Shown here: positions 1 through 64,000 of the stretch, one piece after another
Position numbering within the stretch: the first letter of the stretch is position 1
How the letters are laid out: every line of letters begins with the position of its first letter
Source: an archaeon
Lineage (GTDB): Archaea; Nanobdellota; Nanobdellia; SCGC-AAA011-G17; GW2011-AR17
Reading direction: 5' to 3'
Length of the DNA stretch: 64,000 nt
Assembly: GCA_018692925.1 (NCBI GenBank)
Contig: JABHLH010000016.1
Location: 19,462-83,461, forward strand
The notes under the pieces: generated by a model
What the model was told of the DNA's origin: nothing
The model's database searches: none
Seen by the model: only the letters and a program-made list of their open reading frames with translations
Program-made: the position numbers and the translations under genes

Positions 1-1
1 A

Positions 2-385
2 ACTCTTTCAGATTTAGATATCCATAGAGGAAGAGATTATATTAGGGCTCAATGGGGTTTAAGAGACAGGTTATATTCTCATTCATTAGAAATATATTCC
101 CAGATATTCAATAAAAAAACTGCCCATATTTATACTTTACATCCTGAAGGTATAGAAGCAATAAGAGGTTTAAGTACAGATGAAGATTTAGATATGTTAA
201 AGAAGTATTTACTTGAAAAAGATTTAGAATCAAGATATGATAATAACTTAGGTTTATATCCTATAGCATTACAAATTTCGCATGAAAGGGGATTACAAAG
301 GCATGAAAAAGAAGGTTTAATTTTCATAAATAGAGTTTTTCAATTGAATTTTTCAGTTGAAGAAAAGTTAAAATTAAAAAAATAA
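2..385 (+). CDS. Partial CDS (C-terminal fragment), hypothetical protein. The N-terminus lies outside the window.
   Basis: Frame 2 is open from position 2 with no stop until the TAA at 383-385. The listed 194..385 ORF is just the distal Met of this longer frame. Confidence 0.4.
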   Translation, partial: TLSDLDIHRGRDYIRAQWGLRDRLYSHSLEIYSQIFNKKTAHIYTLHPEGIEAIRGLSTDEDLDMLKKYLLEKDLESRYDNNLGLYPIALQISHERGLQRHEKEGLIFINRVFQLNFSVEEKLKLKK

Positions 386-450
386 ACCAATTAGTTTAAA
401 TTTATATCTACTTTAGTTTTATATAGGACCTTATTAAAAAACAATATACA

Positions 451-708
451 ATGACAAGCAGAATTATTTTTTATGGAAAACAAATAGGCAAAATAGTAGA
501 TGCATTAGAACACATCGCTGATTATGTAGAGACTTGGGACACAATAACACAAGACCCATTTGGTGGAGTTGAATTTTGTGGTTGTGCAGAAATTCCAGAA
601 GGTAGAGAAAGAGAAGCAACAAGAGCTCTTAGAAAAGAAGAATCAAATGGTCTAACATATTTAGTAGAATTTGGCTCAATGAAAAGACCTTCTCATGCAT
701 ACATTTAA
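451..708 (+). CDS. Hypothetical small protein
   Basis: 85-aa ORF. No motif recognised. Confidence 0.3.
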   Translation: MTSRIIFYGKQIGKIVDALEHIADYVETWDTITQDPFGGVEFCGCAEIPEGREREATRALRKEESNGLTYLVEFGSMKRPSHAYI

Positions 709-717
709 TTTTTTTAT

Positions 718-1044
718 TTAAATTTTTAAATTAAATCTAAAATCCCAGTTCGCTGCAACAACTTCTAAATTTTTATAAGCACGATTAAAACCAGAATAAG
801 CTATATATTCATCTTCAATGCAGCCATAATCATCAAAATAAAGTTTTCCATCAATAAAAAATATTTTAACAGACTTATGATAATCTTGCCTTTCTTCTAA
901 TTCAGGAGGATCAAATAAACTTCCTACAAGTTGTCCATTATTTAGATTATAACTTCTATCATCTCTAATTTCAGATGAAGCAAGAATAAAACCTTTGTCA
1001 ACCTTTGTCCTATCAATAAGTAAAAAATTAATCAAATCTCCCAT
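718..1044 (-). CDS. Hypothetical protein
   Basis: 108-aa ORF filling an intergenic gap. No motif recognised. Confidence 0.35.
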   Translation of the reverse strand: MGDLINFLLIDRTKVDKGFILASSEIRDDRSYNLNNGQLVGSLFDPPELEERQDYHKSVKIFFIDGKLYFDDYGCIEDEYIAYSGFNRAYKNLEVVAANWDFRFNLKI

Positions 1045-1149
1045 AAAAAATAAAAATCTATTTCCTTATATAAATATTTAGAAACTAAGCATATTCTAGA
1101 AAACCTAAACTTTTATATACCATCCCGTATATACAGACAACCATATACG

Positions 1150-1506
1150 ATGAAAGACATATACAACACCACCATATTATGTGACAAGTGTAGCTCTAAA
1201 ACCATCAAGGGCCACGTCACAAAAAATGGTTTTGATATTAGACTTTGGCATTGTCCAAAATGTAAAAAACAATGGTACCATCCATTAGATATAGAAGCTT
1301 ACAAAGAATACATAGAACTTAAAAAAAAGGACTACAAAGTAAAACTTAGACCTGTTGGCAATTCTTGGGTTATAAGTATCCCTAAAGAGATCATAAATTT
1401 TCAACAAGATCAAACAGAAACAAAAATAGTTAGCTTAAGCATGGATGAACCAGGCAAATTATCTTTAAAGTTCAAGAGAGTAAGAAAGTTTATTAAACAG
1501 AAGTAA
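1150..1506 (+). CDS. Zn-ribbon plus SpoVT/AbrB-like (swapped-hairpin) DNA-binding protein
   Basis: The N-terminus has C-x2-C...C-x2-C (CDKC...CPKC). The C-terminus has VGNSWVISIPKEII, typical of AbrB/MazE/SpoVT swapped-hairpin folds. It lies 18 nt upstream of cdc48. Confidence 0.55.
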   Translation: MKDIYNTTILCDKCSSKTIKGHVTKNGFDIRLWHCPKCKKQWYHPLDIEAYKEYIELKKKDYKVKLRPVGNSWVISIPKEIINFQQDQTETKIVSLSMDEPGKLSLKFKRVRKFIKQK

Positions 1507-1511
1507 AAACT

Positions 1512-1518
1512 AAGGAGA
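1512..1518 (+). promoter_or_regulatory. Shine-Dalgarno-like GGAG element. It is 7 nt upstream of the cdc48 ATG and suggests translational coupling.
   Basis: The sequence is taAGGAGaataaaaATG. Confidence 0.3.
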
Positions 1519-1524
1519 ATAAAA

Positions 1525-3795
1525 ATGAAAGATGTTCAATTAAAAGTTATGGAAGCCCTACAAGAAGAAGCTTACAAAGGAATAGTAAGAATTGATTCAA
1601 GTACAATGCGAGACATTGGAGTAAGAGTAGGAGATATTGTTGAAATTGAAGGTACTCGAGTTACTGTTGGTATTGTTGACAGAGCTTACCCAACTGATAT
1701 TGGCCAAACTGTAATTAGAATGGACGGAATTCTAAGAAGAAATGCAAAAACTAGTATTGGTGAAATTGTTAAAGTTAGAAAAGCTGAAGTTAAAGAAGCA
1801 CAAAGCATCACTATTGCTCCTGCACAAAAAGGAGTTACTGTTAGAGTTGATCCAAATATGTTCAAAAGAGGATTACTTGGAAGATCAATTGTTAAAGGAG
1901 ATCTTTTAGCTCTTGGTGGAACAAAAAGAAGAAAAACTGCAATGTCTGAAAATCCTTTTTTCGACGATGTTTTCCAAATGTTTGAAGATGATTTTCTTGG
2001 TGGCTTCGGTGTTCGTGGTTTAAGATTTGTTGTTGCAGATTGTCATCCAAAAGGAGCAGTTATTATTTCAGAAAATACTCAACTAAAAGTAAGTTCAAAA
2101 GCTATGGAAATTCAAGAAGATAAAATTTCTTTAGTAACATACGAAGACATAGGTGGTCTGAATGAAGAAGTTACAAAAGTTAGAGAAATGATTGAATTAC
2201 CATTAAAACATCCAGAGTTATTTGAAAGACTTGGAATTGAACCTCCAAAAGGTATTTTGTTACATGGTCCTCCAGGTTGTGGAAAAACTCTTTTAGCAAA
2301 AGCTGTTGCAAATGAAACAGATGCAACATTCTTAACGATTAATGGCCCTGAAGTAGTTAGTAAATTTGTAGGTGAAGCAGAGAAAAAAATCAGAGAAAAA
2401 TTTGAAGAAGCAGAGAAAAAATCACCTGCAATTGTTTTTATTGATGAGATAGATGCTATCGCAAGTAAAAGAGAAGAAAGTTACGGTGAAGTTGAAAAAA
2501 GAATGGTAGCACAACTTTTAACTTTATTAGATGGATTAAATGACAGAGGTAAAGTTGTAGTTATTGCAGCAACTAATAGACCAAATGCAGTTGATCCAGC
2601 TCTTAGAAGACCAGGTCGATTTGACAGAGAAATTCACATTGGCGGACCTTCAAAAGAAGGAAGACTAAACATTTTAAAAATTCATACTAGAAATATGCCT
2701 CTTGCAAAAGATGTAAACTTAAAAAAATGGTCCAGCATAACTCATGGTTTTGTTGGTGCAGATCTTGCAGCCTTATGTAAAGAAGCAGCTATTAATGTTA
2801 TTCGAAGAGTTTTACCTAACATAAATTTAAAAGAAAACAAAGCGATCTCTGAAGACATTTTAGACAAACTAGTAATTTCACAAAAAGATTTTGAAGAGGG
2901 TATGAAACTTGTATCTCCTTCTGCAATGAGAGAAATTTTTGTTGAAACTCCAAACACTTCATGGAAAGATGTTGGAGGATTAAAAAATATTAAACAAGAT
3001 TTAATTGAAGCAGTTGAATGGCCATTAAAACATAAAAAGAAATTTTCAGAATTAGGAATAAGATCACCTAAAGGAGTATTGCTTTATGGCCCACCAGGTT
3101 GTGGAAAAACTCTTTTAGCTAAAGCTGTTGCAAATGAATCAGAATCAAACTTTATTTTAGTAAAAGGTCCAGAACTCTTAAACAAATGGGTTGGAGAATC
3201 AGAAAAAGGAATTAGAGAAATTTTCAAAAAAGCAAGACAAGTCTCTCCTACAATTATTTTCTTTGACGAAATTGATTCTATTGCAAAGAAGAGAGGAAGA
3301 GGAAACAGAGATTCAGTTACAGAAAAAATGGTTAATACATTATTAACAGAAATGGATGGTTTAGAAGAATTAAATGATGTTGTTGTAATTGCTGCAACTA
3401 ACAGACCAGACATTTTAGATCCAGCATTACTTAGGCCTGGTCGATTTGATAGGATTTTATTAACACCTTTACCAAGTGAAGAAGCTAGAAAAGAAATATT
3501 TAAAATCCACACAAAAAATATGCCTTTATCAAAAGATGTTATTATTTCAAAATTAACTAAAGAAACTGAAAATTATGTAGGTAGTGACATAGAATCTGTT
3601 TGTCGTGAAGCAGGAATGATAGCTTTAAGAAATGATATAAAAGCTTCAGAAATCACAATGGCAAATTTCGAAGAAGCAGTAAAGAATAGTAAAGCTTCAA
3701 TCAGAACAGAAGATATGAAAAGATACAAAGATATCGAAGAAAGTTATATTAGAACTGCAAGAGGCGCAGAAATCCATACTAATTACTTCGGATAA
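1525..3795 (+). CDS. cdc48: CDC48/VCP/VAT-type AAA+ ATPase with N-domain plus D1 and D2
   Basis: Two complete AAA modules each carry a GPPGCGKT Walker A and an (F)IDEID Walker B motif. Second-region-of-homology motifs are present, plus an N-terminal double-psi barrel-like region. Length is 756 aa. Confidence 0.95.
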
Positions 3796-3797
3796 AT

Positions 3798-4253
3798 TTA
3801 TTTTTTCTTTTTAGTAGAATTTGAACTTTTAATTTTCACACCTAAATTTTCATATACATGTTTCTTAATTAAAGCTAATTCTTTCAAAATTTGTTGAACT
3901 TCTCTTTCAGATTTTCTATTTACTTGATAATCGTACTTAAAATTAATCCTATCTCTCTCAGTTTGCCTATTCTGACTCATCAAAATAACCGGAGCTTGTA
4001 AAGCTGCTAAACAAGATAATACAAAATTCAAAAGTATAAATGGATAAGGATCCCAAATTCCAAAGTAAAGAACATAAGCATTTAAACACATCCAAATTAC
4101 AACAAAAACAAGGAAGAAAATAATAAAACCCCAACTACCAACTACTTCAGCAACTAAATCTGCACTTCTCTGACCAATAGATAATTTACTATCAAAAAAG
4201 TGATGAACATTTACACCATTACTAGATTTCTTCTTCACCTCTTTCTTCTTCAT
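3798..4253 (-). CDS. Small membrane protein, DUF1003-like
   Basis: Two predicted TM helices are followed by an MSQNRQTERDR motif, as I recall for DUF1003. The termini are K-rich. Confidence 0.45.
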   Translation of the reverse strand: MKKKEVKKKSSNGVNVHHFFDSKLSIGQRSADLVAEVVGSWGFIIFFLVFVVIWMCLNAYVLYFGIWDPYPFILLNFVLSCLAALQAPVILMSQNRQTERDRINFKYDYQVNRKSEREVQQILKELALIKKHVYENLGVKIKSSNSTKKKK

Positions 4254-4289
4254 ACCAATATACAGCCTAAAATTCTATTTAAAACTATT

Positions 4290-4310
4290 GCAAAATATTA
4301 TAAATATAAT
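4290..4310 (+). promoter_or_regulatory. Candidate archaeal TATA/BRE element for a leaderless polB transcript
   Basis: ttataaatataat lies ~20-30 nt upstream of the ATG at 4327. Confidence 0.25.
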
Positions 4311-4326
4311 AATTCTATAAGAGCCT

Positions 4327-6585
4327 ATGAAAGGCTACATAGTTGATGCTACATACAAAATACTAAATAATAAAGCAAAAGTGCTTTTATTCGGAAGATC
4401 AGATAGTGGTGAGGCTTTTCTTACAATCAATTCCTACCAACCTTATTTCTATATCAAAGAAACGAGCTTAAAAAAAGCTAAAAAATTCGCAAGCTTTGAA
4501 TTTAAAAAAACAGAGTTAAAAAATTTTAAAGATAAAAAAGTTGTAAAGATTTTAACTGATACACCAAAAGAATTAACAACATTAAAAGCAAATTTTGAAG
4601 AAGAAGAAATAGAAACTTATGAAGCAGACCTTTCGTTCCCAAGAAAATTCTTAATTGACCATAAAATAAATTCTTTAATTGAAGTAAATGGAGATTATGA
4701 ACTTCAAGAGGACATTAGAATTTACAAAGAACCTGAAATAAAACCTTCTACTAAAGAAATTAAATTAAAAGTTATGTCTGTTGACATTGAAACTGATCCT
4801 AAGGCTAAAGAGATTTTTTCTATTGCAATAGTTCAAGATAAATTTGAAAAGGTATTAATTGTTTCGGACAAAAAATTAAAGAAAGCTGAATCCTTCGAAG
4901 ATGAAGAAGATCTTTTAGAAAGATTTTTTGAAATTATCAACGAAGAAGATCCAGATATAATTACTGGCTGGAATTTTATTGATTTTGATTTAAAAGTTAT
5001 CAGAGAAAGATGTAAAAAATTAAAAGTTAGATTTGCCTTAGGAAAGGGTGGAGCTGACGCTAAATTAATAATCAGACCAGGATATTTTGAAACTTCTAAA
5101 GTAATAGCTCAAGGAAGACAAATTATAGATTTATTAAATTGGATAAGAGATACAACAAAACTTGAAAATTACAAACTTGAAACAGTTGCTCAACATTTTT
5201 TAAAAGAAGGAAAATTAAAAGATGTTCCATATTCACAAATGGAAGAAATTCTTAAAAAAGACCCACAAAAAATAGTCAACTACAATTTACAAGATGCAAA
5301 GATCACATTAGAAATTTTAGAAAAAAGTAAAGTTTTAGAATTATTCCAAAAAAAGAGCACTATTACAGGATTATTAATTTCACAAGTTAAAGGAAGTATA
5401 GCTTCTTTAGATTCTCTTTACTTAAAAAAACTTCATGACAGAAATTATGTAGCACCATCTGCAACATATTCAAACAAAGAACAAAGAATAATGGGTGGTT
5501 ATGTAATGGATTCCAAACCTGGAATTTATGAAAATATTATTGTTTTAGATTTTAAATCCCTATATCCGTCTCTAATGAGAACTTTCAATATTGATCCTTT
5601 AATGTTTGGAAAAAAGGGAATCAAAGCTCCTAATGGCGCAACTTTCTCAAAAGAAAAAGGAATTTTACCAGAAGTATTAGAAGAGTTATGGGAAATTAGA
5701 GAAGACTTTAGAAAGAAAAAAGATGAACAAGGTAGATATGCAATTAAAATTTTAATGAATTCCTTCTTTGGAGTTATGGCTTCACCTTCTTGTAGATTCT
5801 TCAACTTAAAACTTGCAAACTCAATAACTGCTTTCGCACAATTCTTTATCAAAAAAACTGCAGAGATGGTAGAAGCAAAAGGTTACAAGATAATATATTC
5901 AGATACAGATTCCATTTTCGTAATTGCAGGAAAAAATCCAGAAAAGATAGGTAAAAAAATTGAAAAAGAAATCAACAAAGAGATTACTAATTTCATAAAA
6001 AAGGAATACAAAATAAAAAGTCACTTAGAGTTAGAATTCGAAAAAACTTTCACACAATTCTTAATGCCTAAACTAAGAGGTAGTTCAAAGGGAGCAAAAA
6101 AAAGATATGCTGGTTTAGTTAAAGGAAAATTAGATATAACTGGTTTAGAAGCTGTAAGAAAGGACTGGACACCTTTAGCAAAAAAATTCCAAATAGGACT
6201 TTTACTACAAATATTCAAGAAAAAAGATCCAACAATATATATTACAAAATTTAATCAAGATTTACTTAACAAAAAGTATGACGATCTTTTAGTTTACAAA
6301 AAAAGTTTAAGAAAACCTTTGGAAGAATACTTAGTAAATACTCCTCACAAAAAAGCAGCATTAAAACTAATTGAAGCAAAAGGAAAGATAGAATCTAATG
6401 TAATCAGATATATTATAACAAAAGATGGACCTGAACCAATAGAAGCAATCAAACATGAAATAGATTATGAACATTACCAAAAAAAACAATTAAAACCAAT
6501 AGCAGACAGTATTTTAACTTTTTTCAACACAGATTTTGATAGAATTACAAAAAATAAGAACCAAAAAACATTATTTAATTTTTAG
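4327..6585 (+). CDS. polB: Family B DNA polymerase
   Basis: Exo I DIETD (MSVDIETD) and Exo II YNLQDA are present. Pol motif A is DFKSLYPS, motif B is KILMNSFFG and motif C is YSDTDS. The N-terminus, YIVDATY, resembles archaeal PolB. Confidence 0.95.
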   Translation: MKGYIVDATYKILNNKAKVLLFGRSDSGEAFLTINSYQPYFYIKETSLKKAKKFASFEFKKTELKNFKDKKVVKILTDTPKELTTLKANFEEEEIETYEADLSFPRKFLIDHKINSLIEVNGDYELQEDIRIYKEPEIKPSTKEIKLKVMSVDIETDPKAKEIFSIAIVQDKFEKVLIVSDKKLKKAESFEDEEDLLERFFEIINEEDPDIITGWNFIDFDLKVIRERCKKLKVRFALGKGGADAKLIIRPGYFETSKVIAQGRQIIDLLNWIRDTTKLENYKLETVAQHFLKEGKLKDVPYSQMEEILKKDPQKIVNYNLQDAKITLEILEKSKVLELFQKKSTITGLLISQVKGSIASLDSLYLKKLHDRNYVAPSATYSNKEQRIMGGYVMDSKPGIYENIIVLDFKSLYPSLMRTFNIDPLMFGKKGIKAPNGATFSKEKGILPEVLEELWEIREDFRKKKDEQGRYAIKILMNSFFGVMASPSCRFFNLKLANSITAFAQFFIKKTAEMVEAKGYKIIYSDTDSIFVIAGKNPEKIGKKIEKEINKEITNFIKKEYKIKSHLELEFEKTFTQFLMPKLRGSSKGAKKRYAGLVKGKLDITGLEAVRKDWTPLAKKFQIGLLLQIFKKKDPTIYITKFNQDLLNKKYDDLLVYKKSLRKPLEEYLVNTPHKKAALKLIEAKGKIESNVIRYIITKDGPEPIEAIKHEIDYEHYQKKQLKPIADSILTFFNTDFDRITKNKNQKTLFNF

Positions 6586-7699
6586 TTTTCTTAAACCATT
6601 CATTTAATCTAAATCTAGGAATATCTTCTTGTTCTGAAGGTACATAAATTAACTTCATTTCTTTTATTTTATTTTTATTATGTACAACAAAGCCATAACT
6701 TTTGTCCATAGGTTCAAACATTTGATTTCTCCAATTATAATAATATTCATCTCTCCAAGTTCCAGTATTCAATAAAGTCTTTTTTCCAACTTTTATCATA
6801 CCAGGTTTATGATTATGTCCAACAGACAGCAATTCCTGATCTATTTCTCTTAATTTTTTCTTAGCCCTTCTTCGCACTACAACATGAAATTCTCTCTTTG
6901 TAAAATGTTTAAAATATTTATAAAAATCTTTTATATGAAACCTATACAAAACATCATTCCAATTCTTTACTTGAGTATAAAAAAAAGATTTAAACATATA
7001 CCATACTGTCCCCCAAATCATACTCATTCTTGCTTCAAAAGGCAATAAATTCAACAACATCTTTTTTGGAAACAATCTTTCTAACAAAGGTAACTTTTCT
7101 TTCAGATAAATATAATAATCATATAATGCATTATATCCCCAAGGCAATTTCAAAAAAGGTTCTCCAATAAAATAACCTTCAATATTAAATAAAAAGTTTT
7201 CAGGATCTACAGAAAAAAATTCATCTAGCTGAGAACCATGTTCAACTAATAATAAATCATCACTAAATTCAAATCCAGGGAAAATAATTCTTTCTCTCAA
7301 CTTTTTATCTTTACCTACAATTAAATTTAAAATTTCTTCTTTTACTTTAGGAAACATCAAATCAAAATCATGATTACCATATACAAACACAATCCTAGTT
7401 CTTTTATTAACTTTCAAAAATTCTTTTAAAACTCCAAGAAATAATGGATGTGCCTTAGCAATTTTTTCTAATTTCCACAAGGAGATAGGTTCAGTAATAT
7501 GTCTAGGATATTCTTTTTTATATGGACTTTTCATAAAATCAAAAATATCCCCATTCAAAACCAAATCAGTAGGATATTTTTTAGCATAAGCAAAATTATT
7601 TCTAATAACTTGACACAAAAGATCTTCTTCTACTAAATCATCAGTGTTAGTTCCACTACCAGCTTCAATATCACTAAAAATTAGAGTTAATTTATCCAT
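6575..7699 (-). CDS. Calcineurin-like metallophosphoesterase with a large C-terminal extension
   Basis: Motifs are DIEAG, GDIFDF and VYGNHD (GNHD). It is convergent with polB and overlaps it by 11 nt. Confidence 0.65.
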   Translation of the reverse strand: MDKLTLIFSDIEAGSGTNTDDLVEEDLLCQVIRNNFAYAKKYPTDLVLNGDIFDFMKSPYKKEYPRHITEPISLWKLEKIAKAHPLFLGVLKEFLKVNKRTRIVFVYGNHDFDLMFPKVKEEILNLIVGKDKKLRERIIFPGFEFSDDLLLVEHGSQLDEFFSVDPENFLFNIEGYFIGEPFLKLPWGYNALYDYYIYLKEKLPLLERLFPKKMLLNLLPFEARMSMIWGTVWYMFKSFFYTQVKNWNDVLYRFHIKDFYKYFKHFTKREFHVVVRRRAKKKLREIDQELLSVGHNHKPGMIKVGKKTLLNTGTWRDEYYYNWRNQMFEPMDKSYGFVVHNKNKIKEMKLIYVPSEQEDIPRFRLNEWFKKTKN

Positions 7700-7792
7700 A
7701 TGATCTTAACAACTAATTGAATTTATAAAACTTACCAATTAAAATTATTGCTTTTTAAAAAAAATTATTAAATTTTAAAAAAAATAAAAAAA

Positions 7793-9154
7793 TTAAAGGC
7801 TGCCATAAATAAGCCAATCAAATAAATCAACTAACCATGAATCATCTTGTCCAGGTGCAGATCTTCCTATGCTTCTTGAAGAGCTAACTTCTCTACTAAA
7901 GACTTTTCCCCATCTACTTTTCTGATAACAAACACCATCTTCTCCACAGTAAACTCTAATTGAACCATATTCATTCACACAACCTCTATCAGTAGTACAC
8001 AATGTATCTTCTTCAACAATTTCAGGAATTTCTTCTTCAACTTCAGAATACAAACAATATGCTTTCTCAAATGCACCTTCATAACAAGAGTAACTTTCAC
8101 TTAACTCAGACGAACAATCAATCTCATCAAATCCTCCAGTTACAAAGCTATTTCCATCAACTTCAACACAAGTATACTCAACAATATAATCCGGACCATT
8201 CAAACCACAACGATCAGTAGAACTAATATAATCTAAATTTTCTAAAGAAACACCTGTAGTGGTTCCACCCATCATAATACCATAATCTATCTCATCACTA
8301 GCATCATCTTGTCTACACTCAACACAAGTACCATAACTCTCACTCCCTTCAAATAAAACACAAGCAGAATTTACATCACAATCATCATGCGAATCACACT
8401 CATTAGGTGAAGTACAATATGCTTTACCTACACCATTATCTGCACAAAAAGAACCTGTCCCAAGCTCCTCTTCACAATTTAATTCTTCTAATTCTCCAGT
8501 TACAAAACTATGTCCATCAACTTCAACACAAGTATACTCAACAATATACTCTGGACCATTCAAACCACAACGATCAGTATAACCTGCAGAAATTCCAAAT
8601 TCCAAAGATAGACCTGTAGTAGTTCCACCTATTTCAACACCTAAATCAACACCTTCATAAGTATCACCAGAACTACAACTTACACATTGACCATAATCTG
8701 AACTTTCTGTATCCAATACACAAGCAGCATCAGAACCACAATCATCATGAGAAGTACAAACATCAAAACAATAACCTCCACCTCGACTTGTAGTTAAACA
8801 CAAACCATTACCACCAACTTCATCAGCACAATCAACAGCATTCATTTCAATATAAGTATGCCCATTAGATTCAACACAAGAATACTCAACTAATCTATTT
8901 GATGAAGAATCACAAGTATCATAACTAGGACGATATTGACCATTATAAACACCTAAAGAATAACCATCACTCTCAGTATCATATCCACCTTCTTTATAAC
9001 AAGTCAAACATTCACCAACCATATAAACACCATCCACTACACAAGCAGCATCAGAACCACAATCATCATCATCTTGACAAGCTTCAGCACTTACAAGTCC
9101 AACACTAAAAACCAACAAACTTAAAACAAACATTACAAAAATTATTTTTTTCAT
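7793..9154 (-). CDS. Secreted cysteine-rich repeat protein
   Basis: It has an N-terminal signal peptide. A Cys-rich module occurs three times (HDDCGSDAACV..., DRCGLNGP[ED]YIVEYTCVEVDG.SFVTG). There is an acidic stretch and no TM anchor. Confidence 0.7.
   Translation of the reverse strand: MKKIIFVMFVLSLLVFSVGLVSAEACQDDDDCGSDAACVVDGVYMVGECLTCYKEGGYDTESDGYSLGVYNGQYRPSYDTCDSSSNRLVEYSCVESNGHTYIEMNAVDCADEVGGNGLCLTTSRGGGYCFDVCTSHDDCGSDAACVLDTESSDYGQCVSCSSGDTYEGVDLGVEIGGTTTGLSLEFGISAGYTDRCGLNGPEYIVEYTCVEVDGHSFVTGELEELNCEEELGTGSFCADNGVGKAYCTSPNECDSHDDCDVNSACVLFEGSESYGTCVECRQDDASDEIDYGIMMGGTTTGVSLENLDYISSTDRCGLNGPDYIVEYTCVEVDGNSFVTGGFDEIDCSSELSESYSCYEGAFEKAYCLYSEVEEEIPEIVEEDTLCTTDRGCVNEYGSIRVYCGEDGVCYQKSRWGKVFSREVSSSRSIGRSAPGQDDSWLVDLFDWLIYGSL
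7990..8640. repeat. Tandem ~360-bp intragenic repeat with near-identical ~85-nt cores at ~8136 and ~8496
   Basis: The cores are ccagttacaaagctatttccatcaacttcaacacaagtatactcaacaatata... and ccagttacaaaactatgtccatcaacttcaacacaagtatactcaacaatata... The spurious antisense ORFs 8002..8220 and 8407..8619 mirror each other. Confidence 0.6.
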
Positions 9155-9292
9155 TTATATCATCTCCTATTTTAAAATATAATTATTAAGAAAAACAACT
9201 ATATAAAATTTACTACAATTAAAAATAATTAAAACACATCACCATTAAAAAAACAAGTTTACAAAACTAATCAATAAAAATTCATATAATAG

Positions 9293-9577
9293 TTATTTTT
9301 CACACTCATTAATCCAATAATCTTCTTCAAAAAAATCTACACAATTATTATATCCTTCTTCAATTACTTCATCTTCAAAATTTGGAGTTTCCCAATCTTC
9401 ATAAGAATTTAACAAACATGCAGCTTCACAAAACTTTTGTGCATTTAAAACAGAATCTGTTGATACTTCAGTTTCAAAACCAGCAAAAGAATCAAGGTTT
9501 ATAATATAAAAAGCCATTCCAGCTATTATAATAATAAATATTCCAATAATATATAAAAATAATTTTATAAAACCCAT
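9293..9577 (-). CDS. Small membrane-anchored protein with a Cys-containing acidic ectodomain
   Basis: An N-terminal TM helix is followed by an acidic, Cys-containing tail. Confidence 0.4.
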   Translation of the reverse strand: MGFIKLFLYIIGIFIIIIAGMAFYIINLDSFAGFETEVSTDSVLNAQKFCEAACLLNSYEDWETPNFEDEVIEEGYNNCVDFFEEDYWINECEK

Positions 9578-9691
9578 AATTATTCAATGCCATTGAAGTT
9601 TATATATTTTTGGAATAAAAATAATTATCTCTTACTTTAATACAAATAAAAACACAAAAACTTTTTATACCATAAGTTCTAAAAAACCTAT

Positions 9692-10690
9692 ATGGGAATT
9701 AAACTTACAGATTTAGTTGAAAAAAAGCCTTTGAAATGGGACCAGCTAAAAGGTAAAAAACTTGCAATAGATGCTCAAAATGTAATATTTCAATTTCTTA
9801 GTTCAATTAGACAACAAGATGGTGCTCCATTAACTGATGACAATGGAAATATAACTTCACATTTAATAGGATTATTTTCAAGAGTACCAAATTTAATGCA
9901 AAAAGGAATTACTCCAATTTTTGTATTTGATGGTGAAGCTCCTGAATTAAAAGAAAATATCAGAATTATTAGAAGAAAAACAAAAGCTAAAGCAAAAGAG
10001 AATTATATTCATGCAAAAGAAGAAGAAGATTTTGAACAAATGCACAAATACTCAAGACAACTCTCAGTTCTAAATGAAGATATGATTGAAGAATCTAAAG
10101 AGTTACTAAATGCATTAGGTCTTCCAACAGTACAAGCACCTTCAGAGGCAGAAGCACAGTGTGCACATATGTGTAAAAAGAAAATAGTTTGGGCAACAGC
10201 TTCTCAAGATTTTGATACATTATTATTTGGATCTCCAAAATTAATTCAAAATTTAACTTTAGCTAAAACTAGAAAATTTCAAGGAAGAACAATTCCTGTA
10301 TCTCCTCAGCTAATTGAACTAAATGAACTTTTAGATAAATTAGAATTAAATCAAGAAGAATTAATTGTCTTAGGAATTATGGTTGGTACAGATTTCAATC
10401 CAAAAGGAATCAAAGGCATTGGTCCAAAGAAAGCACTAAAATTATTACAGTCAGGAAAAAAGTTCGAAAGAATTTTTGAAGAATTAGAAACTGACTTTGA
10501 TTGGGAAGAGATATTAAACATTTTCAAAAACATTCCTATTGAAGATGAAAAACCAAAAAAACAACTTTATGATTCTGAAAAAATTAAAGAAATATTAATT
10601 GAAAGGCACGATTTTTCTGAGGAGAGAGTAGACAAAACTCTTTCAAAAATAAATAATAAAGAAAATTCTTCCTTAAAAAGATGGTTTTAG
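9692..10690 (+). CDS. fen: Flap endonuclease 1
   Basis: The N-terminus MGIKLTDLV...KKLAIDAQNVIFQFLSSIRQQDGAPL and the FVFDGEAPELK N-domain match FEN-1. An I-domain and H3TH are present (GTDFNPKGIKGIGPKKA). Confidence 0.95.
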   Translation: MGIKLTDLVEKKPLKWDQLKGKKLAIDAQNVIFQFLSSIRQQDGAPLTDDNGNITSHLIGLFSRVPNLMQKGITPIFVFDGEAPELKENIRIIRRKTKAKAKENYIHAKEEEDFEQMHKYSRQLSVLNEDMIEESKELLNALGLPTVQAPSEAEAQCAHMCKKKIVWATASQDFDTLLFGSPKLIQNLTLAKTRKFQGRTIPVSPQLIELNELLDKLELNQEELIVLGIMVGTDFNPKGIKGIGPKKALKLLQSGKKFERIFEELETDFDWEEILNIFKNIPIEDEKPKKQLYDSEKIKEILIERHDFSEERVDKTLSKINNKENSSLKRWF

Positions 10691-11019
10691 GGTTGAAACC
10701 CATGTAATTGATTATACATAATAAAACTTTTCTTTACTTTTCTACCTATCCAAAAGGGCATAAAAGGACAATTAACATTATATAAAAAATATTTACCATT
10801 ATCATTATTAGCAACCAAAAATTGAACTAATATTCTTTTTTTTGAAATTTCTTTTCTAGACATAATTTCTAAAGCTCCTGTTTCAGAATCATAAAATAAA
10901 GCTGCAGCTCTTGAATTAAAATTTTTATATTGATTTCCAGAAAAAGCAACTGTTTTCATCATTTTATTCAAATTCTTTTTCAAAAATTGAACATTTTTTA
11001 CAATTAAAGCATCTACCAT
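10687..11019 (-). CDS. Hypothetical protein
   Basis: 110-aa ORF convergent with fen. No motif recognised. Confidence 0.35.
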   Translation of the reverse strand: MVDALIVKNVQFLKKNLNKMMKTVAFSGNQYKNFNSRAAALFYDSETGALEIMSRKEISKKRILVQFLVANNDNGKYFLYNVNCPFMPFWIGRKVKKSFIMYNQLHGFQP

Positions 11020-11071
11020 ATATTTCTATAAGTTATAAATCTTTAAAAATATTTCTACTTTCTAAATAATA

Positions 11072-11650
11072 ATGAAAATATACTTAGTAAGACACGGACA
11101 ATCTGAAGCTAATAAGAATAATACTACACAAGGCCAGATAGATTCTCCATTAACAGAAAAAGGAATAGAGCAAGCAAAAGCTATTGCAAACAGATTAAAA
11201 CTAGAAAATATTGACTTAGCCTATTCTAGTGATTTACAAAGAGCTTCAAAAACTGCTGAAGAAATATTAAAATTTCACCCAAAGATTAGATTAAACAAAA
11301 TAAAAGAATTAAGAGAAATGTCAAAAGGGAAGTATGAGGGTATGAAACACAAACATTTCTATGATGAATTAGAAAAACAAAATTTACTTTACTGCCACTT
11401 CAGACCTGAAGGGGGAGAAAACTATTCAGATAGACTTCCAGAGATTGCAAAATTCTACAATACTTTACCTGATAAAAATATTTTAATCGTTGCACATGGT
11501 GGATCAATAATTTGTTCAATTTTACACTTACTAAATGTCCCTATAGAAGAGTATAGAAAATATTTATCAAATAATACATCACTAACAGTAATAAATAATA
11601 AGCAAATAAAAATTTTAAATTGCACAGAACATCTTTCTAAAACTTTATAA
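11072..11650 (+). CDS. Histidine phosphatase family protein (phosphoglycerate mutase-like)
   Basis: The N-terminal RHG motif is present (LVRHGQSEAN). A downstream AHGG catalytic His motif is also present. Confidence 0.8.
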   Translation: MKIYLVRHGQSEANKNNTTQGQIDSPLTEKGIEQAKAIANRLKLENIDLAYSSDLQRASKTAEEILKFHPKIRLNKIKELREMSKGKYEGMKHKHFYDELEKQNLLYCHFRPEGGENYSDRLPEIAKFYNTLPDKNILIVAHGGSIICSILHLLNVPIEEYRKYLSNNTSLTVINNKQIKILNCTEHLSKTL

Positions 11651-11674
11651 AGTCAAAATTAATAATTTTCAACA

Positions 11675-12793
11675 ATGAAAAAGTCTACTAAAAGAGCTTT
11701 AAAGAAAACAATAATTTCCATATTAACAATAATTATTTTAATAGCATTAGCTACATCTGTTTACTTAACTTTCTACAACAATTCAGAACCAATCGTAATC
11801 AAATTTGACAAAGATTGTGAATGGGAATCTTTAATCCAAAATGACATTAAATTAACTATTGAAAACGAAGAATTCATAATAATTGGAACTGATGGTACAA
11901 GTACAGATTTTAAAGAATTAGAATCAAATTCTTGTGTTCTAGAAATTGCTAAAGGTAACAACATCAAAACTATGGTTAGTGAATTAAAAAAAGATCTAAA
12001 CTCTGCTAGAGACGAACAAATAAAACAATTAAAATTAGATAGAACTGTTATTCAAAGAGATGTAATTGATAGGGAAGATCTACAGGAATTACTTGAACAA
12101 GAAAATCCAGAAAGAGATTGGCCTGGTGGGATTATTTCACCTTACCAAATTTATATTACTCCTGATGCAGATGCAGTTCAAGATTTAGCAAATGAGTTGA
12201 ATGGAATAGAAGAAATTTATGCTGAATCTTTAGATTGGGTTTGGATGTCAGATGAAATGTTATTAGGGGAAGTAGAAAAATGGTTATCTCCTCAAGATTT
12301 TTTAACAACAACAGCTGGCCTATCAACAAATCCTTTAGGTTTAACTGCAAGTGACTGTGAAGAACAAGCAAACACATTAGTTTCAGTTTTAATTGCAGAT
12401 GGATATGATCCTGAAAATATAAGAGTTGTTTTAGGAACTGTAAATTTTGATGGTACAGTTGGTGGACATGCATGGGTACAAGTTTATGAAGGAGGTAGAT
12501 GGTTTGATGTTGAAGCTACAGCAGGAAACTATTATGACGAGTCAGGTTACATTGAAGTTGACTCTTCAAGTATACCATATTATTATTTCAAATATCATGA
12601 ATATCCATCAGTAGAAATTTGGATGTACTACAATAATGAATATTTCTGGAATGAACTAACTGATAAAGGAAACTCACCTCCACACTGGACAGAAGAATCA
12701 GGATCATGGTTAGAAGAAGACTTAGAAACATTTCAATTTTCAAGAAGACCACCTAGAACTAGTGCAGATTTAATTTATCCATTAAGGCGATAA
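11675..12793 (+). CDS. Membrane-anchored transglutaminase-like cysteine protease superfamily protein
   Basis: It has an N-terminal TM. Cys (SDCEEQA), His (GGHAWVQVY) and Asp (WFDVEAT) follow the Cys-His-Asp spacing of transglutaminase-like cores. Confidence 0.55.
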   Translation: MKKSTKRALKKTIISILTIIILIALATSVYLTFYNNSEPIVIKFDKDCEWESLIQNDIKLTIENEEFIIIGTDGTSTDFKELESNSCVLEIAKGNNIKTMVSELKKDLNSARDEQIKQLKLDRTVIQRDVIDREDLQELLEQENPERDWPGGIISPYQIYITPDADAVQDLANELNGIEEIYAESLDWVWMSDEMLLGEVEKWLSPQDFLTTTAGLSTNPLGLTASDCEEQANTLVSVLIADGYDPENIRVVLGTVNFDGTVGGHAWVQVYEGGRWFDVEATAGNYYDESGYIEVDSSSIPYYYFKYHEYPSVEIWMYYNNEYFWNELTDKGNSPPHWTEESGSWLEEDLETFQFSRRPPRTSADLIYPLRR

Positions 12794-13288
12794 TTCATCC
12801 AAAAACATTCCAACTTTATTTCTATAAAGATTTGTTGTTTGATAAATTAAAGAAGGGTTTTGACCAAGTTTACTAAAATCTGAAACATCAACACATTTAC
12901 TTCCAGGTAAATCTGTATAAACACAAGTTTCATATCTTCCATCAGAGTTATGAAATTCCTCTTCAAATTTAAAATTTAAATTTCTTCCTCCAACTCTAAC
13001 TTTAAAATTATAAATTAATTTATCCCCATTAGACAGACCAACATCACCTTGATCTAAAAAAACAACACTATCTAAAAAAACAGGGATTTTAAACCAGCCA
13101 AGATGTTGTAAATTTTGTTTAGAATACTGATCAACATTATAGATTTTTGCATCTCTTGTTTCTTCAAATTGACCACCACTCAAGGCCAAATCCATGACTA
13201 AAGCACTAATTGTACTTGGCTCATATGTGTTATCAGCACTAGCCATACTTACAAAAGGCAATAATATTAAAGGATTCATAAAAAACAT
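12782..13288 (-). CDS. Secreted hypothetical protein
   Basis: It has a signal peptide (MFFMNPLILLPFVSMASA). No known motif. Confidence 0.5.
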   Translation of the reverse strand: MFFMNPLILLPFVSMASADNTYEPSTISALVMDLALSGGQFEETRDAKIYNVDQYSKQNLQHLGWFKIPVFLDSVVFLDQGDVGLSNGDKLIYNFKVRVGGRNLNFKFEEEFHNSDGRYETCVYTDLPGSKCVDVSDFSKLGQNPSLIYQTTNLYRNKVGMFLDELSP

Positions 13289-13372
13289 CTAAAAATGAAA
13301 TTATTTAAAGATTTCACTTATTCATCGCATAATCCAAAAAGACTTTTAAACTCCTATTTTATTAAATAACTA

Positions 13373-14290
13373 ATGAAATGCGCTAAAACGCTAAAGAAGA
13401 ATGCTGAAAAGTTAAAACATAAATTAATCGAAGCAAAAGTTTTATCTAGAGACTACAAGGCTCACATCGGTAAAACTCACATTTATTTTCCTCTTTCAAA
13501 AGAAATCAAAGGTTTAGACATTACAGATAAAAAATGTGAAAAGATTGAAAAGATAAACATGAACTCAGGTTCTTATGATCAAGTTGGAGATATTGTTATA
13601 TTATCACAAGATGCAAAAAAATCTGATGCAAAAGAGATCCTAAAAAGATCAAACATAAAAGTTGTATTGAGAAGAAAAGGGAACTATAGTGGAGAATTCA
13701 GAACATTAAAACTAGATTATTTAGCTGGTGAAAAAAGAAAAGAGACAATTCACAAAGAAAATGGTGTTCAAATGAAATTAAATCCTGAGGAAGTATATTT
13801 CTCTCCTAGATTAAGTACTGAAAGATTAAGAGTAGCTTCCTTAGTTAAAGACGGTGAAAAAGTTTTAGTTTTATTTTCAGGTGTTGCACCATATCCTTTA
13901 GTGATTGCAAAACATTCAAATCCTAAATTAATTGTTGCTGTAGAAAAAAATCCAATTGGTCACAAATATGCACTTGAAAATTGTAAAAAATATTCAAACA
14001 TAGAATTATACAATGAAGATGCAAAAACATTTACTCACAAAGAAAAGTTTGACAGAATACTAATGCCCTTACCAAAATCTGCTGAAGACTTTTTAGACAA
14101 TACAAAAAAACTAATAAAAAAGAATGGTATAATTCATTTTTATGATTTCTTAAACGAAAAAGATATTCCTGATCATACCATTGAAACCATAAAAAAACAC
14201 ATAAAAAAATTCAAAGTTTTACATCTTGCAAAATGTGGCCAATATGGTCCAGGAAAGCTTAGAATCTGCTTAGATATTAAATTAACTTAA
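13373..14290 (+). CDS. Met-10+ like (Trm5/Taw2 family) SAM-dependent tRNA methyltransferase
   Basis: The Rossmann SAM motif VLVLFSGVAPYPLVIA and the following VEKNP.....NCK..N....NEDA match the Trm5/TYW2 pattern. Confidence 0.55.
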   Translation: MKCAKTLKKNAEKLKHKLIEAKVLSRDYKAHIGKTHIYFPLSKEIKGLDITDKKCEKIEKINMNSGSYDQVGDIVILSQDAKKSDAKEILKRSNIKVVLRRKGNYSGEFRTLKLDYLAGEKRKETIHKENGVQMKLNPEEVYFSPRLSTERLRVASLVKDGEKVLVLFSGVAPYPLVIAKHSNPKLIVAVEKNPIGHKYALENCKKYSNIELYNEDAKTFTHKEKFDRILMPLPKSAEDFLDNTKKLIKKNGIIHFYDFLNEKDIPDHTIETIKKHIKKFKVLHLAKCGQYGPGKLRICLDIKLT

Positions 14291-14362
14291 TTTCCTTTTT
14301 AAACTCAAGAACTTCTAAGTGATAACATACTTTTATAAAACAAAATACCCTCTATATATTAC

Positions 14363-14689
14363 ATGTTAGAAGCAAATATTTCACAAATAATTAAGAAGGT
14401 AATTCACCTAGATACAATCTTTGGAAAATGGATAGTCTTACTTTTATTATTGATTTATGCATATGGATCTATAAACTTCTATCAACTTAACAAAAGGGTT
14501 AGTAAAATAACTCCAAAAGTTCTATCAAGTAAGTTAAAACATTTACAAGAAATAGATTTGATTGGAAGAAAAATTTTAATTGAGCAACCATTAAGAGTAG
14601 AATATTATATTACTCGAAAGGGTGAAGAATTTGTTGAAAATTTAATAAAAACTTTCAACTTAAAATGTATCCTTCCAAAAAAAAATTAA
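14363..14689 (+). CDS. HxlR-type winged-helix transcriptional regulator
   Basis: A pattern ending in GLIGRK....QPLRVEYYITRKGEEF matches the HxlR wing motif R.EY.LT..G. Confidence 0.5.
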   Translation: MLEANISQIIKKVIHLDTIFGKWIVLLLLLIYAYGSINFYQLNKRVSKITPKVLSSKLKHLQEIDLIGRKILIEQPLRVEYYITRKGEEFVENLIKTFNLKCILPKKN

Positions 14690-15219
14690 AAAGATCCCTG
14701 GATTGCATCCCATGTTTCCCCAATAGCTCCTGTTATACTAGGTAGACCTAAATATGCACTTCTAAAGAATGGCACATCATGGAAAGCACAAGCAAAAGAT
14801 TCGGCTATAACTTCGTCAACAAATAATCTACATCCTACAAAAGCAACTGTTGCATACGCTATTGGTTTAACAGATTTATTTCTAATAGCTTGTTGAACAC
14901 CTAAGCTAACAATCAAAGCACTCAAACCATAAGATATCCAATAAGAATCAGCATGCCCTAATTCATGTGCTAAAGTTTGTGCCATTAAATCTCCTCTTGA
15001 ATCTGCTTGAGTCAAAGCAACATATGATGGATCTGGATCTCTAATAATAATTTCTTTTCCACTAGGATTAATATATCCAGCCAAAGTAAAAAAACCATCT
15101 GACTCTTCAAAATTCACTTCAAATTCTTGTCCATAAATATTTTCAACAGTTTTCCCATCATATTTTATATCCCATCCTTTATTTTTTATTTCTTGTATTA
15201 TTTCTGATTCCAAACTCAT
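14686..15219 (-). CDS. Putative zinc metallopeptidase (HExxH)
   Basis: AHELGH motif in a 177-aa protein. No other family signature recognised. Confidence 0.45.
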   Translation of the reverse strand: MSLESEIIQEIKNKGWDIKYDGKTVENIYGQEFEVNFEESDGFFTLAGYINPSGKEIIIRDPDPSYVALTQADSRGDLMAQTLAHELGHADSYWISYGLSALIVSLGVQQAIRNKSVKPIAYATVAFVGCRLFVDEVIAESFACAFHDVPFFRSAYLGLPSITGAIGETWDAIQGSF

Positions 15220-15309
15220 TTTCTCCTCCTAACAGAGCTCTCGCTATCCTATACCAAAGCGAAAAAAAACTCTTAAAAAAAAAGAAGTCAAACAGTTTAA
15301 AAAAACTTT

Positions 15310-15357
15310 ACAAGAAAAAACTGAAAAATTTTCAGAAAAACTGAAAGATTTTCAGAA
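15310..15357 (-). terminator. Two tandem near-palindromic hairpins (ctgaaaa-a-ttttcag and ctgaaa-ga-ttttcag). They are followed by a T-run on the minus strand, just 3' of the 15358..15723 gene. This is a candidate terminator or operator.
   Basis: A direct repeat of aaaactgaaa[a/g]attttcag is present, and each copy is self-complementary. It also sits upstream of the minus-strand gene ending at 15219. Confidence 0.3.
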
Positions 15358-15723
15358 TTAAACTAAAAGAGCTGCATATCTATCAAAAGAACTTTCAGCA
15401 TTATCCCGTAATTCAGAAACCATACTAGCTGCTAAAAAAGAATCAAAATTTAATTGCAAGCCTCTATAAACTCCAGCCCATTGAGTAGTTGCACCATAAA
15501 CAACTTTAGTCCCTTCATCTTCAAGAATTTCAAAATCATGATTTACAAAAACTTTAAGACCATTAATATGTCCTTCTCTTGAACTTGGCCAAACAAATAC
15601 AGCTTTCCTAGAATTTTCTGAACCTTCATATCCTGCAAAAACAGCTTCTTGATGATCTAGATTGGATCTATTTATAATTTGAACCCTACTTCCTCTAACT
15701 AATTGACTTAAATCGTTTCTCAT
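15358..15723 (-). CDS. Hypothetical protein
   Basis: 121-aa ORF. No motif recognised. Confidence 0.4.
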   Translation of the reverse strand: MRNDLSQLVRGSRVQIINRSNLDHQEAVFAGYEGSENSRKAVFVWPSSREGHINGLKVFVNHDFEILEDEGTKVVYGATTQWAGVYRGLQLNFDSFLAASMVSELRDNAESSFDRYAALLV

Positions 15724-15738
15724 TACATCAAAGAAAAA

Positions 15739-16086
15739 TTAACTCTTTATAAACCTTTTCTCATAAATATCAGGACTAAAATAATAAAATAATTCATTTC
15801 TAACTTCACTAAGGTCTAAATCATATTTAATTCCTAAAGCATAAACATCAAAAGCATCTCTTTCTACAGAGTAATACACATAAGCAGAAGTCTTTTTTAA
15901 TGGAATATTTTTAGAATTCAAAATACCTTCATCAAACCTCAAGCACTTAATTTCCCACAAATATAAATCATCTCCTTTAATTGGATGATAAACTACATTT
16001 TCAACTTTCACATCTAATATAGATTCATCTTTCAATATTTTATCAATACATCTTCTAATACTAACATCGAATTTTTTTAGATTCAT
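15739..16086 (-). CDS. Hypothetical protein
   Basis: 115-aa ORF. No motif recognised. Confidence 0.4.
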   Translation of the reverse strand: MNLKKFDVSIRRCIDKILKDESILDVKVENVVYHPIKGDDLYLWEIKCLRFDEGILNSKNIPLKKTSAYVYYSVERDAFDVYALGIKYDLDLSEVRNELFYYFSPDIYEKRFIKS

Positions 16087-16126
16087 AAATTCAAAAATTA
16101 AAGAGAGCTATATAAACTTAATGTAT

Positions 16127-16678
16127 CTATTTAAAACCTAAAGCTACTATATACAATTCTTTAGAACTTTGCCTTGTACTTTTTGGCACATACCTTTTTA
16201 CAAATTCAAAAAAAGGTTTCATCTCTTTTACTAATTCTTCAGTATCTTGTGACTGAAAAGTTTTTACAACAAAATTCCCTTTCTTCTTCAAATTTTTCTT
16301 AGCCACTAAAAAACTTTCTCTAGACAATTCATAGGACAAAAATTGATCTTCTTCTCTACTTCCTGTAGTCTTAGGAGCAATATCTGAAATTACTACATCA
16401 AACTTTGCATCAAATTTAACTTTTCTAACATCTTCTTGAATAAATTTAACACCAGATATTTTTTTCATTGGAACTATATCTACTCCAAATATTTTACCTC
16501 TTGTATATTTCTTTACAACTTGCAGCCAAGAACCAGGAGCACAACCAATATCTAAAACAACATCTCCACTTTTGATTAAATTATATTTAGTTTGAATTTC
16601 AATTAATTTATACGAACTTCTAGCTCTATAACCTGCTTTCTTAGCTTTCTCATAAAACTTATCTCTTCTCTCGTACAT
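16127..16678 (-). CDS. rlmE: RlmE/FtsJ-family rRNA 2'-O-ribose methyltransferase
   Basis: RSSYKLIEI...VVLDIGCAPGSWLQV matches the RrmJ/FtsJ signature (RSRAAYKL...DLGAAPGGWSQ). Confidence 0.85.
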   Translation of the reverse strand: MYERRDKFYEKAKKAGYRARSSYKLIEIQTKYNLIKSGDVVLDIGCAPGSWLQVVKKYTRGKIFGVDIVPMKKISGVKFIQEDVRKVKFDAKFDVVISDIAPKTTGSREEDQFLSYELSRESFLVAKKNLKKKGNFVVKTFQSQDTEELVKEMKPFFEFVKRYVPKSTRQSSKELYIVALGFK

Positions 16679-18016
16679 TTACAACCCCAGATTCATTGAC
16701 CTTTTATATTTTAATGCTGTTGGTGCTTCTCCACCGTGCCAAGAAAATTTAGGTCTAACTCTCATTGGATACAATCTTTCAGAATTATCATCAAGAATAA
16801 TTGCTGCACCTTTTTCAGCTGGCAACATATTCAAATATCCAGTTAAAGTTTCTCCTAAATAAGTTTGCATCATAGAGTTCAGAGCATTAACGTCTCTCTT
16901 TGCAGTTAATCTATGTGACAAAACAATATCAGATTGAGTTAAAACATCAGTATGAATTTTTCCAGGTTGTTGTGTGATCAATAATAAAGACAAACCAGGT
17001 TGTCTACCTTCTCTTAAAATAGTAACTAAAGCATCAGTAGCTGCAGTTTTTCCTTGGAAAGGTAAAAAGTTATGTGCTTCATCAATAATAAACCAAACCA
17101 AAGGTTTCTTTTCTTTCAAATCAGTTTCTTCTTCCATTTTAAAATAAGAATATCCAGTTTTAATTGCTTCAACTTCTTCTAACTGTCTAGAAATCATTCT
17201 TTCAACAAAAACTCTTCTTGCAACTAAACCCATAACTAAAGCTCTAACTGCTTGTCCACCTTCTCCTGTAAGATAAGCAGACATATCTAAAACACTAACT
17301 TGTCCTCCTCGAATCAAAGTATCAATCTTAGTTCCTTCTTTAGAAAACAAACCCCACCTCTTTGAAGCTTTCATTCTATTCACCCCTTCATTTCTAACTA
17401 AATCTGGAAAAGTATTTTCTTTTTCAATTCTTTCAATAATATCATCAACATCATATTCATAAATCCCATCTTCCATCATATCCCCTAAAACTTTTTCTAA
17501 AAGAATTCCCACAGGATGAGAATAATCTAATTCAAAAGCCAATCTCCAATCTTCTGCAGTTAGCTCACTTGCTTTCAAAGAAAAAGGTTCATCAACTGGA
17601 ACTCCAATTCTTTTTGCATCCTCAAATTTACCATGAGGTGTAAATACTGTAATTTTCTTTAATCCTTTAGGCTCTAATTTCCATTCTTCTAACAAATCTA
17701 AATCTTTTTCATTTGGATATTTCATTGACCAGAATACTCCCATAGTATCCACCATAATAACAGAAAGATTTTTAGAAATTTCATCAGGTAAATCAACCAT
17801 CCCTTCAGCAATTACTGATGCAGAATAAGATTTTCCAGAACCTCTTTTACCGACAACAAAAACAATATGAGATCTTATAACATCCATATAAATATAGTTA
17901 GACAAAGAAACATTTTGTCCCATTTTTACATAAGTTCTTCCTAAGAGAATTGATCCTTTATCACCAAATTTCTTCTTATCGGATTCGTTTCTTCCAACAA
18001 TAACATTAAAAGCCAT
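16679..18016 (-). CDS. HerA/FtsK-superfamily (DUF87-like) P-loop ATPase
   Basis: Walker A is GKRGSGKS and Walker B is WFIIDEAH. Length is 445 aa. No NurA partner was seen. Confidence 0.7.
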   Translation of the reverse strand: MAFNVIVGRNESDKKKFGDKGSILLGRTYVKMGQNVSLSNYIYMDVIRSHIVFVVGKRGSGKSYSASVIAEGMVDLPDEISKNLSVIMVDTMGVFWSMKYPNEKDLDLLEEWKLEPKGLKKITVFTPHGKFEDAKRIGVPVDEPFSLKASELTAEDWRLAFELDYSHPVGILLEKVLGDMMEDGIYEYDVDDIIERIEKENTFPDLVRNEGVNRMKASKRWGLFSKEGTKIDTLIRGGQVSVLDMSAYLTGEGGQAVRALVMGLVARRVFVERMISRQLEEVEAIKTGYSYFKMEEETDLKEKKPLVWFIIDEAHNFLPFQGKTAATDALVTILREGRQPGLSLLLITQQPGKIHTDVLTQSDIVLSHRLTAKRDVNALNSMMQTYLGETLTGYLNMLPAEKGAAIILDDNSERLYPMRVRPKFSWHGGEAPTALKYKRSMNLGL

Positions 18017-18051
18017 AATTATTCTCTAGATTCTAGCTTTTATTAAACTTT

Positions 18052-18669
18052 TTATCCTTTAGTTATACACCAACATCCAACATCAATAGTTTTAACTCTA
18101 GAAATATGAAACCAATAAGTTTGTTTTATTGGAAAATCATAGGTATAAAAATATTTTACTTTAAACCCATTATCTTTAATAAATTTATTTACAAAATCTT
18201 TAGTAGACAATTTATGAAAAGAATAAATAACTCTAGATAATTCCATTGCTTTAACTAAAAACAATTTGTCATGATGAGTTTTTTTAACTCCGAAGGGAGG
18301 ATTTTGTATTACTACATTTATTTTTTCAGAAAAATCTTTTACATTTACATTCAAAAACTCACATTTAATTTTTTTATCTAATAATTTTTCCATTATTTTT
18401 TTATTTTCTTTAGCAACAACTAAAGCTTCCTTATCCATATCTACAAAATAAACTTTCTTTGCTCCAAGAGCCAAAGCAGCAAAACCAAGAATTCCTGGCC
18501 CACAACCTAAATCTCCAACCACTTTATGATTAATATGTTTATTATGATAAGCATTCCACATTATATCAGCTGCTACTGTAGCATCAGTAATATACTGTTC
18601 TAATTTTACTTTAGGGTTCTGAAACCCTTTCAATTTAGACAAAATTATTTCTAACTCTTTTTTATTCAT
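18052..18669 (-). CDS. Small SAM-dependent methyltransferase with an NPPF motif (HemK/METTL5-like)
   Basis: The SAM motif is VGDLGCGPGILG. An NPPFG catalytic motif is typical of N6-adenine/N5-glutamine methyltransferases. Confidence 0.75.
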   Translation of the reverse strand: MNKKELEIILSKLKGFQNPKVKLEQYITDATVAADIMWNAYHNKHINHKVVGDLGCGPGILGFAALALGAKKVYFVDMDKEALVVAKENKKIMEKLLDKKIKCEFLNVNVKDFSEKINVVIQNPPFGVKKTHHDKLFLVKAMELSRVIYSFHKLSTKDFVNKFIKDNGFKVKYFYTYDFPIKQTYWFHISRVKTIDVGCWCITKG

Positions 18670-18696
18670 ACTCTACTAAGAAGAACTTCCATTTAT

Positions 18697-19185
18697 TTAA
18701 CTTTTCTTTTTGAACTTAATCATATCACCAATTGTTACATCAGAACTTTTCATATTAAATTCTTTAATAGTCTCTTTACCAATCTTTTCACTTTTCTTTA
18801 CTAAATCAATTTTAAAATACTGTTCAAACTTTTTTGCAAGCTTCAAAGGTGGTTCTAAACCTCCAGATTCAACTTTTTGTATCACTGAAACTCTTTCTGC
18901 TATAGCTTTTGCAACATCTTCTTGAGTTTTACCCATTTTCTCTCTAGCTTTTCTAACTTTCATTCCATAACCAGAAACAATATTTTCATCTTCAACTCTA
19001 TGTCGCTCTGCAAAGCTTCTTCTTGATTTAAACGCAAGTCTCCTTTCAACAATATCTTTAGGTGGATTTTTAATTTCTATTGCATCACCATACTTTAAAC
19101 ACTTCTGACACACATTCAACATACTTCCTTCAACGATAGCTCTTTTTAGCTCTCCCATATATCCACACATTTCACATGTTGCCAT
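18697..19185 (-). CDS. Archaeal multiprotein bridging factor 1 (Zn-ribbon plus HTH-XRE)
   Basis: The N-terminus has C-x2-C...C-x2-C (CEMCG...CQKC). The C-terminus has an XRE-type HTH (GKTQEDVAKAIAERVSVIQKVESG). The track ORF starts at 19239. The Met at 19185 (MATCEMCG) gives the canonical aMBF1 N-terminus. Confidence 0.7.
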   Translation of the reverse strand: MATCEMCGYMGELKRAIVEGSMLNVCQKCLKYGDAIEIKNPPKDIVERRLAFKSRRSFAERHRVEDENIVSGYGMKVRKAREKMGKTQEDVAKAIAERVSVIQKVESGGLEPPLKLAKKFEQYFKIDLVKKSEKIGKETIKEFNMKSSDVTIGDMIKFKKKS

Positions 19186-19208
19186 AAATAATAAAAAACT
19201 AAAGAAAT

Positions 19209-19526
19209 TTATAAGCTTTCTGAAGTTGAAGTATAACAAAGTCCTTGGATGCCTTCTTTACTAACTTTGTAAACTGTAAATTCTAAGTTTCTTCCCTTTG
19301 CTTCTTCTCTTTCAACAAGGGATCTTAAATCTTCAACATCATCACAAATATAAGCAGAAGGACGTGAAACCTGAGACTGAACATTCCACTGCACTAATAA
19401 TCCAAATTTATCTCCCTCGCTAACTTCAAAGTCATATCCATTAAGTTTTTCACCTTTATACAACTTTTCAGATCCATCTCTATTTGCTAAAATCCAAGGA
19501 TAAAATAATTTTTTCATATTATCCAC
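19209..19526 (-). CDS. Hypothetical protein upstream of gmd
   Basis: 105-aa ORF. Its stop overlaps the gmd start region. No motif recognised. Confidence 0.4.
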   Translation of the reverse strand: MDNMKKLFYPWILANRDGSEKLYKGEKLNGYDFEVSEGDKFGLLVQWNVQSQVSRPSAYICDDVEDLRSLVEREEAKGRNLEFTVYKVSKEGIQGLCYTSTSESL

Positions 19527-20565
19527 TCATTTGTCTAATATCTTCTTCAACCATCATCCTAACTAATTCTTGAAAAGATACTTCTGGCTGCCAACCAAGA
19601 TTCATTTTAGCTTTTGATGGATCTCCTAAAAGGTTATGAACTTCTGCAGGTCTAAAAAACATTGGATGTTGAACTACAAATAATCTACCTTTATCTTTTC
19701 TTAATTCTTCAATTTTCATATCTGCCATCTCTGGGCTCATCATATGTAAATCTACTAATTCATAATTTAATCCAGCTGCTAAAAAAGCTGCATCAACAAA
19801 ATCCTTAACAGAATGATTTTCTCCAGTCGCCACAACATAATCTTCAGGTTTTTCTTGTTGCAACATTAACCACATTGCTTTAATATAATCTCCAGCAAAA
19901 CCCCAATCTCTTCTTGCTTCTAAATTACCTAAAACTAAAACATTTTCTTTTCCAACTTTCATTTTAGCTACATTTTGAGTAATTTTTCTTGTAACAAATT
20001 CAAATCCTCTTCTTGGTGATTCGTGATTGAATAAAATTCCTGAACAACCAAACAGATCATAACTTTCTCTATAATTTCTAATAATATCAAAACCTGTTAC
20101 TTTACTTACACCATATGGTGATCTTGGATGAAACTTTGTAGTTTCTTTTTGTGGAACTTCTTGAACATCTCCAAACATTTCTGAAGTTGCTGCAAAATAC
20201 AATTTACACTTTGGTGCTTTTTCTTTTATCGCATGTAAAACATGCATTGTACCATCTACATTAGTTTTAAAAGTTGAAAATGGATCGTGAAACGATTCGT
20301 GTACAAAACTTTGTGCTGCTAAATGATAACACTCATCTGGTTTTATTTTGTCTATAACATGTATAACAGAAGAATAAATTCCAATATCCCCTGCGTGTAA
20401 TATTAATTTTCCTTTTACATGGTGTATCCTACTAAGTCTAGCTTTTGAATCCTCCAAAGCTGCTCTCCTTACGATACCATGAACTTCATACCCTTTTTCT
20501 AATAAAAATTCTGCCAAATAAGAACCATCTTGTCCTGTAATCCCAGTTACTAAAGCTTTTTTCAT
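19519..20565 (-). CDS. gmd: GDP-mannose 4,6-dehydratase
   Basis: The N-terminus is ALVTGITGQDGSYLAEFLLEKGYEVHGIVRR. This is near-identical to the canonical GMD Rossmann motif. A YxxxK region is present. Confidence 0.9.
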   Translation of the reverse strand: MKKALVTGITGQDGSYLAEFLLEKGYEVHGIVRRAALEDSKARLSRIHHVKGKLILHAGDIGIYSSVIHVIDKIKPDECYHLAAQSFVHESFHDPFSTFKTNVDGTMHVLHAIKEKAPKCKLYFAATSEMFGDVQEVPQKETTKFHPRSPYGVSKVTGFDIIRNYRESYDLFGCSGILFNHESPRRGFEFVTRKITQNVAKMKVGKENVLVLGNLEARRDWGFAGDYIKAMWLMLQQEKPEDYVVATGENHSVKDFVDAAFLAAGLNYELVDLHMMSPEMADMKIEELRKDKGRLFVVQHPMFFRPAEVHNLLGDPSKAKMNLGWQPEVSFQELVRMMVEEDIRQMSG

Positions 20566-20684
20566 TTTAACCCTCCAATTCTCTTCCTAACTAAATTTCC
20601 ATTTATAAGTTTTCTGAAGGAGAAACCATTATTATTAATTTTAAGATAATAAACTATAAAAAGGGTTTAACAAAAAAACATCTA

Positions 20685-22022
20685 ATGAACAAAAAAGATT
20701 GGCTACTTTTAGGACTATTTACAATCTTATTATTAATCCTAGTATCAACTTCAAAACAGATCATTTTTCATGATTCAATTGAATATTTTAATTTAATCAA
20801 AGATTTTGCGGGATTTCAAATAATCAAAGCACATAGTACACATTCAATGCTTTACACATACATTTTATCTTTTTTAGTAGAATTACTTCCAGCAATAAAA
20901 ACAATTCAAATACTAAATGTACTTTGGCTAATCCCAATTGCAATATTGATCAGAAAATATACAAACAAAAGTGCTTATTTGTTATTTTTATTCTCACCAA
21001 TGGTTTGGATTGCAGCTCCTGAACTTACACCAGTTATGCCTGCAGCTTTCTTCACAACATTAGCTTATTTCCAAATAAAAAAATGGCAAAATAATAACAA
21101 GAACAAACACCTATGGATAACAGCAATTTCTTTAGGTTTTTCAATGGCAATTTATACTCCTATGTTCTTTGTAGCTTTAATGTTCTTAATAGCTTTCATG
21201 AGAAAAACAACAGTAAAAAAATTAATTCCATTTTCAATATTAGCAGGATTATTTTATTTACCAAGAATAATTCTCGACTATAAACTTACAGGATTACCAT
21301 TTTACTCAGAGATTAGATTCTTTGGTGCAAACTTAAAAAATGCTTTAGGTTTAGGTGCAACTGGAGATGCAGGAATGATTGCTGGCCTTTTAATTTTTGA
21401 AACTACTTATTTCATATTCCTAATTTCACCATTACTTTTCATGCTTTACAAAACAAACTTCAAAAAATACAAAAATGAACTATTCTTTATTATCACAGTT
21501 ACAGCATTTTTCCTAGTAACTGGTTCTTACATAAAATACATTTTAATTCCATCTGCAATTATCTTTTATTTACTTTCAAAAGTATTAACAAAAAAATTAC
21601 TTTACTTACACATTATTCTTTCAATAATTTTAACTTTGATTTTTGTAATTCCATTTTATTCTCCTGTTGAAGCATCTTATCCAACAGACTTAGAACAAAT
21701 ACAAAATGATTTTGATATAGGTGGAGCAATCTTACATCCAACAGTTGCAGTTTATCTTTGGGAAGGTTCTTATTTCTTACCAGAAGAATATTATGCTTTT
21801 ACTAACGACGAAGAATATTTTTCAACATTATCTTTACAAGCATCTCCTACATACTATTATGATAAAATCCTAGAGATCCAAGGAAATTTATTAATTGCAC
21901 AAGATGAAAGAGTTAAGGATGCTACCTTATGGATATCTCATAAAGACGACCCTGTTCCAGAAGAATTTATTCAAGAAAAATGTTATGAAGAAATTTGTGT
22001 TTCTAAGAAAATCTCAACTTAA
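20685..22022 (+). CDS. Polytopic integral membrane protein, possibly a GT-C-like glycosyltransferase
   Basis: It has more than 10 predicted TM helices and a C-terminal soluble domain. No strong catalytic motif. Confidence 0.45.
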   Translation: MNKKDWLLLGLFTILLLILVSTSKQIIFHDSIEYFNLIKDFAGFQIIKAHSTHSMLYTYILSFLVELLPAIKTIQILNVLWLIPIAILIRKYTNKSAYLLFLFSPMVWIAAPELTPVMPAAFFTTLAYFQIKKWQNNNKNKHLWITAISLGFSMAIYTPMFFVALMFLIAFMRKTTVKKLIPFSILAGLFYLPRIILDYKLTGLPFYSEIRFFGANLKNALGLGATGDAGMIAGLLIFETTYFIFLISPLLFMLYKTNFKKYKNELFFIITVTAFFLVTGSYIKYILIPSAIIFYLLSKVLTKKLLYLHIILSIILTLIFVIPFYSPVEASYPTDLEQIQNDFDIGGAILHPTVAVYLWEGSYFLPEEYYAFTNDEEYFSTLSLQASPTYYYDKILEIQGNLLIAQDERVKDATLWISHKDDPVPEEFIQEKCYEEICVSKKIST

Positions 22023-22734
22023 TAATTGTAGTAAAAAACTTAATCATTTCTTTGTAAGTTAATTTTGTTTCACCAATAGTCCTATCAACAAAAACTAGAG
22101 GTATTTCTTTAACTCTTGCCTTTTTTTTCTTACCCAAATACAAAATTTCTTCTAAAGTACAATAACCATTTGTTTTCACATTCTCAAATCCAATTTTCTT
22201 CCATAATAAAGCATTATAACATCTATACCCTGAAGAAATATCATTAACTTTCAAACCTAAAATTAATTGACCATAAATATTTGCTCCTCTACTAATTGCT
22301 TTTCTAATCCAAGGCCAATTTTTAAAATCCCCTCCCTTGATATATCTACTACCAATAACAATATCATTCGTACTAGCATACTCTAAAAATGTTGGAATCA
22401 AATCTGGATCATGACTTAAATCAGAATCCATACTAAAAACATTATCTGCTCCTAAAACATTAATACCATACTTAAACCCTGCAATATATGCGCTACCTAA
22501 ACCAGACTTAGCTTTTCTTTTTACTAAATGTAAATTAGAATACTCTTTCATTTTCTCTTCAACAAACTCAGAAGTACCATCTGGACTGCTATCATCAACA
22601 ACAACAATCTCTCCTTCCCAATCTTTTATATTCTTTAAAATCTCAATTAATCTAGGAAGTAAAATCTTCAAATTTTCTTTTTCATTATATGTTGGTAAAG
22701 CTAAAACAAATTTCATAGAAACCATAGAATACAA
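22003..22734 (-). CDS. GT2 glycosyltransferase, dolichol-phosphate mannose/glucose synthase-like
   Basis: Motifs are LALPTYNE, VVVDDSSPDGT and DSDLSHDP (the DxD/DAD motif). Confidence 0.85.
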   Translation of the reverse strand: MYSMVSMKFVLALPTYNEKENLKILLPRLIEILKNIKDWEGEIVVVDDSSPDGTSEFVEEKMKEYSNLHLVKRKAKSGLGSAYIAGFKYGINVLGADNVFSMDSDLSHDPDLIPTFLEYASTNDIVIGSRYIKGGDFKNWPWIRKAISRGANIYGQLILGLKVNDISSGYRCYNALLWKKIGFENVKTNGYCTLEEILYLGKKKKARVKEIPLVFVDRTIGETKLTYKEMIKFFTTIIKLRFS

Positions 22735-22751
22735 ACTCTTTAAAAACTTTA

Positions 22752-23060
22752 TTAAAGAAAATTATCCTCATCCTGGACATACTCTTTTTTTAATTTCAAA
22801 CAAACATATGCTTTCATCAATTCTTTTCCAAGATAAGCTGCATGATCTAAACTAGATATTAAATCTCTCTTTATTGCTGTACAATACAACTCTTGAGGAA
22901 CCTTTCCAAAAATATCTACTACAGGTTCATTAGTATCCATCTCACAAAACCTAATACCTATTTTATCTTCTTCAGGATAAATTTTAATTAAAAAATAACC
23001 TTTACCATCTAACTCACAATCTTTATACTTATCATATGAACCTTGAACTTCTTCTACCAT
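22752..23060 (-). CDS. Hypothetical small protein
   Basis: 102-aa ORF between two GT2 genes. An LDHAAYLGKEL motif faintly recalls a DUF4346-like domain, but I am unsure. Confidence 0.35.
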   Translation of the reverse strand: MVEEVQGSYDKYKDCELDGKGYFLIKIYPEEDKIGIRFCEMDTNEPVVDIFGKVPQELYCTAIKRDLISSLDHAAYLGKELMKAYVCLKLKKEYVQDEDNFL

Positions 23061-23142
23061 AAAAGAAAAAAATACTAAACAGCTTAAAAAGCTTTACTCT
23101 TATTACCAAATCCTTATAAATCCAGTTTTTTTTACTCAATTA

Positions 23143-23871
23143 ATGGATTTATCTATTGTAATTCCTGCATATAATGAGGAGAAAAGACTTGGAGGGTCGC
23201 TTAGTAAGATTATACCTTATCTAGATTCTTTAGAATTAAATTATGAAATCATTGTAGTTGATGATGGATCAAAAGATAAAACTATAGAAGTTGCAAACCA
23301 ATTCAAAGATAAAACTAATTTAAGAGTTCTAGAAAATAAAATTAACAGAGGAAAAGGTTATTCAGTTAAACAAGGAATTTTAGATGCAAAGTTTGACCAT
23401 GTTCTTTTCACTGATAGTGATTTAGCAACTCCAATTGATGAACTTGATATTTTACTTGAAGGATTAAAAGAAGATAATGATATAGTAATTGCTTCAAGAA
23501 CTTTAGAAGATTCAGAAATAATTGTTAATCAACCTTTCTACAGACAAATAATGGGAAAAACTTTTCCTTTAATGGTAAGAGTAATTGCAGTTAGAGGGAT
23601 TAGCGATACACAATGTGGATTTAAATTATTCAAAACAGAGGTTATTCAAAATATTGTAAAGCACCAAACAATAGATCGTTTTGGTTTTGATGTTGAACTT
23701 TTATTTCTTGCAAAAAAAATGAATTATAAAATAAAAGAAGTTCCGGTACAATGGATTGACCAAGAAGGTAGCAGATTACATCCAATAAAAGATGGTTATG
23801 GAATGTTCAAAGAATTATTAAAAGTTAGATCTAATCATTTTCTAGGAAAATATAAAATCAATCAAGCTTAA
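23143..23871 (+). CDS. GT2 glycosyltransferase, dolichyl-phosphate hexosyltransferase-like
   Basis: Motifs are LSIVIPAYNEE, IIVVDDGSKDKT and FTDSDLATP. Confidence 0.85.
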   Translation: MDLSIVIPAYNEEKRLGGSLSKIIPYLDSLELNYEIIVVDDGSKDKTIEVANQFKDKTNLRVLENKINRGKGYSVKQGILDAKFDHVLFTDSDLATPIDELDILLEGLKEDNDIVIASRTLEDSEIIVNQPFYRQIMGKTFPLMVRVIAVRGISDTQCGFKLFKTEVIQNIVKHQTIDRFGFDVELLFLAKKMNYKIKEVPVQWIDQEGSRLHPIKDGYGMFKELLKVRSNHFLGKYKINQA

Positions 23872-25429
23872 AAACTTGAATCAAACTTCCAGTAGAATCA
23901 TCTTCAAAAATCAATTCAATATAATCATAAGAATCTAAATTGCTATAATCTTCATAAACATCCCAATTACCCTGTGAACTTTCTTCAATTACAATATAAT
24001 CAACTTCTCTATTTTCGGCATACTCTAAAAAATCTTCAACATTAGCATAGGGGAAATTCACCATATTAGAATCTGTGAAATAACTAATATAAGAAGTTGC
24101 TGCCATGACATTCAATCTTTCACTTTCTTCAAAAGAAATTATCACATCAGCAGCTTCAGAATATATTTCCGGAACATCTCCTTGCCCATAAGAAACATAA
24201 TAAGGTAAATCTAAACTTAAAGAAAATAAATACAAACAAGAAAACAAAATTAAAATAATAACTAAAAAAGTTTTAATATTATTTACAAAATAATCTTTAT
24301 TAAAATATTTCTTCAAAGTTACTCTAGCCTTAGCAAAACCTAAACTCGAAACTAAAACTAAAGGTGCTGCCAAAATAAACAAATATCGAGGGTGAATAGT
24401 ATACAAAGGATAAATAAAAATCAACATAGCAACATAAGCTAAAAGCATATACATCAAACCTACATCTTTATACTTATTCAAAAAGAAAAAAATCAAAGCT
24501 AACAATACAGGCACAATCAAATAAAATAATAATCTTACAACTTCAATAAATTGTATTACATACCTCTCCAACAGATCACCAGGATTTTCAAGAATATAAT
24601 TTAAAGTTGATATTTCAAAAGAAACTTCTTCAAGGATAGTCAATGTTTTATCTTCATTCAAAGAAAGATATTCAACTCTCCACTCTTCTTCAGGACCAGT
24701 TACAATCTCTCCCTTCACTAAATTCCACCCTCCTTTTCCACTAATAGAAAAATCTCCAGTTTCTAGAAAAACATAATAAAAATATGGTGTTGTTAAAATT
24801 AAAAAAACAAAAAATACAATCAAAACTTTACTTGCGTTCTTAAACATAAAATTCTTACAATGCCAAAAAATAATAAAACAAGGTAACAAAAATAAAAAGA
24901 TTCCTTCAGGTCTAATCAAATATGTAAAAGCTATTGAAGCACCTAAAACAACAATATAAAACCAACTAACTTCTCTCAAAACTCTTATTGAAGAATAAAC
25001 TGCTAAGAACATAAAGAAAATAAACAATGCTTCACTCATAGCTAAAGAACCAGCTTGGATAATTCCAGGATAAATAGCCATTGCCAAGGCAGCAAATAAT
25101 CCACCAGATTTATTTGACATTTCTTTTCCAATTTTATAAGCTAAAAATATTGTTAAAGTACTAAATACTACAGATACAAATCTGGCTGCTACTAAAGAAT
25201 CTTCTATAAACCAATTAAAAACTCCAACAAACAAAGGATAACCAGGTGGAAAGAACAAAGCCTGCTCTATTAGAATACCTTCTTGAAATATAGCTCTAGC
25301 TATCATTACATAACCCAAAGCATCAGAAGCCATATCTCTGTACCCTATAGCAAACATCAAAAATAATCTTAAAAAGAAACCTAATAAGATAATTAAAATC
25401 AAACTAACATACTCTTTACTAAGTTTCAT
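23858..25429 (-). CDS. GT-C fold polytopic glycosyltransferase (GT39/GT83 ArnT/PMT-like)
   Basis: Many N-terminal TM helices. A first-loop acidic motif (RDMASDALGY) sits where the DE motif of GT-C enzymes lies. There is a large C-terminal soluble domain. Confidence 0.5.
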   Translation of the reverse strand: MKLSKEYVSLILIILLGFFLRLFLMFAIGYRDMASDALGYVMIARAIFQEGILIEQALFFPPGYPLFVGVFNWFIEDSLVAARFVSVVFSTLTIFLAYKIGKEMSNKSGGLFAALAMAIYPGIIQAGSLAMSEALFIFFMFLAVYSSIRVLREVSWFYIVVLGASIAFTYLIRPEGIFLFLLPCFIIFWHCKNFMFKNASKVLIVFFVFLILTTPYFYYVFLETGDFSISGKGGWNLVKGEIVTGPEEEWRVEYLSLNEDKTLTILEEVSFEISTLNYILENPGDLLERYVIQFIEVVRLLFYLIVPVLLALIFFFLNKYKDVGLMYMLLAYVAMLIFIYPLYTIHPRYLFILAAPLVLVSSLGFAKARVTLKKYFNKDYFVNNIKTFLVIILILFSCLYLFSLSLDLPYYVSYGQGDVPEIYSEAADVIISFEESERLNVMAATSYISYFTDSNMVNFPYANVEDFLEYAENREVDYIVIEESSQGNWDVYEDYSNLDSYDYIELIFEDDSTGSLIQVFKLD

Positions 25430-25469
25430 ATTTCACAAATATTAGAATCCTTTTTTAAGATTTATGATC

Positions 25470-25799
25470 TTAAAAATCCATTCTAAACTCTAAACCATGT
25501 TTATCAAACCCTAACCTTTCATACAAAGCATGGACTTTTATTTTTTTTAATCTACTTGTACAAATAAGTTTATAACAACCTTCAGTTTGAGCAGTTTCAA
25601 TAACTTCCTTCACTAATTTAGAGCCATAACCTTGTCCTTGAAATTCGCCTTGAACAAAAACATCTTCCAATAAACCATAAGGCTCTGCATGTAAATCATT
25701 TTTTATAAGATAAAGAAAAGCTCTTGCAACTTCTACACCTTCTTCTTCCAAAGAGAATCTAATACTCCTTGAAATATTTTCATTTTGTTTTATTACCAT
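25470..25799 (-). CDS. GNAT family N-acetyltransferase
   Basis: An acetyl-CoA binding motif Q/RxxGxG/A is present (QGQGYGSKLV). Confidence 0.75.
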   Translation of the reverse strand: MVIKQNENISRSIRFSLEEEGVEVARAFLYLIKNDLHAEPYGLLEDVFVQGEFQGQGYGSKLVKEVIETAQTEGCYKLICTSRLKKIKVHALYERLGFDKHGLEFRMDF

Positions 25800-25831
25800 T
25801 AAATATTATTTTAGAAATTATTTTTAAAAGA

Positions 25832-26245
25832 TTATGAACGCATTTTCTTTAGTTCAGATCTTGAAATTTCTTGAGTGTTAAAAGAACCTAAAACTTCACT
25901 TAATTTATTTACCATATCATCAAGAGAATTATATTCAATAATTTCTCCCATTGAAGCCATTGAACTTTGTAATTTAGATCCTTTTTTATGCATAACCAGA
26001 ATTTGAACATCATAAGCATCAGCCCATCCTGCCTCAATTCCAGCCCCTGTACTAGGATAAGAAGCCTCAACAACTAATAAATCACATTCATTTCTAAAAA
26101 ATTCTTTAGAGCTAAAAAGAGAATCAGAATATTCATGAGGTAAAATAATATCATGCTCGTAATTCAATTCACTTTCTCTTAAAGGACTATACAATTCAGT
26201 CTTAAAATCAAATTTCTTTGAATGTGCTACATATATTTTTACCAT
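25832..26245 (-). CDS. Nucleoside 2-deoxyribosyltransferase-like protein
   Basis: N-terminal IYVAHS and ...STGAGIEAGWADAYDVQILV resemble the NDT/YtoQ-like fold motifs. Confidence 0.4.
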   Translation of the reverse strand: MVKIYVAHSKKFDFKTELYSPLRESELNYEHDIILPHEYSDSLFSSKEFFRNECDLLVVEASYPSTGAGIEAGWADAYDVQILVMHKKGSKLQSSMASMGEIIEYNSLDDMVNKLSEVLGSFNTQEISRSELKKMRS

Positions 26246-26246
26246 T

Positions 26247-27548
26247 TTACATAAACCTCATAACTTTCAAATACATTTTGTGCAATCCTTGAACAGAAGT
26301 CAAATGTTTAGCTACATAACCCCATCTTTTAGGATGAGTATAAAATTCAAACAACAATCTTTTCTGTAAAAATTTCAATTCTGAAAAAGAAATATTCTCA
26401 TCTTCAAAAATTCTATTTTTATAATAATCATAATTCTCTGTTAACTTATATTTACCTTTCATACTTTCATACAAATGTGTTTCAGGAAGTGGAGTAGTAA
26501 TTGTTGCAGTAATCTCAGTTGCATCCAAAGATTTAGCAAATTTAATAGTTTGTAAAATCTCTTCTTTAGTTTCCCCTGGAGCTCCAAGCATAATATAACA
26601 AAGACATCTAATTCCAACTTTCTCTGCCATAGCTACATCACCATGAACTTTTGAAAGATCAATATCTTTATGATAAATTTCATCTGCAACTCTTTGACTT
26701 CCAGTTTCTACACCTACATGCATAATTCTCAAACCAGCTGCATACATCATTCTCATTTCTTCTTCATTCAGTAAACCAATTCTAGAATTAATTCCCCACT
26801 GCATTTCTAATTCTTCATCAACAAGTCTTTTACAAAAAACTTTTATCCATTCTTTTCTAACAGTAAAAGTATCATCATTAAACCAAATAGCATTAATACC
26901 AAAATGATTTTTCAAATGTTTCATTTCTTCAATAACACTATCAACTGACCTAGTTCTAACACCTTTACCAAAAATCTTTTCTAAAACTGGCTGACAAAAT
27001 GTACATCTAAAAGGACATCCTCTTGAAGAAAACATATTTGTTCCTCTAACATTTGGATCAATACTATCAAAGACATGCCACAATTTGATATAATCTTCCA
27101 TATCCAATAAATCATAAGCCATAATAGGTAAATTCTCAAGATCAAATCTCTCACCTTGAATAATTTTTTCTTTACACTTACCTTTCAAAATATCCAACAT
27201 AGCAGATTCAGCTTCACCTTTCACAACAAAATCAGAAAATTCTGTTAATGTCTCAGGCCTTAGTGTAGCTTGTGGACCTCCAATAATTACTTTCTTACCT
27301 TTAGACTTTGCATACTTTGCAATTTTCTTAACATCATTTAACATTAAAGAATCACAATAAATAGCAACATAATCTGCATCAAAATCATCAATTCTTTTTC
27401 TGATATAATCCATTGTAGGATGAAAAGTTGAATCTATTAGATCTACAGAATAACCATTATTTCTCAAATGTGCTGCAATTAAAGCCAAACCACCTGGAGG
27501 ATCTCCAGTTTTATACTTCATCCTTGCAAACACTAAACTTATCTTCAT
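26247..27548 (-). CDS. B12-binding (class B) radical SAM enzyme
   Basis: An N-terminal cobalamin-binding Rossmann-like domain is followed by a CPFRCTFC (CxxxCxxC) radical SAM cluster motif. Confidence 0.85.
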   Translation of the reverse strand: MKISLVFARMKYKTGDPPGGLALIAAHLRNNGYSVDLIDSTFHPTMDYIRKRIDDFDADYVAIYCDSLMLNDVKKIAKYAKSKGKKVIIGGPQATLRPETLTEFSDFVVKGEAESAMLDILKGKCKEKIIQGERFDLENLPIMAYDLLDMEDYIKLWHVFDSIDPNVRGTNMFSSRGCPFRCTFCQPVLEKIFGKGVRTRSVDSVIEEMKHLKNHFGINAIWFNDDTFTVRKEWIKVFCKRLVDEELEMQWGINSRIGLLNEEEMRMMYAAGLRIMHVGVETGSQRVADEIYHKDIDLSKVHGDVAMAEKVGIRCLCYIMLGAPGETKEEILQTIKFAKSLDATEITATITTPLPETHLYESMKGKYKLTENYDYYKNRIFEDENISFSELKFLQKRLLFEFYTHPKRWGYVAKHLTSVQGLHKMYLKVMRFM

Positions 27549-27640
27549 AACTCAAATTATTCCAGAATAGACATATATAAGTTTTATTATACTATAATAA
27601 CCCATAAAATTTATAAAGAATCCTTAAGAAAATACACTAG

Positions 27641-28369
27641 ATGTTAAAAGAAAAACAAGATATCAAGAGTCATTACGATTCAGAAGGATTAATCAAGGGA
27701 TATGTTCAAAACAGATTTTCAAAACCTCTAGGCAAATTTTTACATGAAAGAGAAACTTCAATAGTAAACTTATATATTCAAAAAAGCAATGCAGAATCTG
27801 TATTAGATTTAGCTTGTGGCCCTGCAAGATTAACTGTAGATATTGAAACAAAAAATGGAACAGCTTTTGATAATGCAAAAAATATGTTAAGCGTTGCAAA
27901 AAAAAGACTAAAAGGTAAAAAATGGAAATTTGTTCAAGGTGACGCATTCAATTTAAAATTAAAAAATAAATTTGATTTAATTTATTCATTTAGATTCTTC
28001 AGACATTTCAACAAAGAAGACAGAAAATCACTTTTAGCAAATGTACATTCTCACTTAAATGACAATTCTATTTTCATAACAGATATGGCAAATATCAAAT
28101 TCAGAGATAGATCATTAAAACAAAGTAACGAAAGTATTGATGTTGTAGATTACAAAATTGAAAAAAAAGAATTCATTCAAGAATTAGAAGATGCTGGTTT
28201 TGAAATAATTGAAATCGATACTGTAATCAACCATTATAATTTACAAGTTAATGCATCAAGATTATATTACTTAAATTTAGATTCTGTTGCGATGGCTTTA
28301 ATTAGAGAGTTTGAAAGATATCCACCATTTGCAGCTCAAGAATTCGTATTTATAGCTAGAAAAAAATGA
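27641..28369 (+). CDS. Class I SAM-dependent methyltransferase
   Basis: Motif I is VLDLACGPARL, with an acidic post-I motif. It is the paralog of the N-terminal domain of 43061..44476. Confidence 0.7.
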   Translation: MLKEKQDIKSHYDSEGLIKGYVQNRFSKPLGKFLHERETSIVNLYIQKSNAESVLDLACGPARLTVDIETKNGTAFDNAKNMLSVAKKRLKGKKWKFVQGDAFNLKLKNKFDLIYSFRFFRHFNKEDRKSLLANVHSHLNDNSIFITDMANIKFRDRSLKQSNESIDVVDYKIEKKEFIQELEDAGFEIIEIDTVINHYNLQVNASRLYYLNLDSVAMALIREFERYPPFAAQEFVFIARKK

Positions 28370-29082
28370 AAAAAGTCCCTTCAATCAAAGAATTGAATAA
28401 ATTCGCTTGGAAATTCAAAAACAGAAAAACTGAAACTCACCTTAGAATTTTCTCTCCTTATTTTCTTTGGACTTTACTTCACACAAAGATCACTCCAAAT
28501 CAACTTACTATGTTTTGGGTTTTATTAGTAATTATCACATCACCATTTTTCTTAATCTACAATTTTTCAGTTCACATTGTTGCTAGTGCAATTATTTTAC
28601 TTTGTTTACAATTAGACATGGTTGACGGTTCTTTAGCAAGATACAAAAAACAATTCAGTAAGAAAGGAGCTATCATAGATTTCATAGGATCTTGGCTAAT
28701 GGCTATTCTTCCACAAACTTTCTTAGCTATCACATACTTCATACATACAGGAAAAACTTGGATCATTATTGCATTACCTTTCTTCTTAATTGGATTTATC
28801 ATGAAAGAGTTAATTCCATTAAAAGAAATGTTCATTTATCAAAAGAAGATTAAAGATGATAAACCTAAAGACAAAGGAAGATTACACAACATTTATTCTT
28901 TTGCAAGAAAACTAATGCTTATTGATTATTCAATTGAAATGTTATTTATCTCTATACTAATTGGAATTCCTGAATACTACATTTTATTCTATGCATTCTC
29001 TTACAACTTATATTGGATTGCAAAAACTATACATGTATTCATAAAAAAGGAAGATCTTTCTAAAGAAGTATTTTTAACTTAA
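28366..29082 (+). CDS. CDP-alcohol phosphatidyltransferase-like membrane protein
   Basis: DMVDGSLARYKKQFSKKGAIIDFIG partly matches D-G-x2-A-R-x8-G-x3-D. It has 5-6 TM helices. Its start overlaps the upstream methyltransferase gene by 4 nt. Confidence 0.5.
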   Translation: MKKVPSIKELNKFAWKFKNRKTETHLRIFSPYFLWTLLHTKITPNQLTMFWVLLVIITSPFFLIYNFSVHIVASAIILLCLQLDMVDGSLARYKKQFSKKGAIIDFIGSWLMAILPQTFLAITYFIHTGKTWIIIALPFFLIGFIMKELIPLKEMFIYQKKIKDDKPKDKGRLHNIYSFARKLMLIDYSIEMLFISILIGIPEYYILFYAFSYNLYWIAKTIHVFIKKEDLSKEVFLT

Positions 29083-30560
29083 CGTCTAAAGCTCTTAAAA
29101 CTTTTCATATCTTCTTTACTTATTCCTCCAAAGAGAAACAAGAACAACAAGTATACAAAACCATAAACCAAAGCAAAGAGAATCAAGCTATACTTTTCTA
29201 CACTTCCAAAGATCCAAACTAGAGCAAAGAAACTAAGAACTCCTACAATTATAACTTTCAAATATTGTTTTACTAAATCAAAATCTAAAAGTGAAATCCT
29301 AAACTTTCTAAATAAAGGTACAAATAACAAAATATTAAACACTAAAAATGAAAAAGCTGTTGCCAAAGCAGCACCTGTAATCCCATAGCTTTGAATAAAG
29401 ACAATATTCAGCACAACTCCAATACCTGTCGCAATAAAACTAATCACTAACTTCAGTTTAGTCATTGCAAAGCTATTATACAACAAACCTAATACTCCAA
29501 AAAATGTAACAACCATTGTTCCTAACAATAAAATCCTCATAGGCCACAAAGCTCCAATATAATCTACACCAAACAAAAATACAATTAATTCTCCAGTATA
29601 ATAGAACATAAACATAAACAGGGGAAAAGTTAAACTAACAAACCAAGTTAACAATTTCTTATACACTTTTTTAATTTCTTTAAATTTCTTCTCAGCATAC
29701 AATTTACTAACTACAGGAATAAATAAACCTTTAAACAAATTAACAGGTATAACTAACAAAGCTGCCAAAGGTATTGCAACATTATACACTCCAACTAACT
29801 CTTCAGTTAAAAAATAACCAATCATCAAAGTATCAATCCAAGTCATACAAGTAAACAAAGCCCCCATAAACAACAAAGGCCAAGAAAATGTCAATAATTT
29901 TTTTCCAAAAGATTTACCTAAATTTTGATCTTTATATTTTGAAATTAATTTCCATACAATTAACATTCCAACTAAAAAACTAACAAAATAACTCAGGACA
30001 TAAGCCCACATAACTCCAAACAATGAATACCCATAATACAAAAATGCTACAGCCAATAGAACTTTCACTCCTGGCTCAACAATTTGCCTCACAGTAATAT
30101 AATGCTCAATCTTTTTAGTACCTCTAAACACAGCCATAAACAATTCAGTTAAAACCCAGAAAGGCAAGACTAAAGCTAAGATTAACAAGAAATACTTTAA
30201 TGTTCCATTTGAACTAATCAAACTTGACAACTGACTAGAAAATAAAAACAAGAGTACAGCAAATATCAAACTAGAAATTAAGGCAATCTTTAAACCTGAG
30301 AAGATAATATTCTTCATTTCTTTTTTCTGACCATAGAAATATCCAAGATATCTTTCAACACCATGTTCTAAACCTAAAGATGCTACCATCCCTACAATAC
30401 TAAAAACAGCAATACCTAAACTCAAAATACCATAATCTGCTGGACCTAACCATCTAGCAACAATTGTTCTAAATGCAAAATTCAATAATTTCGAGAAGAA
30501 TAGACCTATAAATATAAAGAAGGCTCCTCTTACGATCCAATCCAGCGAACTTTTAGACAT
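29079..30560 (-). CDS. Wzx-like polysaccharide/oligosaccharide flippase (MOP superfamily)
   Basis: 493 aa with ~12-14 TM helices. The N-terminal pattern is typical of polysaccharide biosynthesis proteins. Confidence 0.65.
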   Translation of the reverse strand: MSKSSLDWIVRGAFFIFIGLFFSKLLNFAFRTIVARWLGPADYGILSLGIAVFSIVGMVASLGLEHGVERYLGYFYGQKKEMKNIIFSGLKIALISSLIFAVLLFLFSSQLSSLISSNGTLKYFLLILALVLPFWVLTELFMAVFRGTKKIEHYITVRQIVEPGVKVLLAVAFLYYGYSLFGVMWAYVLSYFVSFLVGMLIVWKLISKYKDQNLGKSFGKKLLTFSWPLLFMGALFTCMTWIDTLMIGYFLTEELVGVYNVAIPLAALLVIPVNLFKGLFIPVVSKLYAEKKFKEIKKVYKKLLTWFVSLTFPLFMFMFYYTGELIVFLFGVDYIGALWPMRILLLGTMVVTFFGVLGLLYNSFAMTKLKLVISFIATGIGVVLNIVFIQSYGITGAALATAFSFLVFNILLFVPLFRKFRISLLDFDLVKQYLKVIIVGVLSFFALVWIFGSVEKYSLILFALVYGFVYLLFLFLFGGISKEDMKSFKSFRR

Positions 30561-30593
30561 ATAAGAAATATAAAAAGACCTATTTAAAAAACT

Positions 30594-31517
30594 TTAGAAT
30601 TCCAATTTTTTACGATATGTCCAATATACAACTAAACCAAATGCATACTTAAACAAGATATTAAACAAAAAGTAATTTACTGACACTGCATAAGGAACAC
30701 CAATCAAACCATACATATAAATTCCTGAGATTTCTTTCAACCCTAAACCTGAAAATGGTATAGGCAACAAAGAGATCATAATGATTAGAGATTGTATCAT
30801 CGCAATATGAAAAATAGAAACTTCTGCTCCAAACATTCTAAATGCAACAAGTCCACCAAAAAATATTCCACTTAATAAAATTGCAGTAATAAAAAAATTC
30901 AAAACTAAAATCTTTTTTCTTCTCTTAAACACATGTTTAAACGAATGTGAAAACCTCTTAAAATACTTTGAATACTTTCTTAAAAAATACTTCTTAATAA
31001 ATCTTCTAACTTTATTTGACCAAGCTCCTAAAAACACACTAACTAAAACTAACAGAGTAGCTAACAAAATCCAAGTATAATCTTGAGATAAATCAAAAAC
31101 AAATAACAAACCTAATACAGCCATTACACCATAAAAAGAAAAAGTAATCAATTTATCAATAAACTGTACAGAAAGAACTTCTCCATATTCAAAATTTTTA
31201 TGTTTCTTCAATAATAATGTTAAACTCAATTCTCCAGTTTTACTTGGAAAAAATAATGCTAAAGAGTTCATCAAAAGAAAATACTTAAACAAACCAAAAT
31301 AAGAAATTCTTCGACGAATAGCCTTAAACAATAATCTTAAATTCAAAGTATAGATCATTTTAGTTCCAACAAAAATAACTACAAATGGGATCAACCAAAA
31401 CAGATTAATATTCTTCAAAACTTCAAAAATGCTATCTACACCAACTTTCCAAAATATTAAAATGAAAATACTAACTAAAATAAAAACATTCAATACTTTC
31501 AACCAAATCTTATTCAT
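30594..31517 (-). CDS. Flippase-like domain membrane protein (UPF0104/LPG-synthase-TM-like)
   Basis: 307 aa, polytopic. The N-terminal KVGVDSIFEVLKNINLFWL pattern is typical of this family. Confidence 0.45.
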   Translation of the reverse strand: MNKIWLKVLNVFILVSIFILIFWKVGVDSIFEVLKNINLFWLIPFVVIFVGTKMIYTLNLRLLFKAIRRRISYFGLFKYFLLMNSLALFFPSKTGELSLTLLLKKHKNFEYGEVLSVQFIDKLITFSFYGVMAVLGLLFVFDLSQDYTWILLATLLVLVSVFLGAWSNKVRRFIKKYFLRKYSKYFKRFSHSFKHVFKRRKKILVLNFFITAILLSGIFFGGLVAFRMFGAEVSIFHIAMIQSLIIMISLLPIPFSGLGLKEISGIYMYGLIGVPYAVSVNYFLFNILFKYAFGLVVYWTYRKKLEF

Positions 31518-31559
31518 ATTATAAAAATTAGAAACTCGGCTTTTAAATCTTATGGAAAA

Positions 31560-33101
31560 TTACTTATTTTCAACTTTAATTTCATCATTATCAAGAACAT
31601 CAATCTCAGAAGTCATTTTTTCCAACCTATAGTAGATATTCTTCAAATCAGGCCTAAACAAAGACTTAGCACTTTGATCCATATAAGGCAATTTATCTAA
31701 AAGAACTTTCATCATTTTATCACTATAATATAATTCTTTCATTACAGCTCTCAAGATATTAAATTTAGTTCTTTTCTTAAACTTAAAGAAAACATTCAAA
31801 GTATCTTTAATATCTAAAACTAAACTCTTTTCTTTTATCCAAGGAGATTTATCTAAAAGATATCTATCATTCCAAGAAGAGTCAACTAAATTCCATTCTT
31901 TCATTTTTTTAGGATGGCTATACTCTCCACTTTCAACTAGCTCATCATACATTGAACCACCTGGATAAGGCCTATAAATACTTGGACCATGTAAATATAA
32001 ATTTGGATTAATTTTATACAATTCTAAAATAAATCTAAAAGTTCTCAACATATCATCTCTATTCTCTCCAGGCATTCCAATAATAAAACTAGTTCTTGGA
32101 ACAATTCCTGCTTCACCACAATCTTTTACAGCTCTCATAACACTTTCTAACTTCAAACCTTTCCTCATTTTCTTCAACATTCTATCAGAACCAGATTCAA
32201 CACCAAAAAGAATAGCTGTACCACCTAACTCTCTCATTCTTTTCAAAACATCAACTGTCAAATAATCATCATTAATATAATCAGCTCTACATTGTGAGTT
32301 CCAAGTAAATTTCAAACCCCTTCTCTCAATCTCGTCTAAAAATCTAAAGAACCTATCTTTCTTCACAAAAAACAATTCATCAATCAAATAAATATCATCA
32401 ACTTCATGCTCATTAATTAACCATTCAATTTCATCTAAAACATGATCAATATCTCTACCTTGCCATTTTCTTTGCATTGCAGAATTAATACAGAAAGTAC
32501 ATGAAAAAGGACATCCATTCCCAGAGAATACAATTCCAGTTTTAACTCTCACACCTTTTCTAAAAGGCAAACTTCTTTCAATAGGATGAAATTTATTTAT
32601 CAATTCATAATTCATTCTTGGTAACTTAGAAAGATCCATCAAACTTCTTTTATCATTAAATATTAACTCATCATTTTCTTTATACCCTAAACCTTTAATT
32701 TCACTTAATTTTTTATCTCCTCTCATTGCATGAATTAATTCTTCACAAAGTTCTTCACCATCTCCAAAACAGATATAATCAATCAACTCATGTTTCAAAG
32801 TTTGAATAGGGAATAAGATTGCATGATAACCACCAAAAATAACTTTAATCTTCGGAAATTTATCTTTAACATATTTAGCTAATTTAAGAGCTTCAGGAAT
32901 TTGTGTACTCATTGCAGAGATTCCAACATACAAAGTTTCTTCAGTAACAAAATTATCAACTGCTTCTAGATCTTTAGAACTGAAAATTAAATTAACATTA
33001 TACTCTTTAGCATCTAAGTAACTTCCAATTGAAAGCAATCCACAATTAAACTCTTCTGTTGACCCACTATGAGATGGATCTATGAATACCACATTTTCCA
33101 T
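31560..33101 (-). CDS. B12-binding (class B) radical SAM enzyme
   Basis: An N-terminal B12-binding domain is followed by a GCPFSCTFC cluster motif. Confidence 0.85.
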   Translation of the reverse strand: MENVVFIDPSHSGSTEEFNCGLLSIGSYLDAKEYNVNLIFSSKDLEAVDNFVTEETLYVGISAMSTQIPEALKLAKYVKDKFPKIKVIFGGYHAILFPIQTLKHELIDYICFGDGEELCEELIHAMRGDKKLSEIKGLGYKENDELIFNDKRSLMDLSKLPRMNYELINKFHPIERSLPFRKGVRVKTGIVFSGNGCPFSCTFCINSAMQRKWQGRDIDHVLDEIEWLINEHEVDDIYLIDELFFVKKDRFFRFLDEIERRGLKFTWNSQCRADYINDDYLTVDVLKRMRELGGTAILFGVESGSDRMLKKMRKGLKLESVMRAVKDCGEAGIVPRTSFIIGMPGENRDDMLRTFRFILELYKINPNLYLHGPSIYRPYPGGSMYDELVESGEYSHPKKMKEWNLVDSSWNDRYLLDKSPWIKEKSLVLDIKDTLNVFFKFKKRTKFNILRAVMKELYYSDKMMKVLLDKLPYMDQSAKSLFRPDLKNIYYRLEKMTSEIDVLDNDEIKVENK

Positions 33102-33189
33102 TTCCCATCTTTATTATGCCAAATTTAAATAATTATCGGTGCATTAATCTACTAAATCTTCAGAAACTTTATAAATCGTACAAAAAGGG

Positions 33190-33591
33190 ATGATAAATAT
33201 GATTGCGGAGGGAAAAGTTCTAGTTATAGACTTAGATGGTGTACTATGTAAAATAAAAAGTTCTGAACAAGAATACTCAGACTTAGAACCCATTCCAGAA
33301 GTAATTGAAAGGATCAAACTTTACAAAAAAGAAGGATTCCATATAATTATCAACACTAGTAGAAACATGCGAACTTACAAAGGTAATCTTGGAAAAATAA
33401 ATGCTAATACTCTAAAAACTATTTTCCAGTGGTTAGATCACCATAATATTCCTTATGATGAAATTCACATTGGTAAACCTTGGTGTGGTAAAGAAGGATT
33501 TTACATTGATGACAAAGCAATCAGACCTTCAGAATTTTTAAACAAGAGTTATGACGAGATAAAAGAAATTTTAGATGGAGAGAAATTATGA
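33190..33591 (+). CDS. HAD-superfamily phosphatase, small capless GmhB/PNK-phosphatase-like
   Basis: Motif I is VIDLDGVLC, motif II is NTSR, and the Lys motif is GKP. Its stop overlaps the start of the next gene (ATGA). Confidence 0.6.
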   Translation: MINMIAEGKVLVIDLDGVLCKIKSSEQEYSDLEPIPEVIERIKLYKKEGFHIIINTSRNMRTYKGNLGKINANTLKTIFQWLDHHNIPYDEIHIGKPWCGKEGFYIDDKAIRPSEFLNKSYDEIKEILDGEKL

Positions 33592-35972
33592 AAAATTTAA
33601 TTTTAATTCCGACAGCTCTAAATGTTGACAAAGAGATGCATTTAGACATTGGAGAAATTCCACCTGTTCTTGTACCAATCAGTGGAAAACCATTATTAGA
33701 TTATATTATTGAAGCTTACAACAAATTCCCTGGAGAAAAAACTTATTGCCTTCTTGTTAATGAAAACAAAGATAGAGTTAAAAAAATAATTGAAAGGAAA
33801 AAATACAAAGAGAACATAAAATTAATTGAAATTGACAATCTTAGAAGTTTAGGTTGGACTATTTTCGAAGGTTTAAGCAAAATTAATCTTTCAGAATACG
33901 ACAATTTAATTGTTAACTTTGGAGACACTCTTGTCGATGAGAGTTTTGAAACAAACAAAGATTTAGTTCTTTATGATGACTTACCTGAAACTTACAGATG
34001 GACAACTTTTGAAACTGAAAACAACAAAATAATTCAAATCAAAGATAAAATAAATACAAACGAACACAAAATCCATCATGTATTTGTAGGAATATTCCAA
34101 ATAAAAAACCCCCAATTATACTTCCAAAAAATTGAAGAAGATCCTGACAAAGGTTTTTACTCAACTTTAATGTCTTACTTAAATTCAACAAATGAATATG
34201 AAATACTAAAAACAAACAAGTGGTACGACATAGGCCACATTGACAATTATTTCCAAACAAAAAAAGATTTCATCAATTTAAGATACTTCAACACAATAAA
34301 AATTCACGACAAAAAAGGAATTTTAGAAAAAACTAGTAAACATGAAAAATTCATTGGAGAAATAAAATGGTACTTACAAATCCCTCAAGAGCTTCAATCT
34401 TACCTACCAAAAATATTTGACTATTCAATAAATCCTGACAACCCTTTCATAAAAATGGAATATTATGGTTATCCTAACCTTGGAGAAATTTACACTTTTG
34501 GGAACTACAACTTAGGAATTTGGAGCCACATTTTTGATTCAATATTATACATTCTCGACGAGATGTCAAGATACAAACTAACAATCTCTGAAGAAGAAGC
34601 TAGAAAAGCTAGAGAAGAAATATTTGTAGACAAAACAATCCAAGCTTTAGAATTAATGTCAACAAAAGAAGAATTCAAACCTTTATTTGAAAACAAAATA
34701 ACAATCAATGGACAACAATATGAATCCTTAAATTTTTACAAAAACAAAATAAAAGAACTTTGTGAAGAACACTTACTAAATGCACCAAACGAATTCAATT
34801 TAATCCATGGTGACCTTTGTACATCAAACATTCTTTATGATCCAAAAAGTAAAATTACAAAACTAATTGACCCAAGAGGAAAATTTGGCCAACACACAAC
34901 TTATGGAGATTTCAGATACGACTTAGGAAAACTAACTCACAGTTTTAATGGAAAATATGAATTTATTATTAATGACTTATTCAACTTAGAAATTTCAAAC
35001 AACAATATAACTTATGAAATGTTTACTAACGACAAACATGAGAAAATTACAACCCTTTTCAAAAAAAGAATTGAAGAAAAATATCCAACTAATAAAGAAC
35101 AAATCCAATTAATTGAAGCTTTACAATATTTAAGTATGGTTCGAATGCATTTCCCAAAAACAGAAAGACAATTTGCAATGTTAACTACAGGAATTCAATT
35201 ACTAGATCCACTAATTGAAAAAGAAAACAAAATGAACATTATTTTACCAATGGCTGGGCTTGGTTCAAGATTCACAAAAGTAGGAATAACAACTCCTAAA
35301 CCTTTAATCAAAGTAAGAGGAAAACAATTAATCAAATGGGCTTTAGATTCCATCCCTCAAAATACAGAGCACAATTTAATTTTCATAGTTAGACAAGAAC
35401 ACATTAACGAATTCAAAATAGACCAAAAACTAAAAGAGTTATTTTCAGAAAACATAACAATCATACCAATTAATCATACAACAGAAGGAGCTGCTTGTAC
35501 AGTTTTACTTGCAAAGAAACACATAAACAACAACAATCCTTTAATTATCCTAGACTGCGACATTCACTTAAAAGTTCCAAAATATTTCGAATTATTAAAA
35601 GATAAAAATATCAAAGGAATTATTCCAGTTTTCAGAGGAGAAGGTGACAAATGGAGCTTTTCAAAAACAGATGAAAATATGAGAATTCAGGAAGTAGCAG
35701 AAAAAAATAGAATCTCAGAGTTTTGTAACATGGGAATGTATTTCTTCCAACATGGAAAAGATTTTGTTTGGGCAGCTGAAGACATGATAAATAAAAATAT
35801 AAGATTCAACAACGAATTTTATATCTCTCCAGTTTTTCAACAACTAATTGATAGAGGAGACCAAATCAAAGCAGCTTTATGTACAGAAGCTTGGGGACTT
35901 GGAACACCAGAAGATGTAAAACTTTTTGAAGAAATTTATCCTAAAGAAACTACTCAGTATACTCTGCTCTAA
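33588..35972 (+). CDS. Tri-domain enzyme: nucleotidyltransferase, then APH/choline-kinase-like kinase, then nucleotidyltransferase
   Basis: The N-terminus has LVPISGKPLLDYII and FGDTLVD, like a sugar/alcohol-phosphate NTP-transferase. The middle has LIHGDLCTSNILYD and GDFRYDLGKL, an APH/ChoK catalytic loop and DFG-equivalent. The C-terminus has ILPMAGLGSRF...KPLIKVRGKQLIKWALD, a second LicC/GlmU-like nucleotidyltransferase. Confidence 0.75.
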   Translation: MKNLILIPTALNVDKEMHLDIGEIPPVLVPISGKPLLDYIIEAYNKFPGEKTYCLLVNENKDRVKKIIERKKYKENIKLIEIDNLRSLGWTIFEGLSKINLSEYDNLIVNFGDTLVDESFETNKDLVLYDDLPETYRWTTFETENNKIIQIKDKINTNEHKIHHVFVGIFQIKNPQLYFQKIEEDPDKGFYSTLMSYLNSTNEYEILKTNKWYDIGHIDNYFQTKKDFINLRYFNTIKIHDKKGILEKTSKHEKFIGEIKWYLQIPQELQSYLPKIFDYSINPDNPFIKMEYYGYPNLGEIYTFGNYNLGIWSHIFDSILYILDEMSRYKLTISEEEARKAREEIFVDKTIQALELMSTKEEFKPLFENKITINGQQYESLNFYKNKIKELCEEHLLNAPNEFNLIHGDLCTSNILYDPKSKITKLIDPRGKFGQHTTYGDFRYDLGKLTHSFNGKYEFIINDLFNLEISNNNITYEMFTNDKHEKITTLFKKRIEEKYPTNKEQIQLIEALQYLSMVRMHFPKTERQFAMLTTGIQLLDPLIEKENKMNIILPMAGLGSRFTKVGITTPKPLIKVRGKQLIKWALDSIPQNTEHNLIFIVRQEHINEFKIDQKLKELFSENITIIPINHTTEGAACTVLLAKKHINNNNPLIILDCDIHLKVPKYFELLKDKNIKGIIPVFRGEGDKWSFSKTDENMRIQEVAEKNRISEFCNMGMYFFQHGKDFVWAAEDMINKNIRFNNEFYISPVFQQLIDRGDQIKAALCTEAWGLGTPEDVKLFEEIYPKETTQYTLL

Positions 35973-37407
35973 AAATTAATCTTGGGTTTTTCTTAATAAT
36001 CTTAATAACATCCTTTGCAGCTTTCTTAATACCATATCCTTTTGCATGATGATAAAGAACTTTAGCCTTATGTGTATATTCTTTCAAAAATAATTTAGGA
36101 TTAGTTCTTCTATAAGCACAATAAGCTTTATTAATTTCTTCTTCAGCTTCTCTTTTCACAACTAAAAGTTCATCATCAGACATATCAGAAAGATTAATTA
36201 AAATTTCATAAGTACCAGTTAGATTTCTTAAATATTCAACTTCATCAGTAATTCTACCATCTTCCACACACATTCTATAAAACTCAGAACCTGGCAATGG
36301 AGTACTAATAAAAAATTGTGTTACAGGTTGCACATGCAATCTTTTACAAAAATTAATTGTTTCTCTTACAGTTTCTCTAGTTTCTTTAGGGTTTCCAATC
36401 ATCATAAGAACTCCAGGAATCAAACCAGCTTTAACTGTCAATCTCAAAGCTCTCTCATTTAATTCTACAGTAGATTCTTTATTGATACTATCCAAAATAG
36501 TTTGGCTTCCAGATTCAATACCATAAGCAACATAATAACATCCTGAAGCTTTCATAGCTTTCAGAACTTCAAAATCAACATGATTAACTCTACCATTACA
36601 TTTCCATCTTATTTTCAAAGGCTTAATTTTTTCACAAAGCTCTAACATCCTTTTCCTAGACATCATAACTAACTCATCTTCAAAATCAATAACTTCAACT
36701 TTATACTTATCTTTCAAAATTTTAATTTCTTCAATAACGTTATCCACTGACCTCATATTTACAACTGGAAAATTCTTTGAACAAAAATGACAATTGAACG
36801 GACAACCTCTTGTAGTAATCACACACATTCTTCTTGAACTGTTTGCAATACCTAACCTTGTTGCACCAATATATTTTTCAACATCAAATAAATCCCAAGC
36901 TGGGAAAGGCACTTCATCAATTTTATGTATTTCAGAAATAGATTTAGTAACAAAAACTTTTCCATCTTTCAAATAAGCCATAGATTCAACTTCAGAAGGA
37001 TCTTCTAAATTTTCTAAGAGTTTAGGCATAACATATTCTCCCCAACCTAAAACACAAAAATCAACATCCATTGTTTCTAAAACTTGTTTATAATTATATT
37101 TTGCTAATGCTCCCCCAATTAAAATTTTTCTTTCAGGATGCATCCCTTTAACTTCTTTAATAAACCACTCCATATACTTAAAATGTGGAGACATTGCAGT
37201 AATCCCCATAATATCATATTCAATATCTTTTAGTTTTGAAAGTGTTTCTTCTTTAGAATAATGATTAACCCAAGCATCAAAAATTTCAACTTCATGACCC
37301 TTTTCTTTTAGAACAGCAGCTACATAAGCTAAGCCCAAAGGAAATCTTTGCGCCTCCCTGTCCTTATCCCCATGAAAATTTGGAGGTTGTACCAAAAGAA
37401 CCTTCAT
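35950..37407 (-). CDS. B12-binding (class B) radical SAM enzyme
   Basis: An N-terminal B12-binding domain (MKVLLVQPPNF...) is followed by a GCPFNCHFC cluster motif. Confidence 0.85.
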   Translation of the reverse strand: MKVLLVQPPNFHGDKDREAQRFPLGLAYVAAVLKEKGHEVEIFDAWVNHYSKEETLSKLKDIEYDIMGITAMSPHFKYMEWFIKEVKGMHPERKILIGGALAKYNYKQVLETMDVDFCVLGWGEYVMPKLLENLEDPSEVESMAYLKDGKVFVTKSISEIHKIDEVPFPAWDLFDVEKYIGATRLGIANSSRRMCVITTRGCPFNCHFCSKNFPVVNMRSVDNVIEEIKILKDKYKVEVIDFEDELVMMSRKRMLELCEKIKPLKIRWKCNGRVNHVDFEVLKAMKASGCYYVAYGIESGSQTILDSINKESTVELNERALRLTVKAGLIPGVLMMIGNPKETRETVRETINFCKRLHVQPVTQFFISTPLPGSEFYRMCVEDGRITDEVEYLRNLTGTYEILINLSDMSDDELLVVKREAEEEINKAYCAYRRTNPKLFLKEYTHKAKVLYHHAKGYGIKKAAKDVIKIIKKNPRLIFRAEYTE

Positions 37408-37520
37408 ATCTCAAAGTCTAGAATTCAAACATTTAAAAAGATTATGATAGTGGATTGGCCTAAATTTGAACCCAATGTTAATTCATTAAATTTATAAAAT
37501 AAAAATAAAAAAAGAAAAAT

Positions 37521-37859
37521 ATGAAATTTCCAAAATTATGCATATTATCAGGATTTGCTTATGAAGAAGGTAAAAAGATTAATCTCCCTTGGGCAATAGA
37601 CTCTGAAACTACTTTTTTAAGACAATCTGGATTATATGAAAAATTATTAGAAATTGAAAATATTGGAGGAATAGATTCTGATTTTGATTATCGTGGTCCT
37701 GTAAAATTAATCCCTGGAAAAATCGAAGGTAAAAAGCATTATTTTTTAAGAGTTCCTTTAGAAGCATTTCAAGAAGGTTGGGGAGTTCAAATTTCAGAAA
37801 CTTATAGAGAACACCTTATTGAAGAGAACTTAGAAAGTATTACACATAGATTTTCTTAA
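37521..37859 (+). CDS. Hypothetical protein
   Basis: 112-aa ORF. No motif recognised. Confidence 0.35.
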   Translation: MKFPKLCILSGFAYEEGKKINLPWAIDSETTFLRQSGLYEKLLEIENIGGIDSDFDYRGPVKLIPGKIEGKKHYFLRVPLEAFQEGWGVQISETYREHLIEENLESITHRFS

Positions 37860-37897
37860 ACAAAACTCTTATAAAACAAAAGAAAATTACCAAAATT

Positions 37898-38152
37898 ATG
37901 ACAAACACAACTATAGATCAAAAAGTACTATCTGAAGATATAAAAAAAATAAAAACAGATCTTGCTTTGAGTGCACTAGGTGCAACTGTAACAGGAATGA
38001 TTTTAGGACTTGCAGCACATGCACAAGTGAATGATAATACAATATTAGCAATTTCAATGCTAGGAGTTTCTTGTGCACCAGGAGTAGTATCAACTTACCA
38101 ACCACTACAAAGAGTATACAACACTCTAAACAAGTATATATCTGAAGAATAA
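37898..38152 (+). CDS. Hypothetical small membrane protein
   Basis: 84 aa with one hydrophobic segment (ALGATVTGMILGLAA). I chose it over the antisense 37911..38159 ORF because of its co-orientation with neighbours and its less degenerate composition. Confidence 0.3.
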   Translation: MTNTTIDQKVLSEDIKKIKTDLALSALGATVTGMILGLAAHAQVNDNTILAISMLGVSCAPGVVSTYQPLQRVYNTLNKYISEE

Positions 38153-38194
38153 AATACATTAAACTTATTAATGCTCATTTAATTTTCTTTTACA

Positions 38195-39418
38195 ATGAAA
38201 ATAGGAATTGCAATAAGCCTTTATGATAAATTTGACGAACTTGCTATTCTAATTGATATTATCAAAAAAAATTGGAAAGGAGATTACATTATTTCAGTTT
38301 GCAGTAACCATGAAAATCCAGAACCATTCTTAAAAGATTTAGACATTGATATTTTCACAAAAGGTGACGATATAATTGTTACAAAAGATATGCCTTGGAT
38401 GAGAAATAGTATCAACATGAGATCCAGAGTTTCTGATTGTATAAAAAAATCTTGTACTGCTGCAATAAATTCTGGAGCAGATTATGTAATGCACTTACAC
38501 ACAGATGCTTGGCCATTAAAAGAAAAAGAGATTCTTAAAATAATTGAACATATGAAAGAAAACAAAAAAACATTTGCTTTCAGAGGTTTAGGTTTCTCAA
38601 AATACAGACATGATTGCCCAGTTGGACACTTAGATGACATGTTCTTCATTTTCGAATCAAAGACTGCAAAGAAAAACAGATACTTTGATTTTAACACATT
38701 ATCCTTACTACCTCACAAACTTTCAATTCATGGTGTATTATCTTTAATTGTTTTAGGTAGAATAGGTTTAGAAAATGCTTACCATTATGATAACTTAAAA
38801 AATAATTATTTCTGGGACGGGAAAAAACATCCAGGTGACATTGAAAGAGTAAGGCCTTCTATTTATGAGCCAAACTTAGGATTGCTACACATTGACACAC
38901 CTACTTTCCCAAAAAATTATGGTAAAGCTGTTCAAGCAATGTACTTATACGAAAATAAATTAACAAAAGGTAAAACAATTAAAAAATTCCTTGAAAAAAA
39001 TCTAATGGACAAACAAAAGTTAATCAGAGCTTTAGATATTTATGAAAGGAAGTTAGATGATAGTTTAAGATTAAGAGGATTTCCAATTTTAAACTTCGGA
39101 AGATTTGGTAGAACTTTTACAAAGAAAGAAAAATATTTGAATGCGCCTTTCAAGAAAAAATTAAATTACTGGTTTGGTACAATGTCTAGAGAAATTTGGG
39201 ACAGAACAATTAAGAAAAAAATTGGAGTTGATTTAATTCCAGATTATTCTTTCTGGCCTGAAGATTTAGAAGTAATTTTAGCAAAAGCAACATTTGCAGA
39301 AGATTATCCTGATTCCTCTTTATTATGGTTCAAAGACAAGAAAAAGAACAAATTAAGAATAAAATCCTTACCAAAATTCTACAAAAAATTCTATAAATAC
39401 AACTATAAGGGAATGTAA
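38195..39418 (+). CDS. Hypothetical protein, possibly a glycan-modifying enzyme
   Basis: 407 aa and soluble. Conserved-looking His/Asp clusters (HLHTDAWP, HLDDMFF) are present. No family recognised. Confidence 0.4.
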   Translation: MKIGIAISLYDKFDELAILIDIIKKNWKGDYIISVCSNHENPEPFLKDLDIDIFTKGDDIIVTKDMPWMRNSINMRSRVSDCIKKSCTAAINSGADYVMHLHTDAWPLKEKEILKIIEHMKENKKTFAFRGLGFSKYRHDCPVGHLDDMFFIFESKTAKKNRYFDFNTLSLLPHKLSIHGVLSLIVLGRIGLENAYHYDNLKNNYFWDGKKHPGDIERVRPSIYEPNLGLLHIDTPTFPKNYGKAVQAMYLYENKLTKGKTIKKFLEKNLMDKQKLIRALDIYERKLDDSLRLRGFPILNFGRFGRTFTKKEKYLNAPFKKKLNYWFGTMSREIWDRTIKKKIGVDLIPDYSFWPEDLEVILAKATFAEDYPDSSLLWFKDKKKNKLRIKSLPKFYKKFYKYNYKGM

Positions 39419-39458
39419 AACAAAAGATTTAAATACTATAGCCACCTATATAGTCACT

Positions 39459-39680
39459 ATGGCAACAACTACTATTCAAATTAGTCACGAATTACTTACT
39501 AAATTAAAAGAAAGAAAACTTTATGACAAAGAATCTTATGAAGAGGTTATTTGGGATGCACTTGAAGATTCAATGACTTTATCAGAAGAAACTAAAAAAA
39601 GAATCAAACTTGCAGAAGCTGATATAAAAGCTGGAAGAATTTATTCTCTTGAAGAAGTAAAAAAGGAGCTTAATCTCTAA
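39459..39680 (+). CDS. Type II antitoxin, partner of the following RelE-like toxin
   Basis: 73 aa, acidic and helical. It overlaps the toxin gene by 1 nt (TAATG). Confidence 0.55.
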   Translation: MATTTIQISHELLTKLKERKLYDKESYEEVIWDALEDSMTLSEETKKRIKLAEADIKAGRIYSLEEVKKELNL

Positions 39681-39928
39681 TGTTTAACATCTTTTTTACT
39701 AATGAAGCCAAGAAATTTCTTAAAAAACTCAATAAAGAAGACAAAACTAGAATTATCTCCGCTTTAGAAAGATCAAGAGTTAGACCTCATGCTCATGTAA
39801 AAAAATTAATTTCTTCTCCTTACTTTCGACTAAGAATTGGAAAATATAGGGCTATTCTTGATATTAACAATGGTAAATTAACAATAATTGTAATTGAAAT
39901 TGGACATAGAAAAAAGATATATAAATAA
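39680..39928 (+). CDS. RelE/ParE-family type II toxin
   Basis: 82 aa. The C-terminus (YRAILDINNGKLTIIVIEIGHRKKIY) matches the RelE/ParE consensus (YRIIY.I....V.IL.IGHRK..Y). Confidence 0.7.
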   Translation: MFNIFFTNEAKKFLKKLNKEDKTRIISALERSRVRPHAHVKKLISSPYFRLRIGKYRAILDINNGKLTIIVIEIGHRKKIYK

Positions 39929-40018
39929 AATCCCAGGGTAGATTTCACCAAAAATATCTCCTAAATAACATACAACAACTACATAAAACTTAAAAAGCAA
40001 ATAGAATAGAATTCTCTC

Positions 40019-41842
40019 GTGAACGAAATTAAAGAGGCTATAATTCTAGCAGCAGGATCTAGCCGTAGAATGGGATTGCTTTGTGAGGGAAAACATAAAT
40101 CTTTATTGAAGTATAAAGAGAATACTATCTTAGCTAGAATTATCAATCAACTAAAGAAGGCTAATATTGAGAAATTAGTAATTGTTGTTGGATTCGCAAA
40201 GGATAAAATCATTGAAGAAACAAAAAACATTCAAGATATTGAAATTAAAATTGTAGAAAATCCAAGATATTATGAGGATACAAACATATATTCTATGAAA
40301 CTTGCTTTAGACCACATAGAAAACCCATTTATAATTGTTGAAGCAGATATGATCACTGAAGATGCATTAATCCAATATTTAGCTGGTTCTGACTTTGAAG
40401 GAAAATCTACTTGGCTTACCAAAGGAAAATTTAATGATATGCAATATGGTGGGATATTAAGATCTGATGAATTAGGAAACATAAATGATATTAGAATTGT
40501 TCCTGAATATAGAGATGAATATCAAGAGCACACAAAATTAACAGGTTTAATGAGAGTTGGTCCAAATGAAGTTGATTTATTCAAAAAACTTGTAAACATT
40601 TATGCAGAAAAAACTTTCAAACAATATTTTTTAATTCCTTGGATTGAAAACTTAACACATTTACCTTGTATTGAAGGTGATGCAAGTCAATACAAATTTT
40701 CAACTTTCAATTCACCAGAAGATTACTATAAAGCTATTGAACTAGAATTTGATGAAGAACAAGCACAAGAAAAAGAAATAAATTTCATAGAAACTGAAAG
40801 ATTAAAACATATAGAAAACTTTGACGAAGATAGAGTACAAATATTAATCCAAAAAATTGAAAGAGATGGTGCTTGGTTAAAACCTATTTACATTGAAAAA
40901 AATCACAACTTAGTTCTTGATGGACAACACAGATTACAAGCTGCAATAAGAATGGGAATTAAAAAAATCCCTACACAAGGTTTTGATTATGAAGATGTAA
41001 AAGTTTGGACTTTAAGAAAAGAAGAATATGTTGACATTCCAACTGTAATTGCAAGAGCAAATCAAGGAGACATATATCCTTACAAAACAGTAAAACATAA
41101 TTTCCCAAGAGTGATCAGTGAATGCTACATACCTCTAGAAAATCTAAAAGGAAATATTGTAATTGAAGAAAGAAAAGAAAAATCTAAAAGATTAATTATT
41201 TTAGCAGCAGGCCAAGGTTTCAAAATTCATGGTTTAAACAAACTTTTCATAAAAGATCCAAAAAATAAAGAAATTTTAATTGAAAAATATATTAGACTTT
41301 TCAAAGATTATGAAATTACAGTAGTTCTAGGACACAAAGCTCTACATGTAATGCAAGAATACCCTCAACTAAATTATGTTTACAATGATCAGTGGCGAAT
41401 TACTGGAAATAGTTATAGTTTAAGTTTAGCTTTAGATGATAGACCTACAATCGTAACATCATCAGATTTAATTTTCGATGAAGAAATGTTAAATTTAATT
41501 GAATCTTCACCAGACAACTCAGTATTTGTATTTCAATCTGAAAACAAAGGTTACAACACAGTAAGATGCAAATCTGAAAATGGAAAACTAAAAGAAATGT
41601 TCTTTGGAGAACAATATTCAAATGAACCTGAAACAACAGGAATTTACAAAATTTCAAATCCAGATTTACTTAGGGAATGGAAAAAAAGATGTTCAAATAA
41701 TAAAAATGTTTTCGCAGGAATAAATTTACCTTTAGAAAATCTTAAAATTGATATAATTGACATTAAAAATACATTCTTCCATGAAATAAACACTCCATTA
41801 GACTACATTAATTTAATTGAGAAAACAAAAAATGGATCTTAG
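40019..41842 (+). CDS. Nucleotidyltransferase, then ParB/Srx-like domain, then nucleotidyltransferase (fusion protein, GTG start)
   Basis: The N-terminus AIILAAGSSRRMG is a MobA/IspD/LicC-like GT-A nucleotidyltransferase P-loop. The middle domain has DGQHRLQAAIRMG, giving the DGxHR and GxxRxxA motifs of the ParB/sulfiredoxin fold. The C-terminus LIILAAGQGFKIHG is a second nucleotidyltransferase. Confidence 0.7.
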   Translation: MNEIKEAIILAAGSSRRMGLLCEGKHKSLLKYKENTILARIINQLKKANIEKLVIVVGFAKDKIIEETKNIQDIEIKIVENPRYYEDTNIYSMKLALDHIENPFIIVEADMITEDALIQYLAGSDFEGKSTWLTKGKFNDMQYGGILRSDELGNINDIRIVPEYRDEYQEHTKLTGLMRVGPNEVDLFKKLVNIYAEKTFKQYFLIPWIENLTHLPCIEGDASQYKFSTFNSPEDYYKAIELEFDEEQAQEKEINFIETERLKHIENFDEDRVQILIQKIERDGAWLKPIYIEKNHNLVLDGQHRLQAAIRMGIKKIPTQGFDYEDVKVWTLRKEEYVDIPTVIARANQGDIYPYKTVKHNFPRVISECYIPLENLKGNIVIEERKEKSKRLIILAAGQGFKIHGLNKLFIKDPKNKEILIEKYIRLFKDYEITVVLGHKALHVMQEYPQLNYVYNDQWRITGNSYSLSLALDDRPTIVTSSDLIFDEEMLNLIESSPDNSVFVFQSENKGYNTVRCKSENGKLKEMFFGEQYSNEPETTGIYKISNPDLLREWKKRCSNNKNVFAGINLPLENLKIDIIDIKNTFFHEINTPLDYINLIEKTKNGS

Positions 41843-43070
41843 AACAATTACTATTGGAATTCCTATTAACATAGAATCAGATACATTATTACATCTAGAA
41901 TCTAAATTAAAAAATTTTCTTGAAGAAACAACAATAGCATTAGCAACAGAAAATATTAATATAAGAACTTTCAGAATAAATTTAACTCCGGTTACAAATA
42001 AAGATTCAAATTTAAACTCACAAAAAATAATAGGAAAAATAGAAACTTTCTCAAACTTTGCAGAAAAATTAAACATTAGGTGGATTAACATCCCTTATGA
42101 TTTAACAGAGAACCCAAAAGAATTATCTGAACTTGCTTTTACAATATTAAAAAGATATCCTAAAACTTTTTCAAATTTAATTGTTGCAAAAGATAAAAAT
42201 ATTTCTTACAACGCAATCCCAATAGCTAGTAAATTCATAAAAGATGTTTCAAAATTAGACAACTCTGGATACAATAATTTTAGAGTAGGGGTTTCTTGCA
42301 ACATCAAAGCAAATACTCCATTCTTCCCATACACTTACAGTTCAGAGGAATTAGGAATCTCAACAGGGTTAGAGTTACCAAAAGAATTCATAAAGATAAT
42401 CAACTCTTCAGAGAATAGAGATCTAATCTCATTAAGAGAAGAAATAATAACAAAGATTTCTCCTGAGGTAAACAAAATAAACAATATCCTTTCAGTTTTA
42501 GCAAAAAAACATTTCATTAAATACAATGGGATTGATTTTTCCTTAGCTCCTTATCCTGAAAAAGGTAGCAGTGTTGCAGAATTAATTGAGCTTTTAGGTT
42601 TAGAACAACTTGGCAGCAATGGAACATTGTTCTTAACTTCATACTTAACTGACATATTAAAAGAAATACAAAAAAGAAACAACACTCCAACAACAGGCTT
42701 CAATGGTGTAATGTTTTCTTTATTAGAAGATGAACAACTAGGCTTAAGAAACAACAACAAGTTATTTTCAATTGATTCATTAATTTCATATTCAGCAGTT
42801 TGCGGATGTGGTTTAGACATGATTCCTTTACCAGGAGATATTTTCGAAGAAGAGCTTAACTCAATAATCTTAGATGTAGCTGCCTTATCAACAACCTTAG
42901 ACAAACCTTTAGGAGTAAGAGTATTACCAATTCCAACAAAGCAAGAAAATGAATTCACAACCTTTAACATGGATTTTTTATTCAACACAAGGGTCAAAAA
43001 ACCTAAAAACTTAAGTTTATCAAACAGATTATTAACAAATACAAAATTTTCATATTTAAAATGGCAATAG
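41817..43070 (+). CDS. UPF0210 (DUF711) family protein
   Basis: MDLRTITIGIPI matches the UPF0210 N-terminal DIRTITMGISL. C-terminal CGCGLDMIPLP and GVRVLPIP match SVGLDMIAIP and RIIP of the family. The true start may be the Met at 41832. Confidence 0.7.
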   Translation: MRKQKMDLRTITIGIPINIESDTLLHLESKLKNFLEETTIALATENINIRTFRINLTPVTNKDSNLNSQKIIGKIETFSNFAEKLNIRWINIPYDLTENPKELSELAFTILKRYPKTFSNLIVAKDKNISYNAIPIASKFIKDVSKLDNSGYNNFRVGVSCNIKANTPFFPYTYSSEELGISTGLELPKEFIKIINSSENRDLISLREEIITKISPEVNKINNILSVLAKKHFIKYNGIDFSLAPYPEKGSSVAELIELLGLEQLGSNGTLFLTSYLTDILKEIQKRNNTPTTGFNGVMFSLLEDEQLGLRNNNKLFSIDSLISYSAVCGCGLDMIPLPGDIFEEELNSIILDVAALSTTLDKPLGVRVLPIPTKQENEFTTFNMDFLFNTRVKKPKNLSLSNRLLTNTKFSYLKWQ

Positions 43071-44476
43071 ATTTGAAGGAAGTAAAAAACTTTTGGGAAA
43101 AGCGAGCAGAACAACATAGTGACAACCAAGGTATTACTAACTTAGAAGAAAATAATAAATTAAGAAAATTAAAAACAGAGTTAGAAGAAAATAAAGTTGA
43201 TGAATATCTTCCTCAATTACAAAACAAAACAATTCTAGATTTAGCTGGAGGATATGGTAGATGGGCATTTAGATTTACAAAAAAAGCAAAAGAAGTACAT
43301 GTTGTAGACTATTGTTATGATTTAATTGCTTTAGGAAAAAAGAAATCTAAAGAACAAGGAATAAACAACATCAAATATTTTCAAGCATCAGCTCAGGATT
43401 ATGATAGTAAAACTAAATATGATATTATTTTCATCTCTGGTCTTTTAATTTACTTAAACGATGAAGACCTAAAAACTTTAGGAGAAAAGATTAGACAATA
43501 TTCTCATGAAAACACAAAAGTCATTTTAAGAGATGGAACTGGTATCAAAGGAAGATTTGAAATTAACAGAAGATTCTCTGAAGCTTTACAAACTTATTAT
43601 AGCGCAACTTACAGAACTCCAGAACAATACATTTCTTTCTTCAAAAGCATTGGTTTTGAAATTGTAAAACAAGACAATATGTTTGAAGAAGGTTGTGAAT
43701 TAAATAAATTCCCTGAAACAAGATTAAAAATTTACAAATTTAATAAAAAAACTACAAAAAAAGAAAAGAAAAAGCTTTCATTAAAAGAAATCAGAGAAGG
43801 TAAACATATCAAAGAAGGATTATACACAGACATTCTAAGAGTCCCTCATGTTACACTTACATACTTAATTGTTCACGCAATCAAAGACACAAAGATTACT
43901 CCAAACCAAGTAACTTTATTCAGTATGATTTTACTATTAATTGCAACATATTTCTATGCTGGTGGAACTTATGTATATGCTTTAATTGCTTCTTTACTTT
44001 ACTATTTATCTTTCGTTTTCGACACTGTTGATGGAAATTTAGCAAGACAAAAAGAGATGTGTTCACCTCTTGGAGGCTGGTATGATAAAATAGCTGACAG
44101 AATAATGAATCCAATTTTATTCTTTGCAATAGCTTGGGGTATTTACTTAAACAATCCTTCAGTTTATGTTTGGATTTGGACTTTCACAGCTTTTGCTGTA
44201 TTAGAATTCTCTGTAATAGTACAATATAATTTTAGAGTAATGTTTAATTTTGGAATGGACGAAGTAAAAAAGGAAAGAAAGAAAAGAGGATGGCTAAAAG
44301 AATTTATGTTAAACGACTTTTTCTTATGTCACAGTATAATTCTATTTAGTATTTTTGGCATCTTAGAATACTACATGATATTCTTCACACTATATGGAGG
44401 ATTATTTGACATTGCAATGGTTACAGTAATGACATACAAAGCTAAAAAACATCTCAAAAATGAAAACAGACCTTAA
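43061..44476 (+). CDS. Fusion of a class I SAM methyltransferase (N-terminal) to a CDP-alcohol phosphatidyltransferase (C-terminal, polytopic)
   Basis: N-terminal motif I is ILDLAGGYGRW. The C-terminus has a perfect CDP-OH-PT signature, DTVDGNLARQKEMCSPLGGWYDKIAD (D-G-x2-A-R-x8-G-x3-D-x3-D), followed by TM helices. Confidence 0.8.
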   Translation: MAIDLKEVKNFWEKRAEQHSDNQGITNLEENNKLRKLKTELEENKVDEYLPQLQNKTILDLAGGYGRWAFRFTKKAKEVHVVDYCYDLIALGKKKSKEQGINNIKYFQASAQDYDSKTKYDIIFISGLLIYLNDEDLKTLGEKIRQYSHENTKVILRDGTGIKGRFEINRRFSEALQTYYSATYRTPEQYISFFKSIGFEIVKQDNMFEEGCELNKFPETRLKIYKFNKKTTKKEKKKLSLKEIREGKHIKEGLYTDILRVPHVTLTYLIVHAIKDTKITPNQVTLFSMILLLIATYFYAGGTYVYALIASLLYYLSFVFDTVDGNLARQKEMCSPLGGWYDKIADRIMNPILFFAIAWGIYLNNPSVYVWIWTFTAFAVLEFSVIVQYNFRVMFNFGMDEVKKERKKRGWLKEFMLNDFFLCHSIILFSIFGILEYYMIFFTLYGGLFDIAMVTVMTYKAKKHLKNENRP

Positions 44477-45512
44477 CACAATAATAATAAAAAATGCAGA
44501 ACATTTCCTTAATAATAAAACTGCTCCTGGTCACAATGGTCCATACAACGATCCTGAAACTTATGTTAGAACTCATGCACATCTTTCAATTTTATTCTTC
44601 AAAGCTTTCAAAATAACTAAGAATAACAAATACAAAAAGGAAGCTATCAGACAAATAAACTTTCTTTTATTAAAAGAAGCTAGACCATATAACTCAACTT
44701 TCCATTATAGAAATAAAAAAGGAAAAGACAAATGTAATGGCTTAATAGGTCAAGCTTGGTCAATTGAAGCTTTAATGATTGCTTATGAAAATACAAAAGA
44801 TATAAAATATAAAAACTTAGCAAAACAAGCATTCCATTACATAAACTACCACAATTTTTTATCTTACTGGAAAAAAAGAGAAATCAATGGCAAAGAATTA
44901 TTCCTAGATTTAACTTTTAATCACCAACTTTGGTTTGCTGCAGCTTCTTCATTAATTTCAAACTCAAAAAAAGACAGTATTGGCAAAGAGATTAACAAGT
45001 TTATGGACGAACTTGAAAACAATTTACATATTCACAAAAACGGATTAATCAGACATTTCATTTATCCACAGATTATAACACCATTAAATTTCCTAATGAA
45101 CAAAACTTCAAAAAAATATCTTTATACAAAAGAAGCTTCATATCATGCATTCAATCTTTATGCTTTTGCAATATTAAAACAAAGATTCCCTTCTCATAAA
45201 TTTTGGAGATCTAAGAAGTTCAAAAAATTAACTCAATATGCTATAAGTAAAGAACACTTAAAAATTGCTGAAAAAAACAAATATGGTTTCTCTTACAACC
45301 CTTCAGGAATTGAGACCGCATTTTTCATTTACACATTCAAAGAACAATTCAACAAACCCTCAAAAATGATTAAAATAGCATTAGAAAAACAATTTAGAAG
45401 AAACTTAAACACAAAAACTTTAACTTTAACTGAAAAAACATCAGACCCAAATACTTTAGCTTTAAGAATTTATGAAGCAACTCGTATTCCTAATTTAAAA
45501 CTAGACTTTTAA
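44460..45512 (+). CDS. Hypothetical protein, possibly an (alpha/alpha)-toroid-like polysaccharide-modifying enzyme
   Basis: 350 aa. GLIGQAWSIEALMIAYE and aromatic-rich helices resemble the repeat pattern of six-hairpin enzymes. The link is weak. Confidence 0.35.
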   Translation: MKTDLNTIIIKNAEHFLNNKTAPGHNGPYNDPETYVRTHAHLSILFFKAFKITKNNKYKKEAIRQINFLLLKEARPYNSTFHYRNKKGKDKCNGLIGQAWSIEALMIAYENTKDIKYKNLAKQAFHYINYHNFLSYWKKREINGKELFLDLTFNHQLWFAAASSLISNSKKDSIGKEINKFMDELENNLHIHKNGLIRHFIYPQIITPLNFLMNKTSKKYLYTKEASYHAFNLYAFAILKQRFPSHKFWRSKKFKKLTQYAISKEHLKIAEKNKYGFSYNPSGIETAFFIYTFKEQFNKPSKMIKIALEKQFRRNLNTKTLTLTEKTSDPNTLALRIYEATRIPNLKLDF

Positions 45513-46599
45513 ACTTTTCAGCTTCTTTTTTTCTAGAAAAATTATCAACAGCTAAAGAATGTAAATTAGAAAATTTCTTCAATTCACTTCCATCATTAAC
45601 AAGTCTTTTCATTAGAACTTGAAAATCTTCCTGACTCTTCAAAACATATCCTAATTTATTATTCTTAACAAACTTTGACATAATCCCAACATCATTCACT
45701 AATGTAGGTACATTCATTGAACAAAACTCATAAACTGACACAGGAATGGATTCATTAATTTCAGCATCTCTAAATATGAAACCTAAATCCATAGAGGATA
45801 AAATCCTTGGAAGATTTTCATGCTTAACAAAACCATGATCAACAAAATTAACATTCCTTTCTTTTAATTTTTTAAGAATTTTCTTCTTACATCTACCATC
45901 ACCAATTAAATTCAAAGTCACATTAAATCTAGGAACAACATTCAAAATCCAATGGAACCTATCTTTCTCAGAATAATTACCAAGATAAACTAACTGCAAA
46001 CTACTTTTCTTCTTTTTTCCTTTAGGACTAAACATTTTCACATCTACTCCATTAGAAACCACATGAACATTATCTAATTCAGAAATAGAATTCTTTATTC
46101 CTTTATTTGCAACAGTAATCAAATCTGCTAATTTAAAACTTACATTCAAAAATCCTCTCACAAAATAATTTTTAACAAAAGCACCTAAACCTTCTGCTAC
46201 AAGTCTGGGGAAAAAATGTTTAAAATAGGAGTCATATCTCAAAAACTCAAATGAGTCTCTAATATCTAATACAACTTTCTTACTCAACAATTTAACCAAG
46301 GGAAAACTTAACAAAGTTTCGTACTTAGGAATTGAAACAACAACAAGATCATATCTTTTAAACAAGGTTAAAGAAACAGACTTTATATTCATTTTAATTA
46401 AAAACCAGATAAATGCAAACAAATTACTCTCTGAAGGCCTATGAATTAAATGCCAACCTCGCCTATGAATCTTTTCACTTGATCCACCAAGAATTTCAAC
46501 TTTACAATCTTTAAACTCTTTTACAAAAGAATTAATCCTAACTGCAGGAGCTCCTTTCACAGGATAAAAATCTTCCAAAATAAACAATACTTTTTTCAT
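45490..46599 (-). CDS. GT4-type (Glycos_transf_1) glycosyltransferase
   Basis: The C-terminal half has the GT-B pattern (...EFCSMNVPTLVNDVGIMSKFV...GYVL). Length is 369 aa. Confidence 0.65.
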   Translation of the reverse strand: MKKVLFILEDFYPVKGAPAVRINSFVKEFKDCKVEILGGSSEKIHRRGWHLIHRPSESNLFAFIWFLIKMNIKSVSLTLFKRYDLVVVSIPKYETLLSFPLVKLLSKKVVLDIRDSFEFLRYDSYFKHFFPRLVAEGLGAFVKNYFVRGFLNVSFKLADLITVANKGIKNSISELDNVHVVSNGVDVKMFSPKGKKKKSSLQLVYLGNYSEKDRFHWILNVVPRFNVTLNLIGDGRCKKKILKKLKERNVNFVDHGFVKHENLPRILSSMDLGFIFRDAEINESIPVSVYEFCSMNVPTLVNDVGIMSKFVKNNKLGYVLKSQEDFQVLMKRLVNDGSELKKFSNLHSLAVDNFSRKKEAEKFKSLVLN

Positions 46600-48284
46600 T
46601 TTAGCTCATACAATACAAAATCTCCTTCTCTTCTTAAAATATCATAATTTAAATTATCATCCATTGAAACTAAATAATCATAACCTTCAACATCATAAGG
46701 ATCTCCAACCCTAATTTCTTCATTCACCCAAAAACCAAATAGTGACCACTCATTTCTTACATTAAACAACTCTTCATTTAAAGTATATTTAGTTAATTTA
46801 TCAGAAACAAATCTTTCATCAAGCAAAACATTCCCTTCTACATTTTCATTAAACCAATGTCCTAACTCTGCTTGATCAGAACCATTCCAATAATGTTCAG
46901 CATTAAAAGAGATCAAACAAAAGCTCACAACTGTAGTCAAAATAATAAATCCAACTCCTAGATAAAATACTAAATTTCTATTATTTCTAAATAATATTAA
47001 AGTATAAGGAATAATAAACAACACACATGCAATTACAATAAATGGCAACCAAGTAAACTCCATAAATATTTGCCCATAAAATAACCATTCTAAAAATAAA
47101 TCGAACACACCCAATAAAGATAAAGTCATATTATTGAAAGGATATAAAGCTGCAATTGTCAATTGCGTACCTAATAATAAAATCAAAGAACTTAATCCTA
47201 TTGCGAATTTAATAAATTTCTCTTTAAACTCAAATCTTTCAAAAGCAATGTACCCAACTAATAACACCAAAGATAACGTCATATCAAAATATCGACCTAT
47301 TGGTCTATTTGAAAACAAAGGAAAAAATGGAGAGTTATAAAGTAAATCACTTCCATTTGCTTGATTAGCAATAACTAAAACATTAACGATAAAACTGATT
47401 CCTGTAATCATATACAACAACCTAAAATCTTTATCTTTAACTTTCAATCCAAGTAAGAAATAAAACCCAAAAATAAATCCAGTAGCAATCAAAGCATAAG
47501 CAAAATACAAAGCAATCCAATTAAAAAATCCTAAAGGGTTAGCCATAAAGTTCCCCATAAAAGCTAAAGGTCCGCCATAACCACCAGTTACTGCCATTGC
47601 TGAACCACCATATGTACCAACATTTCTAAAGAAAATAGGAATCACACAAATCAAAGCAAATGCATAATGCCAAATTAAATTTACAAACTTTGTTTTTCTA
47701 AACAACCAAACAACAAAAACAACTGGAATTAAAACTAAAGCTAAAACTCTAACCCAATATGCTAAAGCTAAAATAATTCCTGAGATTAAAAACAACCATT
47801 TATTATCAGTTTTGAAAGCAAAATAAACTACTAGCACAAAAAGCATAAACAACGGATAAAAAATATTTTCAGACATTAAATAAGCAAACACATTAAAATT
47901 TGCTGCAAAGATAGAAACTAAAAATGCACCAATAAAAGCTTTTCTTGAATCTAAAAAATCTCTTGCTAAATAGTAAACTGGAAAAATAATAACTGATGAA
48001 AGAAATGCATTAACAAGTTTCATAACAAAATATACAACTTCCATATTTGAAAAGAAATATCCTACAGATAATAACAAAGGATACAAAGGCAGATATTTAT
48101 GTGCTAAAACATCCCCATGATACAAGCTAGAACCATATTCAAAGAGATTTCTAGCTATTTTGGAATAAAGGTACTCATCTCCTAAAGCACTTGGAGAATT
48201 AATAAAAAATCCTAATATTACTTTCCCCAAAACAAATGCTAAATATAATAAGATTAGCTTCTTTAATTCTTTATTAAAAAACAT
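46596..48284 (-). CDS. GT-C fold polytopic glycosyltransferase (ArnT/PMT-like)
   Basis: 562 aa with more than 12 TM helices. A first-loop GDEYLYSKIARNLFEYG motif gives the DE motif position of GT39/GT83. Confidence 0.55.
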   Translation of the reverse strand: MFFNKELKKLILLYLAFVLGKVILGFFINSPSALGDEYLYSKIARNLFEYGSSLYHGDVLAHKYLPLYPLLLSVGYFFSNMEVVYFVMKLVNAFLSSVIIFPVYYLARDFLDSRKAFIGAFLVSIFAANFNVFAYLMSENIFYPLFMLFVLVVYFAFKTDNKWLFLISGIILALAYWVRVLALVLIPVVFVVWLFRKTKFVNLIWHYAFALICVIPIFFRNVGTYGGSAMAVTGGYGGPLAFMGNFMANPLGFFNWIALYFAYALIATGFIFGFYFLLGLKVKDKDFRLLYMITGISFIVNVLVIANQANGSDLLYNSPFFPLFSNRPIGRYFDMTLSLVLLVGYIAFERFEFKEKFIKFAIGLSSLILLLGTQLTIAALYPFNNMTLSLLGVFDLFLEWLFYGQIFMEFTWLPFIVIACVLFIIPYTLILFRNNRNLVFYLGVGFIILTTVVSFCLISFNAEHYWNGSDQAELGHWFNENVEGNVLLDERFVSDKLTKYTLNEELFNVRNEWSLFGFWVNEEIRVGDPYDVEGYDYLVSMDDNLNYDILRREGDFVLYELK

Positions 48285-48370
48285 AAATAGAATCCGATTT
48301 CATCATTTTAAAAGCTTTATGCTACTAAAATAGATCTCTTCCACTACATTTATATAGAAATCTCATTTTT

Positions 48371-49453
48371 TTGGATTCAATGAAACTAGATTTATACTTT
48401 GGTAGACACACAAAAGAGATATTTGGTATGAATAGATGTAAATTAGAGCTATTACAAGGTCTTCCAAAAGATATCAACAAAAAAATAATTTCCTACAAAC
48501 CAAAAAATAGAATCCTAAACTTCCTAGATTTTCTAACTTATGCACCATTATCTGTAATCAAAAAAAGAAGAAATAACTCCATTTCATATATTCTATCTCA
48601 AGCTGATGCTCACATATTAAATTTCTTCAGATTCAAAAAATCTATAGTTCTTTGCTACGACATTATTCCTTTAGTGCTTCCATATGGAACAAAATTTCAA
48701 AAATTAAAAGCAAAGTTTGCTTACAGAGGAATGTGCAAAGCAGACCACATCATTGCAATCTCACAATTCACAAAGGATGAAATTGTAAAACATTTAAATT
48801 ACCCAAAAGAAAGAATTACAGTAGCTCACATAGGAGTAGATCACAATTTATACAAACCAATTAAAGATCTCAAAGAAATAAAAAAGAAATACAATCTTTC
48901 GGATAAAAATAAATATTTAATTTATGTTGGTAACGAAGAACCAAGAATGAATTTACTAACTTTACTAAAAGCATTAAAACTTGCACAAAAAGAAATTCCA
49001 AATTTAAAATTAATCAAAGTAGGAAAATCAAATTATCCAGAAATGAGAGAAAAATTAAACAGATACATCAAAAAACTAAACTTAGAAAAGGACATTATTT
49101 TCACAAACTATGTTCCAGAACAAGATATGCCTTACCTTTACAACATTGCAGACATTTCCATTTACTTATGTTCTTATGCAGGATTTGGCTTACCTCCTTT
49201 AGAATCTATGACTTGTGGAACACCAACAATAACTTCAAACAGATCTTCATTACCAGAAGTAATTGGAAAAGGAGGAATTACTCTCGACGAGAAAGACTAC
49301 AAAGAACTTTCAAAGGAGATAATCAAAATAATCAAAGATAAAAAATATTCTGAAGAACTTTCAAAAAAAGGAATAAAACAATCTAAAAAGTTCACTTGGG
49401 AAAACTTTGTAAATAAAAATCTAGAAATTATTTCCTTGCTTTCAAATAAATAG
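48371..49453 (+). CDS. GT4 glycosyltransferase
   Basis: Typical GT-B C-terminal domain (YVGNEEPRMNL, ...YLCSYAGFGLPPLESMTCGTPTITSNRSSLPEV). Confidence 0.85.
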   Translation: MDSMKLDLYFGRHTKEIFGMNRCKLELLQGLPKDINKKIISYKPKNRILNFLDFLTYAPLSVIKKRRNNSISYILSQADAHILNFFRFKKSIVLCYDIIPLVLPYGTKFQKLKAKFAYRGMCKADHIIAISQFTKDEIVKHLNYPKERITVAHIGVDHNLYKPIKDLKEIKKKYNLSDKNKYLIYVGNEEPRMNLLTLLKALKLAQKEIPNLKLIKVGKSNYPEMREKLNRYIKKLNLEKDIIFTNYVPEQDMPYLYNIADISIYLCSYAGFGLPPLESMTCGTPTITSNRSSLPEVIGKGGITLDEKDYKELSKEIIKIIKDKKYSEELSKKGIKQSKKFTWENFVNKNLEIISLLSNK

Positions 49454-50108
49454 TATAACCAAACCTTGGAAAAATCTTAGCCAGTCTATACATTCTCAAT
49501 CTATTCAACATAATCACATCACTTGACATATGCACAACTCTCAAACCATTTCTTTTCAACAATTTTTTCAAACTATCAAAAGTAAAATATCTAATATGTC
49601 CAATTGCTCTTTCATTTCCACTAGACTCAATCCCTAAATCAATTCCAGGATTCACACCTAAGAACAATTTCAACCTTCTATTCAATGCAGCAATATTGGG
49701 AGTTGTAATAATTAAATAACCACCTTTCTTCAAAACTCTATAAATTTCTCTAATAGCATAATCTGTATTAAACAGATGCTCAACAACTTCACTAAAAACA
49801 ACAACATCAAAAAAATTATCTTTGAAAGGCATCTTTCCTTCTTCAACATTATGAACTTTTGCTTTAACTCCTAATGTCTTACAATAATCAACAGACTCTT
49901 TAGCAACATCAATCCCATAAACCTCATTCTTATTTTTCAATAAACCTTTAGAAATATTTCCTAAAGAACAACCAAGATCTAAAACTGTTTTATTCTTACC
50001 AACCATTCGAACAACTTTTTTTCTTCTAAATTTTATCTCTGGAAGATCATAAAGACTAGTATCAAAATCCTTCCCATATGTTTTCCCATAAAAATCTTCA
50101 CTGCTCAT
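49428..50108 (-). CDS. Class I SAM-dependent methyltransferase
   Basis: Motif I is VLDLGCSLGN and the post-II motif is DVVVFSEVVEHL. Confidence 0.8.
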   Translation of the reverse strand: MSSEDFYGKTYGKDFDTSLYDLPEIKFRRKKVVRMVGKNKTVLDLGCSLGNISKGLLKNKNEVYGIDVAKESVDYCKTLGVKAKVHNVEEGKMPFKDNFFDVVVFSEVVEHLFNTDYAIREIYRVLKKGGYLIITTPNIAALNRRLKLFLGVNPGIDLGIESSGNERAIGHIRYFTFDSLKKLLKRNGLRVVHMSSDVIMLNRLRMYRLAKIFPRFGYTIYLKARK

Positions 50109-50977
50109 TTTTTCATATCTGCCATAAATCCAAAAAGAACTACTTGCATTCCAGTTAAAATCAATAAAGCTGTTAAAACTACTCTAGGTGTTCCACCAGT
50201 TCCACCATACTGTAAAATATGATAAACTATATACAATCCTACTAACATTCCTAAAGTCAACAACATAATTCCTATCTTTCCAAAAAAAGCAAGAGGCTTA
50301 TAATCTCTATAAATTTTAAAAATATTAATCCAAGCTTTCAAAGCATAATCAAAAGCTCCAGTCATCAATCTACTTTCTCTGGTTTTTCTAGCATAGATTG
50401 GAATCTCTTTAATTCTAAAATTCAACCTTGAAGCTTTAATCAATTGTTCCTGTGTGTATGTAAAATCAGTATTATATTCAATAGATTCAGCAACTTCTTT
50501 TCTAAAAGCTCTAAATCCAGTAGTAGAATCACTTATTTCAGTTTTACAAATTTGTGTAAAAACTTTTGCAAAAGCAACATTACCAAACCATTTCAAAACA
50601 GGCATAGATTCAATTTCTCCTTTAAACCTACTACCTAAAACTAAATCATAACCTTCTTCAATTTCTTTAATCATATGAGGAATATATTCAGAAGGATATT
50701 GCCCATCTGCATCTGTATGTACAATAACATCTGCTTTTAATTTCAAACACTCTTCCATTTCTTTTTTAAAAGTTTCAAGCAATCCACTATGTCTTTTACT
50801 AACAACAATAGCTCCAGCCTTTTCAGAAACTTTAATAGTTTTATCTACACTCCCATCATCAACAACTAAAATTTTATATTTGTATTTAGTTTTACTCATA
50901 ACTAGCTTAATTTCTTCGATAACACTAGGAATAGTATTCTCTTCATTATATGCGGGAATAGTAATTACAACAAACAT
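50105..50977 (-). CDS. GT2 glycosyltransferase with a C-terminal TM anchor (DPM/DPG-synthase-like)
   Basis: Motifs are VITIPAYNEE, VVDDGSVDKT and TDADGQYP. There are two C-terminal TM helices. Confidence 0.85.
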   Translation of the reverse strand: MFVVITIPAYNEENTIPSVIEEIKLVMSKTKYKYKILVVDDGSVDKTIKVSEKAGAIVVSKRHSGLLETFKKEMEECLKLKADVIVHTDADGQYPSEYIPHMIKEIEEGYDLVLGSRFKGEIESMPVLKWFGNVAFAKVFTQICKTEISDSTTGFRAFRKEVAESIEYNTDFTYTQEQLIKASRLNFRIKEIPIYARKTRESRLMTGAFDYALKAWINIFKIYRDYKPLAFFGKIGIMLLTLGMLVGLYIVYHILQYGGTGGTPRVVLTALLILTGMQVVLFGFMADMKK

Positions 50978-51076
50978 TCTATTTTCTTTAAAATATCCCT
51001 TTAAAAGTTTTATTAAGGTTCTTCATATGGGTTAGAAATAGAAAGGTTTATATATCAAAAGATACCAATAGATACT

Positions 51077-51322
51077 ATGAATACACAAATAAATTTAAGA
51101 CTTTCAGAAAGAATGCTTAATTCTGCAAAATCTTATGCAAATAAAAATGGATTTGGAACAGTACAAGAATTTATCAAAGAAACAGTTAGAGAAAAATTAT
51201 TTGAAAAACCAGAAATAAACAAAGAAGAATTAATTCTGGTAAAAAAATTAGCTGAAATAAGTTTAAAGAAAAATCTATTTGGAACTGAGGAAGAATTATT
51301 TAAAAAATTAAAGAGGAAATAA
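51077..51322 (+). CDS. Putative ribbon-helix-helix/CopG-like antitoxin
   Basis: 81 aa. The N-terminus INLRLSERML is RHH-like. It lies 1 nt upstream of a RelE-like gene. Confidence 0.5.
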   Translation: MNTQINLRLSERMLNSAKSYANKNGFGTVQEFIKETVREKLFEKPEINKEELILVKKLAEISLKKNLFGTEEELFKKLKRK

Positions 51323-51323
51323 T

Positions 51324-51623
51324 ATGGAGTATACTCTTCTTCCTTCAAATTTTTTCTTATCTCAATTAGATGAATTAAATGAAGAAACTCTAAAACAAAT
51401 TGAAGAAAAATTACAATTAGTAAAGACAAATCCCTTCCGATATAAAAGAATTCAAGGATATAAATTATTTTTATTTAGAATAAGATTCAAAAATGAAAGA
51501 AAAGAAAAAAGAATAATATACCTTATTGATAAACTAGATGTGAAAATTTTATGTATATTAGATAGAGATAAAAATTACAAAGATCTAAAGAAATATCTTA
51601 AAAAATTAGGATATCCTGCATAA
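51324..51623 (+). CDS. RelE/ParE-family type II toxin
   Basis: 99 aa. KRIIYLIDKLDVKILCILDRDKNY matches the RelE/ParE C-terminal pattern. Confidence 0.6.
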   Translation: MEYTLLPSNFFLSQLDELNEETLKQIEEKLQLVKTNPFRYKRIQGYKLFLFRIRFKNERKEKRIIYLIDKLDVKILCILDRDKNYKDLKKYLKKLGYPA

Positions 51624-51656
51624 ACCTTTATAAACAAAACAAAATAATTCTCTAAT

Positions 51657-52370
51657 ATGGACAAAGAGTATGAACAAGACTACTTCAAGCAAGAAAAAGA
51701 ACATTGGTGGTTTCGAGCAAGAAGAGATTTAATAAAAAGAATAAAAATCTCTCCAGATGCTAAAATCTTAGAAGTTGGCTGTGGTTCAGGATTAAATTTA
51801 AAAGAATTCTCAAATAAAGAAAAAATAGGATTAGATATTTCTCAAGATGCTGTTGACAAAGCTCAAGAATACAATATTGATGCAATTCAAGGTGATCTAA
51901 ACAAAGATTTACCTTTTGAAAAAGAATCATTTGATTTAATTTTAGCTTTAGATGTGATTGAACATTTAGAAGATGAAAAAGAAGCAATAAAAAAACTTTC
52001 AGAATTATTAAAAGAAAATGGAAAATTAGTAATAAATATTCCAGCTTTTCAATTTTTATGGTCGGAACATGATGTTTTAAACCAACACAAAAAAAGATAC
52101 ACAAAGAAAGAAATAGAAAAATTCACAAAAGATTTCCTAAAAACTCAAACATTAACTTATTGGAATTTCACCTTACTTCCAGTAGTTTATTCAGTAATTA
52201 AAATTAACAAAATTCTAAAAAGAAAAGATTCAAACATTCAAGAGACTAGTCCAATTGTAAACAAAATCTTATTAAACATTTTAAAAATTGAAAATTATTT
52301 AATTCATAACAGAATATTCTTCCCTTGGGGAGTCTCTGTTTTCTACATAGGAAAAAAAAGATCTTCATAA
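51657..52370 (+). CDS. Class I SAM-dependent methyltransferase
   Basis: Motif I is ILEVGCGSGLNL and the post-II motif is DLILALDVIEHLED. Confidence 0.8.
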   Translation: MDKEYEQDYFKQEKEHWWFRARRDLIKRIKISPDAKILEVGCGSGLNLKEFSNKEKIGLDISQDAVDKAQEYNIDAIQGDLNKDLPFEKESFDLILALDVIEHLEDEKEAIKKLSELLKENGKLVINIPAFQFLWSEHDVLNQHKKRYTKKEIEKFTKDFLKTQTLTYWNFTLLPVVYSVIKINKILKRKDSNIQETSPIVNKILLNILKIENYLIHNRIFFPWGVSVFYIGKKRSS

Positions 52371-52404
52371 ACTTTATAAAACAAATTCTTAAAAAAATCA
52401 AATA

Positions 52405-53868
52405 ATGAAAAAATCTGACAAGATATTCCTTATTCCCATAATATTATTTAGTTTAAACTTAATCTACAGATTAATAGATACTGCTAAAATTATCAAATAT
52501 TTCCCTTTAGACTATACAAATGATTTAGCTTCTTATGTAGCTCAACTAAGTTTTTTAGATGCATATGGTCTTTTTGCAAATGTTCCAAATTGGTATAATG
52601 GATTCATTTTATTCCAAGCATCAGCTCCAGGTTGGGCTTTATTCACTTTGCCAATATTAAATCTAACAAACAACATAATGCTTTCAACTTACTTATCAAT
52701 AATTTTACTATACATTTTAGCTTTCATTTCAATTTATTTAATTGGTAAACACATCAAAATTTCAAAAATTAAAACTATAGCTCTTTACTTATTCATTTTT
52801 GCAAATCCTATGGCAATTGGAGGATTCTTAAAACAAGGTAGACTTCCAGAACTAACTGCTTTCGTAGTTTTCATATACATATTTTATCTAGCTTTATACT
52901 ACAAAGACAATCCTATCGACTGGAAAATCTTATTTTTAGCTCCATTATACACTTTCTTAATAATTTCTCATCAACCAGAAACAGTTCTAGGATCAACTTT
53001 TTTATTAGGTTTAATCCTTACTAAAAATTTCAAAGAGAACATAAAAATCATTTCAACATTAATCTTAGGAACTCTACTTTCTTCTTTCTGGCTAATACAA
53101 TTTCTACAAGCATACACACAACTAAATTTAATAGATCAAGAATTTGGGCTTTGGTTATTAGATTTTAACAGTTTCTTAATTAGCAACTTAATATTAACTG
53201 GATTAACTATTGCTCTTCTTGGACTATTTTATTTCTACCAGAAAGATAAGAAAGATTTTCTTTTCTTCTTACCAACATTAACCTTAGCTTTTTTAGTTTT
53301 AACAAGATTAATTACTTTCATTCCAATATACAAAGAGATTTATCCTGATCCTTGGACTAATTTCTTAATTCTATTCACTTCATTTTTCCTAGTATCATTG
53401 AATTACAACAAAATTTCAAAGAAAATAAAAACTTATCTTTTAATCGTCTTAGCTTTAGCAGCAATAGCTGCAATCTCTTACAACATGTTATTCACACCTT
53501 TCTTTCAAGATTACACACAAACAGAATATGACATCCTAGCAGTTATGCCAGACATTGAAGAAAGATTTTTAATATTAGGGTCTCAATCAATAGAATCTTC
53601 ATATCCTCAAGCTTACTATTCTTATGCAGCTTTAATAAACAAAAACACAGCTTCAGGCTGGTCTGATTGGTCAAAGGACAAAGATTACATCAACTTAATT
53701 ACAAACATAGGTTTTACAGAAGACTGTGACAAACTTGTTGAAGGATTAAATGAATTAAATGTATTAGAAATTATTGCTTTGAATGAAGATTGTACATACT
53801 TAACAAACACTTGTAATTTCCAAGAGAAAACAACTTCAAATCAAGCTTGTTTACTTAGCATAGAATAA
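52405..53868 (+). CDS. Polytopic integral membrane protein, candidate glycan polymerase/ligase or GT-C enzyme
   Basis: 487 aa with ~12 TM helices and a C-terminal soluble domain. No WWDYG (AglB) motif is present. Confidence 0.45.
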   Translation: MKKSDKIFLIPIILFSLNLIYRLIDTAKIIKYFPLDYTNDLASYVAQLSFLDAYGLFANVPNWYNGFILFQASAPGWALFTLPILNLTNNIMLSTYLSIILLYILAFISIYLIGKHIKISKIKTIALYLFIFANPMAIGGFLKQGRLPELTAFVVFIYIFYLALYYKDNPIDWKILFLAPLYTFLIISHQPETVLGSTFLLGLILTKNFKENIKIISTLILGTLLSSFWLIQFLQAYTQLNLIDQEFGLWLLDFNSFLISNLILTGLTIALLGLFYFYQKDKKDFLFFLPTLTLAFLVLTRLITFIPIYKEIYPDPWTNFLILFTSFFLVSLNYNKISKKIKTYLLIVLALAAIAAISYNMLFTPFFQDYTQTEYDILAVMPDIEERFLILGSQSIESSYPQAYYSYAALINKNTASGWSDWSKDKDYINLITNIGFTEDCDKLVEGLNELNVLEIIALNEDCTYLTNTCNFQEKTTSNQACLLSIE

Positions 53869-54174
53869 CCAACTAAATAAATCTATTAAAAAATCCCCAC
53901 TAAACTCAGGAGCAAAACTCAAACAATCTTTACAACTAACTTCTTCTTTCTCTTCTAAAACTAAAACCCCCCATTCAACTTCATTATAATCTCTAAGATT
54001 ATCTCTCACTTCTAAATTCTCTTCAATTTCTTCACTAACACAAATACTTTCTTCACACCAAGAATCCTCAGAAAACAAATTACAAGAATCATCACTTTCA
54101 CAATTAATTATTAATTCACCACTAACAAAACTTACTAATAAAATAAGCATTACAAACAAAACTATCAACCTCAT
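53851..54174 (-). CDS. Small secreted Cys-containing acidic protein
   Basis: It has a signal peptide (MRLIVLFVMLILLVSFVSG). No motif recognised. Confidence 0.4.
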   Translation of the reverse strand: MRLIVLFVMLILLVSFVSGELIINCESDDSCNLFSEDSWCEESICVSEEIEENLEVRDNLRDYNEVEWGVLVLEEKEEVSCKDCLSFAPEFSGDFLIDLFSWLFYAK

Positions 54175-54207
54175 AGTATAAATAATAAATAAAAGAATTA
54201 ATAAACT

Positions 54208-54972
54208 TTATTCTTCTTGTTTTTCTTCAGAATCATCACTTTCTTCTTTTTTATCTTCAACAGGCTCTTCTTTCTCTTCTTCTGTCTCTTCTTTCTCTTC
54301 TTTCTCTTCTTCTTTTGTCTCTTCTTTTGTCTCTTCTTTCTCTTCTTCCTTTGTCTCTTCTTTCTCTTCTTCTTTCTCTTCTTCTTTCTCTTCTTCCTTT
54401 GTTTCTTCTTCTTTCTCTTCTTTCTTCTCTTCTTTAATCTCTTCACTACTATCTGCACTTCTCAAAACAAATACTGCAATAACAACTACAATTAAAATTC
54501 CTAAGAAAGCTAACAAATAATTTTTCCAATCAACATTACTCTCTTCATCTTCATCAACAACTAATCCTGTTACTATATTATCATCCACAACATTAACTTC
54601 ATCTGCAACTTGTAAAACTAAATGAACTTCACCATCAGCAGCTACTGTATAAAGAGCTACATTCAAGTCATTATAACCATCTTTATCTAAATCAACTTTC
54701 ATAATAGTATCTAATGTTACTATTCCTGGCCAAGCATTAGTAATTTCATCATGTATAAATGGAACAACATCAAACTTTGCTCCAGTTGTAGTAACTTCTT
54801 CTACAATCAATGAATGCTCTCCATCTAATAACTCAAATCTTACTTCATCATCTTCATAAAGATAAATTGCTTGAGAATTTTGTCCTTCAAAACTTACATC
54901 ATAACTATTTCCAGCTAAAACAAAAGAAAAGCTCAATAAGATCATTAAACCGAATATAATTTTCCATCTCAT
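54208..54972 (-). CDS. Type I membrane/secreted protein with an E/K-rich low-complexity C-terminal tail
   Basis: A signal peptide is followed by a ~150-aa beta-rich ectodomain, then a TM helix (LLAFLGILIVVVIAVFVL). An ~85-aa (EEK/EET)n tail follows. The alternative frames 54198..54458(-) and 54217..54495(+) are artefacts of the same repeat. Confidence 0.65.
   Translation of the reverse strand: MRWKIIFGLMILLSFSFVLAGNSYDVSFEGQNSQAIYLYEDDEVRFELLDGEHSLIVEEVTTTGAKFDVVPFIHDEITNAWPGIVTLDTIMKVDLDKDGYNDLNVALYTVAADGEVHLVLQVADEVNVVDDNIVTGLVVDEDEESNVDWKNYLLAFLGILIVVVIAVFVLRSADSSEEIKEEKKEEKEEETKEEEKEEEKEEEKEETKEEEKEETKEETKEEEKEEKEETEEEKEEPVEDKKEESDDSEEKQEE
54215..54470. repeat. Low-complexity (TCTTCT/TCTTTC)n microsatellite-like DNA encoding the E/K tail
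   Basis: Visible tandem tcttctttctcttc units run over ~250 nt. Confidence 0.6.
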
Positions 54973-55042
54973 AACTATGAGAAACTAATTAACTTACTTA
55001 TAAAGATTATGGCATTTAGAAATAATAAAAAAATAAAAAAAT

Positions 55043-58000
55043 TTACTTCTTTTTAGCAATAAAAAACCATGCAATTCCTGCTACAATCCCTAAGGCTAAT
55101 ACTAATCCTACCCACCAGTAAGACTTTTGTTCAACACCTTCATTCTCAAGCCAACCTTCTAATTTTGTTAAGGTTAGATCAACTGTACCATCTTCATTAA
55201 TTGCATTTAGTGCTACTTCAAAGTCATCTGTTCCATCGCTATCAATATCTAAGTTTCTACTTTCACCAACATAAACAGTTAATTCTTGAGGCTCGCTTGC
55301 AAACAGTAAAACAACAAATTGTTCTTCAGTATTCACTTCACTTAAGGTCACTGAATGAGCTTCTTCTGTACCTTCACTTGTTGTAAAAGTCATTTCAATA
55401 ACATCACCAAGAACAGCTGTAGAATATTCTAAAATTCCTGTTTCTTCCCAGCTACTTTCTTCTTCTAAAATAACAGCTGCAGTAATCTCTTCAATAACTT
55501 CTTCTTCAACTTCTTCAACTTCTTCTTCTTCCTCTTCTTCTACTTCAGGAGCATAACTAGCACTTGATCCTCCACTTGATCCACTTGAACTTGAACTGCC
55601 TGAACTTATACTAACACTAAAACTAGTTGAATCAGCTGCTGAATTCCCATAAACATCAGTTACAGTACATCTTACATTATATGTTCCTGCAAGAGAAGCA
55701 GTATCAGTATATGTTGCACTTGCAGATGTTGTTTGTGTTACATATGAGCCACTTGGTTGTTGTACATCTATTACATATGAAATATCTCCACCTAAATTAT
55801 CTGTAGCTCCACATGCTAAAGAAACTGATTCTCCACCATTAATTGAAGTTGGTGAAGCAGATACTGCTATTGCACTAGGTGCTGTTGTATCTACTGTTAC
55901 ATTTCTAGTTTCTGTAAAATTAATTTGATTAGCTACATCAGTCACAGTTACATTAAATTGATAATAACCATCTCCTAATCTTGAAAAGTTTACAAAACTT
56001 ACATTTGTATCTGTCACAACAGTTTTATTTACAAAGGAACTATTTACTAAAGTAAAAGTTACATTTGCTAAATTTGTTTCAGTTAAATTTACTCTTACAA
56101 AAATAGCATTACTTGTTAGATTTGTATTATTTGCAACAGAACTTGCATGTAAATCAATATTAGGGAAAGTTCGATCTACAATAATGATTCCATTAACACT
56201 AGTATTACGATTACCCATTCTATCAGTTGCAGTTACATTAAATGTATAGTTTCCTTCAGGAAAATTTCCAGCTTTAGTATCCATTAGTGTAAAGTTTAGA
56301 TATGTCAAATTACTATCTCCAATTTCATCTGATATAACAGTTGTATTAATCACACCAGTTGTATTTCTAAAATTAAAAGTTAAGTTAATCAAATTTGATT
56401 CAACAATACTCACATTTACAAAAATAGATGTACTATTAGTTCCACTAGCTCCTGCAACAGCAGAACCATGTGTATAAGAAACAACAGGTAATGTTGGATC
56501 ATAGAAGAAAGTTCTAACTGCAATTTGTTTTGAATTTGAAGCCCTATCTAAAATAGTCACATTAAATGTATAATTTCCATCTACCAGATCTGTAAAATTT
56601 GTATAAGGTGTTGACCATTCAGATACAGCTGTATTATTTGCATAAGTTGAATAATCAATTGTACTTAATTTAAATGTCAAGTTACCTAAATTTTGTTCAG
56701 TAAAAGTCATATTAAAAAAGGCATAAGCTGTTGAAACATTACTATTATTAGCAACAGTAGTTGCAGCATGATAATCTCCAGAAGGAGGTAACGCATCTAT
56801 AATAATAGTCCTTGAACTTTTATGCTTCTGATTTTCAGCTCTATCAGTAGCAGTTATATTAAAAGTATAATTTCCATTAGGTAAATTTCCAGCTTTAGAA
56901 TCTATTTGTGTAAAATTTATTGCTTTTGTTGCACCATCACCTAGAGTATCTGATAATACTGAAACATTAGTTGAACCTGTTGTATTTGTCAGCCTAAAAG
57001 TTAGATTAATTAAATTTGCATCAGCAACACTAGCCTTTACATATATATAATCCGCACTAACAAAAGCCTCATTAGGTTGAACTGTAGGATGATAACTAAG
57101 ACTTGGAAGAGTGCTATCTATTAAAAAATTTCTAATTCCTGAAATATTCTGATTACTCGCCCTATCTAACATTGTAACATTAATTGTATAATTACCCTCT
57201 GCAAAACCACTCTCACCAACTAAACTAGAAAAATTAAGATAGGGTGTTGACCATTCTGATACTACAGTTGTATTCATAGCACTATATGAAACAGGTGCAA
57301 CTCTAAATGTCAAATTAGCAAAATTTGCATCAGTATAACTCATATTAATAATAAAAGAATTACTTGAGATATTACTATTATTGATAAGAGTAGCTGCTTG
57401 ATAATCAATCTGAGGTATAAAAGAATCTAGAATCACTAATCTATTTGTAGTTATGTTACTATTAGTTGCATTATCCCAAATGGTTGCATTTAAAGTATAA
57501 TTAGCCTCTACTAAAGGATTTCCAGAATCTATACTACTTAAATTAAAAGTAAAAGTACTTTGATCAGAGATTACAGTTGTATTTATTGCACCCGAAAATG
57601 GATCAAATGCAGTAAAAGTTAAATTTGCTCTATTAACTTCAGTATAGGTTACTTCAAAGAAAAATGAATTTGTATTAATATAAGCATCATCAGGATAATT
57701 AGTTAAACTACCCCAATCAATAAGAGGCACTGTATTATCAATTGTAAAGGTTCTATTTTCAGCAGTATAGTTTGTTGTAGAACCATTTGTTGCTTGAAAA
57801 TAAAATATAAATTCACCATCAGGATAAGCAGAAATTGCAGAAGCTAAAGCTGTACTAGAATCAGTACCATTTGCTATAAAAAGAGGACCACCAGAAGCAC
57901 CACCATCAATCATGAATATAGCTTCGTATGTTGCATTAGTACCATTAATATTAAAATCAAAAGAAGGTTCACCACCAGAATTAGGACCAAAAAAACTATT

Positions 58001-58198
58001 ATTATCAGGAGCAATAAAATGCAACCTAAATTCGGTATTACTTTCTGCCACAACAAATGACAAAAATAGCAATGTAAATATTACGACTAAAACAACTAAA
58101 AATGATTCATGGATTCCTCTTTTTTTAAACATACCACATACACCTCTTATCACTATATAATATTCATAAGATTTATAAAGCTTTTCAAAGCGCAACAT
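55043..58198 (-). CDS. Large surface protein with repeated Ig-like modules, an acidic stalk and a C-terminal TM anchor. It is a candidate S-layer glycoprotein.
   Basis: Length is 1051 aa, with an N-terminal signal/TM segment. A ~90-100-aa module is repeated more than 6 times, each with ANLTF, NTTVVSE, GNYT.NVT and DxTxP boundaries. There are dozens of N-x-S/T sequons. A PEVEEEEEEEVEEVEEE acidic stretch is followed by a C-terminal TM (WWVGLVLALGIVAGIAWFFIAKKK). Confidence 0.8.
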   Translation of the reverse strand: MLRFEKLYKSYEYYIVIRGVCGMFKKRGIHESFLVVLVVIFTLLFLSFVVAESNTEFRLHFIAPDNNSFFGPNSGGEPSFDFNINGTNATYEAIFMIDGGASGGPLFIANGTDSSTALASAISAYPDGEFIFYFQATNGSTTNYTAENRTFTIDNTVPLIDWGSLTNYPDDAYINTNSFFFEVTYTEVNRANLTFTAFDPFSGAINTTVISDQSTFTFNLSSIDSGNPLVEANYTLNATIWDNATNSNITTNRLVILDSFIPQIDYQAATLINNSNISSNSFIINMSYTDANFANLTFRVAPVSYSAMNTTVVSEWSTPYLNFSSLVGESGFAEGNYTINVTMLDRASNQNISGIRNFLIDSTLPSLSYHPTVQPNEAFVSADYIYVKASVADANLINLTFRLTNTTGSTNVSVLSDTLGDGATKAINFTQIDSKAGNLPNGNYTFNITATDRAENQKHKSSRTIIIDALPPSGDYHAATTVANNSNVSTAYAFFNMTFTEQNLGNLTFKLSTIDYSTYANNTAVSEWSTPYTNFTDLVDGNYTFNVTILDRASNSKQIAVRTFFYDPTLPVVSYTHGSAVAGASGTNSTSIFVNVSIVESNLINLTFNFRNTTGVINTTVISDEIGDSNLTYLNFTLMDTKAGNFPEGNYTFNVTATDRMGNRNTSVNGIIIVDRTFPNIDLHASSVANNTNLTSNAIFVRVNLTETNLANVTFTLVNSSFVNKTVVTDTNVSFVNFSRLGDGYYQFNVTVTDVANQINFTETRNVTVDTTAPSAIAVSASPTSINGGESVSLACGATDNLGGDISYVIDVQQPSGSYVTQTTSASATYTDTASLAGTYNVRCTVTDVYGNSAADSTSFSVSISSGSSSSSGSSGGSSASYAPEVEEEEEEEVEEVEEEVIEEITAAVILEEESSWEETGILEYSTAVLGDVIEMTFTTSEGTEEAHSVTLSEVNTEEQFVVLLFASEPQELTVYVGESRNLDIDSDGTDDFEVALNAINEDGTVDLTLTKLEGWLENEGVEQKSYWWVGLVLALGIVAGIAWFFIAKKK

Positions 58199-58233
58199 AA
58201 ATTATAATAAACTAACAAAAAAAGTTCTATCAA

Positions 58234-59319
58234 ATGAAACAAAAAACTATCACAGTATTTTTATGGAAAGATCTCAAACATCCTTACGCAGGTGGCTCAA
58301 TTGTTTATGCATTTAATCAAGCAGAACATTGGATCAAACAAGGTTACAGAGTTATTTTTCTTTGTCCTAGATTTAAAGGTTCAAAAAAATATGAAAAAAT
58401 AAATGGTTGCCATGTTTTCAGATCTGGAGGAAAATTTTCAAATTACATAACCCTCCCATATTTATACTTAACAAAATTCAAAAAACATACTGATTACATT
58501 TTAGATGTAGAAAATGGTACACCATATTTCACCCCATTATTTTCAAACAAACCAAAAGCAATGCTTCTACTTCATGTTCACAAAGATGTTGTTTTCAAAG
58601 AACTTCCTTTTTATTTAGCTTGGATGCCTTATTTTGCAGAAGTTTATTTGATGCCAATCATTTACAGAAACACTCCTTTAGTTGCAATTAGTAAATCTAC
58701 AAAAAAAGGTTTTGAAAAGTTAGGATTCAAATCAAAAAATTTCACATTAAGTTACTGTGGCTTTGATCAAAAAAGTGCAAAACCAAAAACAAAATTCAAA
58801 AACCCAACAATATTATACTTAGGTAGAATTGAAAAATATAAAAGAATTCAATTACTAATTGAGATGTTTGAAAAATTAAATTATCCTAATTCAGAATTAA
58901 TAATTGCAGGTGGAGGAAGATACTTACCTGAAATTAAAAAAAGAGTTAAAAATTCTCCTCTAAAAAATAGAATTAAAATTTTAGGAAAGGTTTCAGAAGA
59001 AGAAAAATTTAATCTTTATGCTAAGTCTTGGATTTATGCTTCAGCTTCAAGTGCAGAAGGTTGGGGAATAACTGTTATTGAGGCAAATGCTTGTAACACT
59101 CCAGCAGTTTCTTTTAACACTGCAGGATTAAATGAATCTATTCAACATAAAACAAACGGATTAATAGCAAACACAAAATCAGAGTTCATTACAAACATGA
59201 AAAAAATTCTTGACAAAAAAATAAAATTCCCAAAATTAAAAGAATATGCTTCACAGTTTACTTGGGAAAATTCTGCAAAAAAAACATTAGAAGCTTTAAC
59301 TAAACAACTTCATAAATAA
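58234..59319 (+). CDS. GT4 glycosyltransferase
   Basis: GT-B C-terminal domain (GRIEKYKRIQLLIEMF, ...ASSAEGWGITVIEANACNTPAVSFNTAGLNESI). Confidence 0.85.
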   Translation: MKQKTITVFLWKDLKHPYAGGSIVYAFNQAEHWIKQGYRVIFLCPRFKGSKKYEKINGCHVFRSGGKFSNYITLPYLYLTKFKKHTDYILDVENGTPYFTPLFSNKPKAMLLLHVHKDVVFKELPFYLAWMPYFAEVYLMPIIYRNTPLVAISKSTKKGFEKLGFKSKNFTLSYCGFDQKSAKPKTKFKNPTILYLGRIEKYKRIQLLIEMFEKLNYPNSELIIAGGGRYLPEIKKRVKNSPLKNRIKILGKVSEEEKFNLYAKSWIYASASSAEGWGITVIEANACNTPAVSFNTAGLNESIQHKTNGLIANTKSEFITNMKKILDKKIKFPKLKEYASQFTWENSAKKTLEALTKQLHK

Positions 59320-60796
59320 CAACTATAGGTTGAGTTTCTGCTTCATCATAATAGAATATTGCTTTTTGTACAAACTGATCTCCTCTTGAAACAATTTCTT
59401 CAAATGCACAATCAGAAGTAAAAGCATCTGCCACTAAATACTTCGGATCATACTTTTCTATTACTTCATCCATCAAACTGACATCCATCCCGAAGGCATA
59501 ACCTTGTCTTTCAGCATAAGCTTGATAAACAACTACATAGCTACAAGCAACAAAATTATCTTCTAATTCCATATTTTCACTTAACCAATCACCAGCTTCT
59601 CTTTGCTGTTGAAACGAAGAACTACTTCCACCAATAGCTGCTTCAGCATAACTTAATTGTGCAAAAGCAAAGTAAGCTAACAACAATATAATCAAAATCA
59701 CAGAAAGATATTTAGCTTCTTTACTTTTTTCAGCAATATTTTTATCAATAACATCTTTCAACCAAAGTAAACCTTTACCTAAAAAATAAAACAATGCAAT
59801 AAATGCAGGAAACATATATCTTTGTTCTACATGTACAATTTCAATCCCTAAAGCAATAGGTACTATTAGTAACCAACCTAAAAATAAAACATCAAAATCT
59901 AACTTTTTTGTTTTTCTATTCCAAATTAAATCTAAAGAAAGTCCAACATCAATCAAACTTTTAATTAAACCTATCAAAAAGAAGATCATCATTCCTGTTA
60001 GAGCAACAGCTGGAAACACTTTAAAGAACCCTAAAATCCCAAAATCATATCCTTCTTCAATTTGTCCAGTCCCATGATATTGTATTAAACCAAATAATGG
60101 ATCTCCATGAACAATATAAGACCATAACAGCCAAGGTGCTAAAGCTAAAACGAAGGCTAAAACTCCATACCAAAAATTCTTATCTTTAAACATATCAAAC
60201 TTTTTTGTGAAAAATAAATAAACTAAAAATAGTGGAATAAGATACAATGGAATATAAAAACTCATAACAGCTAATGCAGTAAAAACTCCAGCCAACACAG
60301 AATCCTTCCAATTACTATTTTTACAACACCTGACAAAGAAATACATGGCCATTACACTAAACAACAAAGCAGCTTCATCTAATACAATTCTTATTGAAAA
60401 GAAAATATGTATCCAAGATATTGCAAGTAAGGCTGCCATAATCAAACCTAAATTTTTACTATGTGCTTCTTTACCTAATAAATATACAAACAATATTGTT
60501 AACACTGAAATCAAAACTTGAAAAAACTTTATAGAATACTCACCACCACCTAAAAATAAAATCGACCCCCATATTGCAGGCATTAATACAGGCCTTCTTT
60601 CAGCTACACCTTCTGGGTCTTCTAAATCATCAAAAGCTATACTTTCAGCTCTCAACAAATATTCCCCTTCATCATACCAAAGACCTTGATCAGAATATTC
60701 AGTCAAATAATCAAACCTTACAAAGAAAGCAAACACTAATATCAACAATAATAAAATTAGATGCCTATTTTGCCAAAGCTTCTCCTTCATACCCAT
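59300..60796 (-). CDS. GT-C fold polytopic glycosyltransferase (GT39/GT83-like)
   Basis: 498 aa with more than 10 TM helices. The first extracytoplasmic loop has WYDEGEY, the conserved DE motif of ArnT/PMT-type GT-C enzymes. Confidence 0.6.
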   Translation of the reverse strand: MGMKEKLWQNRHLILLLLILVFAFFVRFDYLTEYSDQGLWYDEGEYLLRAESIAFDDLEDPEGVAERRPVLMPAIWGSILFLGGGEYSIKFFQVLISVLTILFVYLLGKEAHSKNLGLIMAALLAISWIHIFFSIRIVLDEAALLFSVMAMYFFVRCCKNSNWKDSVLAGVFTALAVMSFYIPLYLIPLFLVYLFFTKKFDMFKDKNFWYGVLAFVLALAPWLLWSYIVHGDPLFGLIQYHGTGQIEEGYDFGILGFFKVFPAVALTGMMIFFLIGLIKSLIDVGLSLDLIWNRKTKKLDFDVLFLGWLLIVPIALGIEIVHVEQRYMFPAFIALFYFLGKGLLWLKDVIDKNIAEKSKEAKYLSVILIILLLAYFAFAQLSYAEAAIGGSSSSFQQQREAGDWLSENMELEDNFVACSYVVVYQAYAERQGYAFGMDVSLMDEVIEKYDPKYLVADAFTSDCAFEEIVSRGDQFVQKAIFYYDEAETQPIVVIYEVV

Positions 60797-60878
60797 TTGA
60801 AATAAAAACTCATTTAAAAATATTTAGTAAACCCAAACTTCGAAAACTATATAAGTTCAACATAAAAAATGAACTTTA

Positions 60879-61787
60879 ATGAAGCTAAGCATTATAATCC
60901 CAGCATATAATGAAGAAGACAATATTCTTCCCTTGTACAAAGAAATCCTAAAAAATATTCCCAAAAAATATTCTTACGAAATAATTTTCATTGATGATGG
61001 AAGCACAGATTCCACATTAAAAAATATCAAAGCAATTAAAGACAAAAACATTAAATCCATCTCTTTCAGAAAAAACTTTGGAAAGGCTGAAGGACTAAAC
61101 ACTGGTTTCAAAGAAGCAACTGGAGACATTATTATTACAATGGATGCTGACTTACAAGATAATCCAAAAGAAATTCCAAATTTTATTAAAAAAATTAATG
61201 AAGGTTACGATTTAGTTTCAGGTTGGAAATACAACCGATTAGATCCTTTAGGAAAAAGAGTACCTTCAAAATTATTCAACAAACTAACAAGAATTTTAAC
61301 AAGAGTTAATTTACACGATTTCAACTGTGGTTTCAAAGCTTACAAAAAAGAAGTTGCAAAATCATTAAAACTTTATGGAGAGATGCACCGTTACATTCCA
61401 GCAATGGCTTCTTGGCAAGGTTTCAAAGTTGGAGAAATCAAAGTGGATCATAGAGAAAGAGTACATGGAGTTAGTAAATATGGTTGGGAAAGATTGATCA
61501 AAGGTTTACTTGATCTTTGTACAATAACATTTCTAGGTTCATACCAAAGAAGTCCTTTACATTTATTTGGTACAATTGGTTTAGCTGCAACTGCAGAAGG
61601 AATTTTAATTGGTACTTATTTAACAATAAAATGGTTTGAAGGATATCCTCTTAGCAACAGACCTTTATTATTATTAGCAGTTTTGCTAATTGTTTTAGGA
61701 ATACAAATTTTATCTTTAGGTTTAATTGCAGAAATGATTAATTATAATAAATATTACAAAGAGAACGGTTCTAAAATAAAGAACTAA
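60879..61787 (+). CDS. GT2 glycosyltransferase with C-terminal TM helices (DPM-synthase-like)
   Basis: Motifs are LSIIIPAYNEE, IIFIDDGSTDST and MDADLQDNP. There are two C-terminal TM helices. Confidence 0.85.
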   Translation: MKLSIIIPAYNEEDNILPLYKEILKNIPKKYSYEIIFIDDGSTDSTLKNIKAIKDKNIKSISFRKNFGKAEGLNTGFKEATGDIIITMDADLQDNPKEIPNFIKKINEGYDLVSGWKYNRLDPLGKRVPSKLFNKLTRILTRVNLHDFNCGFKAYKKEVAKSLKLYGEMHRYIPAMASWQGFKVGEIKVDHRERVHGVSKYGWERLIKGLLDLCTITFLGSYQRSPLHLFGTIGLAATAEGILIGTYLTIKWFEGYPLSNRPLLLLAVLLIVLGIQILSLGLIAEMINYNKYYKENGSKIKN

Positions 61788-63019
61788 ACATGTTCAATAT
61801 CTGTATGATTAGAAATTTCTGAATTTACTGTACACAAATCATTTATAGAAAGTTTATGTACATCAATATTTCCTGTTAACCTTGCAAAATATTTTAATTC
61901 TTCTGTAGAAACACTCAAATAATTTTCTAATCTTTTTGCAGATAGATCTACTTTTAATCTTTTTCTCAATTCAGGATTTTGAGTTGCTACACCTACTGGA
62001 CAATTCCCTGTATTACAAATCCTATACTGTTGACAAGCACAAGCCATTAATGCTGCTGTACCGATTGCAATTGCATCTGCTCCAAGAGCTAAGGCTTTTG
62101 CAAAATCTGCAGAAGTTCTCAAACCACCTGTAATTACTAAAGAAATGTTCTTTGAATTTTTATCCAAAAACTTTCTTGCTCTATACAGTGCAAACAATGT
62201 TGGAATAGAACTTGCTGCTTTTAGAAGTTTAGGTGATGCTGCTGTTGCACCTGGCCTACCATCAATTGTAATAAAATCAGGTTTTGCATAAACTGCAACT
62301 TTCAAATCTTCCTCAATATTCCCTGCTGCAATTTTTATCCCTATAGGTTTACCACCTGATTTATTTCTTAACCAACTAATTTTTTTCTTCAAATCTTTTT
62401 TATTTTTTATATCTTTAAAATTTGCAGGACTAATAATATCTTCTCCTTCTCTTTTTCCTCTTATTTTAGCAATCTCTTTTGTAACTTTTTCTCCAGGAAG
62501 ATATGCACCCATTCCAGGTTTTGCTGATTGCCCTATTTTAATTTCTATTGCATCAACCCTTTTTAAATTTCTATCATTTACACTATATTCATTTGGAACA
62601 TACTCAAAAATATACTTGTAAGCATTTTTTCTAGACTCTTCTAAAATTCCACCTTCACCAGAACACATTACAGTTTTTACTGCAGCACTTCCTTTCGACA
62701 AAGCTAATTTTGCTTCTCTAGACAAAGCACCAAAAGACATATGTGTAATATAAATGGGAGTTTCAATAACTAAAGGAACTTTTGCTCTCTTTCCAATAAT
62801 TGTTCTAGTATTAACTTTTACATTTTCATTCACAGGAATTTTTGCTAACTGCGCACCTTTAATTAAAATATCATCCCAAGAAATAACTTCCTTCTTAGTT
62901 CTCATAGGTTCAATAATAGATTTACCAGAAATAGCAACTCTATGGATATCATCTATATGTTCTTCGATACCCTTACTATCTTTTTTCCACTTTCCTAAAT
63001 AATCTAAATTTTTAGCCAT
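61784..63019 (-). CDS. Archaeal-type glutamate synthase FMN-binding domain protein (GltB domain 2-like)
   Basis: PLVIETPIYITHMSFGALSREAKLALSKGSAAVKTVMCSGEGG and GADAIAIGTAALMACAC...CNTGNCPVGVATQNPEL match the Glu_synthase central (FMN/Fe-S) domain signatures. Confidence 0.85.
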   Translation of the reverse strand: MAKNLDYLGKWKKDSKGIEEHIDDIHRVAISGKSIIEPMRTKKEVISWDDILIKGAQLAKIPVNENVKVNTRTIIGKRAKVPLVIETPIYITHMSFGALSREAKLALSKGSAAVKTVMCSGEGGILEESRKNAYKYIFEYVPNEYSVNDRNLKRVDAIEIKIGQSAKPGMGAYLPGEKVTKEIAKIRGKREGEDIISPANFKDIKNKKDLKKKISWLRNKSGGKPIGIKIAAGNIEEDLKVAVYAKPDFITIDGRPGATAASPKLLKAASSIPTLFALYRARKFLDKNSKNISLVITGGLRTSADFAKALALGADAIAIGTAALMACACQQYRICNTGNCPVGVATQNPELRKRLKVDLSAKRLENYLSVSTEELKYFARLTGNIDVHKLSINDLCTVNSEISNHTDIEHV

Positions 63020-63025
63020 TAGATT

Positions 63026-63187
63026 TTATTTTTTCTTCATATGACTTTTATCTGATTTACAAATTGGACATGCCCAATCATCTGGAAAATCACTAGGACT
63101 AGTTCCAGCTGCAATTTTTAACTTTGCATCACCTTTTGCATCATCATATGTATAAGCCTTACAAACATCACACAAATATTCTGTCAT
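63026..63187 (-). CDS. Rubredoxin (53 aa, absent from the ORF track)
   Basis: The reverse-strand translation is MTEYLCDVCKAYTYDDAKGDAKLKIAAGTSPSDFPDDWACPICKSDKSHMKKK. This gives C-x2-C...C-P-x-C with the rubredoxin aromatic/Asp spacing. It lies 6 nt upstream of the GltB-like gene. Confidence 0.7.
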   Translation of the reverse strand: MTEYLCDVCKAYTYDDAKGDAKLKIAAGTSPSDFPDDWACPICKSDKSHMKKK

Positions 63188-63447
63188 TTTTTATTCTCCT
63201 TTGCAATTCCTTTTACACAATAATAATCTTCTGAAAATTTTCTCATTTTATATATTGGACAGGGTTTACAAATACATCCTTTCTTTTTTATTTTCATCTG
63301 ACTTTTTCCTCTACCACAATATAAAACAGAATCACATTTCCCATCACTACACTCAGGATAGCTTGGACACTTTTTACAAGTACACATTATAGAAAAAACA
63401 GACATCATTCCTCTTTTCATTAAACCGGGTTTATTTTCTTTTACCAT
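63184..63447 (-). CDS. Small cysteine-rich protein, putative metal/Fe-S binding
   Basis: 87 aa with about 12 Cys in C-x-C, C-x2-C and C-x-C-x2-C arrangements. It overlaps the rubredoxin start by 4 nt. Confidence 0.45.
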   Translation of the reverse strand: MVKENKPGLMKRGMMSVFSIMCTCKKCPSYPECSDGKCDSVLYCGRGKSQMKIKKKGCICKPCPIYKMRKFSEDYYCVKGIAKENKK

Positions 63448-63511
63448 TTAGATTACCTCTAATAATAAAACTATAGCTTATAATATTTATAAAAGTTCCT
63501 TAAAATAGAAT

Positions 63512-64000
63512 TTACTTACCAAATAACTTTTTACTCTTATCAAAACTTTTTTCTAATTGTTTATCAACAAAACTTTTTACTTTACTTTTCGGTTTATATG
63601 TTTGAACATTTGATCTTGCTGGAACATTAACTCTCATAGGTGCTCTTTGTTGTACAGGTTTTTGAACTTGCACAGGTTTACTTACAGGAGCTACAGCAGA
63701 ACTTTTTCCTTTTATTTTCAATAAACCTTTTTTATTTGCATACCAAACTCCTCCACCTAAAGCACCTAAAACTAAAATAAATATTAAAGCAAAAAATATA
63801 AAACTACTACCACCTGAATCATCAGAACTATTTGTTGTACTTGACAAACTACTTGAACTTAAACTAGAAATTTCCTCTTCTTCTTCCTCTACTTCTTCAA
63901 CAACTTCTACTACTTCTTCTTCACTATCTACAACACAAGTATTTCTTGAACAAGTAAAACCAGAATCACAATCACTATCACTAATACATTCAACCTCTAT
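63512..64000 (-). CDS. Partial CDS (N-terminus beyond the window end): type I membrane protein. It has a Cys-rich ectodomain, an acidic/Ser-rich stalk, a TM helix and a basic cytoplasmic tail.
   Basis: The track ORF begins at a TTG (63845-63847), but the reverse frame stays open to position 64000. It reads ...CDSGFTCSRNTCVVDSEEEVVEVVEEVEEEEEEISSLSSSS.... The TM helix is FIFFALIFILVLGALGGGVWYA. Confidence 0.5.
   Translation of the reverse strand: MEVECISDSDCDSGFTCSRNTCVVDSEEEVVEVVEEVEEEEEEISSLSSSSLSSTTNSSDDSGGSSFIFFALIFILVLGALGGGVWYANKKGLLKIKGKSSAVAPVSKPVQVQKPVQQRAPMRVNVPARSNVQTYKPKSKVKSFVDKQLEKSFDKSKKLFGK

What the first reader, a model, noticed from the sequence alone, without database searches (positions are those of the whole stretch)
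33190..35972. HAD phosphatase translationally coupled to a three-domain NTase-APH/ChoK kinase-NTase enzyme
The kinase core (HGDLCTSNILYD, GDFRYDLG) belongs to the aminoglycoside/choline/sugar kinase fold. It is sandwiched between two distinct nucleotidyltransferase domains. A small GmhB-like HAD phosphatase gene overlaps its start (ATGA). A single polypeptide predicted to both phosphorylate and NMP-activate a substrate, with two NTase domains, is unusual. It suggests either a bis-activated substrate or a regulatory duplicate.
Basis: partly seen in the sequence, partly recalled or inferred. Interest (0 to 1): 0.65.

Follow-up and report, generated by a model that had tools for sequence, protein, structure and literature searches.

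The report
Fused archaeal fructose-branch sugar-activation cassette
These two overlapping archaeal genes are a rare fused version of a widespread phosphatase + kinase + nucleotidyltransferase cassette that bacteria need to put fructose side-branches on capsules, and whose chemistry (probably making a nucleotide-activated fructose) has never been worked out.

Summary
A 133-aa HAD phosphatase ORF overlaps (ATGA) a 794-aa ORF built of an NTase-like domain, an APH-type kinase and a canonical NTase. The architecture is not an orphan. It is a fusion of a conserved three-gene cassette: a ~550-aa NTase-like+kinase protein, a ~130-aa HAD (TIGR01689, EcbF/BcbF) and a ~240-aa NTase (PDB 4EVW type). That cassette was found in 470 species representatives, with all three modules in 69 of 80 loci examined. 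Published K4 delta-kfoE primers map exactly around the E. coli ortholog of the first two domains. KfoE loss abolishes capsule fructosylation, as does loss of bcbE or bcbG in P. multocida. In V. cholerae the cassette, including 4EVW, sits in the LPS-core cluster next to WavE. The kinase and the C-terminal NTase keep all catalytic residues. The N-terminal NTase-like domain is a diverged paralog that has lost the NTP-binding loop and lysine. Best reading: a pathway for a nucleotide-activated fructose (Fru-6-P to bisphosphate to Fru-2-P to NDP-Fru). The sugar and the step order are inferred, not shown. The fusion itself is rare and recurrent.

The parts
33190..33591 (+). HAD phosphatase, EcbF/BcbF family (TIGR01689), cap-less, 133 aa. 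Motifs: I D14-x-D16, II T56/S57, III K96, IV D107-D108. The start may be the ATG at 33199 (130 aa).
   Evidence: 173.2 bits against cutoff 162; 100% identical archaeal entries of 130 and 133 aa; motifs; 50-53% identity to the Veillonella and E. coli K4 cassette HADs.
33588..33591 (+). ATGA stop/start overlap between the HAD gene and the fused ORF.
   Evidence: sequence ...AAATTATGAAAAAT....
33588..35972 (+). 794-aa fused ORF: NTase-like domain + APH-type kinase + NTase. It equals a KfoE-type protein fused to a 4EVW-type NTase.
   Evidence: full-length model pLDDT 91.1, pTM 0.82; same ORF in independent assembly L090.
33588..34292 (+). NTL domain (residues 1-235). Sugar-phosphate nucleotidylyltransferase fold without the G-x-G-x-R loop or catalytic Lys. 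Invariant D113, W138, G168, W212-x-D214-x-G216-H217, R232, N235; K154 is nearly invariant.
   Evidence: conservation; pLDDT 93.5; Foldseek: HddC, 4EVW, PntC, MurU, LicC; hhalign against the NT2 family, 95.4%.
34293..35225 (+). APH/ChoK-fold small-molecule kinase domain (residues ~236-546). Invariant K248, E258, H407-G408-D409, N414, D428-P-R-G431.
   Evidence: APH hit in 40 of 84 members.
35232..35972 (+). NT2 domain (residues 549-794). Canonical NDP-sugar pyrophosphorylase of the 4EVW type. It keeps its own former start Met (M549). Motifs: MAGLGSRF 555-562, PKPL 570-573, D658, E705-K706.
   Evidence: 54.3 bits; 4EVW 2.4e-23; 29-32% identity to stand-alone NT2 genes; TM 0.82 to 4EVW.
33168..33175 (+). 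TATA-like box TTTATAAA, about 24-31 nt upstream of the ATG at 33199. Possible promoter for a leaderless HAD/fusion transcript. Read from sequence only.
   Evidence: sequence. This is inference from the archaeal promoter consensus and was not tested.

Best explanation
The HAD gene and the 794-aa ORF together are a compact archaeal version of a conserved sugar-activation cassette. Elsewhere the cassette is three genes: a TIGR01689 HAD phosphatase, a KfoE/BcbE-type protein (NTase-like domain + APH-type kinase), and a 4EVW-type NDP-sugar pyrophosphorylase (NT2). Here the last two adjacent genes have fused, with the NT2 start Met kept at residue 549. In bacteria the cassette is required for adding beta-D-fructofuranose side-branches to surface glycans. 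Proposed mechanism, inferred by analogy with the GmhA/HddA/GmhB/HddC heptose pathway: (1) the kinase phosphorylates the anomeric O-2 of fructose-6-phosphate to give fructose-2,6-bisphosphate; (2) the cap-less HAD removes the 6-phosphate; (3) NT2 condenses fructose-2-phosphate with an NTP to give NDP-fructofuranose; (4) a separate transferase (WavE-family or KfoD-like in bacteria, unidentified in this window) adds the sugar to the glycan made by the surrounding island. The N-terminal NTase-like domain is a degenerate paralog of NT2. It can no longer bind NTP in the canonical way but keeps the sugar-phosphate/metal half-site, so it most likely acts as the substrate-binding or scaffolding module of the kinase. 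Shown here: module identities, catalytic-residue conservation, cassette conservation, orthology to kfoE, and the genetic link to fructose. Inferred: the sugar in this archaeon, the order of steps, the nucleotide used, and the role of NTL.
For: Cassette: Veillonella has a 552-aa NTL-kinase gene, then a HAD (50% identity), then an NT2 gene (32% identity). 470 relatives were found among GTDB species representatives. 69 of 80 loci carry all three modules adjacent, in three gene orders. Where the TIGR01689 HAD is missing, a HAD_2-type or Hydrolase_3-type HAD sits beside the kinase gene instead, so the phosphatase step is integral. Rosetta-stone fusions exist: NTL-KIN-NT2 (window, P0001-3), NT2-NTL-KIN (P0373) and NT2-KIN (P0452, P0458). 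Fructose link: published K4 delta-kfoE primers map with 0 mismatches at L087 10304-10353 and 12699-12748, bracketing exactly the NTL-kinase ORF, which is flanked by the HAD and NT2 genes in the same order as the window. Deleting kfoE gives unfructosylated chondroitin (PMC7429809, PMC8858990). P. multocida bcbE and bcbG mutants lose the fructose branch, and BcbF gives TIGR01689 its name (PMC13552107). In V. cholerae, HAD, NTL-kinase (E=7e-52), 4EVW and WavE lie together in the LPS-core cluster. WavE-family genes lie immediately next to the cassette in 17 of the 80 scanned loci, WavE-like genes also occur in two E. coli loci, and the cassette itself is in four E. coli surface-glycan loci. Catalytic competence: invariant kinase residues, the NT2 signature and all four HAD motifs. 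Step order: a bcbF mutant could not be obtained, whereas bcbE and bcbG mutants could. This fits a toxic bisphosphate intermediate if the phosphatase acts after the kinase. Context: the window is a surface-glycan island with a flippase and GT2, GT4 and GT-C transferases.
Against: No biochemistry exists for any member. The held literature has no nucleotide-fructose pathway and calls KfoE a 'fructosyltransferase' on phenotype alone. Identity between the archaeal and enterobacterial NTL-kinase is only 25-28%, so the sugar could differ. No WavE-like or KfoD-like transferase is detectable in the window. The assignments BcbE = NTL-kinase and BcbG = NT2 rest on gene order and names, because I could not obtain the Pasteurella sequences. 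Fructose in the V. cholerae core, and the K52 type of locus L086, come from my own memory and are not verified here. The strongly conserved NTL domain has no demonstrated role. Ketose donors such as CMP-Kdo are normally made without a kinase step, so an NDP-ketose would be unusual chemistry.
Confidence: 0.55

Rival explanations
1. Same three enzymes but a salvage-type order, as in MupP/AmgK/MurU. The HAD first dephosphorylates a sugar phosphate (for example Fru-6-P) to the free sugar, the APH-type kinase then phosphorylates the anomeric hydroxyl, and NT2 makes the NDP-sugar.
For: MupP (HAD), AmgK (APH-fold anomeric kinase) and MurU (NTase) are a known trio acting in this order (PMC5371407). 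MurU is among the structural neighbours. The Levybacteria locus L012 has only kinase + NT2, with no HAD or NTL, as expected if the free sugar can feed the kinase directly.
Against: A phosphatase acting first would make its loss phenotypically equal to loss of the kinase, yet bcbF mutants could not be obtained while bcbE mutants could. The HAD is a cap-less type resembling GmhB and PNKP-type enzymes that act on bisphosphorylated or bulky substrates (family knowledge). Hydrolysing abundant Fru-6-P to free fructose and then re-phosphorylating it is wasteful.
Confidence: 0.2
2. The KfoE-type part is itself the fructosyltransferase, as the K4 literature names it. The NTase-like N-terminal domain would use its retained sugar-phosphate/metal site to transfer fructose from an activated donor to the glycan, with the kinase and NT2 supplying that donor.
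For: KfoE is called a fructosyltransferase (PMC8858990, PMC7429809). NTL carries invariant residues typical of an active site (D113, D214, H217, R232, N235). NTase and GT-A folds are related. No dedicated transferase is recognizable in the window.
Against: The name rests on a deletion phenotype only, and any pathway enzyme would give the same phenotype. The top structural neighbours of NTL are all NTases, not glycosyltransferases. NT2-kinase fusions exist in which a canonical NTase replaces NTL. WavE-family, KfoD-like or other unassigned genes lie directly beside the cassette in many loci and are better transferase candidates.
Confidence: 0.12
3. Same pathway logic but a different sugar in this archaeon, for example another ketose or furanose or a hexose. 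The family would be substrate-diverse and only the proteobacterial members would handle fructose.
For: Identity to the bacterial NTL-kinase and NT2 is low (25-34%). The family spans many phyla and glycan contexts. One relative is fused to a RibB (ribulose-5-P-binding) domain. Adjacent transferase types vary between loci.
Against: The HAD is 50-53% identical between the archaeon and E. coli K4 and scores above the TIGR01689 cutoff. The same residues are invariant across all 84 aligned family members, which argues for one conserved substrate.
Confidence: 0.25
4. One reading: both NTase domains are active and the enzyme doubly activates a substrate (bis-NMP/NDP) such as choline, ethanolamine, heptose or GlcNAc.
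For: There are two NTase-fold domains in one chain. LicC (choline-P cytidylyltransferase) and HddC (heptose) are among the structural neighbours.
Against: NTL lacks the G-x-G-x-R loop and the Lys that bind NTP phosphates, in every member. In most organisms NT2 is a separate protein. The genetics point to fructose. The GmhB and choline-kinase models score far below their cutoffs.
Confidence: 0.03

Closest known systems
E. coli K4 kfo region 2: HAD gene, kfoE, and the downstream 241-aa gene (the flanking genes are, from my memory, kfoI/orf3 and kfoH/orf1)
   Same: Same three modules in the same order (HAD, then NTL-kinase, then NT2). The HAD is 50% identical, NT2 34%, and the kinase about 28%. 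The catalytic residues are the same. kfoE is defined here by mapping the published deletion primers.
   Different: In K4 these are three separate genes in a bacterial group 2 capsule locus. In the window the kinase protein and NT2 form one polypeptide, in an archaeal glycan island with no kps genes and no KfoD-like neighbour.
P. multocida BcbE/BcbF/BcbG (and EcbE/F/G)
   Same: BcbF is the founding member of TIGR01689, which the window HAD matches above cutoff. bcbE and bcbG mutants lose the capsule's fructose branch (PMC13552107).
   Different: I could not verify the BcbE and BcbG sequences. The match to NTL-kinase and NT2 is inferred from the E-F-G gene order, which mirrors the Firmicute order NTL-kinase, HAD, NT2.
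V. cholerae LPS-core (wav) cluster genes, including PDB 4EVW and WavE
   Same: HAD, NTL-kinase (E=7e-52) and NT2 (=4EVW) appear in the window's order. The window's NT2 domain superposes on 4EVW with TM 0.82.
   Different: The genes are separate, and a WavE-family gene follows directly. No WavE is present in the window.
GDP-D-glycero-alpha-D-manno-heptose pathway (GmhA, HddA, GmhB, HddC)
   Same: Same logic of anomeric kinase, then HAD phosphatase acting on a sugar bisphosphate, then NTase. HddC is the top structural neighbour of NTL.
   Different: HddA is a GHMP kinase, not APH-fold. The HAD here is not GmhB (14.5 bits against a 149.6 cutoff). The resemblance is one of working logic, not family membership.
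MupP/AmgK/MurU and bifunctional kinase-NTases (Fkp, LicA/LicC-type)
   Same: An APH-fold sugar kinase works with a sugar-1-P NTase and a HAD phosphatase, and kinase-NTase fusions are known.
   Different: The order of steps may differ. Neither system has an extra degenerate NTase-like domain. There is no significant sequence similarity beyond the fold.

Membership tests
TIGR01689 EcbF/BcbF capsule biosynthesis phosphatase (HAD superfamily) | Whole-protein score above NCBIfam's curated cutoff | tested here: met
   173.2 bits against a cutoff of 162, E=2e-51, covering profile positions 2-123 of 126.
TIGR01689 EcbF/BcbF capsule biosynthesis phosphatase (HAD superfamily) | HAD catalytic motifs I-IV (DxD, S/T, K, DD) | tested here: met
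   D14-L-D16, T56/S57, K96, D107-D108. They align with the Veillonella and E. coli homologs.
   TIGR00213 scores 14.5 bits against 149.6, and NF006506 scores 17.1 against 178.
APH/ChoK-fold small-molecule kinases (PF01636) | Pfam gathering score | tested here: inconclusive
   The window protein scores 20.5 bits against 23.2. 40 of 84 family members match at E<=0.01, best 4.5e-8.
APH/ChoK-fold small-molecule kinases (PF01636) | Catalytic H-x-D-x4-N loop, Mg-binding Asp, ATP-binding Lys and Glu pair | tested here: met
   H407-G-D409-x4-N414, D428, K248 and E258 are invariant in 84 sequences.
Sugar-phosphate nucleotidylyltransferases (PF00483): C-terminal domain | Gathering score and the G-x-G-(T/S)-R...PK signature | tested here: met
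   54.3 bits against 21.2. G557-L-G559-S-R561, K571, D658, E705-K706. 4EVW at E=2.4e-23 and TM 0.82.
Sugar-phosphate nucleotidylyltransferases (PF00483): N-terminal domain | NTase alpha/beta fold | tested here: met
   Foldseek probability 1.00 and TM about 0.7 to HddC, 4EVW, MurU, LicC and RmlA. hhalign 95.4% to the NT2 family.
Sugar-phosphate nucleotidylyltransferases (PF00483): N-terminal domain | NTP-binding G-x-G-(T/S)-R loop and catalytic Lys | tested here: not met
   The equivalent positions are L11, V13, K15 (not conserved) and P26. The motifs are absent in all aligned members. It should not be filed as an active NTase.
KfoE-type fructose-branch cassette (HAD + NTL-kinase + NT2) | Homology of all three modules and their adjacency | tested here: met
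KfoE-type fructose-branch cassette (HAD + NTL-kinase + NT2) | Requirement for fructofuranose addition to a glycan | not testable with these tools
   Known only from genetics in E. coli K4 and P. multocida (PMC7429809, PMC13552107). The glycan of this archaeon is unknown.
   No Hexapep hits. DSSP of the models shows alpha/beta Rossmann-like domains.

The most novel reading that the evidence does not exclude
The cassette makes a nucleotide sugar not yet described in prokaryotes, NDP-beta-D-fructofuranose, through fructose-2,6-bisphosphate as a biosynthetic (not regulatory) intermediate. 'KfoE fructosyltransferase' would then really be an anomeric fructose-6-phosphate 2-kinase guided by a pseudo-NTase domain, and fructofuranosylated surface glycans would extend to DPANN-like archaea and many gut Firmicutes.
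Probability: 0.3. Interest if true: 0.8.

Novelty: new variant of a known kind. Interest (0 to 1): 0.6.

Why it matters
As far as I could find, the activated donor used to attach acid-labile fructofuranose branches in E. coli K4, P. multocida B/E and other glycans has not been identified. Knowing it matters for vaccine antigens and for industrial chondroitin production, where kfoE is routinely deleted. This analysis recasts KfoE as an NTase-like/kinase protein working with a dedicated phosphatase and NTase. It shows the cassette is widespread (hundreds of species, several E. coli K- and O-antigen loci, archaea). It also offers a naturally fused two-protein system (HAD + kinase-NTase) well suited to one-pot reconstitution of the pathway. 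In addition, it flags systematic mis-annotation: NT2 homologs are labelled 'GT2 family' and KfoE-type proteins 'hypothetical' or 'nucleotidyltransferase'.

Tried and rejected
1. The first literature search on bcbF/ecbF returned unrelated acronyms. 'WavE' collided with the word 'wave'. Two searches for a citable statement that the V. cholerae core contains fructose found nothing usable. kfoH and kfoI do not occur in the held library.

2. PMC87851, the older P. multocida cap-locus paper, is not held.

4. A Foldseek search with the full-length model was swamped by NTase hits, so structural neighbours of the kinase domain were not obtained. Profile-versus-PDB sequence search gave only weak APH hits.

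5. I tried to retrieve C. jejuni HS1.08 (849 aa) through its published primer in metagenome contigs. The single hit was a chance match, with no long ORF and no second primer site. P0373, which is also 849 aa, is an NT2-NTL-kinase fusion with a non-Campylobacter composition, so the equal length is a coincidence.

6. I searched the window for a WavE-like, KfoD-like or other cassette-adjacent transferase. There was no significant hit: the best was the 407-aa ORF at 38195-39418 against WavE, at hhalign probability 3%.

7. The first hhalign of A2 against A5 aligned the NT2 parts of the fused homologs instead of NTL. I redid it on trimmed columns.

8. Iterating the KfoD-like search pulled in hexapeptide acetyltransferases through the multidomain L086 protein, so I disregarded it.

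9. The sigma-70 promoter and intrinsic-terminator scan is not meaningful for an archaeon and showed no enrichment.
Full report
**1. The observation**

The window has a 133-aa ORF at 33190-33591 (+) and a 794-aa ORF at 33588-35972 (+). They overlap by ATGA. The quoted kinase motifs are present: HGDLCTSN at residues 407-414 and GDFRYDLGK at 440-448.

Pfam and NCBIfam place a canonical nucleotidyltransferase at residues ~550-775 (PF00483, 54.3 bits against a cutoff of 21.2). They give a weak APH-type kinase signal at ~387-450 (20.5 bits against 23.2) and a weak GlmU-N-like signal at 23-191.

The small protein is a HAD. It is not GmhB (14.5 bits against 149.6). It is a member of TIGR01689, 'EcbF-BcbF capsule biosynthesis phosphatase' (173.2 bits against 162), and has all four HAD motifs.

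**2. It is a fusion of a conserved cassette**

Homology search shows that the common form of the large protein is ~550 aa and covers only the first two domains. Only three hits of ~800 aa cover all three.

In Veillonella atypica the 552-aa gene is followed by a 134-aa HAD (50% identical to the window's) and a 238-aa NTase (32% identical to the window's C-terminal domain).

A scan of one genome per species found 470 relatives. Of the 80 best loci, 69 carry all three modules side by side, in three gene orders:

- NTL-kinase, HAD, NT2 in Firmicutes.
- HAD, NTL-kinase, NT2 in Woesearchaeota, deltaproteobacteria, enterobacteria and others. This is the window's order.
- NT2, NTL-kinase, HAD in haloarchaea.

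Where the TIGR01689 HAD is absent, a HAD_2-type gene (Selenomonadales, L054 and L060) or a Hydrolase_3-type gene (fused Methanosarcinales locus L008) sits next to the kinase gene. This is non-orthologous displacement, and it makes a phosphatase step integral to the pathway.

In many loci with the window's gene order, the NTL-kinase stop overlaps or directly abuts the NT2 start (for example L022 and L073, by 4 nt). The window protein still carries the former NT2 start (K-M549-N-I-I-L-P-M-A-G).

Fused forms are scattered among unfused relatives in a 20-member subclade. P0001 is 64% identical to the unfused P0004. Fusion or fission has therefore recurred.

Among 1.84 billion cluster representatives, only P0002 and P0003 are NTL-KIN-NT2 fusions within the top 150. 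Other combinations also exist:

- NT2-NTL-KIN (P0373).
- NT2-KIN without NTL (P0452, P0458).
- Tandem NT2-like domains (P0485).
- RibB-NTL-KIN (P0505).

**3. What each module is**

*Kinase.* K248, E258, H407-G408-D409, N414 and D428-P-R-G are invariant in 84 aligned sequences. 40 of 84 members hit Pfam APH. It is an active APH/ChoK-fold small-molecule kinase with no close solved relative.

*C-terminal NT2.* It has the canonical G557-x-G559-S-R561, K571, D658 and E705-K706. It matches PDB 4EVW, a structural-genomics 'NDP-sugar pyrophosphorylase' from V. cholerae, at E=2.4e-23 and TM 0.82.

*N-terminal NTL.* The AlphaFold model is confident (pLDDT 93.5). Its Foldseek neighbours are all sugar-phosphate NTases: HddC, 4EVW, PntC, IPCT, UGPases, MurU and LicC.

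Profile-profile alignment with the NT2 family gives 95.4% probability and E=5.9e-9. It shows that the NTP-binding glycine loop with its Arg (NT2 G557/G559/R561) and the catalytic Lys (K571) correspond to non-conserved L11/V13/K15 and to P26. The metal and sugar-phosphate half-site is retained: D113 matches D658, D153-K154 matches E705-K706, and W212-x-D214-x-G216-H217 is present.

These losses hold for every family member. NTL is therefore a diverged NT2 paralog that cannot be a canonical NTase, yet it is under strong constraint. NT2-kinase fusions, in which a canonical NTase takes NTL's place, suggest an ancestral bifunctional NTase-kinase followed by duplication and degeneration (inference).

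*Full-length model.* It is confident (pLDDT 91.1, pTM 0.82). No PDB entry covers more than one domain.

**4. The link to fructose**

The P. multocida type B capsule carries a fructose side chain. bcbE and bcbG mutants lose it. BcbE, BcbF and BcbG had been predicted to act in fructose addition, and a bcbF mutant could not be obtained (PMC13552107). BcbF gives its name to the family the window's HAD belongs to.

In E. coli, a DNA probe found the cassette in several surface-glycan loci.

- Locus L087 is the K4 kfo region: a galE-like kfoA, the 686-aa GT2 polymerase, IS elements and a UDP-Glc dehydrogenase. It contains a HAD, an IS1-split ~525-aa ORF and a 241-aa gene, matching the window's HAD (50%), NTL+kinase and NT2 (34%).
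- The published K4 delta-kfoE deletion primers (PMC7429809) map with zero mismatches to L087 10304-10353 and 12699-12748, which bracket exactly that ORF. kfoE, whose deletion yields unfructosylated chondroitin (PMC7429809; PMC8858990 citing Liu 2014), is therefore the ortholog of the window's first two domains.
- Two further kps loci (L085, L086) and an O-antigen locus (L088) also carry the triad.

In V. cholerae, a protein 97% identical to 4EVW lies in the LPS-core cluster, arranged as HAD, NTL-kinase (E=7e-52), 4EVW, WavE. From my own knowledge, not verified here, the V. cholerae core contains fructose.

WavE-family genes (PF07507) lie immediately next to the cassette in 17 of the 80 scanned loci, and WavE-like genes also occur in two E. 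coli loci. KfoD-like genes and two other unassigned families occupy that position elsewhere. These are the likeliest transferases.

**5. Mechanism**

No paper in the held library describes a bacterial nucleotide-fructose or assigns biochemistry to these proteins. KfoE's name 'fructosyltransferase' rests on phenotype alone.

The enzyme set is an anomeric-type kinase, a cap-less HAD and a sugar-1-P-type NTase. It mirrors the GDP-heptose route (HddA, GmhB, HddC). I therefore propose: Fru-6-P, then Fru-2,6-P2 (kinase), then Fru-2-P (HAD), then NDP-fructofuranose (NT2), then transfer by a separate enzyme. NTL would serve as the kinase's substrate-binding or scaffold module.

The failure to obtain bcbF mutants fits a toxic intermediate accumulating downstream of the kinase. 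This is weak support for that order over the MupP/AmgK/MurU-like order.

The identity of the sugar in this archaeon, the nucleotide used, the step order and NTL's role are all inferences.

**6. Context and organism**

The HAD is 100% identical to an NCBI '[archaeon]' MAG protein. The closest cassette relatives include Woesearchaeota.

The window (~29% GC) is a surface-glycan island. It contains:

- A Wzx-like flippase.
- GT2, GT4 and PMT_2-type GT-C transferases.
- GDP-mannose dehydratase.
- Methyltransferases.
- CDP-alcohol phosphotransferases.
- Three B12-radical SAM enzymes.

No WavE-like or KfoD-like transferase was detectable in it.

**7. Verdict**

The feature is a rare fused archaeal variant of a known but biochemically uncharacterized cassette. 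Its value is that it reframes KfoE-type proteins and makes the open question of the fructofuranosyl donor directly testable.

Noticed in passing
L091 (ENA ERZ4201025), equivalent to window ~34684: A second assembly of the same archaeal locus is identical over the aligned ~500-nt stretch around the split, except for one T-to-G change (TTA to TGA). This truncates the 794-aa ORF at Leu366, inside the kinase domain. It could be a natural null allele or a sequencing error.
   Followed up: partly
window 40019-44476: A second activation system lies in the same island. It comprises a 607-aa ORF with an N-terminal MobA-like NTase and a SerK-like stretch (residues 253-346), then DUF711, then a methyltransferase fused to a CDP-alcohol phosphotransferase. 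Another CDP-alcohol phosphotransferase lies at 28366-29082.
   Followed up: partly
window 26247-27548, 31560-33101, 35950-37407: There are three B12-binding radical SAM genes, two of which flank the HAD/fusion unit. One is divergent upstream. The other is convergent downstream and overlaps the 794-aa ORF's 3' end by 23 nt. Their best NCBIfam similarities (BchE, HpnJ, Sden_1168 P-methyltransferase) all fall far below cutoffs. They are not conserved neighbours of the cassette elsewhere.
   Followed up: partly
P0505 (788 aa, representative library): A relative has a complete RibB (DHBP synthase, 245 bits) domain fused in front of the NTL-kinase. RibB binds the ketose phosphate ribulose-5-P.
   Followed up: partly
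P0452, P0458, P0373, P0485: Alternative architectures exist: NT2-kinase fusions lacking NTL, a permuted NT2-NTL-kinase fusion (849 aa), and a protein with two tandem NT2-like domains. They suggest that NTL arose from an NT2-type NTase fused to the kinase.
   Followed up: yes
L088 (E. coli TW14425, NZ_CP127265.1 4031824-4050089): An O-antigen locus with 'O78 family' wzy and wzx contains a WavE-family gene plus HAD, NTL-kinase and NT2. This predicts an acid-labile (possibly fructofuranosyl) substituent that classical mild-acid O-antigen preparations might have missed.
   Followed up: no
L012 5105-6805 (Candidatus Levybacteria MAG): A minimal version has a 316-aa kinase-only protein followed by NT2. 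No NTL domain and no HAD are detectable in the 13-kb contig.
   Followed up: partly
window 33102-33189: The 88-nt divergent intergenic region holds two TATA-like boxes: TTTAAATA at 33124-33131 and TTTATAAA at 33168-33175. The second lies about 24-31 nt upstream of the ATG at 33199. This suggests a leaderless transcript and a 130-aa HAD, which is the length NCBI annotates.
   Followed up: no
L085, L086, L087, L088 annotations; one search hit names: RefSeq/PGAP labels NT2-type NTases (4EVW homologs) as 'glycosyltransferase family 2 protein'. It labels KfoE-type proteins as 'hypothetical protein' or 'nucleotidyltransferase family protein'. This looks like systematic mis-annotation or under-annotation.
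   Followed up: partly
L087 10936-11699: In E. coli strain WP4-W18-ESBL-09, the K4-type kfoE ortholog is interrupted by an IS1 element. This predicts an unfructosylated K4 capsule in that strain.
   Followed up: no
window 1-64000: GC skew is negative over most of the window (cumulative -6.2 over 64 kb), with most genes in the 14-38 kb stretch on the minus strand.
   Followed up: no

What the first reader, a model, noticed from the sequence alone, without database searches (positions are those of the whole stretch)
40019..41842. ParB/sulfiredoxin-like domain inserted between two nucleotidyltransferase domains
The middle domain has DGQHRLQAAIRMG. That gives both the DGxHR signature of the ParB/Srx fold and a GxxRxxA motif like the ParB CTP-binding box. 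ParB N-domains are now known as CTP-binding switches. Finding this fold fused between two GT-A-type nucleotidyltransferase P-loops (AIILAAGSSRRMG and LIILAAGQGFKIHG) suggests a CTP-handling or phosphotransfer role in small-molecule activation. That is not a described context for this fold. The gene uses a GTG start and directly follows a RelE toxin gene.
Basis: partly seen in the sequence, partly recalled or inferred. Interest (0 to 1): 0.65.

Follow-up and report, generated by a model that had tools for sequence, protein, structure and literature searches.

The report
Serine-kinase-like domain fused to cytidylyltransferases
This archaeal gene joins a small-molecule kinase with the ParB/sulfiredoxin fold (a relative of the serine kinases SerK and SbnI) to two LicC-like nucleotidyltransferase domains, and it belongs to a widespread, uncharacterised gene cassette that most likely makes a CDP-activated head group for cell-envelope lipids or glycans.

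Summary
ORF 40019-41842 (607 aa, GTG start) has the domain order NT1, ParB/Srx-fold domain, NT2, and it follows a ParE/RelE toxin gene.

The middle domain is not a generic ParB CTP switch. It is a trimmed member of the SerK/SbnI free-serine-kinase branch:
- Foldseek gives SerK TM 0.82 against about 0.43 for ParB.
- The profile E-value is 2.6e-12 for SerK against 2e-5 for ParB.
- The catalytic Glu/Asp equivalents, DGQHR and a SerK-type KTVKH motif are invariant or nearly so in 120 homologs.
- The alanine of "GxxRxxA" is not conserved in register, and GxxR does not indicate CTP specificity.

NT1's only sequence match among solved structures is LicC, the CTP:phosphocholine cytidylyltransferase.

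The three-domain form is a rare fusion of genes that are normally adjacent. In 16 of 16 independent loci across bacteria and archaea, the kinase gene is linked to DUF711. It usually also has a LicD or CDP-alcohol transferase and a methyltransferase resembling phosphoethanolamine N-methyltransferases.

Best reading: a kinase feeds a cytidylyltransferase, which feeds a transferase, much like the Lic/Kennedy pathways but with a different kinase. The substrate is unknown, and an amino alcohol derived from serine or ethanolamine is my best guess. I found no paper describing this fusion. I rate it a new variant of a known kind, of moderate interest.

The parts
40019..41842 (+). Three-domain ORF (607 aa, GTG start): NT1, SerK-like ParB/Srx domain, NT2
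   Evidence: The full-length AF2 model has pLDDT 91.5 and three domains, with a low-confidence linker at residues 381-384. The identical protein was found on 20 contigs. NCBI names it 'NTP transferase domain-containing protein [archaeon]'.
40019..40744 (+). NT1: LicC-like nucleotidyl (probably cytidylyl) transferase domain, residues 1-242
   Evidence: Pfam NTP_transf_3, E 1e-22. Its only PDB sequence hit is LicC 1jyk, E 4.5e-8. The best fold matches of the full-length model are PntC, LicC (TMt 0.87) and IPCT.
40037..40075 (+). NT1 signature loop AIILAAGSSRRMG (residues 7-19)
   Evidence: L10, A11, A12, G13, S15, R16, R17 and M18 are at least 90% conserved.
40745..41173 (+). Middle domain (residues 243-385): ParB/Srx fold, SerK/SbnI-type small-molecule kinase lacking SerK's insert of about 85 aa
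   Evidence: NCBIfam SerK, E 5e-8. phmmer against SerK 5x0b, E 9e-7. Profile search: SerK 2.6e-12, SbnI 2e-8, ParB 2e-5. Foldseek: SerK TMq 0.82, SbnI 0.76, ParB/Noc/Srx about 0.40-0.45.
40814..40816 (+). E266, which aligns with the SerK catalytic base E30
   Evidence: Aligned. Invariant in 120/120 homologs. SerK E30A and E30Q mutant structures are in the PDB.
40919..40957 (+). DGQHRLQAAIRMG (residues 301-313): the DGxHR / GxxR phosphate-binding motif of the fold
   Evidence: D301, G302 and H304 are invariant. R305 is kept in 118/120, A308 in only 35/120 and A309 in 114/120.
41084..41098 (+). KTVKH (residues 356-360): matches the C-terminal SerK motif KTTRH, which ParB and Srx lack
   Evidence: Second aligned segment with SerK residues 205-241. 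K356, T357, V358, K359 and H360 are invariant in 120/120.
41174..41839 (+). NT2: second NTP_transf_3-like domain (residues 386-607), normally a separate adjacent gene
   Evidence: Pfam E 4.8e-6. 123 homologs, almost all stand-alone at 212-235 aa. NT2 is a separate adjacent gene in L008, L012, L019, L092, L093 and L094. Conserved motifs are WRITGNSYSL, SSDLxFD, NTVRC and FHEINTPLDY.
41192..41233 (+). NT2 signature loop LIILAAGQGFKIHG (residues 392-405), with Lys in place of the usual Arg and a loop 4 residues shorter
41832..43070 (+). DUF711/UPF0210 gene. It overlaps the end of the three-domain ORF by 11 nt and is the invariable partner of the kinase gene
   Evidence: Pfam DUF711, E 2e-70. PDB 2ha9, E 2.8e-21. 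Linked to the kinase gene in 16 of 16 independent loci. The ATG at 41832 is.
43061..44476 (+). Fusion of a methyltransferase (about residues 1-235) with a CDP-alcohol phosphatidyltransferase (residues 279-389). It overlaps DUF711 by 10 nt
   Evidence: Pfam and NCBIfam. The methyltransferase domain's top PDB hits are phosphoethanolamine N-methyltransferases. With a cassette-methyltransferase profile, AtPMT1 scores 4.5e-22 and AtPMT2 1.4e-21.
44460..45512 (+). 350-aa ORF of unknown function that overlaps the previous gene by 17 nt (probably the same operon)
   Evidence: The only Pfam signal is a weak C5-epim_C hit, E 1.4e-4. No counterpart was found in the other loci.

Best explanation
The protein is a multifunctional head-group-activating enzyme.

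Proposed mechanism. The middle domain is a SerK/SbnI-type kinase with the ParB/Srx fold. It phosphorylates a small hydroxyl compound, most likely a serine- or ethanolamine-like amino alcohol or hydroxy-amino acid. NT1, a LicC-like cytidylyltransferase, condenses the phospho-product with CTP to give CDP-X. The phospho-X unit is then transferred by the CDP-alcohol phosphotransferase encoded two genes downstream, or by LicD in many bacterial relatives, onto a lipid or glycan of the cell envelope. The cassette methyltransferase resembles phosphoethanolamine N-methyltransferases and probably N-methylates the head group. DUF711, the invariable partner, probably makes or converts the substrate. NT2 is a second, divergent nucleotidyltransferase of unknown role. 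The logic is that of the LicA/LicC/LicD and Kennedy pathways, with the usual choline-kinase-fold kinase replaced by a ParB/Srx-fold kinase.

Shown here: the folds, the residue conservation and the gene linkage. Inferred: catalysis, the order of steps, the identity of X and the phosphate donor.
For: Kinase assignment:
- NCBIfam SerK, E 5e-8.
- Profile against the PDB: SerK 2.6e-12, SbnI 2e-8, ParB 2e-5.
- Foldseek: SerK TMq 0.82 and rmsd 2.5, against about 0.43 for ParB/Noc/Srx.
- E266 (SerK E30), D301, G302, H304 and K356-H360 are invariant in 120 homologs.

Nucleotidyltransferase assignment:
- NT1's only PDB sequence hit is LicC.
- The best fold matches are PntC, LicC and IPCT, all cytidylyltransferases that act on small phospho-alcohols or phosphonates.

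Pathway context:
- The window ORFs overlap by 11, 10 and 17 nt, which suggests one operon.
- The kinase gene is linked to DUF711 in 16 of 16 independent loci from Nanoarchaeota, Planctomycetota, Chloroflexota, Myxococcota, Bacillota, Bacteroidota, Actinomycetota and Patescibacteria.
- CDP-OH_P_transf is present in 5 loci and LicD in 6 (same calls).
- A related methyltransferase is present in 10 of 16 loci, and the profile of these methyltransferases ranks phosphoethanolamine N-methyltransferases first by about 6 orders of magnitude.
- None of the relatives' cassettes examined carries an APH-fold kinase or a choline permease next to the gene; in the window a weak APH-fold region lies 4 kb upstream (33588-35972), outside the operon.
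- The module also exists unfused, as separate stand-alone SerK-like, NT, DUF711, methyltransferase and racemase-family genes in L094.
- The window lies in a cell-envelope glycan/lipid island of a DPANN archaeon.
Against: - No biochemical data exist for any member of the family.
- The domain scores far below the SerK equivalog cut-off (32 bits against 380) and lacks SerK residues of about 121-204, so the substrate need not be serine.
- Methyltransferase similarity is dominated by the shared SAM-binding fold, and only 10 of 16 loci carry such a methyltransferase.
- The roles of DUF711, NT2 and the Asp/Glu-racemase-family gene (7 of 16 loci) are unexplained. Needing two unknown enzymes weakens any simple route from serine to phosphoethanolamine.
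- The Foldseek table for the full-length model does not say which NT domain matched LicC.
Confidence: 0.62

Rival explanations
1. The middle domain is a CTP-binding ParB-type switch or sensor. It would regulate or feed the neighbouring cytidylyltransferase domains according to CTP level and would not phosphorylate a substrate itself.
For: The fold is that of the ParB CTPases. The GxxR P-motif is present and conserved. The neighbouring domains presumably use CTP. One archaeal SerK-like protein bound CTP in vitro (PMC12704722).
Against: Similarity to true ParB, Noc and KorB is much weaker than to the SerK and SbnI kinases (TMq about 0.43 against 0.82; E 2e-5 against 2.6e-12). The residues equivalent to the kinase catalytic base and Asp are invariant, as is the SerK-specific C-terminal KTVKH motif that ParB lacks. 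There is no HTH, Box III or dimerisation domain. GxxR is not specific for CTP. The loci otherwise lack any kinase to make the NT substrate.
Confidence: 0.1
2. The domain is a strict L-serine kinase like SerK or SbnI. Its product, O-phosphoserine, feeds ordinary metabolism (cysteine or serine interconversion), and the fusion to nucleotidyltransferases is incidental.
For: SerK and SbnI are the closest characterised relatives. JGI names some homologs 'L-serine kinase (ADP)'.
Against: The gene is always linked to DUF711 and to LicD or CDP-alcohol transferases, glycosyltransferases and flippases. It is not linked to cysK, serA or serC, unlike the serK neighbourhoods described in PMC5120207. The conserved fusion to a LicC-like domain in more than 100 clusters argues for substrate hand-over. 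The score is far below the SerK equivalog cut-off.
Confidence: 0.1
3. The middle domain is catalytically inert and serves as a structural spacer or oligomerisation module between two nucleotidyltransferases, or it works in reverse as a phosphatase, as proposed for DUF1015 'SerBK'.
For: The domain is a trimmed version of SerK that lacks about 85 residues. Remote SbnI-like proteins have been proposed to replace a phosphatase (bioRxiv 10.1101/2024.10.14.618325).
Against: About 20 residues are invariant across phyla and cluster in the motifs that form the SerK active site. Stand-alone versions of about 130 aa are common (2,330 clusters) and occur in the same cassette, which an inert linker would not explain.
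Confidence: 0.06
4. The domain is a ParB-like nuclease or DNA-binding domain.
For: The close SerK homolog PF0380 (1vk1) was once reported as a nuclease (PMC5120207), and Pfam ParB_N gives a weak hit.
Against: No DNA-binding domain is present. The context is entirely envelope biosynthesis. The protein first annotated as ParB, to which 1vk1 is closely related, turned out to be a serine kinase.
Confidence: 0.02

Closest known systems
SerK (Thermococcus kodakarensis TK0378; PDB 5x0b) and SbnI (Staphylococcus; PDB 5uje), the free L-serine kinases of the ParB/Srx fold
   Same: The fold is the same over the whole 143-aa domain (TMq 0.82 and 0.76). The aligned catalytic Glu and the DGxHR Asp, His and Arg are conserved, as is the C-terminal G-x-(I/V)-Y-x-x-K-T-x-(K/R)-H motif. 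All are small-molecule enzymes rather than DNA clamps.
   Different: Identity is only about 16%. SerK residues of about 121-204 are missing. The domain is fused to a cytidylyltransferase rather than stand-alone. The genomic context is envelope head-group synthesis, not cysteine or siderophore synthesis. The score is far below the NCBIfam SerK cut-off (32 against 380 bits). Substrate and phosphate donor are unknown.
The Lic-1 pathway (LicA choline kinase, LicC CTP:phosphocholine cytidylyltransferase, LicD phosphotransferase) and LicC-LicA fusion proteins
   Same: The logic of kinase, cytidylyltransferase and phosphotransferase is the same, and the kinase is fused to the NT. NT1 is LicC-like. 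LicD genes lie in the bacterial loci.
   Different: The kinase has the ParB/Srx fold, not the APH/choline-kinase fold. No LicB permease is present. DUF711 and a PMT-like methyltransferase are additional obligate or frequent partners, which suggests de novo synthesis of the head group rather than choline uptake. In the window the transferase is a CDP-alcohol phosphotransferase rather than LicD.
IPCT/DIPPS (bifunctional inositol-1-phosphate cytidylyltransferase / CDP-inositol transferase; PDB 4mnd, 2xme)
   Same: A GT-A-type cytidylyltransferase works with a CDP-alcohol phosphotransferase of the same subfamily. NCBIfam IPCT/DIPPS and archaetidylinositol-phosphate synthase are among the best hits, and there are fold matches. 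IMPase-family genes lie in the related locus L004.
   Different: Scores are far below the equivalog cut-offs (65.7 against 580 bits). IPCT/DIPPS has no kinase domain, because its substrate comes from inositol-phosphate synthase. Here the CDP-alcohol transferase is fused to a methyltransferase, not to the NT.
Canonical ParB/Noc/KorB CTPase clamps and sulfiredoxin
   Same: They share the core N-domain fold of about 80-110 residues and the GxxR phosphate-binding motif.
   Different: There is no HTH, Box III or dimerisation domain. Similarity is weaker than to SerK. Pfam ParB_N is below its threshold. The domain has the SerK-specific C-terminal segment.

Membership tests
ParB/Srx fold (Pfam PF02195 ParB_N superfamily) | Sequence match to PF02195 at or above the gathering score (26.3 bits) | tested here: not met
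   16.7 bits for the whole protein and 19.7 bits for the isolated domain. Some homologs carry precomputed PF02195 hits.
ParB/Srx fold (Pfam PF02195 ParB_N superfamily) | Three-dimensional fold of the ParB N-domain or sulfiredoxin | tested here: met
   AF2 model with pLDDT 90.8. Foldseek hits to Noc, ParB, pNOB8 ParB-N, Srx and KorB have probability 0.96-1.0 and E 3e-4 to 5e-2. The profile search gives ParB 2e-5.
ParB/Srx fold (Pfam PF02195 ParB_N superfamily) | Conserved DGxHR / GxxR phosphate-binding (P) motif | tested here: met
   D301, G302 and H304 are kept in 120/120 homologs and R305 in 118/120. The trailing Ala of GxxRxxA is not conserved in register (A308 in 35/120).
Canonical ParB-type CTP-dependent DNA clamp | HTH DNA-binding domain, Box III (ENxxR) and a C-terminal dimerisation domain | tested here: not met
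   Pfam detects only NTP-transferase domains on either side. The alignment with ParB covers only the N-domain.
Canonical ParB-type CTP-dependent DNA clamp | CTP binding and hydrolysis | not testable with these tools
   Nucleotide specificity of this fold cannot be predicted from sequence or from AF3 (PMC12704722).
SerK/SbnI free serine kinases | NCBIfam NF053625 (SerK equivalog) at or above its cut-off of 380 bits | tested here: not met
   32.4 bits, E 5e-8, over residues 253-346. The domain is a homolog, not an equivalog.
SerK/SbnI free serine kinases | Overall fold, including the C-terminal segment that ParB and Srx lack | tested here: met
   TMq 0.82 and rmsd 2.5 to 5x0b, and TMq 0.76 to 5uje. 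Two aligned segments match SerK residues 14-120 and 205-241.
SerK/SbnI free serine kinases | Catalytic base Glu (SerK E30) and the Asp of DGHHR | tested here: met
   E266 and D301 align with them and are invariant in 120/120 homologs. E30 mutant structures are listed. That the Asp is essential in SbnI is from my own recollection of Verstraete et al. 2018, which I could not read here.
SerK/SbnI free serine kinases | Complete two-domain architecture of about 240 aa | tested here: not met
   About 85 residues (SerK 121-204) have no counterpart, and the domain is about 135-143 aa long.
SerK/SbnI free serine kinases | Phosphorylation of free L-serine with ADP or ATP | not testable with these tools
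   Requires an enzyme assay.
LicC-type CTP:phospho-alcohol cytidylyltransferases (NT1) | GT-A-like NTP_transferase fold with the LAAGxGxR...K signature, and LicC as the nearest characterised relative | tested here: met
   NTP_transf_3 at 81.5 bits against 27. LicC 1jyk is the only PDB sequence hit, E 4.5e-8. Foldseek finds LicC at TMt 0.87, plus PntC and IPCT.
LicC-type CTP:phospho-alcohol cytidylyltransferases (NT1) | CTP specificity and phosphocholine as substrate | not testable with these tools
   Requires an assay.
Lic-1 phosphocholine pathway | LicA (APH-fold choline kinase) and LicB (choline permease) present | tested here: not met
   Neither was found in the cassette in any of the 16 loci. 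An unrelated fusion with a weak APH-fold match (E 4e-4, below gathering) plus an NT domain lies 4 kb upstream in the window.
Lic-1 phosphocholine pathway | LicD phosphotransferase present | tested here: inconclusive
   LicD is present in 6 bacterial loci. It is absent from the window, which has CDP-OH_P_transf instead.

The most novel reading that the evidence does not exclude
The cassette is a choline-independent, soluble de novo route to CDP-ethanolamine, CDP-N-methylethanolamine or CDP-choline in prokaryotes. In this reading, serine or ethanolamine is phosphorylated by the ParB/Srx-fold kinase. DUF711/UPF0210 supplies the missing decarboxylation step from (phospho)serine to (phospho)ethanolamine. 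A PMT-like enzyme N-methylates the product, NT1 makes the CDP derivative, and LicD or a CDP-alcohol phosphotransferase installs it on glycans or lipids. This would give DUF711, a PFL/RNR-like barrel that has been a structural-genomics orphan since 2006, its first function. It would also let gut and rumen bacteria and DPANN archaea display zwitterionic head groups without taking up choline.
Probability: 0.2. Interest if true: 0.75.

Novelty: new variant of a known kind. Interest (0 to 1): 0.52.

Why it matters
The fold's use as a small-molecule kinase is already known, and so are kinase-cytidylyltransferase fusions. What is new is their combination and the strictly conserved partnership with DUF711, found across at least eight phyla.

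- This is a widespread, unannotated head-group activation module. Databases call it only 'NTP transferase domain-containing protein' or, misleadingly, 'choline kinase'.
- The most complete published survey of ParB-fold fusions missed it, probably because most members fall below Pfam's ParB_N threshold.
- It offers a concrete, testable hypothesis for DUF711/UPF0210.
- It points to an unknown phosphodiester-linked decoration of envelopes in rumen and gut Bacillota and Bacteroidota and in DPANN archaea. Such decorations (phosphocholine, phosphoethanolamine) are known to matter for immune recognition and phage sensitivity.

Tried and rejected
- Pfam ParB_N alone is sub-threshold and would not have settled the fold. 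Profile and structure searches were needed.
- The genome-contig scan was dominated by the generic NT P-loop pattern. Only L012-L020 of the 80 loci were relevant.
I therefore could not map SerK's serine-binding residues, and I make no claim about substrate identity from active-site residues.
- Literature searches for DUF711, UPF0210, 'serine kinase + ParB + cytidylyltransferase', 'ParB-like + cytidylyltransferase' and 'CDP-ethanolamine/LicD/LicC' found no description of the fusion or the cassette.
- No tRNA or Rfam features occur in the window.
- I considered a link to phosphonate tailoring, because PEP mutase fused to a cytidylyltransferase lies near the cassette in L006 and L015. I rejected it as the general explanation because 14 of 16 loci lack PEP mutase.
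- I considered that NT2 and the Asp/Glu-racemase-family gene are mutually exclusive alternatives. L094 carries both, so I rejected that.
- The uncharacterised neighbours hyp407 (38195-39418) and hyp350 (44460-45512) have no counterparts in other loci.
- The RelE/ParE toxin-antitoxin pair is not conserved with the cassette and is unrelated to function.
Full report
**1. Observation**

ORF 40019..41842 (+) encodes 607 aa from a GTG start. The N-terminus (V/M)NEIKEAIILAAG matches the MNEIKEAI start of homologs.

Pfam finds NTP_transf_3 at the N-terminus (E 1e-22). When the C-terminal 231 aa are scanned alone, it finds NTP_transf_3 there too (E 4.8e-6, just at the gathering score). Between them, ParB_N scores only 16.7-19.7 bits against a gathering score of 26.3.

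The gene upstream (39680-39928) is a ParE/RelE-superfamily toxin with its antitoxin at 39459-39680.

The window is AT-rich (28.8% GC) and archaeal. It encodes CDC48, a family-B DNA polymerase and HerA. The protein is deposited as 'NTP transferase domain-containing protein [archaeon]', and a member of its 90% cluster is from a 'Nanoarchaeota archaeon'. The organism is therefore a DPANN archaeon.

**2. What the middle domain is**

NCBIfam matches residues 253-346 to the ADP-dependent L-serine kinase SerK (E 5e-8).

A phmmer search of residues 243-388 against the PDB gives:
- SerK 5x0b at 9e-7
- SbnI at 0.04
- ParB at 0.03

A profile built from 39 homologous domains sharpens the ranking:
- SerK at 2.6e-12
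- SbnI at 2e-8
- Myxococcus ParB at 2e-5
- Noc and Spo0J at about 1e-2
- sulfiredoxin at 0.16

AlphaFold2 models are confident: the full-length model has pLDDT 91.5 and the isolated domain has pLDDT 90.8 and pTM 0.84. Foldseek against the PDB puts SerK first (E 2.4e-10, TM normalised to the query 0.82, rmsd 2.5 Å). SbnI follows (TM 0.76). ParB, Noc, pNOB8 ParB-N, KorB and Srx follow with TM of only about 0.40-0.45 over 80-110 residues.

The ParB/Srx fold is therefore real, but the domain belongs to the kinase branch of that fold. Two SerK segments are matched, residues 14-120 and 205-241, so the domain is SerK without its insert of about 85 residues.

**3. Conservation**

In 120 homologs with 46-91% identity, these residues are invariant: E266, W286, P289, D301, G302, H304, P318, Y324, P354 and K356-T357-V358-K359-H360. 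Q303 and R305 are nearly invariant.

E266 aligns with SerK E30. That residue is the one mutated in the E30A and E30Q structures listed, and from my own knowledge of Nagata et al. 2017 it is described as the catalytic base. D301 aligns with the Asp of SerK's DGHHR motif. KTVKH aligns with SerK's KTTRH, a segment that ParB and Srx do not have.

The conserved alanine is the next residue, A309 (114 of 120).

The recent survey of the fold (PMC12704722) states that the GxxR P-motif is nearly invariable among CTP-, ATP- and GTP-binding members. It also states that neither sequence nor AlphaFold3 predicts nucleotide specificity. The motif therefore identifies the fold and a phosphate-binding site. It does not identify CTP.

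**4. The flanking domains**

NT1's only significant sequence match among solved structures is LicC, the pneumococcal CTP:phosphocholine cytidylyltransferase (E 4.5e-8).

The full-length model's best fold matches are:
- PntC, the phosphonate-specific cytidylyltransferase
- LicC (TM normalised to the target 0.87)
- the inositol-1-phosphate cytidylyltransferases of Thermotoga and Archaeoglobus

All of these enzymes put CMP on small phospho-alcohols or phosphonates.

NT2 is divergent. Its loop reads LAAGQGFK(L/I)xGxNKL, with Lys where Arg is usual, and it is four residues shorter. Several strongly conserved motifs (WRITGNSYSL, SSDLxFD, NTVRC, FHEINTPLDY) indicate purifying selection.

**5. Fusion, not insertion**

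More than 100 homolog clusters of the whole protein are two-domain proteins of about 375-390 aa, consisting of NT1 plus the SerK-like domain. They come from many bacterial phyla. Only P0001-P0004 have three domains.

A search with NT2 alone finds 123 clusters, almost all stand-alone at 212-235 aa. At least 17 of them share their longest-contig length with two-domain hits, which is an indirect sign that they lie on the same contig.

NT2 is directly seen as a separate gene immediately after NT1-SerK-like in Anaerolineales (L008), Scalinduaceae (L012), Kofleriaceae (L019), L092 and L093.

The SerK-like domain also occurs as a stand-alone protein of about 130-175 aa. The exhaustive profile search finds 2,330 representative clusters at E≤1e-3 and 812 at E≤1e-10. 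One such stand-alone gene (L094) is followed by an NT2-like gene, DUF711, a methyltransferase and an Asp/Glu-racemase-family gene.

**6. The conserved cassette**

In all 16 independent loci I examined, the kinase gene is linked to a DUF711/UPF0210 gene. The linkage is usually immediately downstream and often overlapping.

| Component | Loci carrying it |
|---|---|
| DUF711/UPF0210 | 16 of 16 |
| CDP-OH_P_transf | 5 (window, L004, L008, L092, L093) |
| LicD | 6 (L006, L010, L013, L014, L016, weakly L018) |
| Methyltransferase related to the window's | 10 |
| Asp/Glu-racemase-family gene | 7 |
| NT2 (fused or separate) | 8 |

In the window, five recurrent components are packed into three ORFs that overlap by 11 and 10 nt:
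- NT1-SerK-like-NT2
- DUF711
- methyltransferase-CDP-OH_P_transf

A further 350-aa ORF overlaps the third by 17 nt.

None of the relatives' cassettes examined carries an APH-fold kinase or a choline permease. The window sits in an island of GT-C, GT1, GT2 and GT4 glycosyltransferases, a flippase, LPG_synthase_TM and methyltransferases. By contrast, the module in L093 is not in a glycan cluster, so a lipid target is equally possible.

**7. The methyltransferase clue**

The window's methyltransferase domain has plant and nematode phosphoethanolamine N-methyltransferases as its best solved relatives, with 5wp5 at 1.2e-9. The alignment is colinear from residue 5.

A profile of nine cassette methyltransferases ranks the PMTs first:
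- AtPMT1 at 4.5e-22
- AtPMT2 at 1.4e-21
- Haemonchus PMT1 at 2.9e-16
- the first non-PMT at 6.9e-16
- Plasmodium PMT at about 6e-13

This is suggestive of N-methylation of a phospho-amino-alcohol. It is not proof, because class-I methyltransferase similarity is dominated by the SAM-binding fold. In loci without such a methyltransferase, FemAB-like and GNAT acyltransferases are present instead. That is compatible with a free amine on the head group, but this is inference.

**8. Mechanism proposed**

*Shown here:*
- the folds of the three domains
- conservation of the catalytic residues
- the gene linkage

*Inferred:*
- The SerK-like domain phosphorylates a small hydroxyl compound.
- NT1 converts the phospho-product and CTP into CDP-X.
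- The CDP-alcohol transferase or LicD transfers phospho-X to an envelope lipid or glycan.
- The methyltransferase N-methylates the head group.
- DUF711 supplies or converts the substrate.

The scheme mirrors LicA/LicC/LicD and the Kennedy pathway, with a non-homologous kinase. A second, classical example of the same logic lies 4 kb upstream in the window: a 794-aa protein with an APH-fold region and an NTP_transferase domain.

The phosphate donor (ATP, ADP or CTP) cannot be predicted. T. kodakarensis SerK uses ADP, and an archaeal SerK-like protein bound CTP in DRaCALA.

**9. What remains unexplained**

- The function of DUF711. It is a PFL/RNR-like ten-stranded barrel (PMC4390871). Its PDB relative is 2ha9, and there is no functional literature.
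- The role of NT2.
- The role of the racemase-family gene.
- The identity of X.

The most novel reading is that DUF711 is the (phospho)serine decarboxylase of a de novo route to CDP-ethanolamine or CDP-choline. It fits the PMT-like methyltransferase, the LicC-like NT, LicD and the absence of a permease. It rests on no direct evidence, and I give it about 0.2.

**10. Comparison with what is known, and novelty**

ParB/Srx-fold small-molecule kinases are known: SerK in 2016 and SbnI in 2018.

Kinase-cytidylyltransferase fusions are also known.

I found no paper describing the fusion of a SerK-like domain to a LicC-like cytidylyltransferase, or the cassette with DUF711. The 2025 PNAS survey of ParB-fold fusions lists HTH, HNH, methyltransferase, CBS, DUF3850 and other partners, but no nucleotidyltransferase, in either its text or the supplements held. 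Other searches were also negative.

Automated annotation gives 'NTP transferase domain-containing protein', 'choline kinase' or, for some homologs, 'L-serine kinase (ADP)'.

I therefore rate this a new variant of a known kind. It is of moderate interest, with a higher-interest but unproven reading concerning DUF711 and de novo synthesis of a zwitterionic head group.

Noticed in passing
window 33588-35972 (+): A 794-aa protein with a weak APH (choline/aminoglycoside-kinase fold) match at residues 387-450 and an NTP_transferase domain at residues 552-769. It is a second kinase-plus-nucleotidyltransferase fusion in the same island, flanked by two B12-binding radical SAM genes (31560-33101 and 35950-37407, both on the minus strand). 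In the near-identical contig L002 the gene is split into ORFs of 365 and 317 aa.
   Followed up: partly
window 39459-39928 (+): A type II toxin-antitoxin pair: a DUF7557 antitoxin of 73 aa whose stop overlaps the start of a ParE/RelE-family toxin of 82 aa. It sits inside the envelope-biosynthesis island directly upstream of the finding. It is absent from the corresponding position in all relatives' loci, so it is probably a local insertion.
   Followed up: partly
window 41832-43070 (+), and DUF711 genes in L004-L019 and L092-L094: DUF711/UPF0210 is a PFL/RNR-like barrel (PDB 2ha9) with no known function. It is linked to the SerK-like kinase gene in 16 of 16 loci across bacteria and archaea. 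This may be the first functional context for the family.
   Followed up: partly
L006 4190-5485; L015 4192-5487 (-): Butyrivibrio and a Lachnospiraceae MAG carry a fusion of PEP mutase with a CTP_transf_like domain (phosphonate biosynthesis), plus extra LicD genes, a few kb from the cassette. These genomes may therefore decorate their envelope with both a phosphonate and the cassette's product.
   Followed up: no
L012 1425-3234; L019 7671-9589: In Ca. Scalinduaceae the NT1-SerK-like gene and the NT2 gene are separated by a single base (2576 and 2578). In the Kofleriaceae MAG the two reading frames overlap extensively, which could be a frameshift or an assembly error. Together they show stages of gene fusion or fission next to the fully fused archaeal form.
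   Followed up: no
window 1-64000: The closest relatives of each cassette component are bacterial, from Scalinduaceae and Anaerolineales at 58-63% identity. The window itself is from a DPANN (Nanoarchaeota) archaeon with 28.8% GC. This suggests inter-domain transfer of the module. No tRNA, rRNA or Rfam element occurs in the 64 kb.
   Followed up: no
L004 5898-6737 and 10842-11768: The archaeal relative's locus carries two inositol-monophosphatase-family genes, one directly after DUF711, together with a CDP-OH_P_transf gene and a flippase. This hints at a phosphorylated intermediate that has to be dephosphorylated, as in the DIPP or PIP pathways.
   Followed up: no

What the first reader, a model, noticed from the sequence alone, without database searches (positions are those of the whole stretch)
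55043..58198. 1051-aa sequon-saturated surface protein encoded inside the glycosylation island, a candidate S-layer glycoprotein and glycan acceptor
The protein has more than 6 repeated ~95-aa modules, each carrying several N-x-S/T sequons (for example NTTVVSE, NLTF, GNYTFNVT). A poly-Glu stalk, a C-terminal TM and a basic anchor follow. It is flanked by GT4, GT2 and GT-C genes and by the E/K-tailed protein. Co-localising an acceptor with its modifying machinery is a strong functional clue for the whole island.
Basis: seen in the sequence. Interest (0 to 1): 0.55.

Follow-up and report, generated by a model that had tools for sequence, protein, structure and literature searches.

The report
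Sugar-coated surface rod of a DPANN archaeon
This gene encodes a membrane-anchored, rod-like surface protein of a tiny marine Woesearchaeota (DPANN) archaeon whose Ig-like repeats are packed with strongly conserved N-glycosylation sites; it is a real but fairly ordinary kind of archaeal surface glycoprotein, and nothing yet shows that it is the S-layer.

Summary
ORF 55043..58198 (-) exists, but the real start is M23 (58132), giving 1029 aa.

- **Sequons:** 58 observed against 22.6 +/- 3.9 expected from composition (z about 9). The reverse motif is not enriched. All lie in aa 66-766.
- **Selection:** a 69%-identical orthologue keeps 56 of 57 sequons, while the ectodomain evolves 3-8 times faster (dN/dS 0.34-0.50) than the flanking glycosyltransferase genes (0.04-0.11).
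- **Repeat number:** another strain lacks exactly two repeats.
- **Cassette:** the gene is directly followed by a short sequon-free partner in all six lineages checked. The partner shares the novel membrane-proximal domain. A small Cys-rich secreted protein follows in four of them. Glycan genes lie nearby in five of the six.
- **Missing enzyme:** the window has no AglB. The adjacent GT-C is PMT_2/ArnT-like, not an oligosaccharyltransferase.

Most likely this is an N-glycan-shielded, type-I-anchored envelope protein. An S-layer lattice role and a host-adhesin role both remain open.

The parts
55043..58132 (-). Corrected gene for the surface glycoprotein (1029 aa; the ORF as listed extends to 58198)
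   Evidence: orthologues start at MFKKRG; promoter-like elements lie inside the first 22 codons of the ORF
58172..58179 (-). TATA-box-like TTTATAAA about 40 nt upstream of the ATG at 58132; a GGTG lies at 58141..58144
   Evidence: read from the sequence; the promoter role is inferred
58043..58132 (-). Signal peptide (MFKKRGIHESFLVVLVVIFTLLFLSFVVA|ES)
   Evidence: hydropathy maximum at the N-terminus; 97% identical in the orthologue; cleavage is inferred
57731..58042 (-). Divergent N-terminal (distal) module R0 with 7 sequons; the fastest-evolving part (52% identity, dN/dS 0.50)
55877..57730 (-). Six Big_13/BIg-type Ig-like repeats R1-R6 (96-108 aa each) carrying 51 sequons
55616..55876 (-). 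PKD-like domain with two invariant Cys; no sequons
   Evidence: (a weak PKD match, below the Pfam cutoff)
55487..55615 (-). Ser/Gly-rich linker (possible O-glycosylation region) followed by a poly-Glu stretch
55151..55486 (-). Uncharacterised 112-aa all-beta membrane-proximal domain with a DxDxDG loop, shared with the downstream short protein; no sequons
55043..55150 (-). Juxtamembrane segment, C-terminal TM helix, KKK tail and stop codon
54208..54972 (-). Short partner: signal peptide, the same beta domain, a TM helix and a long acidic E/K cytoplasmic tail; 0 sequons. It lies directly downstream of the long gene in every lineage examined
53851..54174 (-). Small (107 aa) secreted Cys-rich acidic protein, the third gene of the cassette
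58234..59319 (+). GT4 glycosyltransferase, divergently transcribed from the glycoprotein gene
   Evidence: adjacency kept in L001-L004 and L006
59300..60796 (-). GT-C membrane glycosyltransferase of PMT_2/ArnT type (not STT3/AglB)
60879..61787 (+). GT2 whose best matches are ArnC/PgfS/AglJ-type polyprenyl-phosphate sugar synthases (below the curated cutoffs)
52405..53868 (+). PTPS_related polytopic membrane protein; recurs near the cassette in relatives

Best explanation
The gene encodes a type-I membrane-anchored, rod-like cell-surface glycoprotein of a marine Woesearchaeota/'Nanoarchaeota' (DPANN) archaeon.

Proposed mechanism (inferred unless marked otherwise):
1. The chain is exported by the Sec system.
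2. It is N-glycosylated by an AglB encoded elsewhere in the genome, at about 58 sequons. These lie mostly on the solvent faces of beta-strands in seven distal Ig-like modules.
3. The result is a dense glycan coat on a rod estimated at about 30 nm.
4. The sequon-free PKD-like domain and a novel DxDxDG-loop beta domain stay next to the membrane. There they probably contact the same domain of the co-encoded short partner protein.
5. A C-terminal TM helix with a KKK tail holds the rod in the membrane.

Shown here: the domain architecture, the sequon excess, the sequon conservation against a fast-evolving protein surface, the repeat-number polymorphism, the conserved gene cassette and its glycan-gene neighbourhood.

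Inferred: actual glycosylation, the partner interaction, and the physiological role. That role would be a protective or identity-defining glycan coat, which may or may not be organised as an S-layer.
For: - **Architecture and fold:** Big_13 scores 75.6 bits against a cutoff of 27. The only PDB sequence hit is SiiE BIg 50-52. The repeat model has 8 strands (pLDDT 68.5), and its best Foldseek hits are SiiE BIg and then FN3 domains.
- **Sequon excess:** 58 observed against 22.6 +/- 3.9 expected; the reverse motif is not enriched. Every module R0-R6 is enriched on its own, while the PKD-like domain and the C-domain have none.
- **Selection on sequons:** 56 of 57 are kept in P0002 and 42 of 42 in P0003. 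Sequon Asn is 98% conserved and the S/T class 100%. The comparison values are 69% for other Asn, 61% for other S/T class, 58% for other residues and 67% for the middle residue.
- **Conserved sequon positions:** five repeat positions carry a sequon in 24-28 of 28 repeats. That includes 10-12 of the 12 repeats taken from 26-36%-identical proteins.
- **Exposure:** the middle residue of the sequon is hydrophobic in 37 of 58 cases, and 8 of 10 sequons in R5 lie in predicted strands.
- **Fast-evolving exposed surface:** dS is equal across genes (0.5-0.9). dN/dS is 0.34 for the target (R0 0.50, repeats 0.37, C-domain 0.14) against 0.04-0.11 for the flanking GT genes.
- **Repeat polymorphism:** P0003 lacks exactly R2 and R3.
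- **Cassette and context:** the short partner is directly downstream in the window, L001-L004/L007, L005, L006, L008 and L009. Glycan genes flank it in five of the six lineages (the L009 contig is too short to tell).
- **C-domain family:** it splits cleanly into long sequon-rich proteins (3.4-6.8 per 100 aa) and short sequon-free proteins with acidic tails.
Against: - No AglB/STT3 gene and no WWDYG motif occur in the 64-kb window. The N-glycosylation capacity of this genome is assumed, not shown.
- There is no proteomic, glycoproteomic or expression evidence.
- The repeat model has only moderate confidence (pLDDT 68.5).
- The partner interaction rests only on a shared domain (32% identity; BLAST E = 8e-5 for that single comparison) and on conserved adjacency.
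- The C-domain has no significant structural relative, so its function is unknown.
Confidence: 0.7

Rival explanations
1. It is the S-layer glycoprotein proper: the major, lattice-forming envelope protein of this archaeon, anchored by its own C-terminal TM helix.
For: - It has a signal peptide, a large acidic ectodomain built of Ig-like domains, heavy predicted N-glycosylation, a Ser/Gly linker near the membrane and a C-terminal TM. These are generic traits of archaeal S-layer glycoproteins.
- The membrane-proximal domains are sequon-free and more conserved, so they could make lattice contacts.
- No S-layer protein has been experimentally determined for DPANN archaea, and the candidates proposed are Ig-like-fold glycoproteins (bioRxiv 10.1101/2023.10.27.564410).
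Against: - It matches no known S-layer family in Pfam, NCBIfam or PDB.
- Repeat number differs by two modules (about 200 aa) between close strains and ranges from 1 to 6 across the family. That is awkward for a fixed lattice.
- The PKD + C-domain + TM module also carries unrelated ectodomains (P0061, P0081), so it looks like a general anchor.
- Woesearchaeota metatranscriptomes list genes already annotated as S-layer proteins among the top expressed genes (PMC11606122). That suggests other candidates exist.
- Expression level and lattice formation were not testable.
Confidence: 0.27
2. It is a host- or substrate-attachment adhesin of an episymbiotic DPANN cell. A SiiE-like rod of BIg domains would present a variable distal recognition module, with repeat number setting its reach.
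For: - The closest solved structure by both sequence and fold is the giant adhesin SiiE.
- The distal module R0 is the most divergent part (52% identity, dN/dS 0.50), while the anchor is conserved.
- The repeat-number polymorphism is typical of adhesins.
Against: - No recognisable ligand-binding domain (lectin, peptidase or similar) is present at the tip.
- The tip itself carries 7 sequons, so it would be glycan-covered.
- No host is known for this lineage.
- Fast evolution and repeat variation are equally expected for any exposed envelope protein under phage or grazer pressure.
Confidence: 0.25
3. The adjacent GT2 (polyprenyl-phosphate sugar synthase type) and PMT_2 GT-C pair O-glycosylates the protein's Ser/Thr-rich regions, or trims and extends its glycans outside the cell. 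The local 'acceptor plus machinery' link would then be O-linked or a post-transfer decoration, not N-glycan transfer.
For: - The best NCBIfam matches of GT2 60879..61787 are ArnC, PgfS and AglJ.
- PMT_2/PMT matches the GT-C 59300..60796.
- The protein is 22.5% Ser+Thr and has an SSGSSSSSGSSGGSS linker.
- The GT2 - GT-C - GT4 - target order is kept in L001-L004, and GT-C - GT4 - target in L006.
Against: - All GT matches are below the curated family cutoffs, so specificity is unknown.
- More distant relatives (L005, L008) keep glycan genes nearby, but not this particular pair.
- This reading does not explain the directional N-x-S/T excess. It is additional to N-glycosylation, not exclusive of it.
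Confidence: 0.2
4. The N-x-S/T pattern is a structural feature of these beta-strands (polar Asn/Thr ladders) and the protein is not glycosylated.
For: - Most sequons sit in predicted strands with alternating hydrophobic residues.
- Several sequon Asn are the most conserved residues of the repeat. That could reflect a structural role.
Against: - The motif is directional: 58 N-x-S/T against 19 S/T-x-N.
- S and T interchange freely at +2 while the class is 100% conserved, and the middle residue drifts at the background rate.
- The non-homologous module R0 is enriched as well.
- The related PKD-like and C-terminal beta domains of the same protein carry none, despite 21-32% Ser+Thr.
Confidence: 0.06

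Closest known systems
[quoted passage not shown]
   Same: DPANN origin. N-terminal signal or TM segment, 4-7 Ig-like folds, many predicted N-glycosylation sites (13-49) and a C-terminal TM helix. Their role is likewise unresolved (SlaB-like anchor or other surface protein).
   Different: No sequence relationship was tested or found here. The present protein has more sites (58). It also has a defined repeat family with fixed sequon positions, a distinct C-terminal beta domain, and a co-encoded short partner that shares that domain.
Salmonella enterica giant adhesin SiiE, BIg domains 50-52 (PDB 2yn3/2yn5); Pfam Big_13 (PF19077)
   Same: The repeat has the same fold and sequence family: the G-x-Y-T-x-x-V-x-x-x-D-x-A-x-N motif, phmmer E = 5e-5, Foldseek E = 1e-4 with TM 0.59-0.64. 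Both are tandem rod-forming arrays.
   Different: SiiE is bacterial, secreted by a type I system, not N-glycosylated, and has 53 domains. Here the protein is archaeal, uses a Sec signal, is anchored by a C-terminal TM helix and has 8-10 sequons per domain. Ca2+ sites between domains were not examined.
Sulfolobales S-layer anchor SlaB
   Same: Sec signal, N-glycosylated beta-sandwich domains, a C-terminal TM anchor, and a partner gene encoded next to it (from the description in bioRxiv 10.1101/2023.10.27.564410, and general knowledge).
   Different: No coiled-coil stalk: the stalk region here is a Ser/Gly linker, poly-Glu and an all-beta domain. No sequence similarity. The neighbouring gene is a small TM protein, not a large SlaA-like canopy protein.
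Haloarchaeal S-layer glycoprotein (csg) of Haloferax/Halobacterium
   Same: Chain of Ig-like domains, an acidic ectodomain, N-glycosylation, a Ser/Thr-rich membrane-proximal linker and a C-terminal hydrophobic segment (general knowledge; not tested here).
   Different: There is no PGF-CTERM motif for archaeosortase processing (the C-terminus reads ...YWWVGLVLALGIVAGIAWFFIAKKK). From memory, not checked here, csg has far fewer sequons (about 7 in about 800 aa). No sequence match in Pfam or NCBIfam.

Membership tests
Pfam Big_13 (PF19077) bacterial Ig-like domain | Score above the Pfam gathering threshold | tested here: met
   75.6 bits against a cutoff of 27, E = 4.7e-21, 3 stretches
Pfam Big_13 (PF19077) bacterial Ig-like domain | Ig-like beta-sandwich fold | tested here: met
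   The AF2 model of repeat R5 has 8 strands (pLDDT 68.5). The best Foldseek hits are SiiE BIg and then FN3 domains; confidence is moderate
Archaeal S-layer glycoprotein | Secretion signal and attachment to the cytoplasmic membrane | tested here: met
   N-terminal hydrophobic signal and a C-terminal TM helix with KKK tail, judged from sequence and hydropathy; no dedicated predictor was available
Archaeal S-layer glycoprotein | Homology to a recognised S-layer family (S-layer N/C domains, DUF1608, SlaA/SlaB, haloarchaeal csg) | tested here: not met
   No such hit in Pfam, NCBIfam or PDB sequences. The 3u2g (DUF1608) fold hit for the C-domain is not significant (E = 0.014, TM 0.43/0.20, rmsd 11 A)
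Archaeal S-layer glycoprotein | Forms a 2-D lattice and is among the most abundant cell proteins | not testable with these tools
   No expression, proteome or imaging data were available
AglB-dependent N-glycoprotein | N-x-S/T sequons in an exported region, in excess and conserved | tested here: met
AglB-dependent N-glycoprotein | An oligosaccharyltransferase (AglB/STT3, WWDYG motif) encoded in the genome | tested here: inconclusive
   None in the 64-kb window; the rest of the genome could not be read
AglB-dependent N-glycoprotein | Glycan attached to Asn | not testable with these tools
   Needs glycoproteomics
PGF-CTERM / archaeosortase A substrate | PGF motif preceding the C-terminal TM helix | tested here: not met
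   The C-terminus reads QKSYWWVGLVLALGIVAGIAWFFIAKKK and contains no PGF
SlaB-type S-layer anchor | Coiled-coil stalk between the beta-sandwich domains and the TM helix | tested here: not met
   The region 862-1016 is a Ser/Gly linker, poly-Glu and an all-beta domain with a single 7-residue helix
Giant BIg adhesins (SiiE-like) | Tandem BIg domains forming a rod | tested here: met
Giant BIg adhesins (SiiE-like) | Demonstrated ligand or host binding; interdomain Ca2+ sites | not tested
   No binding domain was recognised; Ca2+ sites between repeats were not analysed

The most novel reading that the evidence does not exclude
The conserved three-gene cassette would be the core of a so-far undescribed Woesearchaeota envelope architecture. 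Its genes are the glycan-coated Ig-rod, a short TM partner that shares a novel DxDxDG-loop membrane-proximal domain and carries a polyanionic cytoplasmic tail, and a small Cys-rich secreted protein. The shared domains would assemble, possibly through Ca2+, into a membrane-proximal layer, and the hypervariable glycosylated rods would form the outer coat. In effect this would be a new type of archaeal S-layer or glycocalyx for a phylum with no characterised cell envelope.
Probability: 0.2. Interest if true: 0.65.

Novelty: new member of a known kind. Interest (0 to 1): 0.4.

Why it matters
Woesearchaeota and related DPANN archaea are abundant and uncultivated, and their cell envelopes are unknown.

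- **A candidate envelope component.** This protein family has fixed glycosylation sites on a fast-changing protein surface and a variable repeat number. That makes it a concrete candidate for proteomics and cryo-ET.
- **A prediction for the glycan island.** The island would supply the glycan for these sequons through an AglB encoded elsewhere.
- **A visible signature of glycan shielding.** The contrast between invariant sequons and a rapidly diverging surface is a sequence-level signature of selection for a glycan shield in an archaeon.
- **An unannotated module.** The shared C-terminal domain and its short partner are a conserved module that current databases do not name.

None of this overturns current ideas: heavily N-glycosylated Ig-like surface proteins with C-terminal anchors are expected in archaea.

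Tried and rejected
- **Self-BLAST for repeats:** it returned only the identity alignment. Repeats were delimited by motif and HMM instead.
- **Word-index homology search with the C-terminal 169 aa:** it returned nothing, not even the protein itself. The exhaustive representative search was used instead.
- **Profile search with the repeat alignment:** it gave only four fragments.
- **The search for related loci with the nine-member alignment A3:** It was rerun with the three orthologues.
- **Fold search of the C-terminal domain:** no significant PDB relative. The DUF1608 S-layer hit was rejected as noise. Pfam on 39 family members gave only weak FG-GAP matches in 6 of them.
- **AglB in the window:** searched by Pfam/NCBIfam and by the WWDYG motif in all six frames; none found.
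- **tRNA and Rfam scans:** empty.
- **Supplementary data of the Woesearchaeota metatranscriptome paper:** not held.
- **Single operon for the three cassette genes:** considered and not adopted. A T-tract follows the target's stop codon, and the partner has its own TATA-like box.
- **PGF-CTERM sorting and a SlaB-type coiled coil:** both considered and rejected (see the membership test).
Full report
**1. The observation**

The ORF 55043..58198 (-) of 1051 aa is real. Its first 22 codons are almost certainly not translated. The two close orthologues begin at MFKKRG. The stretch upstream of that ATG (58132) holds a TTTATAAA box about 40 nt away and a GGTG 9 nt away. The gene is therefore 55043..58132, 1029 aa.

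The window has about 29% G+C. It also encodes CDC48, family-B DNA polymerase, FEN1, Trm5/TYW2 and HerA, so the organism is an archaeon. The only genome hits are a 'Nanoarchaeota archaeon' MAG from 150 m depth in the Black Sea and a 'Candidatus Woesearchaeota archaeon' MAG. This is a marine DPANN archaeon.

**2. Anatomy (ORF numbering)**

- Signal peptide: 23-52.
- Divergent N-terminal module R0: 53-156.
- Six clear repeats R1-R6: 157-774. Each is 96-108 aa, and they are 30-55% identical to one another. R2 resembles R4 and R3 resembles R5, which implies duplication of a two-module unit.
- PKD-like module with two invariant Cys: 775-861.
- Ser/Gly linker: 862-885.
- Poly-Glu: 886-904.
- TM helix and KKK tail.

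The repeats pass the Pfam threshold for Big_13 (75.6 bits against a cutoff of 27). The only solved relative by sequence is the BIg 50-52 fragment of the Salmonella adhesin SiiE (E = 5e-5). An AlphaFold model of R5, built on 28 aligned repeats, is an eight-strand beta-sandwich of moderate confidence (pLDDT 68.5). Its best structural matches are again SiiE BIg, followed by FN3 domains.

**3. Are the sequons more than chance?**

Yes. There are 58 N-x(not P)-S/T sites against 22.6 +/- 3.9 in shuffles that keep the composition (z about 9; the maximum of 5000 shuffles was 37). The mirror motif S/T-x-N occurs 19 times, about as expected.

Every one of R0-R6 is enriched on its own, with 6-11 observed against 2.2-3.6 expected. 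The PKD-like and C-terminal domains have none, although they are 21-32% Ser+Thr.

No other ORF in the window comes close. Three other secreted proteins have zero sequons, so this is not a general property of this organism's exported proteins.

**4. Are the sequons functional?**

The sequence evidence is strong, although indirect.

- Against the 69%-identical orthologue P0002, 56 of 57 alignable sequons are kept. Against P0003, 42 of 42 are kept.
- Sequon Asn is 98% conserved and the S/T class 100% conserved, with S and T interchanging. Non-sequon Asn is 69% conserved, non-sequon S/T class 61%, other residues 58%, and the middle sequon residue 67%.
- Across 28 repeats, five positions carry a sequon in 24-28 of them. 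That includes 10-12 of the 12 repeats taken from proteins only 26-36% identical. The invariant columns of the repeat alignment are essentially the sequon Asn residues plus one Pro and two Asp.
- The middle residue is hydrophobic in 37 of 58 sequons, and 8 of 10 sequons in R5 lie in predicted strands. Asn and Ser/Thr therefore point to the solvent face of the sheets.

The directional asymmetry and the S/T interchange argue against a purely structural Asn/Thr ladder.

**5. A fast-evolving surface with fixed glycosylation sites**

The comparison is between the window and the related genome L001.

- Synonymous divergence is similar for all genes (dS 0.5-0.9).
- The flanking GT2, GT4, PMT_2 and PTPS_related genes are 88-95% identical, with dN/dS 0.04-0.11.
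- The glycoprotein is 69% identical, with dN/dS 0.34.
- Within it there is a gradient from the distal end to the membrane: R0 0.50, repeats 0.37, PKD-like domain 0.31, C-domain 0.14, TM 0.16, signal peptide 0.03.

P0003 lacks exactly R2 and R3, joined in frame at the homologous ...PQID|YQA... boundary. Repeat number is therefore polymorphic. Other family members have one to four repeats.

**6. The C-terminal domain and a conserved cassette**

The 112-aa domain is 32% identical to the ectodomain of the downstream E/K-tailed protein 54208..54972. A profile of the two finds 111 representatives among 1.84 billion proteins. They fall into two classes:

- Long proteins: domain, TM and a short basic tail, with 3.4-6.8 sequons per 100 aa in most.
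- Short proteins of 160-260 aa: signal peptide, domain, TM and an acidic tail, with about 0-1 sequons per 100 aa.

A few long members keep only the PKD + domain + TM module beneath unrelated ectodomains (P0061, P0081). The module therefore behaves as a general anchor.

The domain model is confident (pLDDT 80.7) and all-beta, but it has no significant PDB relative. Pfam gives only weak FG-GAP matches, which reflect a DxDxDG loop.

In all six lineages where downstream sequence exists, the long gene is followed directly by a short-form gene. These lineages are the window, L001-L004/L007, L005, L006, L008 and L009. In four of them a small Cys-rich secreted protein follows as well. A T-tract after the target's stop codon and a separate TATA-like box suggest that the partner has its own promoter.

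**7. The glycan island**

From about 19.5 to 62 kb the window encodes the following:

- GDP-mannose 4,6-dehydratase and nucleotidyltransferases.
- Four GT2 and four GT4 enzymes.
- A Wzx-type flippase.
- Methyltransferases and three B12-radical-SAM enzymes.
- CDP-alcohol phosphatidyltransferases.
- Three PMT_2 GT-C proteins and a PTPS_related membrane protein.

The order GT2 - GT-C - GT4 - glycoprotein - partner - small protein - PTPS_related is kept in L001-L004, and in part in L006. More distant relatives keep different glycan genes next to the cassette: UDP-glucose dehydrogenase immediately upstream in L005 and L008, and carbamoyltransferase, methyltransferase, GT4 and PTPS_related nearby.

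The association with glycan metabolism is therefore conserved. However, the adjacent GT-C is PMT_2/ArnT-like. The adjacent GT2 best matches polyprenyl-phosphate sugar synthases (ArnC, PgfS, AglJ), below their cutoffs. No STT3/AglB gene and no WWDYG motif is present in the window. The enzyme that would use the sequons must be encoded elsewhere. The neighbouring pair may instead add O-linked or post-transfer sugars.

**8. Interpretation**

The best-supported reading (about 0.7) is an N-glycan-coated, type-I-anchored, rod-like envelope protein. Its glycosylation sites are under selection while its protein surface diversifies. Its base probably associates with the co-encoded short partner.

Whether it is the S-layer is open (about 0.27).

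- In favour are generic traits only.
- Against are the lack of any S-layer family match, the repeat-number variation, the re-use of the anchor module by other proteins, and the existence of otherwise annotated S-layer genes among highly expressed Woesearchaeota genes (PMC11606122).

An adhesin role (about 0.25) fits the SiiE-like rod and the hypervariable tip, but no binding domain is recognisable.

[quoted passage not shown] Their roles are equally unsettled (bioRxiv 10.1101/2023.10.27.564410).

**9. Verdict**

'Surface glycoprotein and likely glycan acceptor' stands on good indirect evidence. 'S-layer' and 'modified by the flanking enzymes' are not shown.

It is a new, unannotated family of a known kind of archaeal surface protein. 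The cassette and the shared domain are the most original elements. Interest is moderate (0.4).

Noticed in passing
window 7793..9154 (-) and 53851..54174 (-): A 453-aa Cys-rich, acidic secreted protein with no sequons resembles the cassette's 107-aa protein at both ends. Both start with a signal peptide followed by C-x-DD-x-C, and both end in AP...(L/V)DLF-x-WL-x-Y. This may be a shared sorting or anchoring motif. The BLAST similarity is weak (E = 0.023).
   Followed up: partly
window 54265..54444 (within gene 54208..54972): The E/K-rich cytoplasmic tail of the short partner is encoded by a 12/36/45-nt tandem array. Protein length varies between strains: 254, 240, 226 and 220 aa. ORFs 54198..54458 (-) and 54217..54495 (+) are alternative-frame and antisense artefacts of this low-complexity DNA.
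   Followed up: partly
window 51657..52370 (+): This methyltransferase is only 66% identical to its L001 orthologue (dN/dS 0.24), while its neighbours are 90-95% identical. It evolves as fast as the surface proteins, which may indicate strain-specific glycan modification.
   Followed up: no
window 26247..37407 and 28366..29082, 43061..44476: The glycan island holds three B12-binding radical-SAM enzymes (26247, 31560, 35950), two CDP-alcohol phosphatidyltransferase genes (one fused to a methyltransferase), an LPG_synthase_TM protein and a Wzx-like flippase. This suggests unusual methylated or phospho-alcohol-decorated glycans or lipids.
   Followed up: no
window 23858..25429, 46596..48284, 59300..60796, 52405..53868, 20685..22022: There are three PMT_2-type GT-C genes, a PTPS_related polytopic protein and an unassigned 445-aa polytopic membrane protein in one 64-kb stretch, yet no STT3/AglB.
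   Followed up: partly
L008 5521..5964: In one distant relative, a 147-aa gene with an archaeal class III (type IV pilin-like) signal, QGATEYLIL, is inserted between the short partner and the small Cys-rich gene.
   Followed up: no
window 11072..11650 (+): This apparently cytoplasmic 192-aa protein has 6 sequons against 1.6 expected (z = 3.8). It is the only other ORF in the window with an excess, and the excess is probably chance.
   Followed up: no
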